Shown here piece after piece: positions 1 to 43,616 of a DNA stretch of 43,616 bases (position 1 is the stretch's first letter; each line of letters begins with the position of its first letter). A program made the position numbers and the translations under genes. This DNA comes from Klebsormidium nitens (lineage: Eukaryota > Plantae > Klebsormidiophyceae): the NCBI GenBank assembly GCA_000708835.1, contig DF237636.1, forward strand, positions 1-43,616, read 5' to 3'. Under the pieces are notes generated by a model. The model saw nothing but the letters and a program-made list of their open reading frames with translations. It made no database searches and was not told the DNA's origin.

Positions 1-1083
1 GAAGAGAGTGACCTCTGGCGGAAGTCCATGGACGAGGAGATGCGTTCTATGTTGGAGAACGGGACGTGGGAGATCGTCGAAAAACCGGAAGGGGTCAAGC
101 CGGTTCCATGAAGTGGGTTTACAAGATCAAGCGGGACGCTTACGGGAATGTGGAACGGTACAAGTCCCGGCTGCTGGCGATGGGCTACCTGCACAAGCGG
201 GGGAATCACTTCGACAAGGCCTACACCTTGGTGAGGAAGCACACAACGTTGCGTGCGCTGTTGGCGGTGGTCGCGGAGCGAGCGCGACTTTAATCTGCAT
301 CAGCTGGATGTCAAGACGGCGTTCTTCAACGGAGAGCTAGAGGAGAAGATCTACATGCTTGAACAGCCGCAAGGATACGAGCAAAGTGGGCTAGAGATGG
401 TCTGCCGCCTCAAGCGCACCTTGTACAGGTTGCGTCAGGCGCCGCATGCGTGGCACATGCGTCCGAGAGAAGAGCTCGAGAGAATTGAGTTCGTGGCGTC
501 CATGGTGGACGCGGCGCTTTGCACGGGGATTGTGCCCGGGGAGCGGGTCTACCTCGTGGTGTGGGTGAACATCCTCGTGGCGGCCCGTGGTGCAGAGCAA
601 ATTGCAAAGCTGAAGGTGCATTTGGCGGAAAGGTTCGACGTGCGCGATTTGGGGGAGGCGAAATACTTTTTCGGGATGGAGCTAACGCGCGATATGGAGG
701 CGTGCACCCGGACGCAGAAGAAACTGACGGGGAAGCTGGTCGGACATTATGAACAGGCGGACGCACGGGCGCGTAGCGTTCCTTTTGGAACGGATGACAA
801 GTTAACGAAGGAGGGCGAGCCCCTCGACACGAAGCGGTTCTCATACAACGAGTGGGTGGGAAATTTGTTGAACCTGAGTGTGTGCATGATGCCCGACATC
901 GCACAGGCGGTGGGCGCACTTGCGCGCTATATGGCAGGGCTGACAGAGGCGTCCTGGCGGGCGACGCTTGGAGTTGTGCGCTACCGGGCGGCAACAGCAA
1001 AGGACGGGGTGACCTTCGGTGAGTGAGGAGACTTTCGTCGGTTACTGTGACGCAAATTACGCGGGAGACGTGGAAACGAGGCG
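1..1083 (+). mobile_element. Ty1/copia retrotransposon pol fragment (reverse transcriptase plus start of RNase H), frameshifted and decayed
   Basis: Copia RT motifs across frames: WRKSMDEEMRSMLENGTWEIV, MKWVYKIKRD..ERYKSRL, LHQLDVKTAFFNGELEEKIY, DLGEAKYFFGMEL. RNase H start GYCDANYAGDVETR at about 1040-1083. Frameshifts near 105, 285 and 1025. Confidence 0.93.
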
Positions 1084-1579
1084 TGTTGGAATTCGGGCGT
1101 TATCATTGAGTGAGAATGTCTTAATATCCTATGCAAGTCGTAGCCGACGATTGAGTCTTTGGTCGGCCAGATATCGACCGTAGGATGACAAATTATTTGG
1201 TGTCTTATTCACGCAATATTGACAGTCCGATCGTGAGTCGGGTCCAGTGATTCAGGAGCCCCGACCACTAGTGTGTAGTAGCTCCGACCTCGTAGTACGG
1301 TACTACCGACCACCTCGGTATAGTACTACCGACCACAGGTCCGAGTGGTATTTAGCCCACATAGCGAGTCGATAGTGACTAGAGTGAGTCGTATAGTGAC
1401 ACGGTCACTTGTATAGAACTTCATATATAGTTGAACCGACTAGTGCCCGGTAGAAGTGGACTAGAAAAGTAAGGCTAGGGTACAGCTATCTACGGATTCA
1501 ATTGGATGCCTTGGACATTGCCATATAATAGATGTTCATTCCTAGTAGTTGTGAACTTGAAAGGCGCTTGCTTTCAACA
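1084..1579 (+). repeat. LTR of a second copia element (5' LTR)
   Basis: Begins TGTTGG and ends TTTCAACA (TG..CA with short inverted ends). Immediately followed by a primer-binding site, and it interrupts the RNase H of the upstream element. Confidence 0.8.
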
Positions 1580-1599
1580 GGTTATGGGCCCACGACGCT
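1580..1599 (+). promoter_or_regulatory. Primer-binding site complementary to the anticodon arm of initiator tRNA-Met (half-tRNA priming)
   Basis: GGTTATGGGCCCACGACGCT directly follows the LTR end. It is complementary to the GGGCCCAUAACC region of tRNAiMet, the known PBS type of Drosophila copia and yeast Ty5. Confidence 0.8.
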
Positions 1600-1626
1600 A
1601 GGGAGTGAGGGATAAGCAGTAACCCA

Positions 1627-1819
1627 TGTTTTAAGTACGGACCGTGACGACGTTGCCGACGTCACAAGTCCCGTACTTAAACCAAGCGCGCTACCAACCG
1701 GACTATATACTCGAGTACGGGACTTGTGACGTCGAGTATAGTCCGGTTGGTAGCGCGCTTGGTTTAAGTAGGGGACTTGTGACGTTGGCGTGACGTCGTC
1801 ACGGTCCGTACTTACAACA
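1627..1819. repeat. Near-perfect palindromic (foldback/MITE-like) element, 88-bp arms and 17-bp spacer
   Basis: Arm 1627-1714 is the reverse complement of arm 1732-1819 with only a few substitutions and two 2-nt indels. Built from an AGTACGGGACTTGTGACGT-like subrepeat. TG...CA ends, with CCA on both flanks. Confidence 0.9.
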
Positions 1820-3948
1820 CCATGCTCACCGACTTCAACTCAGGGAAGGGGAGCCGCGTTTGCTTCCCCATGATGCACGGCTCACACACTGAGGTTTTGA
1901 GCGCCCTGAACGCCCCTGGTTTTAAATGCCGACACCCTCAACGAGATTGGCTTGCACCATCTTTGCAAAGTTCTCATACCCGGCGTGCCCCATCCGTCGA
2001 TGCCATAGCTCGGCCGTTTCCGGATTTCTCATAAGAAAGCACGCGTCCTCTCCCGGTGCTGCACCTTCCCGCTCCATTTCCGAAAGTGGCCCCTTGTGAG
2101 CCACTTTTGGAGATGTTGCGTTCTTCGCTCAGTCGACCACGTAGATTTTCTTCACTTTCTGAGCTACAAGGACTCCCCGTCAGCCCGGCCTCAAGCTCAC
2201 AATTGCCAATCTCATTGAACAACACTCACCGAGATCAGGTTCGCCGCAATCCTTGGGACGTACATCACGTTTTGCAGATTGACATTACACTCTCCGATCG
2301 GTATCGCGCACCGCATGTCAACCAATCCGCACCCCTCAGTTCCCTTGTCCCCGATCGTGAACTCTCGGCCCCTTCGCCCGAACATCTCGAAGGTCTCAAA
2401 TAGGCTCTTGTCCCCAGTTAGGTGCTGGGAGCTACCTGAATCGACGAGCCACTCGTCGGCAACTACTTCTTCAACCACGCTTAAAGCCACTCCCTTGCAA
2501 GGATTCCCTCCCTTCTTTTGCTCCGGCTTGTGCTCCCGCCTATCCGGCTTGCTGCACTTTCGGGCAATGTGACCAAACTCACCGCAATTGAAACACTTTT
2601 GGCAAGAGTGCCCCGGCTCTCATTTTTGCTGTGGCTCTTCTCGTTGCTTCCTTTCCGCTGAACTACATAAGCCACAGTGGAGTCCGACCCACCACCGCCG
2701 TCATCCTTGGGCAGCTTACTCCCCCTGCTCATGCATCAAGAGCTTTGGCAAAAGAGCATCCACCGAGCTCAAGGCGCCCTCCGAAGCCTCTAGGATTGTC
2801 CTCAGGGTGCTAAACGAGCTCGGCAACCCCGCAAGCAAGCTCCAAGCCAGCTCCTCCGGCTTCAGCTCGGAACCGGTAGCTGTCAAGTCCCTACACAAAT
2901 TCGTTGCTCTGCTGACGTACATGTCACGGGCTCACCCGACTTCATCTTGAGGGAATGCAACTTCTGCCTGAGCTGCATCTTCCTTGTATTGGACTTGCTT
3001 TGTAGGTCGTCTCAAGGAGATCCCAAGCCTTCTTTGCGGTTTTGCACGTCTCAATCGACCCCAAATGGTGGTCCTCAACGTTCAGCCCTATGATGGACAA
3101 CGCTTTCGTTGATTGACTAGCGTGAGTTTCTGGATCCTTCACTCTGTTCCATAGATCCTTGGATGTCAACAAGAACTTGATCTTGCGACTCCAATTGATG
3201 TAGTTGTCTACACCAAGCTTGTCTATGTGAAATTTAAAGCCGTCGGCCATCTTAGGGTTTGCTTACCCTTTCTCTCTTGCTAAGGACCAAAGGTGGAAAA
3301 TTTCCTTTTAGGCTTTCGAAACCACTTGATCCTCCTTACGGGACTTTTAAGTGTCACTTGGCTCAAAGAGCACCCGTGATAAAGCAAACCGCCCCCACCG
3401 ATGCCTTCATTGACATGAGAGAACCATAGGCTGATTTGCACCGCGTTTTGCCGCTTCTCCTCAGGAAGGAACGTGGTTTCTTATTTTGCGGATTTCACGT
3501 GTCGCCTACTCAACGGCTACCCGTGAAAAAGACCGCTTCTTTACCATCGTCCGTCGTGGCTGATTCCTCCCTAGCGCCCTAGGCTCATAACCTGTTAAAA
3601 CACAGCGTTGTTGGAAGTGATATTCAATCAATCGGTTTCAAACAAAGTATATATGGAGCGTTCCGAGTCACGGCCTATCTCTAGATCTACACTATCTAAG
3701 CTCATAGGCTCAGTGGACTGTCGCCTCGTAATTCCGAAAATTCCACTCTACACCGTACATCGACGGCTATTATTGGACCTACACCATATCGACGGTTATT
3801 GCCAAGTCATTCGGATGTAACGCTGTAACCCGCACGCATTCAACCGTGTAACCGTAACTATAATTACCGTCGAATTACCGTCGACGTCGTGATCCTAAAA
3901 CCCTAGAATCACCAAGAGATTCGGTCCATAAATGCTCGTATCTCAACA
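1820..3948 (-). mobile_element. Third Ty1/copia element, 5' half only (LTR, PBS, gag, zinc knuckle, protease, integrase HHCC domain), frameshifted and truncated
   Basis: LTR about 3948-3593 (TGTTGAGA...TTTTAACA) and PBS GGTTATGAGCCT at 3592-3581. gag MADGFKFHIDKLGVDNYINWSRKIKFLL from 3250, CFNCGEFGHIARKC knuckle at about 2600-2555, protease WLVDSGSSQHLTGD, then LWHRRMGH and CEPCIMGKQTRLPFP. Ends abruptly at about 1820. Confidence 0.92.
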
Positions 3949-5493
3949 GTTGCCGCCTACTTTCCTTCGCGAGAAGGCAAAGCCAATATCGGCCGAACGG
4001 CGAACATGGCGACCCAGCTTTCATCGGTGCCGGTGTTGTTTTTTCGGCTCCCTTACGTTTTCACCGCTGATCACAACGGAGAGGCGCTAGTCGGACAGCG
4101 CTTCCCTTGGGCTGCCGGATCGTTCGCGCTTCCAGTCGATGGTGTAAAATACAATCCGACCGTTTTACAAGTGACGGAAAGGGTCTGTGCCAATGGTTCA
4201 CATCCTATGCTCGTACAGACCCAATAAGCAGCTAGAGGCGTATACGTCGATTTTATGGCAAACTAATACTACTTCGTATTCTTTAAGATTCAGGTTCGTT
4301 ATAGGCAACGCTACGGGAGCTTCTACCACGATTCTATGTCTCGAAGACTGTCTATAAGACTACACTGGAGCCGTAAAAAACCCCTCCGAGGTCCCTTGGC
4401 ATGTTTCTTGGGCCGGCCTTCAGTGGAGGAAAAAGCTACCCCAGTTTGCTTGAATGTAGAACGTGAATGGTCCCGTGCGTGCCTCCGTATCCTGCGAAAT
4501 AGAATGCACCAATGCGCAAAGATCATATTTGTCGATTTGAGGGTCAGCTTTTACATACGCTTATAAAGCATAAACGAGGGTGGCCGTAGTGGTTGAGAAC
4601 CAGTAACCGAAGACCGTTTTTCGATATAAAATGACCGATTTTGTTTAGAATCTTCCGCCAAGCGCGTGGACACAGAACAAGGTAAATTTGTGCATTTGGA
4701 TACGCGAAACTACTCTGCATAACGGGCCCACATGGTGGTCGCACAGGTGGTCGGGAGAGGGCGCTCGGGAAAGACCGCTAGAAAACTCTACTTAGCAATT
4801 TAGGTCTAGGTTTTAGGAGCAATATGTGGCATGGTGAGTTTGACGCGCGTCATTTCACTACACGTGTGGAACCCTTCTTATCCCTTTTCGCCCGTGTGCC
4901 GATCGTCCATCGTTGGTAAGTTCTTAGTACTTTGGATGTCCTAACTTGACCGTTTATAGGTCATAATACCTGGGCCCTTTAACGTTGTGATAGTTGTGAG
5001 TTATGGATGGCGAACGTCCAGAATTCGAATCCGACCATAAACGATACTTTTCTCTTTTTTGCACTTTACGGACTTCCTTCGGTAGTTTGAGCCAAGCTCC
5101 CCCCAAGCTCCAAGTGCTTCCGTTCCTGCTTTTACCATAGTACATGCTACTTGAGCGTGGTAACTTTCTTACGGAGCTAGTTAAGTTTCGAATCTTGCAG
5201 TGCTGCAAGAATTCAAGAAGGAAAGGGGACCCAAAAGGGGGCACCGCTTCGTCTGCTTCGTCACTAATTAGCTTCAGCCGCTGCCGTCGGGCCTGCTTGT
5301 GACCCGTTTTCGAGGCGGCCGAAAAGATAGTAGTGTTAGTAAGTCTGATATGTCTTATTTGTACTTGAGAAATCCCACCGTTCTCTCAAGAGTCATGGTC
5401 GGATCGTATAATAACTCCATGGTGACCATGGTTTCGTCATTTTATTGTGATAATCTTATTGTGGTCGATTTCTCGATTTGAAGTAGGTATCAT

Positions 5494-5653
5494 CCAATGA
5501 TGGTCTCTTTTCGTTCTCGCCGTAGCCAAATAGGCCATAGGCTTCTCATGGCATACATATGTGGTGTGTTTTTCGTTTGCTTCTTCTTCTAGTGCTAATG
5601 CATGTGTACCCCACCTACCAACGTTCGTAGTACACCAATGATGGTCTCTTTTC
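5494..5653. repeat. Two exact 19-bp direct repeats (CCAATGATGGTCTCTTTTC) 141 bp apart
   Basis: Copies at 5494-5512 and 5635-5653, with weaker similarity in the flanks. Confidence 0.8.
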
Positions 5654-6140
5654 AATCGCGCTTCAGCCGATTGCGGGTGGCGGCCTACTTGCACCGACCG
5701 TGCATGTCTGCATTCCTGCCGGCCGGGTCACCGGGTCTACCGGCTCGTGAATGGACGGGGAGCAGAGTACCGACCGGTACCCTGGTGATGCACACCACGG
5801 TACGTATGTAGAACTACCGTAGGTAGCCTGGTACCGATAGTGGGTCCGCGGTCGCCGGTCGGGCGACGGGTGGCGCGGCGCCCACCCGGCGTCGAATAGC
5901 CGGGTACCTAGGTATACACTACCTAGTACCTACCTACCTACCTGTGCTAGTATACGACAAAATTTCGATAGGTCCGTGTCAGTACTTGTCTTGTTATCCA
6001 CCAATCAAAGTGGTGGTGTAGTTCCACGGGTATCACGTGGAAACAGATATCCCAGAGTCTGGTACAACCACTGCCGGAAGATACTTCGCTGACAGTGACA
6101 TCAGATCTTCTGGCAGAGGGTGCACTTGAAGTTCAGTACT

Positions 6141-6189
6141 GTGTGCAGTGTGCAGTGTGCATTGGCAATTGCCAATGACAACCAATTGG
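6141..6189. repeat. GTGTGCA x3, then a perfect 18-bp palindrome CATTGGCAATTGCCAATG and a CCAATTGG palindrome
   Basis: Read directly: the 18-bp palindrome is at 6160-6177 and the 8-bp palindrome at 6182-6189. Confidence 0.75.
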
Positions 6190-6578
6190 TGAACCGTGAG
6201 CCCCATGACAGCTACAGCCTCAGGTAGAGACTCTTCTATTATTCTTAGGTACTATGGTGCGACCTGTATGATTTAGGTACCTTGCTAGAAGTTGCGCCGC
6301 TAAATGGTACCTATGTTATGGCGGCTCATGCGCGCTCGTGTGATTTGTGATTCACGAAGCACGTATGCGAACCCCATGCGAGCTGGATTCTACAAACTTT
6401 AGTGCCAGCAGCAGCTCAGGCAGGCGAGCTCAAGTCAAGCGACCTGTCATCGCAACAAGCTTCAATTTGTTTTGTCAATCGCATCTTATCAGAATCTTTC
6501 TTCTTCCAGCGAGCCGCCAAGAAGATGTTGCTGATTGCCTGTGGGCGTATGCAGCAAGCTTGACGAACAGGCCCTGAC

Positions 6579-9500
6579 ATGGAACTCATGAGGGACGCTG
6601 TGCGCGAGCCGCCCATGGCGCGGGACTTTTTCAGGAATGCCTCCAGGGATGTTTCCCCCCAGTACCGCTGGGCAAGGTGAGTCTCCTGCTGGCTATCTTT
6701 GAGCAGGCAGACTCAACATCTCCAGAGACTGTGACAGCAGTGACTGGGCAAGGATTTGAATCCAGTGCTTCGATTGCTCCTTTTGTGTTGCCCTTGCTCT
6801 TGCGCACCTCCGCCGTGGCAGTGCTAGTGGGGAGCATTGTCCTGAGAGAGGGAACTGTGGTCATGGGAGCCCTGAACCGCTCTTGTGCTGCATCCTGCTG
6901 GCAGCCCCTCGATTGAGTTGGTTGGATGGTGGCAGAGATCGGTCCGTGGCCATCTTGGCACGTGGTCCTGCCAAACGCTGTGGGCTACAGTCTGGGTGCT
7001 GATCCTGCACTTGCCCCTAGATCTCTTGCCCTGTTGAGTAACTGAGTGAGCGCACGGTCGTTGTTTTCCCATTGGCCGCTGGCAGTGCCAGACCCTGGCA
7101 CTCATTCGTGTTCTGCCGCCCTCTCAACGTAGATTGCCTTCCTATGTGATACAGAAGAAGCAGAAGAAGCACAAGCAGCGGAGACAGGGAGCCTGAGGCA
7201 AGCAGTTTCAGAGACTTCGCACAAAGGTAAGGAGCTAGCGGCCTTGCCTCTGGTCATCTTGGTCATAAGTTGCTTGTCTGATTCTGGCATGGTAAGCACC
7301 TGCCTGGAGATTGTTTAGGCATTACTTGGTCAATGAAGCTGCAGTAACGAGCTGAACCTGGTTGTTGCTTCGTTGTTGCACCAGCACTCACTCAGGGCTA
7401 TGCAAGCTCTACGGTTTACCGCCATTGGTGCCTTTGAATCTCAAGGGATTGCCCGCAGGAGGCCAGTTCTGTTGAGTAGGGGCTGCAGTCGGCAAAGAGT
7501 GGCCTGCGGTATTCAACATATTCAATCTGATTCTGGACACCAAATCAAACATTGCATATTTGGATATTTCCCAGACTCTGCATTTTCTGAAATCTGACCT
7601 GTTCTGGCCCAGTTTGCTGCTTGACGCTGAAGTTGTCTCAGCCTGCATTTGCCAGTTTGCCCATTTTCTCCTTTCTTTACACCTTGCAAATGCTGTCTGC
7701 CACTTATCGGTCTCTCAGTGCCATGGACTGCTGTGAGGCGGTGGCAGTTGGTAGTAGGCCGCTCCTCCTTCTCTTTCACAACTTCCTCGATGACCGCCCT
7801 TTCCTTGGGTGCAGGCCCTCTCCGCCCGGCAGCCCTGCTCCCGCGCCCCAGGTGCTGAACCGCACCTCGTCCCGAAGCAAGCGCGTGGAGGCCGGTGCTG
7901 CTGCTCCCCTTGTGCCTGCCCCTGCCAGCCTGGACCGCGGCAGTGTCAAGTCTGGTCCTGGCAGGGCCGTGGGGGGCAAGCCGGACGGGGCTGCTTCCCC
8001 GCGCGGCCCGCTCGACTTCCCCGCCAGCCCTGTGTCGTCGCCAGGGTCGGTCAAGGACGCTGCCTCGCCCGCTGCCAGGCTCACCCCGGTGCGCTCACGC
8101 CGCTCGCCCTCTCCTCAGCAGGCCCTTCCTGGACAGGCGCCCTGGGTGCCGGCGGGCAGCCCGGTGGCAGCCGCGGGGGGCCCCCGTCCCAGCAGCAGCA
8201 GCAGGAGAGGGGGCATGGGCCAGGCAGGGGCCCAGGGCAGCAGCCCGCCGCTAGTGGGGCCCGCTGCGCCGGCGGCAAGGCAAGAAGCAGGCCAGGCACC
8301 TCCCAAAACATTGGTGGCACACGAAGCGACTGCGCGTAGCAGCCCAGCTCTCCGTGCTGGGGGGCAGGGGCCCAACAGAGTTGCGGGGAACACGGCAGAG
8401 GCAGCAGGTACGGCTAGCAGCCTGTGATACGGTCCCAGTCTGTCCTACTGTCGCTTCAGGCCTGGTGGAGGGCAGGCTGCTTTGAAGGGTAAAAGCAGGT
8501 TCAAACATTGGAACTTCAGACCACCATCCTCCTCCTGGACATTAAGTGTGGCCTTCGGCTCAGGCAAGCGCGAGGCCATCATTCTATGGGGTTATTAAGA
8601 CCGCTGCTGAATGAAAGGGCACGCTGCGCTTCCTCTTTGGGCAGTGAGGTGCATCATGATTCTATGGCCCAATTCACGAGCGTGTGCAAGTGTGGGTCCT
8701 CCCTGTGCAGGTGAGAGGGCAGCCAAGCCGGAGGCCCGGGGGGCCGGCCGCAGCAGCACCCCCTTCCGCCGGGGCCTGAATGCGATCAAGGGGCGCTTCT
8801 TCTCGGGTGAGCGCCCGCGCCTGGCTGAGCCCTGTTTGGAGGCCACACCGTACCTTGCAGGCTGGTGACGACGTGGGCAGTCTTTTTTCGCGATGCTATG
8901 TGGCAGCCTGCCTGAGTGCCTTTCCTGTGTGCTCTGCAGACTCGCGCAAGGCCGCCTCAGTGGAGATCAGCAAGACGCAGCAGGACCTGCTGGCACAGCA
9001 CAAGGTCAAGCCTGCGGCCAGCTCCGGAATCAAGGAGTCGCTGGTGAGTCGCACTGGTTGCTTGGACGGGTTGCACACAGCGCTCTTGCCTTGCCTGGAC
9101 GGATGGTCAGGGCGCAGCTATTGTAAGAGGGGTTACCCCTGACTGCCTGTACCCCCCCTGCACAGAGCCTGTGCATGCCGTGAGCCCCCTCGGCCACGTG
9201 CCTCACGTTTGCTGCCCCCGCTTGCAGGTGCACCGCTTGACGCGTGCCCTCCAGCGGCCCGGCCAGCCTGCGCGCTCGCGCTTCCTGCCCGCCCCTCCTG
9301 CTGCCCCTCTGGAGCCGCCCGCCGCTCCCATGACTGCGGTGGCCTCCCCTCCGCGGGCTTCCATGCCTCGCCTGCTGGAGCCCCCCAAGGCACTCGCGGC
9401 GCGCACAGCCCCCAGTGAGGAGCCAGAGCAGCCCTGCGCGGAGGGACACAGGCTGGAGGAAGCGAGGGTAGGCACAGCAGGGACGATGGGAGGAGCAGGA

Positions 9501-11338
9501 CAGGGGAGCGAAGTGGAGGGGCCGCATGGGAATAATGACCAGGAGGCGCGGGTGGGTGACAGATCTGTGGAGAGCGCCCCGTGTCCCGTGCGCAGCCTGG
9601 ATGTGGTGGCAGAGGCTGGCGCGGAGGGAGGAGGTGGCGCGACGGAGGGGCTGCCGCCTGGCAGCCAGGCCGGGCCAGGGGATGTCCAGAGCAGCAGCCC
9701 GAAGGCGGAAATGAGCAGCGCCAATGACAGCAACACAGACTCCGACTCGGACTCGGAGCGTACTCGTGCGAGGTTAGAGTCCACCTTGCTCTACGGCTGA
9801 CCGGATTTACAGTCGAGCTGGCCTCCCGTCTTGCTGCGTGGCAGGAACCATCTTAGGCTTCTCAATACGCTTTGGCCCAAAAATTCGGCCACTTCGTCGC
9901 ACTATGCCCCCGGTCTTCTCCTGCGCCTTTGGTCCGGCTACCAGCCTGCTTCCTCCGTGCAGGTTTCTGCCCCGCACCCGGTCTGCTGGCGCCCCTGCCT
10001 CGCAAGCGCGCTACGCGTCGTGGGCGCAGCACATCCCGCCTGCTGTTTCCCCCGCTGCCTCCTGGGACTCGCAGAGCAGCACCGAGTTCGCCAACACGCG
10101 GCGGCCCTCCCTCGCGCAGCGCCTGGTCAACAGTGAGAGCAGCGGCAGCGAGCAGGGCAGCCCCCGCTATGCGCGCTCCCCGCTGGGGAGCCCCCCCGGC
10201 GCCGCCTTCGGAGGCAGGCCCGCCAGCCAGCCGCCCGTCACCGAGAAGTTCTCCCTTCCAGCAACGTGAGTCTGGTGGCGATGCTGTGCCACGCCTGTGC
10301 TTTCATGGCAGAGCCTCACGAGCTCTAGAGGCGCCTCGCTCCCTTGCCAGCCACCATTCCGTTAGCCGCCACACTGGTCCCATGCAGCCGTCCGTTGCTC
10401 TGTGCCTTCTCCATCGCGGCTGGTTGCCCCAGCTCCTTGTCGCTCAGCACACCCGTCTTGACAACTCGTTTTGTCGCTTGTGCTTCAGAGCTTGTCCCTC
10501 GGTGGTGTCACCTGAGGGACCCCTCCCTGCGGCGTCGCTCTCTTCCCCGCACCAGGCTCCGGCCTCGCCTGCCCCCCACGCGGCCGTGCGCAGGAGCCTG
10601 GACCCTCTCGGGTGGTCGTCCGACGAGGACGCGGAGGAGGATCGCGGTGCACGCAAGCGCGAGATGGCAGCCGCGCTGCGCCAGCTCAAGTCCTTCCAGT
10701 CCGGGGGAACGACGCCCCACCCCGCCCAGGCCCCGCTGCAGCGCTCCCTTACGGACCCTGCCGCGTTCCAGGTGGTGAAGCGCAGCGCCTCGCCCATGCG
10801 CACGCTCTGGCGCCAGGCCACCGCCGCCGCCACCAGCCTGGAGGGTGAGCGCCCACCCCTTCGCCCTCCTCACTTGACCCTGCGAGTGGAGGTTGTGCAT
10901 GGTCCCTACCTCTTACCCTCCGTCCTGTAGCATTGTGTGTCCTTGCGTCACTACCCTGTTGCTGCCAGGCCCTAACGTGCCCCGTCCTTGCATGCCGCAG
11001 GCCCCGCCAGCAGCGCCAAACGGCTGGGCCTGTCTGCTGCGGGCCGTGCGTTGGGCCGCTCCCGCGACCCCAGCCCCTGCCCGCCCGGCCTGCTGGCCAG
11101 CCCGCGCCGCCTTCGTCCGGAAGCCTCCCCGCAGCGGGTGCCGCAAGGTTCGTCGTCGCTCTTCGAGGACGGCCCTCGCCGGCAGGAGAGCTGGGGCACA
11201 GGGCTGCGAGGTGCGGCAGGGGCAGCGGGGGCAGCAGGGCGGGCCTCCAAGACGCCCAGCCGCGGGCGGCCCATCGCGGCAGCGGCCGCCTTCTTCAGGT
11301 CCTTCACACCGGGGCGGCAGAGGGCCCAAGTGTTCTGA
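6579..11338 (+). CDS. Uncharacterised low-complexity Ser/Pro/Ala/Arg-rich protein (about 834 aa) with a SAP-like motif
   Basis: Manual model with consistent phases: 6579-6676, 7155-7226, 7815-8407, 8711-8806, 8940-9043, 9228-9772, 9963-10265, 10489-10844, 11001-11338 (2505 nt). All introns GT-AG, with an in-frame stop upstream of the ATG. The spliced segment SKTQQDLLAQHKVKPAASSGIKESLVHRLTRAL resembles the SAP consensus SGxKxxLxxRL. Confidence 0.7.
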
Positions 11339-12630
11339 GGGGTCGGTGGATTCTCTGAATCAAATGTGTTGCGTTGTTGAAGCAGGGACTTTCTAGCAAC
11401 GTCGCGTTGCAATACAAACTGCCCTGCACCTCCGGATCTTGCGACTCTTAGCACACCACCAGAGTTGGTGCATTCTCGTGCTGGACCGCGTGTGACACAG
11501 TCCGACAGGCCACCTACAGAGAGCCCAGCCAATCGCAACACTTTCAGAGCTCAGGAAGCAGACTGCAACATCGTGTTGCTCTCTGTCACGAGTGCTACAA
11601 TGCAGTCCCTACAAGAGATTTGTCATTATGTAGCGAGTATAGACGCTAAACATTGCATGAGGGTCAGGAATTACATGGTCGCCGTTCAGACTCCTGCTGA
11701 GAAAGGCCGCGCCAAGCTTGCTAATAATCGAACTGCTGGAGAGACACCCAGACTTCGCAACCTAGTAAATTGTTTCAAGCAGCTAGGTTTCCAGAAGCCT
11801 ATGCAAAGGGGTACTGGTGTAATAGCTTTTGGAGCCGTTGGGTATTGATATCGGCACCCATTGGAGCGGACTTAGCAGGCTGGACGTTTGGAGTCGTACT
11901 TCACACCAAGCATTCGTCACTAGTCACGAGCTTATATTTGGGAACTCGAACTATCGATGTCGGTAGGCAAAGATAGGTATGCGAACGTTGTGCCAATGTT
12001 AGCAGACTTTGTAGTATGGTCTTTGTAACAATGTCTGGGTCAATTGTAATCTTTCGTATCTAGCTTTTGGCTAGCTCATCGATGCTTGCTTGCATGGCGT
12101 GCATTGTACGTCGATTTGCATTAGTTGCTCATATATTTACATCCGCATGCAGTGAGCATTCAACAGCTGACATGCACCTTGAAAGAAGCTACCGAGCGGC
12201 GGACTATAGGCATAGCCCTAAAAGGTGATTGCCATACTGGTAGATATATTGCGCGTTCCACAGTGTGCGTGAGCTTTGAAAGATGTGTCAACAGCGTGTT
12301 CCAAGATAATTTGTGTACAGTGGGTCGTGCCATATAGATTAAGGAAAATTGGCAGCTCCGTTTATCAAGACATGGCTTTGAAATGACCTCGGACGTATTC
12401 AAGTACAGCAGCACGGTCTTAGCTGCTTATATCAACTGCACCCCAACCTTCAGCTTCTCGAGTCATAAGCTTGAGAGCTTACGGGTTTTCCAGCCCTTGC
12501 CCTTCGTCCGCTCAAGCAGTCATCTACCTCAAGTCGTCCTTCAACATTGGCAAACAGTTTGTAGTGCCCGTCATTCAAACACAGACGGGCGGCAAAGCAA
12601 CCAACGGATGGCGAGCCCTTTTAAGTCGTG

Positions 12631-15600
12631 TCACCGCCTGGTCACACTGGCCAGGACGTCGAAGTAGTCCGGGAAGGTCTTGCGCGTGCACTTGGGGTCT
12701 CGGATGGTGACGCGCGCGTCCCCGCACGCTGCCAGCGAGAAGGCCATGGCCATGCGGTGGTCGTCGTATGTGTCGATGGCGGCAGGCACCACCGCGCCCG
12801 GCGCGTGCACGATGCAGAAGTCGAGGCCCTCCTCCACCGTGGCGCCCAGCTGCAGAGCCATCCAAGCAGGGGTGCCGCCGTCAGGACGGCTCGACAGCCA
12901 TAGAGCACAGGGACACCAGAGAGCTCCCAGAGCTTGCAGTTCTCATGGTACTGCAGAGTGGAACATGAGCCACCTAAGGCTTGCTCTAAACAGGGCACCT
13001 CAGGCAATTTTTTTCTCGGCTAACCGGGGGAGGTCGGCTTACCTTGCGCAGCTCCGTGCAGATGGCGATCATGCGTTCTGTCTCCTTGACCCGCCAATTG
13101 GCCACTGCACACGCACGCGCCACGTCAGCCGTCTCGCCCTGTTCGCATGCGGTGAAACCCTTGGCAAGGAGTGGCACTCGAGCGGTGATTATCTTGACGC
13201 CCGCTCGTCCCAGGCATCCAGTGTGCCTAGCCGTAGCTGCGTGTCCGCATGGCGCGCTCACCGTTCCTGATGGCTACAGGCCCGTCGGCGAACAGGCCGA
13301 GCACGGCCAGCGTCATGGCTACGTCCGGCATTGCGTTCATGTCGATGTCAATCCCGCGCAGCCGCCGCCCCGTTGCGGGGTTCACCGGCGCCCCCGTCAC
13401 AGTCACGCTGTGCGGCGTCATCTCCACGTGGGCGCCCATCTGCTCCAACACGCCCGCAAATCCGATGTCGCCCTGCGCAAAGCCACAGCCGCCCACCACG
13501 TCAGCAGCCACCAACGGCCGTCTCTCTCGATCAAGGCCCCGGTTTGTGGGTGCGCAGCAACAGACAGCATTTCCTGGTCATCGCTAGGGCCGCTCTCCTC
13601 ACCTGGAGGCTGTCTGCCCCGCAGCCCTCCACGGTGACGGTTCCCCCCGTGGCTGCGGCCCCCGCCAGGAAGTAGGAGGCGCTGGACGCGTCCCCCTCCA
13701 CATACACGGTGGCGGGCGACGTGTACTGCTGGCCGCCGCGCACCTGAAACCAGCGCCAGGCGGGGTCGCGCTCCACCTCCACCCCAAACCTGCATCACAA
13801 CCCCCACGTCTTGCTGCTTTCTCATATCGCTCTGGGGCAGGCGAGATTCAAAACGAGAAGGCCTGTGCTTAAATGAATTTGCTTGGAGAAGGCAACCAAA
13901 GAAGGCAATTCAAGCGCGTCATAGTCCATCTCATGGTGCAGTGCCGAGTGTTGGTCTCTAGAGCGGGGTGCTTCACCTGCTCATGAGCTTGAGCGTCATG
14001 TCCACGTACGGCACTGACACCAGCTGGTCCACAATCTCAATGCGCGTGTCCCCCGCCGCCAACGGGGCCGCCATCAGCAGCGCCGTCAGGTACTGGCTGC
14101 TCACTGCACCGCTGAGGCCCACCTGCACCAATACGCCCTCCCCGTCATCAAACTCCAGACAATCTTTGATATCGCGCTTGTGTCACTAGCTCCACGCTCC
14201 TCAGCAGGTAAGACGGTCAGACATACCGTAGACACGTTTCCCCTGACCAAGGACCAGCCTTCCTTTCATTACAGGACACGACCTTCGAACTCTTGTGTCA
14301 TTCCTATGGATCCGCAGTCTCACAGCCTGCCTCTCACGGCCTGCCTCTCACGCCCGTGCTCACCTTGCCTCCCGGGAGCCCCCCCTTGGCGTTCACCTCC
14401 ACGGGCGGCCCGCTGGTCCCGAGCAGCATGTGCACGTCTGCGCCCAGCTGGCGCAGGCCGGCCACCAGGTCCAGGATGGGCCGCTCGCGCATGCGCCGCA
14501 CGCCGTCCAGCACGTACCTGCAGAAACCACCCCACTCCGCCTCAGTCCGCAGGCAGGCCCCGCCCCGCGACCGCAACAAGACCCGCACCGGCAGTCAGCA
14601 GGCAGCAGTGGCAGGGGGGGCTTGGACTGCATCGAACGCGCACGCTCACCTCCTGTGCCCCCCGGCGACGGCCACAGCGGCAGTGAGCGGGCGCATGGCA
14701 GTCCCGGCGTTGCCCAGGAACAGCTCCACTGCCGGCGCAGCCTCGCCCTCCGCCGCAGTCTGGGAAAGATCAGGGCACACGGGCAGGGGTTTAGCAGTGG
14801 GGACGGAAAGGGGGACATCATGTAGGAAGTGATGGCACAGCATGCCCACCAGTCAAAGCAGACAGTTCCAGTGGCCCAACTGCAGTTGGGGTGTCCCTCA
14901 TCTCGCCAATTGTCGCGCAGGCACCCGCTGCCCCTGCCGGCACACATCCTGGCATGCCAGTGCGGCTCACCTGTTTGGCCACCGGGAAGACCCCCCCGCA
15001 GCCGGTGACCTCCACGCGGTTCTCCTGGCGCGTCTCATGCAGTTCAATTCCCAGCGCGGTGAGCGCCCCCAGCATGTAGCGCACGTCGTCGCTGTCCAGC
15101 AAGTTCTCCACGCGCGTGCGACCCTGCAACACGCAATGCGCCCGCCTCAGGACACTGGCGCACGCGCGTTCGGTATGCCTGGCCCCCACAAAGCAGGCTC
15201 CGCCGGCAGGGGTCACACTGCTCATGTGGCTGCATGATGCGACATAGCAGCAGCAGCAGCCCCTCCCCTCCAACAACAGCCCCCAGGCTGGTAGCCAGCC
15301 AACATTCTGAGGAGGAAATGCTCTGGCTCTACGAATTGTGCAGAAGGGTGCCCAGGGCACGAAGGTGGTCACGTCAGAGCATTCCTGGCACCCCCAACAA
15401 TCACCATGAGAATCCCCCTTTGAGTGCCTCCATTGTTGCTGCGGAGCGGCTGGCTGGTGCTCACCTGCGCGAGGGCGGCCATTAGGAGCAGGCGGTTGGA
15501 CAGGGACTTGGAGCCGGGCAGCTTCACGGTGCCCTCAATGCTGCGGATGGGCTCAATCACCAGCTCCTCCTCGACTGCCACCGACGCCACCACCCCGTGC

Positions 15601-15875
15601 CCTCGCCTGCGCCATCGCTGCCGCTGACCCGCTGCATGAGTGACGCGTGGCAGAATGGTGCCGGAGAGAAAGGTGCTGCTGCTAGGGAGGGAGCACTGTG
15701 TGAACGCTGGCTGCGGCGTGCTGGCTGTGGCCCACCCCCCCGCAGCATTGCCTGCTGGCGGAGCGCAGGCACCATTACCAGTGCGCCGTTCAAAGGCAGC
15801 CTCGCGGCCTGCCCGCCCAAACAGGCCCAGGCTGGCGGCCTCCGCTTGGACCAAACAGGCAGCCAGGGCGGCCAT
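12631..15875 (-). CDS. EPSPS: 5-enolpyruvylshikimate-3-phosphate synthase, plastid-targeted (about 550 aa, 9 exons)
   Basis: Exons 15875-15465, 15123-14971, 14759-14650, 14517-14364, 14122-13977, 13789-13603, 13472-13262, 13104-13043, 12849-12631 (1653 nt, phases consistent). Motifs [66 protein letters not shown]-terminal extension of about 100 aa resembles a transit peptide. Confidence 0.98.
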
Positions 15876-16321
15876 GGCGGACACTCCTCTGGTGATGCAA
15901 CGTCGTTCAACAGAGTGTTGAACACAGATCTCCACGGGTTTCTCAGACTCGAGAGTCATGTGCTTGGTTGTGAACCTTGTATGTTATTGTTTTCCTGTAA
16001 AGACATATCATTCCGACAAGAATCTGTATAGGCGATCGGATCATGTTGGTTTTGATTGACTTTAACCACGGCACGTTTCCTAGGCCTTGTTTCAGGTCAG
16101 TAGCTGGCCGCAAAAAATCTTCCCATGCTACATAATACAATAACAGGCTGGATCAAATCCGCAATTGCAAATAAGCCTTCATATCGTGATTGGAAAGCCC
16201 AAACAAAAGCCGCTTGCTGGGAAGGGATCACCCAACCACCTGGAAGGGATTCTACCTTTCATGTCTCGGTCTGATCATTTCCAACATTGTCTGGCGAGCC
16301 CCCCTTCCGCCTGCTGCCAGC

Positions 16322-19300
16322 ATGAGTTCGCGCAGGCATGGTGGCGGCGCGTCCAGGCCTGCTGGCCCTCTCTGGCCGCTGCTGAGCAGGCGGCGGTTTT
16401 GGCGGGGTGCCCTGCTGGTGGCCTTGCTGGTACTGGCCTGCCTGCAGCGCCAGCACCTGGGAGCGGCCATCAGCGCAATTGCCAGGAGGGGGCTGATGCG
16501 CACCCAAGGTACTGTCGGGGTGGGCATATGCCAGTTGATTGCACTATCTTCACAGCATTCCAGCTTCTGCATTTTGATGCTGGCCGGAATGGATGCAGGG
16601 AGTGATGGCAGATGCCATGTCTCTTCAATTTAGCAATAGTAAGCCCTAGCAATAGTAAGCTCCGGCACTACCACTAAAAACCTAACCTACAAAACTACCC
16701 GCTCCGCACCCGAACCCACCCTAACCCCCAAACTAACCCTACCCGTCCCAGGCTGGTGAGCTTACTATTGCTAAAGCTTACTATTGCTAAATTGAAGATT
16801 CTTGCAGATGCCTGCTTTTGACTCTGACGTGCCATTCACCTGCGATGCATTGGTGGTGGTAGCATCGCCTGGCACCCTGCAAAGCAACGCTCCCGGCGGG
16901 GCATCGAAAGCCGCTACCCCACAGACCAGCACATCTGATGGGCAGCCTATTCTCCTGCCAGGACAGCAACCAGGAACGGAGGGGACCCGCAATGTCATGA
17001 ACTTCGAGTTTCTGTGGATGGTGAGGACGAGATCTACCTGGCCGGCCCAAGCAACACCAGTTCAAACCCAGTTATCAGTACTGCACATCTGAGGCACGAG
17101 TCTCGGTAGCAGGAAGCAATTGTTGTGAGTTCTCATGGCTGCTCATAACATCTGTTCGAGTATCGCAGAAACTTGAGTTTTGCATACAACAGAGCATAGA
17201 GGTCGTACTCTTTGTCTTTGTATGCCTCTTCATCAGCCCCGCTTTCCTGTTGCACTGTGCCCACCCTGCCCCCTGCGCGCTTCTTGCAGGCTCCGTTCCT
17301 ATCGGGCGGTGGCTATGGTGCGGAGGCCACGGCATTTGTGCTCCCCCTGGCGGGCACCCCGGAGCTGCGGGCGGTGCGCATCGCGCTGCATGGGGATAGT
17401 GTCAACTACGACTATGTACAGGGCATTCCCCCCGAGCAGATGCAGGTAAAGCAGCGCAGGGCGGAGTCCTGAGAGGCCTGACATGGGCTTCAACAAGCCT
17501 TCTTCGACTTGCCTCTGTAGTCTGGGTGAACGGCACCGATTGAGTGGTGTAGAGCTTTCCAAGTATTCTTCAAGGAAACTATGTTCAATGAAGTGAATTT
17601 GACCCAGGTTGCGCCTGCTCCAACTCGCATTCCCGACGTAGTCTGAAAAGTTTCGCTTTGTCCAGAATCTGACTATGCGGCATGAGCCTCTGATGCCGGC
17701 ATCCTTCGACTTGCCTGGGCTCCCGGGGTGTATGCCGGGGCCCCTGCCCGCCGTTCTGCACCTGTGCATGCCCGCGCGTCCCCCGGACCCCCCGTCTCGT
17801 TTGTGCGTGTGGTGCAGGTGCTGCAGCGCCTGGCGGACCCCTCCCCCGCCGGCCTGCCCAGCGTGGTGGTGTGCCACAGCGAGCCGGGGGCGTGGGACCC
17901 TGCGCTGTTCCAGACCAGCCGCTGCCCCCCGCGCGGCTACCACGCAGCGCTGTACGTCATTGGGCGGACCATGTTTGAGACGGACCGCGTGACCGCGCAC
18001 CACGTGCAGGCATGCGCCCTGCTTCACTCGGGAGACGAGATGACATGACGGATGTGCAGATGCTCGTGTGCAGAAGATTGTGACTTTGTGGAGAAAGGAA
18101 CCAGCAATCGGAGATGCCGGCAAAAGGAAAGTACACAATATCCATTGATTGAAGTCGGGTCGTCTGTCCCTGATGTCGTGAGCTTGTACTTCTGCCAGGT
18201 GTCGGACAGAATATCTACTTTTGTTTCCCAGTATATCAGACATCGTCGTGCCTGCGTGTGCAGCGCATCAACCGCATGGACGAGGTGTGGGTGCCCACCG
18301 ACTTCCACGTCACCACCTTTGCGGCCAGCGGCGTGGACCCTGCCAAGGTGCGCGCGCGCCACTGCCGGCACAACTCGCAAGCGCCGTCTTCGGTGCTGCC
18401 AGCGTGTCATCTAGCGAAATGGACAGGATAACGGGCAAGCTCGATCCTCGACTCTTCCATTGGAGATATGATCCGTAAGCCTGGCGCAAGTTTCCTTGCT
18501 GCAGCGAGCTTGTCCCGCAGCTTGCCTCGTGGTCCTCCCACCCTTCCCGCTTCCGGGGCTATCCTTACTCTGCCTCGTCCCCCGCCCCCCAGATTGTGAA
18601 GATGGTGGAGCCTGTGGACGTGGACTTCTTCAGCCCACAACACGCGGACGGCACGCCCCGCGCGGCCCTGCTGCTGCCCGTGGGCAAGCGCATCCTGGGC
18701 CCGCGCTACGAGGCGCTGGACCGGCCGTTCGTGTTTTTGAGCGTGTTCAAGTGGGAGGCGCGCAAGGCGTGGGACGTCCTGGTAGCTGCCTACCTCACCG
18801 AGTTTACTGCTGCTGACGCGTGCGTGCTGCTGCTGCTGACCAACCCGTACCACTCCGACCGCGACTTCGACTCCAAGGTGCGCCGGCCGGCAACGTCAAG
18901 GCTCGGGCGGAAACACGATGGGCCAGGGCGCTTGAAGGGGCGTCGTATCGGTTGTTCTTGGCCGAAACATTCGGCTCGAGACGCGTGCACGTTGCCTTAC
19001 GCAGTGTTCGAGCCCACAAGGGAAGTTGTCTCGATTGTAGCTGGTACTTTTGTGTAGCTACAATCTATGAACATGCTGCGCCCGTCGTCCCAAGAAGGGT
19101 GGCCTCCTTTTGCGTCCGCTAATTGACGTCTCCCCGCCCTCCCCCCCCCTGGTGCCAGGTGACGTCTTTGGTGGCCCGGCTGGGCCTGACCCGCCCCGCC
19201 GCGGGTTGGGCCTCCGTATACCTGGGGGACCAGCACGTGCCCCAGACGGACCTCCCCGCGCTGTACCTGGCGGCGGACGCGTTTGTGCTGCCGTCGCGTG

Positions 19301-20015
19301 GGGAGGGCTGGGGCCGGCCGCACACGGAGGCCATGGCCATGCAAGTGCCCATTATCGCCACCAACTGGTCCGGGCCCACCGAGGTGAGCTGGGATGCATC
19401 ACGGAAGGGGTCCTGGTCTGCTGGTCCGTGCTTCTGCTGGACAGTGCAGACATGGTAATCACTGAGTGCTTCGTATACCGGACTCCTTTTTCGCGGGCGG
19501 TGGATGTTTAGGCCTTGCTGTGAGTGCGAGTGAGAGTGGGGGTCTCCGCTGGGCTGAGATACCTCCTCTTCTCTTAGGAAAGTGTTCCAGAACGTGATTC
19601 CGCGTAATCTCCTCTTGCGGCTGTGGGTTTGTGGCCTCTGATCCTTGACCGCGTGCCTGGTGTGCAGTACTTGCGGGAGGGCAACAGCTACCCGCTGCCC
19701 ATCAGCCGGCTGGTCCCCGTTGAGGGCGGCCCGTTCGACGGCCACCTGTGGGCGGAGCCGTCGGGGCAGGACCTGGCGCGCCTGATGCGCCACGTGTACA
19801 CCCACCGCGAGGAGGCGCGGGCCAAGGGACGGCAGGCGCGGCGAGACATGCTGGCATATGCGCCACAGGCAGTGGCGGGGCAAGTGCTGGCGCGGCTACG
19901 GCAGATCGAGGCCAAGCTGATCAAGGCTGGCAGGCTGGGGGCCGGAAGGACACGCGCGAGCACGCTGAGTCAGGCTGCGGACTTGATCGACGATGGAGCA
20001 GGGGAAGATCTATAG
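16322..20015 (+). CDS. GT4-family (GT-B fold) glycosyltransferase with N-terminal membrane anchor (about 566 aa, 8 exons)
   Basis: Exons 16322-16519 (the donor at 16520 is chosen for phase; the GT at 16509 does not fit), 16808-17020, 17290-17445, 17818-18009 (GC donor), 18264-18347, 18593-18877, 19159-19383, 19668-20015. Motifs WMAPFLSGGGY, IGRTMFETDR, DEVWVPTDFH, FLSVFKWEARK, and EX7E motif LPSRGEGWGRPHTEAMAM. Hydrophobic GALLVALLVLACL near the N-terminus. Confidence 0.9.
16622..16798. mobile_element. MITE-like element, 177 bp, with 41-bp terminal inverted repeats, in intron 1 of the glycosyltransferase gene
   Basis: TIRs at 16622-16662 and 16758-16798 match at 39/41. Each contains two copies of TAGCAATAGTAAGC. 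The interior is C/A-rich with CTAAC and CCCTAAC motifs. No TSD is visible. Confidence 0.85.
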
Positions 20016-20885
20016 ATGATGCTACCGTCCATGGTCGAGAGCTAGGAGAAGCAAGGCTGCGAGCGCGCACTTTTCTTCCATGTGTTGGTCATAGTGCATT
20101 CTCTTTGACTAGGTTAGTATCGTTGCGGTAGCGGTTTGCAAACGTTTTAGAAAAGACAATGCTGTACTGCTGTTACGCTATACACAGTCAAACATTCTGA
20201 TCGGCAACATGCACTGGCGACTTAGAAAAACAACAAGTCACACTGCGGCACGTGTTTGTAGGGCACCGTACATACTCAGGCTCACGAGAGAAGTAAGTTT
20301 ACCTTCTAACGGCTCTTACAAACCACACGGAGCTCCCTGGAAGTCTTTCTGACCATGAACCATCGAAAATTGTCGTAGCTGGCCGCCATGCTGAGCACTC
20401 GTTCTTGTGTGCTAGATCTCAATGTAAAGGGCATTGAATCCATTGTTTTGACAGGTCACCATTGCGGTGCTGGCCCTATGCGCCTTCATATGCATTAACC
20501 TCAGCATCAGAAGATCGAACCACGTTTGCACACTAATCCGTGTACACGTCTGTGCACGCCGCTGGCCTCCTAATACCATTCAGCAGGTTATCACCTACAG
20601 CTCTGACCCTGCGCTGGTCGGATGAAATGAATCCTTAAGCCAGGAGTCGATCAGGCTGGCGGATGCATGATTGGACATGAAGCAATCGTGATAGCTTGTT
20701 ACACGCATCCTGCGACCGGCCGCTTCAGCTCTTGCTTGCATGAAGGAGAGCGGTGTCGCAGCTTTGCCAATGATTATGGTGTACGGTAGACGTTGACCAT
20801 GTCAGCATCACTTGAATCAGAATGTCACTACGTTTATCAACATACAGCCCATACGGGATCCGCTCTCTTTACAACCGGGTTCTTT

Positions 20886-22855
20886 TCAGGCAGGGGCAGG
20901 GGCTCCCCCAGGCGGCCCGCCTGGCCCCCCTCCCGGAGGGGCAGGGCCCCCTTGCCCCGCCCTTCGGTTTCTATGCGTGATGCGGCCCCTGGTGAGGTCG
21001 TAGGGCGAGATCTCGACCTTGACGCGGTCCCCCTGGAAGATCTCAATTCTGTTGCGCCGGATCTTGCCCGAGATGTGCGCCAGCACCTGGCACCCGTTGT
21101 CCAGCGCCACCTGGAACATGGCGTTCGGCAGCGCCTTCTGCACCTCGCCCTCCATCTCGATCGCACTCTGCTTCTTCAGCGCTGGCCGCAGCCCCCGCCC
21201 GCGCCGCTGCGGGCCCACCTCCCCAAAGTCGCCCACCACCGCCATCGCCAGCGCCACCGGATACGCCGGCCCCAGGGACAGCCGCGAGACAGCAAGCGCT
21301 CCAACAACACAGGCTATACAGGCTAGGACAGCAGCCACCCAGGCGCGCAGTGCTGCACACCGGAGACAAAATGGATGGGGGAGTCGGCGGAAAAAGCCAC
21401 GCAATATGCAGTGCCTAGCGACGATCGCTCTCTTGCATCAAACCGTTGCTAGCCCGCACGACTTTCAAAGGACGCATCCATTGTTACTGACACACAAGCA
21501 TACAAGCAAGGAACAACTTTGCAACAAGCACTCCATAGAGGCACAGACTTGCAGTATGACCCTGCTTCAAGCCCCATCGACCTCACCTGCGGGCAAGTGT
21601 CTCAGGACCGGTGCCTGCGACACGGCCTGCCCAACAGTCTCAGCTGCACTGCGTGCTTCTGCCAGGCACCACGACAGGACTTTCCGCACTGGCGCCTGCG
21701 AGTGAGGAGGCAGCACGAGGCCAGGGTTCAAAAACACACGCGTGAGCAATTATGAGGCTTTACAGCGGAAGCAGGTCCTGAGTCCTCCTGCCACGACCAC
21801 CAGAGCCCCACGCAGCACGGGGGTAAACTCGCACCGACACAGAATATGATAGCACAGCAACCGCGGCCAGTTATGACCCATGTGCAAGCACTAGCAGCTA
21901 TTCGGAGTTGTGCTAGGGCTAAGGCCCAGATCTAAGACACAAGCTCCGCCACAGCATCTGTTGGCTGGGGGATGCTAAACAGCTGAAACCGCCCCAGGCT
22001 GTGTGGAATGACAATCTGCCCTAGCCTGGCAGGGTCAACGATGACGGCATTGAGTTTATTGACCAGCAGCCCCTCGCTAGACCAAGGCCCAGGCGCTCAC
22101 TTGCGATGGTCCCTGCGTGGCCGCTGTTCGGGCAGAGGACGCAGCCTGTATTGAAGAACCGGTGCGCTCCCCTCTGAATGTGGTTCCATGCTCCTGGCTC
22201 CCTATTTGCAGCCACCGCCAGCCAGAGTGCCGCCTCATCTGTGCACCAAGGGGGGGTATCTGTGAGTCAGACCACCTTCTCCGCCCAATGCCAGCAGGTA
22301 CTTGTACAGTGAACGGGGGCTATGGTATGAGCCGCCTACTCGCATACCTACGGCCGGTGCGACATAACAAAAGTGCGCTCAATTGGCGCGCAGCATTTGC
22401 GCAATTGATTATGCTTGGAACCGATGCGAGGGAAGTGGTGCAGCAGCAGGTGGTGCCAAACTCTACTGCACACATCCAGCATGATTTGTCAGGACAAGGA
22501 CAGCATTCACCCGCCATCACGGGAACAAGAGGCCTCAGTCATGAGGGGCGCGGCGGCCTCGTTGGCGCCTCACCTGGACCAGCGCGGCTGGGCTGACAAC
22601 CGGAGCCCCTGCCGACCCCGCCTGGTGGCCCCCCCTGCCCAGCTGGGGCGAGTCACCAAGGGAAGCTCCCCTTGCGGCGGGCAGCCGGTGGTGGCGTGCA
22701 GGGCGCCAATGTGGGGTGTTCCATAGGCCGGGTGCGGCGCCACAAGGGGGACAGCAGGCACCATTACCGGTGTGGCGCTCTGGCAGCGCTTCGCGGCCCG
22801 CCCGTCCGAAGATGCTCGAGCTGGCAGCCTCCACGCGCACCAAGCTGGCAGCCAT
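20886..22855 (-). CDS. infA: Nuclear-encoded plastid/cyanobacterial-type translation initiation factor IF-1 with a long multi-exon N-terminal presequence
   Basis: The IF-1 domain [64 protein letters not shown] (about 21170-20970) is unambiguous. The upstream exons are inferred from splice sites and phase: 22855-22574, 22145-22101, 21695-21587, then 21352 (or 21298) to 20886, about 300 or 282 aa. Confidence is about 0.95 for the domain and about 0.6 for the 5' exons. Confidence 0.8.
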
Positions 22856-22944
22856 GGCGTCTGCGGTCCTGTGGCTGAACCAAAGCTATCTAGAGCACTT
22901 CTCTCTGCGTTCGCTGACATCAATTCTGGAAGGTAAGCTACCCC

Positions 22945-22976
22945 AACCACCCTAACCACCCTAACCACCCTAACCA
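22945..22976 (+). repeat. Tandem AACCACCCT x3.5 (telomere/telo-box-like) between the divergent infA and ThrRS start codons
   Basis: ccccAACCACCCTAACCACCCTAACCACCCTAACCAgcg, read directly. Confidence 0.85.
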
Positions 22977-23179
22977 GCGAGTTTGTAACCGTAACGCTAC
23001 GGTGATGTAACTGCATGGTTCTGTTCAGATCGTTACACACCGCGACTGAGAACCTCGCGTTGACCACGGAACAAAACCTGACACCCATATTGGCACACAG
23101 ATCTTCCAACTCCGTTCAGCATGTTCATGGGTGCTTTCAATCGTGCTTCCAAGGCATTGGCAGCATCACCATCGCCGCT

Positions 23180-26100
23180 ATGGCAACCAATGCGGAGGGC
23201 GTGTCCGGTGCTGCCGACAAGATGGCGAGCGCCAGCCTGGGCGACGGCCCCTCCCCATCGAATGGTCCCGCGGTGAAGGTGGCAGGCAGCGCCGGCAAGA
23301 AGGGCAAGGAGGGCGACAAGAAGAAGGGGGCCAAGGAGCTGCCCGCGGAGGTGGTGGAGTACCATCAGCAGCGGATTGCCATGTTTGAGGAGCTGCAGAA
23401 GGAGCAAAAGGAGCACCGCCAGCAAGTTGGCGGGGAGGCTATCAAGTGAGGGCTATCGCCAGCTCTTTCAAAAATCCAGGAGTGGGAAGTTGGCATTTGA
23501 ACTATGATGGTTGAATCATGTGTGAGAGTGGGCCTATGGATCACTATCACTTCTCTGCATCGCACCACCAGGTGAGGTCGGCGGCTGCCCCCTGTAAGTG
23601 CTCACTGTCAGTGGGCCTCCCTTCACATGGTGTTTGGTGCGCTGCGCAGGGTGTCCATTGGCGGCCAAGTGGTGGAGGGCAAGAAGTGGCTCTCTACGCC
23701 GTTTGACATCGGCAAGACCGTCTCCAAGGACCTCGTCAAGGACGCCCTCATCGCCAAGGTCAGCCATGGCTGTCGCATTTCAACAGCCAGTTGCAAATGT
23801 TGTCAGATTGTCTGTGTCTCCTTTCGCCGAGCAGGTGTTCTTCGGGTCGCACTCTTGATCCTCAGTCCCATTGGCGCCGCTCATGTCTAAGAGCCTGTGC
23901 GTGCGCTGAGCGGTGGTTGCGTGGTGCGTACAGGTTGATGACGTGTTGTGGGACATGGCGCGGCCGCTGGAGGGCGATTGCAGCCTGCAGATCTTCAGCT
24001 TTGAGAGCGCGGAGGGCCGGGACACCTTCTGGCACTCGAGCGCACACATCTTGGGGGAGGTGCGTGGACCACCAGTACAGCTCTCCATTCTTTCAGAGAG
24101 CCCTGAACCACTTACCATGTGCGGGATGTTTTCGATCCTGGTCTACGTTAACAATTACGCAGTATAAGCGTGTTCATTTTTGAAACAAACTTGAGATCAC
24201 GTTCCATTGTCACGCCCGCTGGTGGTTGTCTCTTCACTGCGGGTTTTGGTGGAGTGCAGGCGCTGGAGCAGGAGTATGGCTGCGACCTGTGCATCGGTCC
24301 CTGCACGACGCGTGGAGAGGGCTTCTACTACGATGGTTTCTACGGGGGGCTTACGCTGGAGGAGGAGCAGTACAAGGCGATCAAGGCCAAGGCGGGGTGG
24401 GCCGTGAAGCAGAAGCAGAACTTTGAGAGGATTGAGGTCACGCGCGAGCAGGCCATGCGCATGTTTGACAAGAACCCTTTCAAGGTCAGGCCACCACAAG
24501 CCCACGTTAGCCCTCGCAGCAATTGTCAAGTCGCTCTTGCAACCAACGATTACTACCGGTTTGGATATCGGACTTGTTGTCTCAAACTTCTCACTTGCTC
24601 AAACCAGTGGTCTTCTCAGTATTGTCAAGTTGGACACCTCTATTGCGGAGGCTGACCCCCGGTGCGTGTCCCCAGATCGAGATCATCCGCGAGCTGCCTG
24701 AAGACAAGACCATCACGGTGTACCGCTGCGGCCCCCTGGTCGACCTGTGCCGCGGGCCCCACATCCCCAACACCGGCGCCGTCAAGGCCTTCCACATCTC
24801 CAAGGTCGGAATTCTCCCTGCCCTACCGGCGCCTGACTCAACTCTGCTACAGTTTTGCGCGTTTCACTCAGCGTTCAACCTTTTCGAGTTTCCTCTGGTG
24901 AAGCGGGGGAGTGCTGTGGCTGCCTCAGGAGCTGTTGCTATGCGACGATCACTGTTGGAGAGCTGCCCTGTCTGCCCGCTGCCGCTGAATGATGTGTGGT
25001 GCGCTGAGCAGGCTGCTGCGGCGTACTGGCGTGGGGACCAGACGCGGGAGAGCCTGCAGCGCGTCTATGGCATCTCGTACCCCAACGACACCCTCCTCCA
25101 GGTGGGAACCCCGACCGTCAGCTGTAAGCATGCGTCTCCCCATATAGCACACTGAGCTTCTTCAGCCGGCCTCTACAGAAAAGAAAGACGCAGGTTGCGT
25201 GTTGCCTGCGGCAGGCTCTGCTCGTGCGTGTCTTTGTCGGGAACTCATCATTGCGGGTGTGTGGCGCAGGAGTACTTGCACCGATTGGAGGAGGCCAAGA
25301 AGCGCGACCACCGCCTGCTGGGCATGCAGCAGGAGCTCTTCTTCTTCCACCCCCTCAGGTACGCGCCGCAAGCAGCCCACCAGCACAGCAGACACTCCTT
25401 CAGACACTCCTTCCTCTCATCTTGGCTCAGTTGCCGGGTTGTGTTGCTCCATATCTCTCAAAGCCGGCATCTCAGGGTCAGAGCATTGCCGCGGTTGATT
25501 CCTTTGCCCTGAAACTCGGCGGCGGTATGTTGCAGCCCCGGGAGCTGTTTCTTCTTGCCGCACGGCGCGCGCGTGTACAACCGGCTGCAGGAGTTCATCC
25601 GCGGGGAGTACCGGCGGCGCGGGTACCAGGAGGTGGTGACGCCCAACATGTACAACCTGGACCTGTGGGTCACGTCCGGGCACGCCGCCAACTACAAGGA
25701 GAACATGTTCCTCTTCGACGTCGAGAAGCAGCAGTTCGGCCTCAAGCCCATGAACTGCCCCGGCCACTGCCTGCTCTTCGACCACCGCGTGCGCTCCTAC
25801 CGAGGTCAGCAGGAGGCCCCACTCCATCCCGCAATTTGCAGAGGCGCCTTGCAGATTGGCCTTCTTTCATACCAATACCGTGGGGCGAGATGAGAGCTCG
25901 GTCGTGAGACGATGGTCGCTTGTCGTACAATTCAGAGCATCTCTCTGAGCGCAACGTAGGGAATATATGACTCGTAGGAACCTGTTCTTCTAGACAATAC
26001 TCCTCTCCCTGACTCTCGTTTCCCTGCTGCTTCCAGAGTTGCCGTTGCGGTTGGCGGACTTCGGCGTGCTTCATCGGAACGAGGCGAGTGGGGCGCTCAC

Positions 26101-28280
26101 GGGGCTCACGCGAGTGCGCAGGTTTCAACAGGTGGGCACCGCAATACACCTGAAGACCGCATTCTCACGAGGTATCGTTGCCTCGGGGGGCAAACAAACG
26201 CCTGGCTAGCATCAATCTCAGAAGGTCCTCGGCTAAAGAATCTTTGAAAGACCGGCTGACGCTTTGGGACAGGCCATATGGGCTACCTTGCATTGGCAAG
26301 GAGGTGATGGGCCTCATACCCGGTCGCATCCTGACGTGCGCGGTGTGGGCGGGTGCTGCAGGACGACGCGCACATCTTTTGCACGGAGGCGCAGATCGAG
26401 GAGGAGGTGCGGGGCGTGCTCGAATTTTTGGCGCATGCGTACGGCATCTTCGGCTTCGAGTTCGACCTGGAGCTGTCGACGCGGCCTGAGAAGTACCTCG
26501 GGGAGCTCGCCACGTGGGACAAGGCCGAGGCCTTCATGGCCAAGGCGCTCGACAGCTTCGGCAAAAAGTGGCAGGTCAGTCCCAGGCCGCGCGCTATTCT
26601 TCTCAAAATGTAGGGAGATATAGAGAGGCCGAAGGAAGGATCCGCGAATTACGACCAGGGCAAGCGACGAGGCCCGCGTGGTCATCGGAGAATATGAACA
26701 CGACCTGGGCCTGATACAAAGCTGTTGTCGCGGAACAATGCCTCAACCGCTCTAGACGGTCACGGACCAACGACAAGGGCCGTCGCCTCGACAGATGCTT
26801 TTTCTGGTCGTTGCACAGCTGATAGACCATTGATGTTGGGGTATGGTGTTGCAGATCAACGCGGGCGACGGCGCGTTCTACGGCCCCAAGATCGACATCA
26901 CGGTGTACGACGCGCTGAAGCGCAAGTTCCAGTGCGCCACCATCCAGCTGGACTTCCAGCTGCCCATCCGGTTCGACCTGTCGTACAACACGGAGAGCCT
27001 GAGCAGCGACGAGAAGACGCGGCCCGTCATGATCCACCGCGCGATCCTGGGCTCCGTGGAGCGCATGTTCGCCATCCTGCTGGAGCACTACGCCGGCAAG
27101 TGGCCGCTCTGGCTCAGCCCGCGCCAGGTCATCGTCTGCCCCGTCTCCGAAAAGCACCACGACTACAGCCAACAGGTGAACCCGCCCCACACACGCCGGC
27201 TGCTTTGTGTCGGCCACGCAATGACCGTGTGAATCGCCCCAACTGCAGGAGACCCTTCCACCGGAGAGATTCTTGAGGAGGCGTGTCGAAAGGAAGGTTT
27301 AGTACTGCAGTTTGGGATCAGCGGTCGATGATAATCGGACACAGTATACTCAGCGTATAAGGCGTCGTTGGCGTGGCTGACGTGGCTGCGTGTGGCGTGT
27401 GCAGGTTGCTGCGGAGATCGAGGGGGCGGGCTTCTACGTGGAGGTGGACTACAGCGACCGCAAGCTGCCCAAGAAGGTCAGCACCCCGCCGCACTCGTGG
27501 CATAGTTTGAGCATGCGGGGCCCTGGCTGCCTGCAAATAAAGGCGTCTACTTTGCCATCAGGACTGTCGGATGGACATAGTGTCTCTGCTATTTATAACA
27601 GGGGCTCTGGTTATCTGACCCGCGCTCCTCCTTCCCCTCAGATTCGGGAAGCTCAGTTGGCCCAACACAACTTCATCTTGGTGTGCGGAGCGGAAGAGCT
27701 GGAAAGCAAAACGGTGAGCATGCGCCGCTTCAGCTTGAGCCAGGCACTGTCGCAGGTAGCCCCAAGTGTTCGGTAGGCATGGGAGGAAGGTCAACAGAAG
27801 AGAATGGCTCGTGGCGGACTGTTTGGGCCTCAGGTCTTGGTACGCATGCCATCTAGAAAAAGCACGTTTCAGAGAGTTCAAGACGATGACCGTCCGGGCA
27901 TCAGCAATATGAGCATCGAGACCCTTGGGCTGGATTGCTCCGCGGTCTCAACGAAAAGGTTTGCGAGGGCGGTGACGCCCTCACTTGAATTGTCCGAACA
28001 CGTCGCCAACGGTTTTTATGGTCCGCATGTGCTTTTGAAAGGGGGCATCTGATAGGACAGTGGGGTTTCTTCTCATGGGTGGACGGTTGAGGAGTTCCTG
28101 TTGGCTTCGGGAGCCTGGTGCCTTGTGGATTGACTTACTTAGGCCGCTCTTGACTGATACACGCTGATTGCGGTCGTGTTGCAGGTGAACGTGCGCACGC
28201 GGGATAATCAGGTTCACGGAACAAAGCCGGTTGCAGACTTCATTGCAGATCTGCGGCGACTCGTGGGAGAGTATAAGTGA
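23180..28280 (+). CDS. thrS: Threonyl-tRNA synthetase, eukaryotic cytosolic type (about 723 aa, 14 exons)
   Basis: Exons 23180-23445, 23650-23758, 23934-24059, 24260-24484, 24676-24804, 25012-25101, 25270-25358, 25536-25804, 26037-26131, 26362-26574, 26855-27175, 27405-27476, 27642-27713, 28185-28280 (2172 nt). TGS domain, editing-domain motifs [10 protein letters not shown] and DLCRGPH, then [46 protein letters not shown] and [10 protein letters not shown]. Confidence 0.97.
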
Positions 28281-29934
28281 CCAGGAGGCACTGTAGTGAT
28301 TTGCGAAAGAGACAGCCGTGTGATTGTTCTTCTTGTGTTCAAACCTGCGGAAGTGCTATTCTTAAGAAGAGAGCTTGGGAAGATGCTTGTGCATCTTGTA
28401 AAGCAGAAAACATATTTCGGTGCGCTGCTATGTACGAAATGTCCTTGGGTTGGTGGCTGGCAGAAGGTGATGTGATGCCTAAGATGGACGAAGTGCTTGC
28501 CATGCCACAAGTATTGACGTCGAGATGGGTCTCCCTTTGATACTTGAACCACACGTGGCATAGACCCGATGTCGGTAAATTATGCTCGTGCAGATCCATG
28601 CAGGATCTGCCTTTCAGGAAGGGTAAGCATTCACTAGAACATACTTGATACGAAAGTACCTTGTACAATTGGTGTTTCTCATGGAAGAATACCGGACCCT
28701 GCAGTGCGCATCGCAATTCAAAGCTGTGTGCACATGGTAGCCAGGTTGCACGTTTTAGAACATCGCCGGGTTGCACATGCTCGCCACAAAACGTATACGT
28801 CAGCTTCTGGATTCATACCGGACACGCGAGAAGAGTCCGTGTCGATCGAGCTTATGCTACATGGGCCGGCCGATCATATAGTTGTGGCCATAAACGATGC
28901 CCGTGCATGCAGTAGAAGCTGCTGCATGAAAACCTTTTAGTCTTTCAATTCTATTTACATATGGCCGGAGTGTGCGCATGACCCTTAAGTTCGCGCTCTC
29001 ATTTGTGAAATCCTTGCAATGCAAGCTATGATAGATGCGGTTGAAAAGCTTGTGTCCTATATCGATTCTAACTTAAACTTCAGCATTAAAGTAGACGCTC
29101 GGCTCGTCGAATATATGCGGGGCTGCCCAGGTTGCATGTCTATACCCCAGTTGCAAATCTAAATAACGGCCATGGTGACAACGACAATGGCAAGGAATAG
29201 CTTTAGTATGCGTGCTTCTTTAATTCAAACCTGAAAGACCTTTGATTCTTGACCATCATCAAAACAGCTGTTTTGCACCCGTGCATTTCTCGCGCAAACT
29301 TCAGCTCATGTTTGAATGCGGTTGATGCGACTCACTCCCTTGCGAATTAAATCGATTTCAAACTTTGTTTGCATGCCATTCACGGCTTGAAGTTCTCTAG
29401 AGTCTACTATACCTTCTATGGCATGCTACAACTAGTCGAGGACACACCATTCCATGCAAACTTCAGAAGTGATTAGCAGGGGATCAAGACGGCCTGTCTG
29501 GAGGTCCAAGGCAGAGAGCTTCCTACGTTCATGTATCTCTACAGAGCAGACAAAACCCCAATTTTGCCTAGTGATGCCCACAGACTTGCATTTGGAATCA
29601 GGCGTGATCCTACATTTTCTAGCTGCTCGCGAGTCGGATTGAAGAGGTTCTCAGTGAGCATTCAAGTACACGGACATCCAATTGTACACAGGCTAATGTA
29701 CACGTCTGACCCTTTACTTCTTAACTCTAATCTTACGAGTTGATGATCTCATTTTATCCCCCCCCCTCCCATGCTTTGACGGCGCTTGAAGGAATGTTCC
29801 TTGCACGTTTGTGTGCACCTGCGAGTTCGCTTCGAAGTCAAAGTCGGCCCCGCATCGCTTCTCGGTGCATCTCCCAGGCCCAGCTCGGCTATCCGAGATG
29901 CTCTATCGCTGTCTCTGGAGGGAGTCTTTTGTCG

Positions 29935-32900
29935 TTATAGTACAGCGGGCACCGGCGGGACAGCCTTGCCCACTTCCAGGCGGCTCAGCCGTACGGTCCC
30001 CAGCAGGTGCTCCGGCAGCTCCTCCTCCGTGTCCGCCTGCACACCACACGCCCATCAGCACCGCTTTTACACAATACACCGACAGCAAAGGAGTGCACCG
30101 CAAGCATGCCAAGCACTGCCCCGTGCCACTCGGCCACTGCCGGATCTCGTAAACTGGCGGCTCGCGGGATGAGACCCAGCTATGCATTGCCATGACAAAT
30201 GACAGAACAGTGCAGTACCCCTGTGTACTTGGGAATGGGCCCCTAACTGCACGCGAACATGTACCCAGAACGAAGCGCTGATTTGACAGATGCAACGTGG
30301 CCTAGCCGCGCTGGGGACGTGGCTGACCTGGATGAGGAAGGCCATGTCGACGGTGAGCTTGGATAGGTAACCCAGCACCAAGCCCACCACGCCGTTGGCC
30401 ACGCTGCTCGACCCAATGTCGATGTCCAGCTGGGTGCAGCACCACGGGGAGGAACACGGGTCAGCCAGGAAATACGAAGAGCACGAACCCATGCAAACGC
30501 ATGCGGGCACCAGTACCAAGCAAGACAGAGATGGAGCTGCCTACACGCATGAACCTGGGAACACTGCAGCACATCTGCAGCTTTGCCCCGCGGTTACAGA
30601 GCCATCGGGTGCTGCGGAGAGTATCTGGAACTTTCGAGGGCCCGAGTGCGAGCCTGACCTCGAGGTAGCTGGGCCCGCGGTGGTACGTGATGCGCAGCGC
30701 CTCGCCCACCAGGCATGCGCGCTGGCCGACCGCATTGCGCACCAGCCAGCCACCCTGCACAGCCCAGCGCGCAGTCAGGCAACACTGCCGCAGAGCAGGC
30801 ACTGACAGCAGTAAACTAAGAGGCAGCAACGACCGTATTTTGACAGGATCCGGACCGTAGCTCACGCATCACCTTCGGGATGAAGTAAAGCTTACAGAGA
30901 GGCCCCGCTTCTGATTACAGCCGACTCAGCACATTGCTACCTGGTTGAAAAAGAACCAGGCGCGCTGTGGGGCGTGGGCTGACCTGTGCGATGTTGGGGA
31001 TGAGCTTGAAGCGGCTGTTGCGGAAGGCGTCGGTGTCGTTGACGAAGCGGTGCAGCAGCGGCCACTGCTCCAGCGGCTGCAGCAGCGCGTAGTACAGGCA
31101 CAGGCTGTAGCACTCGCGGCCGGGCACCTGCAACACCGGGGTCCGCACAACCGTCACGCCACAGCCCCGTTGGGTGACAACTCATACAAGGCTCCCTAAA
31201 AGCGACGTGCAGCCGTTTGTGCTTTACTCAGGCTAACCCGCAGCGGAATCTACCTGGCGGGTTTCAGCGTAAGGGAGGGCCGCACCCGGTTAAACTTGGG
31301 AGCCTTACCTGCAGGTTGATGACGCAGAAGAAGGGGCTAAAGTCGGACGCTTTTTGTACGAGGCAGCCGGGGCGCGCCGCAAGGTGGTCCTGCCGAACCT
31401 TGCTGCGGAACCAGTCCATGCCCACGAGGTGCATCAGGGGGGGACCGCCCGACTCCTGCACGCACACCCCCACAGGGTTAGGCCGGGGACCACTTCCATA
31501 ACGTCTTCGAACGTGAGTGTGACCACCTTATCTTGAAGTGCTGTAGCTTCTAGCGTGCTTTGAGAAGCTCACTGTGCACGGCTGGCCAGATAGCAACTGG
31601 CGAGGACAGGGCTTGCACGAGGGCAGTTGCAGGTGTGCTGCGGGGGTACCTTTTTCTTGTCGATGAGGTAGGAGGCGCTGCGGATGAGGAAGAGGCTGCC
31701 GGGCGGGCACGCCCACGAGTGCTTGGCGTCCAGGCTCACGGGGCCCTCCGGCACCGACGACAGGCCCTCCACCGACCGGCTGAAACGCTGCCCCGCAGAC
31801 AGGCCTGCAGCAGCACGACAAAGAAGTGACTGTCATGGGTGGGGGCCCAAGCGAGGGGTAACCAGGCAACATCAGATTATGCATTCGCACAGAAACCTTC
31901 AGATTCAGGATGTAGAAAGGATACAGATATCCGGAATACATACAGCGCGTGGAGAATATCAGACACGATGGCGCCTCTTGGCAATCTGAAAAGGGACGCA
32001 AGTCCTCGTTTGATCCAGAGACGATACGAACAACGAAGCAATCGAGGGTGTCAGCCGTTGGCATGGTTGCTAACCTTCGTCCTTGGGCACGCGCGGCGGG
32101 GACGAGGGGCGGGGGGTGAAGCACGCCATAGGGCCGGCCTCCTTGCGCGACTTCCTCCCGCTGGGATGCTTCAGGAACGGCAGCGGCAGGCACATGGCGG
32201 CCAGGCCGTCCTGCACGACACGCCAACGGCGGTTAGGCCGTGAGCCGTGAAAGGAGACCCGAAAAGCAACAGACGTCTTGCTGGCATCAGGCAGCGGTAC
32301 CCGTGCAAGATCTCCCCAGGTCAGGCATAAGCGAGACAATACGCAGCGGCCGAACGGCTCACGTCGGCGTCGCTGTCGGACTCCTCTCCCTCCACCTCGG
32401 CCTTGTCCGCGGCATCCTGCGCCTCGCGCGCCTGCCACGTGGTCTCCTCCCTAGCGTCGAAGAACTCGTCGTCCTCGCCCGGGTCCAGGAAGCTGTCGCT
32501 CACAGCCGCCTTCGGCCCCGCCCCGCCATCCTCGGTCGCGCTACTACCCATGGGAGCCGCGACCCGTGATGCAGAGCTTGCGAGGGGCTCTTTTCCAATC
32601 TCTGGCGCCAGGCTTTTGTCAGGAGGTGGCATTGGGAGGAGGCGCGGCCGGTCGGGCTGGCCATTACGTGGCTCACAAGACGTCCAGATGCGGTCCCAAG
32701 CCTCTAGTTTGGGCTCCCGTGATGCGAACATCTCACGCAGCGCTGCAGCACCCCAGGGACAGAACCCGTTAGAAGGGGCCACCCGGCAGATCATTGCGGA
32801 GTCTTCGCAGCATACGAACAGCGGACGAGTAGCTGTCAGAAGTCATGTGACGGTGTGCCATAGTCTGGGCAGTGCGTTACCTGCGACCCGGTTGAGCATG

Positions 32901-35900
32901 ACGTGCGTGAGCTTCTTCCCAAGCGGCAGGCGCGTGCTCATGAGCCAGCCGCCCCAGTGGATCTCCAGCATGCTGCGCACCACCGAGCGCGCGGGCTGCC
33001 CAGGGCGGCCGTCGCGAATGGGCGATACCACGAAGCCGCCACCTGCGCACGGGAAGGTTTCAATCTAAGAACGAAAGGACAAAGCTCAATGACGGCCCCT
33101 GCTTGGAAGCCTGCAACGGACAACGAAGAAAGAGCGTGTACCGGAATATTTCAATAGCCTTTAAGATCAAAACAATATCAATTGCAAACAGGAGACGAGC
33201 AATCTTCATATTGCACTCGAGTGAAGTTCTGGGGCAACACAAGTGCCGGCAGCACGTCACTCACTTCCAACCGTGGCTCTCCGATAGCCTTTCTTCTTGG
33301 GACACCGGTCATGGCGGGTCGAGCGGTACAGCACTACTGCACAGGCCAGCATAATATCTTAGCAGCGGGCTACCTTATCTGCTTACCCGGCGACTCGCCA
33401 GACAGCATCACGGAACCGTGTGTGAGGATCACGCAAGCACAATCAGATCTCGAGCTCGTTTCGAACCATTACTCGCAGTGAGTAGAACGAGTGTTGGGAT
33501 GTTCACCCCTGCTAGAACCATCCAACGCACACCTAGCAACTGAATGTTAAGCTTACCATACGTCCCATCCTCTTCACGCCTCCAGAATCGCGTCAGCACC
33601 ACATCGCGAGGTAGCATCCGCCTGAGATCAACCGCACCAATCAGCAAGGCAAACATGATCGAACACCTCGAGGAGGCGTAAAACGTTCACACTCTGTACA
33701 GCGGTGGTTGAGGATAACGACTCGCCAATTTGAGCCCAAAGGACAAGAAAGAATAAGCAGAACATGAGCCGTTGATTTCTTTTGAGTGGAGGGTCACTTT
33801 GGACGTGGTGCGCGCACCCTGGGAAGCAGTCGTGGCGGTAGGTCTTGTGGATGATGTCGGTGTGGCCGTCCACGTGCTCCAGCACGCGGCCCTTGGCGAA
33901 GAACACGTCCCACTCGCCACGGCTGGGGCCCAGCGACATGACTGCGTCAAACACCTGCTCGCAGCTGGCCTCCACCACGCCCACCGCCATCAGCACCGGC
34001 GGGGGGGACGGCTGCCGCTGCCACCACTGCACTCACAAACCAAGCAATGGTTGGCAACTCAAGGCACAAAAAAGAAAAATCTCAGAGCACACACAGAGAC
34101 TCCCTCAGTCAGAGAAAGAGATTGCCGAGTTGGTGCAAGTATCAACGAGACAGCTCTTTGATTCCCACCAACCCCTCATTGTCGACTCAATACAAACTGA
34201 TTAGAGAAGTGATGACAAGGGCATTGGTATACAGCTCTTTTCCAGCTCTTGAACATCAAACACAGAGAGACACTCACCTTCCCTTTGGGCTGACCCTCTG
34301 TCAGTTCTTTGAAGATTCGAAGGCCTGATCCAGCAGGGGAGACGAAGATCGTGGTCAAACACGCGACTCCGTAGGCAGTAGCCTGAGGACGGAGCGACCA
34401 GCAAAAACCTGAGCATCTCTCAGTGTCCAGTTTTGCTATGCTCAAGGACGTCAGAAAGCAGATGGGCCCCTCAGGCCAGGCCTATCTGTTAAGGCTTTTT
34501 CTTTGCTGCTCACCGTTCCTGCACTCCTTGATCTTCCAGTTGCTGGAGGACACCACAGGAATTTCGCGCTTGCCCGGCTGGACCCCTGACCAGGCTACCA
34601 TCACTGAGGAGGGGTCTGGACAGAAAAACGAGCTAGAATCAGGGGTTACGTGGAAACATGCCAGCCGCAGCTTGCATCCTCGAGCCGAGTGTGCTTGAAA
34701 CATTCACATTGATCAGGACTGATCGTTCATCCACAAGGCATGGTGGTTCCAAAGGGGCCCCAGATGAACCTCAGGCTAACGGAAGCCTTCGAACAGCTCT
34801 CTAAGCACAAGTAGGCGGGTGGAACCATGTCATTGCTGTTGGACTTGCCAAGAGGGTCTGCACCCCCACCTTGGAGGCCTGCAGGCGCCTGGCACATTAC
34901 CACAGGTTTGGCTGTCCCAAGCTGATCCAGGTCTGCATCCGATGAGCCATGGGCACTGAGCAGCGCAAGGCTGGAGCGAGCAGGCCGCTTCTTGAAGGCC
35001 TTCTTCTCATGGAGGGCAATGAACTCCTCGGCGTCATCGTTGCTAGCCTGGAATTGAAGAAAGTTCCGAGGTCAGCCTTCCGAAAACCTCTTGACACTGC
35101 TCATCAAGTCTTTCAGGTCCGCAAGCAAAAGCTGCCTCTCTGAATAACGGTTGCTGTGCAAAGGCGCAGATGAGGTAGTTTCAAGCACACAGGATGTAGG
35201 GGAGGCATACCTGGTTCGAGGCTTCTCGGAACGCCTGTATCCAAGCAGCCGCTTCATCAGGACTCTTGGCCCCAAGCTGTCATCAAGAAAGATGCAAGGG
35301 TTCAAAGGGGAGGCCATCACTTTTGTTGACGGGGCTCTGGTCAAGCATCTGTTGCTGATTCAGGCACTTCTAAGTTCAATGCAATGCGCTTTCCCAGGAC
35401 AACAAGCAAACTGGCCATACATAGTAGGGATCTATCATGAAATCTCAGCACCCGTCCTGAGTTAATTCATTGACCCTCCCAGGCCATATCACTAGCGACC
35501 GATATATGCACCTTGAGCTGGCGCGCATGGTCCGTGGGGTCATAGATCCTGAAAACATACAGGGCCTGCAGAGAACAAAGCAACCATGTGGCTAAGCAAC
35601 CCGACTTTTCCACACCAACAAAATACCATAGTTCCTACTCAAGAGACAAAGCAAAACCGTCTACATCAACCTGCTCTTGAAACTCTCCGACCATGTCACC
35701 ACTACTGTTTGCACATGCTTTTCCAAGATGTCAACACACAGAGCCCCATGGCGCCATCATGCCTGCTGAGCTGGGAGGGGCGGCAGAGCCTCACCCGCCC
35801 TCTAATGGCTTCCCTCCCCTGCTCTTCGATCCGCATATAATGGGATAGCCGACCATCTCTGATAGGAACCTGTATCATCACAAGCGAGCAGCCAATCATC

Positions 35901-36363
35901 AATTAAGGCGAAGATTTGCACTAAGCAGCAAGAATTCTCATCAAGAAGAATGCAGATTTCGATCACGAACAGGGGCAGATCTATAACAAAGAGAAATATA
36001 AATATGCTGCTACTTTTCATTGAGAGAAAGAAGTACCCCACCTCTTGGGACTTTGCAGAAGGTTTACTGCTGAAACACATGGCCCGGCCATCTTCCACCA
36101 CAAAGTATCGCTTGTGAACGCTATGCCTGCATAGAAGTAGCATTTTAAGTAGAAGATGGGGCAAGCACGCGCCCAACTGAATCAGGAGTTGCACCACTAT
36201 GCACCACTACATGCTGACCGAACTATGGTAGTCAGCAAGTGTAAAATGTAGCGCCCAAATAGTGCTTCCAGGAAGCAGAGGTCATAACTTACCTGCGATA
36301 GTACGAGTGTATGAAACTGCCATACACATACAGCCAACCTTCTTTGCGCCTGCGGCCGTTCAT
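29935..36363 (-). CDS. EDR2: EDR2-like PH + START + DUF1336 (EDR2_C) lipid-binding protein (about 815 aa, 20 exons)
   Basis: Exons 36363-36293, 36126-36042, 35869-35795, 35565-35512, 35276-35211, 35047-34870, 34615-34514, 34324-34278, 34026-33818, 33621-33557, 33336-33265, 33042-32881, 32742-32363, 32210-32075, 31804-31650, 31455-31309, 31127-30984, 30754-30659, 30429-30328, 30036-29935 (2448 nt, phases consistent). PH: KEGWLY..HKRYFVV. START: LMAVGVVEASCEQVF and RFWRREEDGTY. DUF1336: FLIRSASY, RFKLIPNI, DIDIGSSSVA, EEELPEHLLG. The start codon is uncertain. Confidence 0.9.
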
Positions 36364-37424
36364 GCCTGCTACATGCAAACAGCACCTAAGCTGACTGCCA
36401 AACCTCAGAAGCCAACCTGCACTTCAAGTCTTTCGAAAGCTGCAATGATGGCCACGTTCAGCCTCGTCACGAGTAGCACGTCTGGTGCCAGCAAGAGACA
36501 CCCCAAAACAGGACCACCCCCTTAGAGGACCACCAGTTGGGATGCTTCGCTGTTGTGAGCTGAAGCTGTCTGCCCACTCATTGTCTCAACTGCCTGGAAT
36601 TTACCCCGCTAAGCAAAGTACCATTTTAATGTAGAACAAAGCTGCTGGTGAGCTGACTTGGAGCTGCACCGTATCAATGAGCAGCCAAAGGCACAGCTAA
36701 GCTGCTGTAGGTACTAGCTGCTGAGAAGTGCTGATGTCATCCTTGTCAACACCCCATCGAAACAACAGCTAGCAGCACTAGCCATCCCAGCTCTAGCTTG
36801 CTGTACCATCCAGGACCAGTCCTCCATTTTCAATGTGAGCGGAGGAAAAGGAATGGCATACCTAGCTGGAAACACGAAGCTCACGCGAGGGGACGAACGC
36901 TGGACGAACGTTGCATTGTGGACCCGTACGGTGACTGAGTCTGACTTCGAGTTGCCGGGGAGCTGCCATCTGGCAATTCCCGGCGATACCGAAGGGCCAC
37001 GTGAAACTCGTGTTGCTATCTCCAAAAACGCCACGTCGAAAACTTCTGATTTTCCGACACATTTGAAGCGTTCGATACAAATATAAGAATGTCGACGGTA
37101 ATAAGTTTCTCTGGGTCAATAAGTCAGAATTCTCCCACCCAGGCCAAATGCTTTGCACTACCACTACCTACGGTCTGTACCGTAGCCCTAACCTGCCTGC
37201 CCAGTAGAAGTAGACTGAAGAGGCTAGGGTTGAGCAGGTTGCTTCCAGGAACGGCGCTCAGAATAGAAGAGGAACATACTTAGGAGCACGCCCCTTCAGC
37301 ACTTCGCTCATTGTGACAAGAGAAATTGCTACTGAAGGAATTGCAGGGTTCAAGAAAGCGCACGCTGATTGACATTATTTGCTACGCTTTATTTGTCAAG
37401 CTGGGAGGGAACCACTGGTCAGGC

Positions 37425-39587
37425 ATGGGGAATCAGGAAAAGCTCTTGGATCAGGTATGTGAGAAACTCATCTTACTTCAATGCTGGGACAAGCATGGCA
37501 CAGCAAGCAGGTTTTTGCTACGTTCAAAACCCACCGCACTTGTCGCAATTGTTTGTCCCGCTGATTTTCCGTAAAGGTGCGTGAATATCCGTGAACGCTA
37601 GTGGTCACATCTTTGTCAGCAACTTTGTGCTCAAATCATGGCCTCATTGAGAACTCGAAACCCTAAAAAAGTACCGTCTTTGACTAATTGCATCGGTGGG
37701 GCATTGACTTTTGGGCCAATTTCGATTGCAATTCTTTTTGTTCGTTTGCAGATTTTCCAGCTGCGATATACTGCAAAGACGCTGGTGCGCCAGGCGAAAA
37801 AATGCGAGAAGGAGGAGAAGTCAGAGAAGCTGAAAGTAAAGAAAGCCATTGAGAAGGGGAATATGGATGGCGCCCGGATTTATGCTCAGAACGCCATTCG
37901 GAAAAAGAACGAGCAGTTGAATTACTTGCGGTTGGGGTCTAGGTTAGACGGGGTTGTGGCCCGGTTGGACACTCAGGCCAAGATGAACGTGATCAACAAG
38001 TCGATGGCCGGGATTGTCAAGTCGTTGGACAGGGCACTGGCCAGCAACAACATGGAGCAGATCTCGCAGACGATGGACACATTTGAGAAGCAGCTGATTG
38101 ACCTGGACGTGCAGTCCGCCACCGTGGAGGGGGTCATGCAGGTGAGGGATTCCCCGGGTCGCTGCAATGCTCCCTTGACAAACTCGCCTTACGCAGTGCA
38201 GGGCACCTTTGTCAAACGGGCATGCAGTATCAAGGCGCGTCCCATGCGCATGATGGCTGAGTTTGACACGGTGATTACAACTGTTCACCCGGTTGACTGA
38301 TGCCGGTGTAGCCCTTCTCTTCTCTTAAATTCCCTGCTTTTCCTGGGTCTAAGTTCACTCATTGCTTGAACCACATTGATGCCCCTCCACTTTCCTCATG
38401 AACCACCTTTGACATCTGACGCCTCGGGCCCCAATGCGTATGCTGCACCTAGAGGCTCACGGCAGGGCTGGAGAAGTTTTTTAATCGAGTCCAACTTACT
38501 TGTTGCAAGTTTCTAAAGTGAAGGAGATATGTGAGGTAGTCACGCCTTTCTGCTATGGAACTTTTCAAAGGAGGGAACTTCACATGGCATTCGGAGGTTT
38601 TCTTTTCTATCTGCTGAGCTGCTCTGTTCGTTGCTCAACGCCCGTTACTTTTTCTGAGGTGACTTTTGAAGATTTTGGTGCCAAAACTTCGTGGCTACTA
38701 TAAGTTCCGGCATCAACATTTTCGAACTTTTCAAAGAGTCTGTCAAGTATCCACCAAAGCCTCCGGGACCTTGATTGTTGATTTCTGGGTTTGCTTTGAG
38801 ACATCGAGGTCGCTGAAGCGGCAGGCTTGAACCCCCTGCTTCTTTAATGTAAGCTTCAACTCTGGGTTCGGAAGACAATAGATTGAATCGCAACTACTCA
38901 TGTCGAGCTGATGTTGACAGAAATTGCAAAATGAAGAGATGGACTCGCACCTGCCTCTTAGTTTGTTTGTTTGTTTGAAAGCCTGGCAATACCGGCAGGT
39001 TGATGGGAACGCGCTTGTCCGGAAGAAGCGTTGCTGACCCAAAAAGCTGTCTCGCGTGTTCTGCCCTCTCGTGTTGGCTGGCTTGAACAGGCTGTCCTTT
39101 CTTGCTGGCCTCGAGTAACAAATGAGCATACTCACCCGCTGCCTGCGTATGTCGCTGTCTAAAGCAAAACAACTATGGTTCGTTGCCCGAAAGCTCCAGT
39201 AGACGGGCAAGTCTTGTGCTTGTAATCTGGAGCGAGCTATTGCATGTTTTGAGACCAGCTGTTAACCACTTTCCCAGCATTTTTTAACGTGAAAGAGCAA
39301 AGACGGGTTGTACCAAGTGCCTACCGAACCCCGCTAGTTTTTTCCCTTCAAGTCACAAGGTTCTGTTAGTACTGACGTAAGGTTCATTCCAACAGGGCAC
39401 AACAATGATGTCAACACCAGAGGACGACGTCAACAACTTGATGCAACAAGTTGCGGATGACTATGGGCTGGAGGTTTCTGTGGGGCTCCCGCAAGCAGCC
39501 ACGGGGCAGGTGGCAGGTGTCAAACAGCAAGAAACAGAAGCAGACGATCTCAGTAAGAGATTGGCTGAACTGAAAAGCCGTGGGTAA
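37425..39587 (+). CDS. CHMP1: ESCRT-III accessory protein CHMP1/VPS46 (Did2 family), 203 aa, 3 exons
   Basis: Exons 37425-37454, 37752-38141, 39396-39587 (612 nt). Sequence [62 protein letters not shown]..., with C-terminal MIM1-like [14 protein letters not shown]. Confidence 0.96.
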
Positions 39588-40449
39588 GACGTGGATTCGG
39601 CTCGTACATAGTTCTAGATTCGGATCCACGTATCTGGGCGGTAAGGCCTGTGTACGTCTAGGTTGTGACATTTAGCGAAGAGAATTTCATGTGGATCTTA
39701 AAACTTGACCGTCAATCTGTGGGGTCGAAAAGTCCTAAGACTTATGTACAATATGCAAAAATATCGAAAGCTCCAGAGTTAAAGGCAAAGAAGTTTGTTA
39801 AGAGGATATCGTCCTTATAAGATCATGAAGTTGGGTTGATTTGTGTCTGGCGCAGGCCCACGGAAAGCTCAGTTGACTGTTGGATCAAACTTAAGCTATC
39901 TCATGCCTCACTTGTGTTTTAAGATGACACGCGAATTCGGGCGATTCGACATGCAGCCTCGGATCAGATTAATACAATAAGATGGGCCAAATTTGGCCCA
40001 TCTTATATTTTGCTGAGTAGATACAGCGTTGCGTTACCTGGGATGCATGTGATGTACGCGGGGCGGAAAGATGCATATAATCGGTTCTTTTGACATGCAT
40101 GTGCGCGCATGTAAAGCTGACGAGCTGCCCCTGCCTCAGCCCCACGCTGAAGTCATGAACGTGTATCAGATCCATGCAATGCTATGCGCATGGCAAAGGC
40201 CATCCTCGTGCAGTCCACGTGCATCAGTGCAATTCAGGGGGCATTTAATTGATTGATTGAGGCCCGGCCTTACGTACAATCTAGAAGCAGACGTACCTAG
40301 CTGATTGGAGCATCTTGTATCTTGATATTATGTTGCAAACTTAGGACAACTGACTTTTACTTATCCCAGATTTTAGACTAGCGAACCCCTCGATGGAAAC
40401 CCGAATACTGACCACTTAAGCAGCTCTTATGTCCATCAGTTTGTCCTTG

Positions 40450-42302
40450 CTAGAGCTGCACTAAAGCGGAACCCATGGTCGATCCAAGTGGACCCATGCC
40501 GCCCACTTCTTTGACTACCCAACCACTATTCACGGTCCAGCTCTCAATGTCGGCTACCCCATATGCAGCATATGCCGCCTCCAAATACCCACCTAATATG
40601 TACAAGTGCTCCCCGTCTGACTCAAGTGAACACAGCCGCCTCTTCCCCTCGATAGGCTGCGAGAAGCCTCTCATGTGCGCGATTGTGACCCAGCTGTTTT
40701 TGGCTGGACTATACTGCAAGATGCCCTGACTTTCTATATCTGCCACTGTGATGCTGCCTCGATGCACCGTGAGTGGCGGCATGTTGCCTGCAGTCGGCCA
40801 CGGCCACATCTCCTCGATCAGCGTCCACGAGTCCCTCGCGGGATCGTACACCTGGCATCACGAGCACACGTGGGATAATCGTTTGCATCATAACTAGGCT
40901 TCAACACTCATCAAACCGTTATCCTCTCAGACACTCAGCAGGTCTTGGAAGCACGCAGCTACCTGAAAGATGCACATGACCTTAAGACGCCAGCTTTTGT
41001 TGCCTTTATACCACAGCATTCAACAGGAAGGGCGGTTGTTTTTGTATGCCATCGAAGCTGACATGCGGCGTACCTGAGCGGCCCGGGCTGATCCCCCCAC
41101 GACCCACAATTTGCCCTCCACAAAGCGAGCTCGCCCCTGATCGCACGGCCTGAACATGTCGGCAATGGGCGCCCACCTGAGTAAACAGCCCAGAGACTCA
41201 ATGAGGAAACATCCACCCACCTCAACATAGTCATACCTCACCAAGGCAGTGATGTTCTTTACAAGACTTCATAATGATTTACCCAAGCCTTTTGACATGA
41301 AAGCCATATGAAAGCAGCTGCCGACCTCCTTGCAAGGAAGATGTCCCTGCCTCCTGCATCCAGCCACGAGAAGCTTCAGATTGAATTGCACCCACTCTAG
41401 CACAACTTCTCAAGAGCCAGATTAAAGAGTGTTTTGCGCCACCTGTCCTGCTGTGTATCGTACACCCAAGCGGTGGCCAGCCGCTCCCCCTGCTCCATGA
41501 TGCTGCCGCCCCTCCTGCCCCCCACCAGATACACGCGCCGCCCATCGCTGGCGCATGCGAAGTGGGTCCGCGGGGAGGGGACCCCCTTCTTCTCCTCCCA
41601 CCGGTTGAGAATTGGGCAGTAGAGCCACAGGAAGGAACTGAGCGCCGCCGGGAAGATGCTCCCGGTGAACGCATAGATGTTGTCGTCCTTCCAGCCCATG
41701 CAAACTAGCTTGCCCCCCGCTGTCGCAACCCCCGCCTCCGTCCAGCTGTATCGGGACCCCTGACCTGGCATGGGGGGCACCACACGCACAAGGCCCCGTT
41801 CCAGCTCCACAGCACGCCAGCTGTGTCCCCCCGTAAACGGACTGATTTGGGCAGGCTTCACAAAGACCCAGTTCTCTAATGTGCCGACTTTGCTGCGCAC
41901 GGGGGTGAGCAACTCAATCCGCTCCTGGGATCCAAAGAGCTTCCGCCATAAAGAGGACACCTGGCGTGCGGAGCGCCATTCACTGGTGGGCAGGCGGGCG
42001 AGGCACAGGAGGGCAACCTCGTCCAGTAGACCAGGGATAAGCCCCTCTGTGTCCTGGATCTCGCCAGTATTCTTATGCGGGGCTGTTATACTAGAACTGT
42101 GGGCAAAGCTGGTGCCAGCTGGCACTCGAGTATCCTGCACTTCTTCCGGGAAGGGGGCAAGCACGGTTGGAATCGAAAGGAGACTCGCGCCTCTAACTAG
42201 CTTTCTATGGGAGGAGCAGCCCCCTCCCGTCAGGAGCGTGGAGACGTCCGAGCCCATCTCAGCGCCAGGCAACAGAGAACCCATGATGACCACACTCGCC
42301 AT
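40450..42302 (-). CDS. Plant-type F-box/kelch-repeat protein (about 454 aa, 3 coding exons)
   Basis: Exons 42302-41443, 41176-41074, 40851-40450 (1365 nt). F-box LIPGLLDEVALLCLARLP..VSSLWRKL. Kelch repeats PRTHFACA..VYLVGG..VYDTQQDRW, LWVVGG..VYDPARDSW and LYILGG. The start codon is not certain. Confidence 0.9.
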
Positions 42303-43278
42303 GCCGGTTGTGCAATTTTGGGGGGGAGCAGCTTTGCTGGGTTGTCTACTGAGAGTGGATCCTGCAGAGAGACAGGATATGTGGCTGGGTGGAGTTGACG
42401 AGGCGCAACCCCAGTTTTGAGTGCCTCACCGAGTGTGATGGAACACTTGTATGTGTGATCTTGGTATCCATCATCCATCAACCGCCAGAGACCAAAATGA
42501 TATGCAGTTCTGTGTGGAATGTCTGAGAAAGCTGTCACCTATGCTTCTCCAGGTGCTGTTTTAAGTTCAGTAGAAATTTTTCTGGGGAAGCCCATACGTT
42601 TCAGGTTAAGCTGGAAGTTCGACAGTGATGTTCTTGCGCCCAAGATCTTGAAATGCTGAGACCAAGTCGAGCATCACTGTGGGCCAAAGCTGCTGTAACC
42701 AGGTCAAATGCGGTGGGCCAAAAACAGCCCATCAAAAGTCTAACAACCAACAACCAATCAGCTGTCCATTGTCACAGAAACCCCTCTTCTCACCTCCTTT
42801 CTGCAAACCTAAGATCGCTCCTCGCTGCAGCAACCAGCTCCACGGGTGTTCGCTTGAAGAACGCCCTGTGCGCTTTTAACTCAGCAAGCGTCCGCCCAAA
42901 AAGCAGGAGGGGACAGAATCACATTGCGCTAGGGCTACCTAATTCCAATGCTGCCCCGCCCCAGCCTGCCCAGGCAGGGGCAGACGAATTCAGCTGTGGC
43001 CAAAGGCTCAGGCCCCAGAGTGTGTGTAATGGCCACCAAGCAAGTGACCGGGTGGCTCCTGGTCCATGCAGATTCGGTCGGGCCCTCTGCTGCGCACTGC
43101 CCCTGCACCATTACGATTTCGCAACCGGTTTCCGATGGCCGAACATGCAGAATCACTCGGGACTCAATGACAAAAGGCAGGCACATTGGCCTGTAACAAG
43201 TAGTAGGCACGTCGTGTAAAATGCACCTCAGAACCTTTTCACACTGAAGACGTCCAGACATCTGCGACGTAGGTACGT

Positions 43279-43608
43279 AAGTTTGCTAGTCTTACGATAT
43301 GCGTCACTGATGATGTCACACAGGGTTAACCTCCTAACGCACACTAAAATCCTAAGGGTAAATATTGAGCAGTAACCCGGTTTTTGACAAATCCTAAGGC
43401 GTTCCGCCAGAGCGCACCCTTACCCACCCTAACCCCCCAGCTAACCCCACCAAGATCACAGGTTTGCCCTCATTGTACCGGAATTTGCCCCGAGCACTTC
43501 ACCGCACCCGGTGAAACCTGGCGGTACAAACCATACCGACAGGTACCGTACCCCACCACTGGTATCGCTGATGTCACCGATGACGTAGTTTAGAAGACTA
43601 GCAAAGTT
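43279..43608. mobile_element. Degenerate terminal-inverted-repeat element of about 330 bp sharing its internal core with the MITE at 16622
   Basis: TTTGCTAGTCTT (43282-43293) is the reverse complement of AAGACTAGCAAA (43594-43605), with weaker pairing further inward. Internal 43413-43447 matches 16705-16739 at 31/35, and 43342-43355 matches 16672-16685 at 13/14. Confidence 0.65.
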
Positions 43609-43616
43609 GCACCACC

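Follow-up and report, generated by a model that had tools for sequence, protein, structure and literature searches.

The first coding exon of the nuclear infA gene of Klebsormidium nitens is probably an EPSPS-derived presequence exon, made by duplication of the 5' end of the EPSPS gene, which lies 7 kb away on the same strand. The beginning of the exon is paralogous to the beginning of the EPSPS transit peptide, its structure and its place are conserved in a sister species, and the encoded peptide is under purifying selection. The direction of copying from EPSPS to infA is favoured, and for the exon 1 peptide we infer a function in import.

The gene model of nuclear infA

The window, in the following the whole contig DF237636.1 with its 43,616 nucleotides, contains on the minus strand the segment 22855-22574, which is the annotated first coding exon of K. 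nitens nuclear infA (GAQ90804.1 model; Table 1). GAQ90804.1 (P0121) is a protein of 331 aa with the public name "chloroplast translation initiation factor IF-1", a label in which "chloroplast" has been assigned by homology. Upon joining the four exons 22855-22574, 22238-22101, 21695-21587 and 21352-20886, which all have GT-AG borders, a product identical to the public protein is obtained. A first-pass annotation, made from the nucleotide sequence alone, had already regarded the 22855 exon as the first exon of nuclear infA, in agreement with the public 331-aa model. The exon chain which it proposed holds as far as the stop-free exon 1 and the in-phase link via two small exons to IF-1 are concerned, but both the public model and the sister species place the start of exon 2 at 22238 instead of 22145. 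The shorter exon 2 of that annotation (22145-22101) lies in the same frame as 22238-22101.

Residues 241-304 of the product match the full length of PF01176 (1-64/64; 87.8 and 86.3 bits versus a cut-off of 30.2, E 1e-24), and the protein is a bacterial-type IF-1, presumably of the chloroplast. The leader occupies its own exon, with introns between it and the domain exon, and in total 240 aa precede the IF-1 domain. An extension of this size ahead of IF-1 is very long, and it includes a strongly hydrophobic helix. In the AlphaFold2 single-sequence model of P0121 (mean pLDDT 45) no structure is predicted with confidence for residues 1-140; this would fit a leader, but is uninformative. Transcription of exon 1 in K. 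nitens and its joins to the following exons we infer from the public gene model together with conservation; that upstream exons are spliced to the IF-1 exon has been seen directly only in species C, a more distant relative, for the last two joins.

Donor and recipient are separated by an unrelated glycosyltransferase (GT) gene, and a relative (L005) keeps the order infA 3' end, GT, EPSPS. Local analyses used the pieces either side of places 22940-22978, and locus L006, which is the window itself, was left out of the comparisons.

Table 1. Positions of the features of infA, EPSPS and their surroundings in the window and, in the last three lines, in locus L001 of the sister species
Feature	Positions	Strand	Remarks
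infA exon 1, presequence exon	22574..22855	-	94 codons, phase 0, donor CAG/GTGAGG; aa 1-94 of P0121
infA exon 1, part clearly paralogous to EPSPS start	22715..22859	-	codons 1-47 and ~5 nt upstream of ATG; BLASTP, blastn, dN/dS 0.22-0.35
infA exon 2	22101..22238	-	46 codons, phase 0 to 0; in P0121; conserved block, acceptor and donor in L001
infA exon 3	21587..21695	-	109 nt, phase 0 to 1; in P0121; 109 nt also in L001
infA exon 4	20886..21352	-	hydrophobic helix, IF-1 domain, Pro/Gly-rich tail, stop; exon junction conserved in L001
Hydrophobic helix in infA exon 4	21282-21350	-	Kyte-Doolittle peak 2.6 at aa 178-200
IF-1 domain	20970-21161	-	PF01176 at aa 241-304 of P0121
infA stop codon	20886-20888	-	end of exon 4
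Intergenic region, infA (-) to threonyl-tRNA synthetase gene (+)	22856..23179	.	presumed bidirectional promoter; gene ranges from annotation
GT4-type glycosyltransferase gene	16322..20015	+	between donor and recipient; divergent from EPSPS, convergent with infA; annotation
EPSPS exon 1, proposed donor	15465..15875	-	137 codons: transit peptide and first ~35 mature residues; annotated CDS from 15875
EPSPS codons 4-50, paralogous to infA codons 1-47	15726..15866	-	BLASTP, blastn
L001 infA exon 1	8134-8415		282 nt, no indels versus K. nitens; stop-free only in coding frame
L001 infA exon 2	8825-8989		165 nt; conserved block, acceptor, donor
L001 infA exon 3	9502-9610		109 nt

Paralogy with the start of the EPSPS transit peptide

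The alignment of the product read from 22855 with the start of EPSPS at 15875, same strand and 7 kb off, on which the first-pass annotation was built, is reproduced by BLASTP with 31/47 identities (E 2e-17) and by blastn over 116 nt with 75% identity (22859-22746 versus 15870-15757); compared with the EPSPS of the sister species, the K. nitens infA segment reaches 79.7% over 118 nt. The ATG of infA falls on EPSPS codon 4 (CTG), and the 3-residue gap in the original alignment is unnecessary. As the EPSPS of the sister species begins directly with MAASLV, this can be taken as the ancestral EPSPS start. The first 27 aa of the motif include three acidic residues, which is unusual for a transit peptide.

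Beyond codon 47, weak collinear similarity continues along most of the EPSPS transit peptide and does not reach into mature EPSPS (p 0.016-0.044 in 4/6 protein comparisons; 0/200 and 6/200 in ungapped nucleotide tests versus the sister EPSPS). Instead of having a shortened middle, as had been proposed from the difference between 94 and 137 codons, infA exon 1 is, according to this weak similarity, collinear with the transit-peptide part of the donor exon and lacks the mature part. The exon end AAL(V/A)Q/GTGAG, earlier described as shared, is present in both sequences, but the sister infA exon ends with PVAQ/GTGAGC, and similarity in the donor region is only ~2 sd above that of other CAG/GTGAG sites (6 controls). 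The common exon end, a weak similarity that the sister infA lacks, was treated as splice consensus; the agreement is probably splice consensus plus chance. A shared promoter or 5'UTR was not detected, with infA upstream and EPSPS upstream being unalignable; orthologous upstream regions are unalignable too, and this comparison is thus uninformative.

The annotated EPSPS product has 550 aa with PF00275, which begins near the end of exon 1, and ~100 aa lie ahead of the conserved 'LPGSKS' region. Orthologous EPSPS exon-1 ORFs (P0151, P0155 and P0156) carry the same motif, which in four taxa (the window, P0155, L005 and L007) is contiguous with the mature enzyme on exon 1, while the leader of a more distant EPSPS (P0157/L008) is unrelated.

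The concern that the motif might be a widespread repeat is not borne out, as the window yields two copies and no more by tblastn and blastn and the profile search returned no third credible carrier. Among 1.84e9 representative proteins, a library which may hide other K. nitens carriers with P0121 and full-length EPSPS themselves not returned, the motif profile matched only an EPSPS exon-1 ORF (E 6e-21) and one bacterial repeat protein. The latter (P0152) matches via four repeats (E 1e-8) and was set aside as a low-complexity coincidence. In a metagenome scan with the motif profile, none of 166 pattern matches was confirmed; the scan with P0121 retrieved one distant IF-1 with 49% identity.

Conservation and selection in related species

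At the syntenic place in the sister species (species B, locus L001), with the threonyl-tRNA synthetase gene upstream and the GT gene downstream, the same four exons are found, and the motif lies 1.8 kb ahead of the IF-1 exon. The first three exons measure 282, 165 and 109 nt, and phases and GT-AG sites are as in K. nitens. Each of the three upstream exons is significantly similar between K. nitens and species B (0/500 shuffles each), and even the second half of exon 1 shows 45% identity versus 27% for shuffles (0/1000). The duplication predates the divergence of K. nitens from species B.

The dN/dS ratio, suggested at the outset for the two paralogous exons as a check along with synteny, amounts for exon 1 to 0.32 between the infA orthologues (Fisher p 0.0016) and to 0.22-0.35 between the paralogues, and over the 47 codons the rate of synonymous change is two to three times that of non-synonymous change. 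With a ratio of 0.32 and a p value of, rounded, 0.002, exon 1 is therefore selected coding sequence and not a dead fragment. The 5' flanks are unalignable even between the infA orthologues, and the neighbouring non-coding DNA is saturated.

In species C, contig L002 equals L003 minus two GT-AG introns, and a single frame of 410 codons is open over the joins. This nuclear infA has homologous exons 3 and 4 with the same junction, K. nitens exon 3 being homologous to species C exon 2 (1/500 shuffles). The long first exon of species C (L003 695-1346) does not resemble exons 1-2 of K. nitens and species B, and no EPSPS-type motif occurs within 2 kb upstream, with the species C transcript being incomplete at its 5' end. 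A match of PF02592 to the species C leader (22.4 bits versus a cut-off of 27.2) reflects hydrophobic sequence and was rejected. An IF-1 tree places species C and species D outside K. nitens and species B, a split with weak support (51%), and a tree built from the five copies of the motif does not resolve their relationships (bootstrap 50). In a further relative, the EukProt Trinity ORF P0004 starts at a conserved internal Met.

Proposed origin and alternatives

The course of events that we favour begins with a duplication of the 5' part of the EPSPS coding sequence, in which the copied piece would have started at the ancestral start codon and taken in most, if not all, of the ~95-codon transit peptide, with the mature enzyme excluded. 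The copy would have landed ~1.5 kb ahead of the exon that carries the IF-1 domain, to which it would have become joined through two small exons by GT-AG splicing. Since the duplication, purifying selection has kept the peptide in both genes, where it would most likely act in chloroplast import, as the N-terminal part of the signal that the envelope recognises.

Whether the copied exon founded the nuclear gene is a different matter. The original proposal, that infA became functional in the nucleus via the targeting exon of a neighbour, stands with respect to paralogy and to the linkage over 7 kb, but a founding role is doubtful in view of the nuclear infA of species C with its unrelated first exon. 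Because species C has such a spliced gene, the EPSPS-type exon may be a later replacement or addition. That the same duplication was not the founding event, the EPSPS-derived exon having replaced or preceded a working leader in the lineage of K. nitens and species B by turnover through exon capture, is a serious possibility, if one of less than even probability. It is suggested by the homologous exons 3 and 4 with the same junction in species C (L002/L003), by a first exon there that resembles neither exon 1 nor exon 2 of the other two species and has no motif within 2 kb upstream, and by the outer position of species C and D in the IF-1 tree; yet that split is the one supported at 51%, only two clades are compared, so that parsimony allows loss or replacement in species C equally well, and the species C transcript lacks a complete 5' end. 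The more specific version, in which infA already functioned in the nucleus and its older leader was secondarily replaced when the targeting exon of a neighbour was captured, can be put forward tentatively and is rather unlikely. Copying in the reverse direction or from a third source, with the motif of infA or of another gene displacing an older transit-peptide start in EPSPS, we consider unlikely. The motif-copy tree leaves room for it, the distant EPSPS P0157/L008 has an unrelated leader, and the EPSPS of species B is closer to K. nitens infA (80% nt) than to K. nitens EPSPS (68%). On the other hand, EPSPS needed a plastid leader long before any recent relocation of infA, in the EPSPS of all four taxa the motif, the rest of the transit peptide and the mature enzyme are contiguous on one exon, the weak collinear similarity spans the whole EPSPS transit peptide, and the profile search of 1.84e9 representative proteins found no third carrier.

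Two further explanations concern the role of exon 1. If the IF-1 mRNA started downstream, for example at the conserved internal ATG at 21245, exon 1 would be a dead EPSPS fragment or an artefact of gene prediction. Such a start is suggested by the relative's Trinity ORF P0004, which begins at the conserved internal Met, and by the unusual length of a leader of 240 aa; it is made highly improbable by the orthologue dN/dS of 0.32 (p 0.0016), the identical exon lengths (282 and 109 nt), the conserved phases and splice sites, the species B sequence which is open in the coding frame only while adjoining non-coding DNA is saturated, and the species C frame open for 410 codons over both spliced joins. 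There is little probability, too, that the piece has been conserved not for an import peptide but for a function at the nucleic acid level, for example as a splice donor used alternatively or as an element of translational control. A block of 15 nt (22754-22768 and 15765-15779), synonymous sites included, is identical in 4/5 copies and one base off in the fifth, with synonymous divergence outside the block of ~0.9-1.25, and it holds the donor-like string GGTAAT. A splice from this site to EPSPS exon 2 would, however, be out of frame, and over the whole 47 codons the excess of synonymous over non-synonymous change by two to three times indicates that the main constraint is on the peptide. The EPSPS-derived presequence exon, with the direction EPSPS to infA, remains the reading that we prefer.

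Discussion

According to the available text of the plastome comparisons, infA is missing from the list of genes retained in all 20 streptophyte plastomes (PMC4877394), and the charophyte plastome with the fewest protein genes is that of Klebsormidium (PMC4007539). A literature search on the infA status of the Klebsormidium plastome found no explicit statement in the text of the papers.

The infA leader may be compared with other transit peptides on genes relocated from the plastid. To our knowledge, the origin of such a peptide has been traced in few cases, all of them in angiosperms. The closest resemblance is to rpl32 of Populus, Salicaceae and Viola, fused to the transit peptide of a Cu-Zn superoxide dismutase (SODcp), as reported in the available accounts (Ueda et al., 2007; Cusack and Wolfe, 2007; PMC7488351, PMC8429499). 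In both systems a nuclear gene of plastid type has a leader traceable to another nuclear gene for a plastid protein, and leader and organelle-type domain reside on separate exons. While rpl32, according to the same accounts, was inserted into the SOD gene or a copy of it, with some lineages making both proteins by alternative splicing, in K. nitens the leader part of EPSPS alone would have been copied, and donor and recipient are distinct genes that lie 7 kb from each other on either side of an unrelated one.

The nuclear infA of angiosperms (Millen et al., 2001, as cited in PMC7488351; Viola INFA, PMC8429499) likewise encodes, as far as these sources describe it, a bacterial-type IF-1 with an N-terminal extension. 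Its leaders are characterised in the available text as 'novel' and short, with no identifiable donor (PMC8429499), whereas the K. nitens leader has an identifiable paralogue in EPSPS and forms part of a 240-aa, four-exon extension with a hydrophobic helix. The mitochondrial rps11 copies of rice, whose presequences derive from atpB and coxVb (Kadowaki et al., 1996, as cited in PMC7488351), are, as summarised there, similar in that the leader came, through duplication or exon shuffling, from a nuclear gene that already encoded an organelle protein; they differ in that the organelle is the mitochondrion, the host an angiosperm, and donor and recipient are not physically linked.

Judged from the sequences compared, the infA/EPSPS pair would be a new example of an already known route to a targeting sequence, and it does not alter the overall view of how genes acquire targeting after relocation. 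What K. nitens adds is a streptophyte alga in which donor and recipient are both identifiable and still only 7 kb apart, with the copy kept in a sister species. The pair may serve as a natural system for the questions of how much of a transit peptide suffices for import, why the first ~47 residues persist in two unrelated proteins and, with a relative that has a different first exon, whether genes exchange their leaders once they are established in the nucleus.

Structure of the infA locus and its relation to EPSPS

The public protein of nuclear infA, P0121 (GAQ90804.1, 331 aa), found by protein search with P0003 of a relative, is named 'chloroplast translation initiation factor IF-1 [Klebsormidium nitens]', and domain searches placed a complete IF-1 domain (PF01176) in the ORF 21404-20886, while the ORF 15959-15369 extends into EPSP synthase (PF00275). 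The joined translation of 22855-22574, 22238-22101, 21695-21587 and 21352-20886 is identical to P0121, so that 22855-22574 (minus strand) is the annotated first coding exon of infA. The exon chain of the first-pass annotation, whose translations were reproduced exactly, holds except for the start of exon 2, which it put at 22145 instead of 22238, in the same frame. A short tandem repeat (22940-22978) occupies part of the 324 bp that separate infA from the threonyl-tRNA synthetase (ThrRS) gene.

Annotated genes of the window and infA exons in two related species
Feature	Location	Strand	Remark
EDR2-like gene	from 29935 upward	-	annotation
Threonyl-tRNA synthetase	23180-28280	+	annotation
infA	22855-20886	-	annotation
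GT4-type glycosyltransferase (GT)	16322-20015	+	annotation
EPSPS, 550 aa	15875-12631	-	annotation
Species B infA exon 1	L001 8134-8415		282 nt, length as in K. nitens
Species B infA exon 2	L001 8825-8989		165 nt
Species B infA exon 3	L001 9502-9610		109 nt, length as in K. nitens
Species B infA exon 4	L001 9954-10429		
Species C infA, long first exon	L003 695-1346		codes leader, shown spliced by L002
Species C infA exon	L003 1679-1818		
Species C infA exon	L003 2219-2699		

The product of 22855-22574 (minus strand) matches that of EPSPS exon 1 (15875-15465, minus strand) with 31/47 identities (BLASTP, E 2e-17), and at the DNA level 22859-22746 and 15870-15757 are 75% identical over 116 nt, a likeness which is real and far above chance, as had been proposed. 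These are the only two copies of the motif, the shared N-terminal segment of ~47 residues, in the whole window (tblastn and blastn). In the alignment, the infA ATG stands opposite the fourth codon, CTG, of K. nitens EPSPS. Since the EPSPS of the sister species B (P0156, locus L007, JGI 3300060285) begins directly with MAASLVRLEAAS, its start is the ancestral one, the ATG having moved 9 nt upstream in the EPSPS lineage of K. nitens and its relative L005. Where species B EPSPS and both infA copies have the ancestral ATG, K. nitens EPSPS reads CTG (15867-15875 versus L007 576), and the new upstream ATG gives three extra residues in K. nitens and L005. Over 118 nt from its start, K. nitens infA shares 79.7% identity with species B EPSPS, whereas K. 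nitens and species B EPSPS reach only 67.7% over the exon.

A 15-nt block (22754-22768/15765-15779; L005 5311; L007 663; L001 8221), which comprises the Gly-Asn-Gly-Ala-Cys codons and includes the donor-like string GGTAAT, is identical in four of the five motif copies and one base off in the fifth. This sameness covers all synonymous sites, with dS elsewhere about 1 and GC3 0.73; constraint at the nucleotide level is possible.

Past codon 47, infA and EPSPS of K. nitens show no similarity. Both infA copies have weak collinear similarity to species B EPSPS there, with an offset that fits one 2-codon indel; ungapped nucleotide tests gave 0/200 and 6/200, and in protein Smith-Waterman tests four of the six pairs had p 0.016-0.044. 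On the EPSPS side, the weakly similar stretch makes up the second half of the transit peptide, and infA exon 1 ends at about the end of the EPSPS leader (...ASVA), short of the mature EELVIEP...LPGSKS part. We read the copied piece as probably essentially the whole leader, about 95 codons, without the mature enzyme. The common exon end AAL.Q/GTGAG, noted earlier, is most likely coincidence together with the splice consensus, with species B infA ending in ...PVAQ/GTGAGC and the donor-region score only ~2 sd above six control sites.

Exon 1 as coding sequence in related species

On the 76-kb species B contig L001 (JGI sample 3300060284), ThrRS, infA and GT follow in the K. nitens order, and an ATG-initiated exon starting MAASLV...EAAS...GNGACC lies ~1.8 kb upstream of the IF-1 exon. 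Phases are equal, and CAG/GTGAG-type donors and AG acceptors occupy homologous positions; the comparison suggested by the first-pass annotation finds the motif exon at the syntenic place, with the same length and phase. For each of the three upstream exons, the likeness between the species is significant (0/500 shuffles). Exon 1 is collinear with zero indels across 282 nt, its second half retains 45% identity versus 27% in shuffles (0/1000), and in species B the coding frame is the sole stop-free frame. Over the first 47 codons the orthologues have a dN/dS of 0.32 (Fisher p 0.0016). The 80 nt upstream of the infA ATG cannot be aligned even between these orthologues, which argues that neutral DNA is saturated at that distance and that exon 1 stands out as selected; judged by these comparisons, it is a selected coding sequence.

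In species C, a more distant relative, contig L002 (JGI 3300034941) corresponds to contig L003 (Logan SRR14092360) with two GT-AG introns removed, and one frame stays open over 410 codons through both joins into the IF-1 domain. In the infA family, the joining of upstream coding exons to the IF-1 exon by splicing can thus be seen directly. The position of the last join agrees with the K. nitens gene model and with species B, and splicing in K. nitens itself is inferred from that model and these comparisons. The species C leader, of about 250 aa, contains two hydrophobic segments. We reject the reading of exon 1 as a dead EPSPS fragment, very unlikely in view of orthologue conservation, selection and the species C splicing.

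Properties of the leader

The 94-aa exon 1 product is rich in Ala, Arg, Gly, Pro and Ser with a positive net charge, yields nothing confident in structure prediction and, atypically, has three Glu residues in its first 27 aa. EPSPS, bearer of the paralogous leader, is a plastid enzyme of the shikimate pathway. In the simplest mechanism that we infer, the shared ~47 residues would be what the chloroplast envelope recognises in the leader, and both proteins would have retained them for this recognition.

The extension ahead of the IF-1 domain, which is of bacterial type and the sole domain of P0121, measures 240 aa in full. Just upstream of this domain lies a strongly hydrophobic helix (aa 178-200, 21282-21350; Kyte-Doolittle 2.6 over 19 aa), which is kept in three species (L001 about 9960-10030 in species B; L002 frame-2 ORF aa 255-279 in species C) and followed by a conserved Ala-x-Ala-Met stretch. 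Among soluble initiation factors such a helix is unusual; it might anchor the protein in a membrane or belong to a bipartite signal. Met213 (21243-21245) sits in a conserved A-M-A-x-x-G-D-F-G-E stretch and is retained by all four related species, and the EukProt Trinity ORF P0004 begins exactly at its equivalent; translation might alternatively start at this Met, or a processing site might be close by. Following the IF-1 domain, a Pro/Gly/Ala-rich tail of ~25 aa (20889-20969) is conserved in four related species (C-termini of P0001, P0003 and P0004) and not present in bacterial-type and Mesotaenium IF-1 matches.

Distribution, direction and age of the duplication

EPSPS exon 1 carries the motif in four taxa, K. 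nitens, a very close relative (P0155, ENA entry), L005 (Logan SRR23617307, introns still alignable with the window at ~77%) and species B. Among the infA genes, those of K. nitens and species B have the motif; the L005 contig ends before the infA 5' end. Within 2 kb upstream of species C infA the motif was not found, and the long first exon there has no relation to exons 1-2 of the K. nitens or species B gene. The leader of a more distant EPSPS (P0157/L008) is also unrelated to the motif. A 50-position motif profile matched, among 1.84 billion representative proteins, only the L005 EPSPS exon-1 ORF (E 6e-21) and one bacterial repeat protein (E 1e-8), although clustering at 50% identity may hide carriers, P0121 and full-length EPSPS themselves being absent from the matches. 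The bacterial protein was taken as a chance match. This search of 50%-identity representatives and the two copies in the window support, short of proof, that the motif is not widespread.

Compared in pairs, the copies of K. nitens and species B are all about equally distant (60-70% nt, dS ~0.9-1.25) and their tree has no resolved branching; as far as these copies tell, the duplication happened no later than the split of the two species and not measurably before it. EPSPS is probably the donor, because it must have had a leader long before, because within a single EPSPS exon the motif runs on without a break into the remaining leader and the mature enzyme in all taxa sampled, and because species C infA is without it. 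The same species C gene, nuclear and spliced, bears on when the exon was acquired. If the IF-1 tree holds, in which species C and D fall, with only 51% support, outside K. nitens and species B, the EPSPS-type exon may have been captured by an infA already nuclear and spliced, which we consider possible but less likely than not; alternatively, species C replaced its own first exon. Of the proposal that local duplication of a neighbour's targeting exon made infA functional in the nucleus, the comparisons bear out the paralogy and the standing of 22855-22574 as an exon under selection, and the EPSPS to infA direction is likely; as both courses are possible, a founding role of the duplication is not established.

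The linkage of donor and recipient, likewise proposed, persists in K. nitens and L005, which keep the order infA 3' end, GT, EPSPS, whereas in species B no EPSPS was found within 10 kb downstream of GT. There this region is rearranged, with the EDR2-like gene inverted (L001 14000-19939 versus window 29935-32855).

Leaders taken from other nuclear genes are an established route, known from rice mitochondrial rps11, rpl32 with SODcp, accD and rps7, although most such leaders are of unknown origin and those described so far for nuclear infA are 'novel', with no identifiable donor (PMC7488351, PMC8429499). K. nitens infA likewise carries a leader that probably came from an existing nuclear gene and, in contrast to the nuclear infA leaders described earlier, this leader has a paralogue in EPSPS. 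The infA/EPSPS locus is a well-preserved example of a known form of leader acquisition, in a streptophyte alga.
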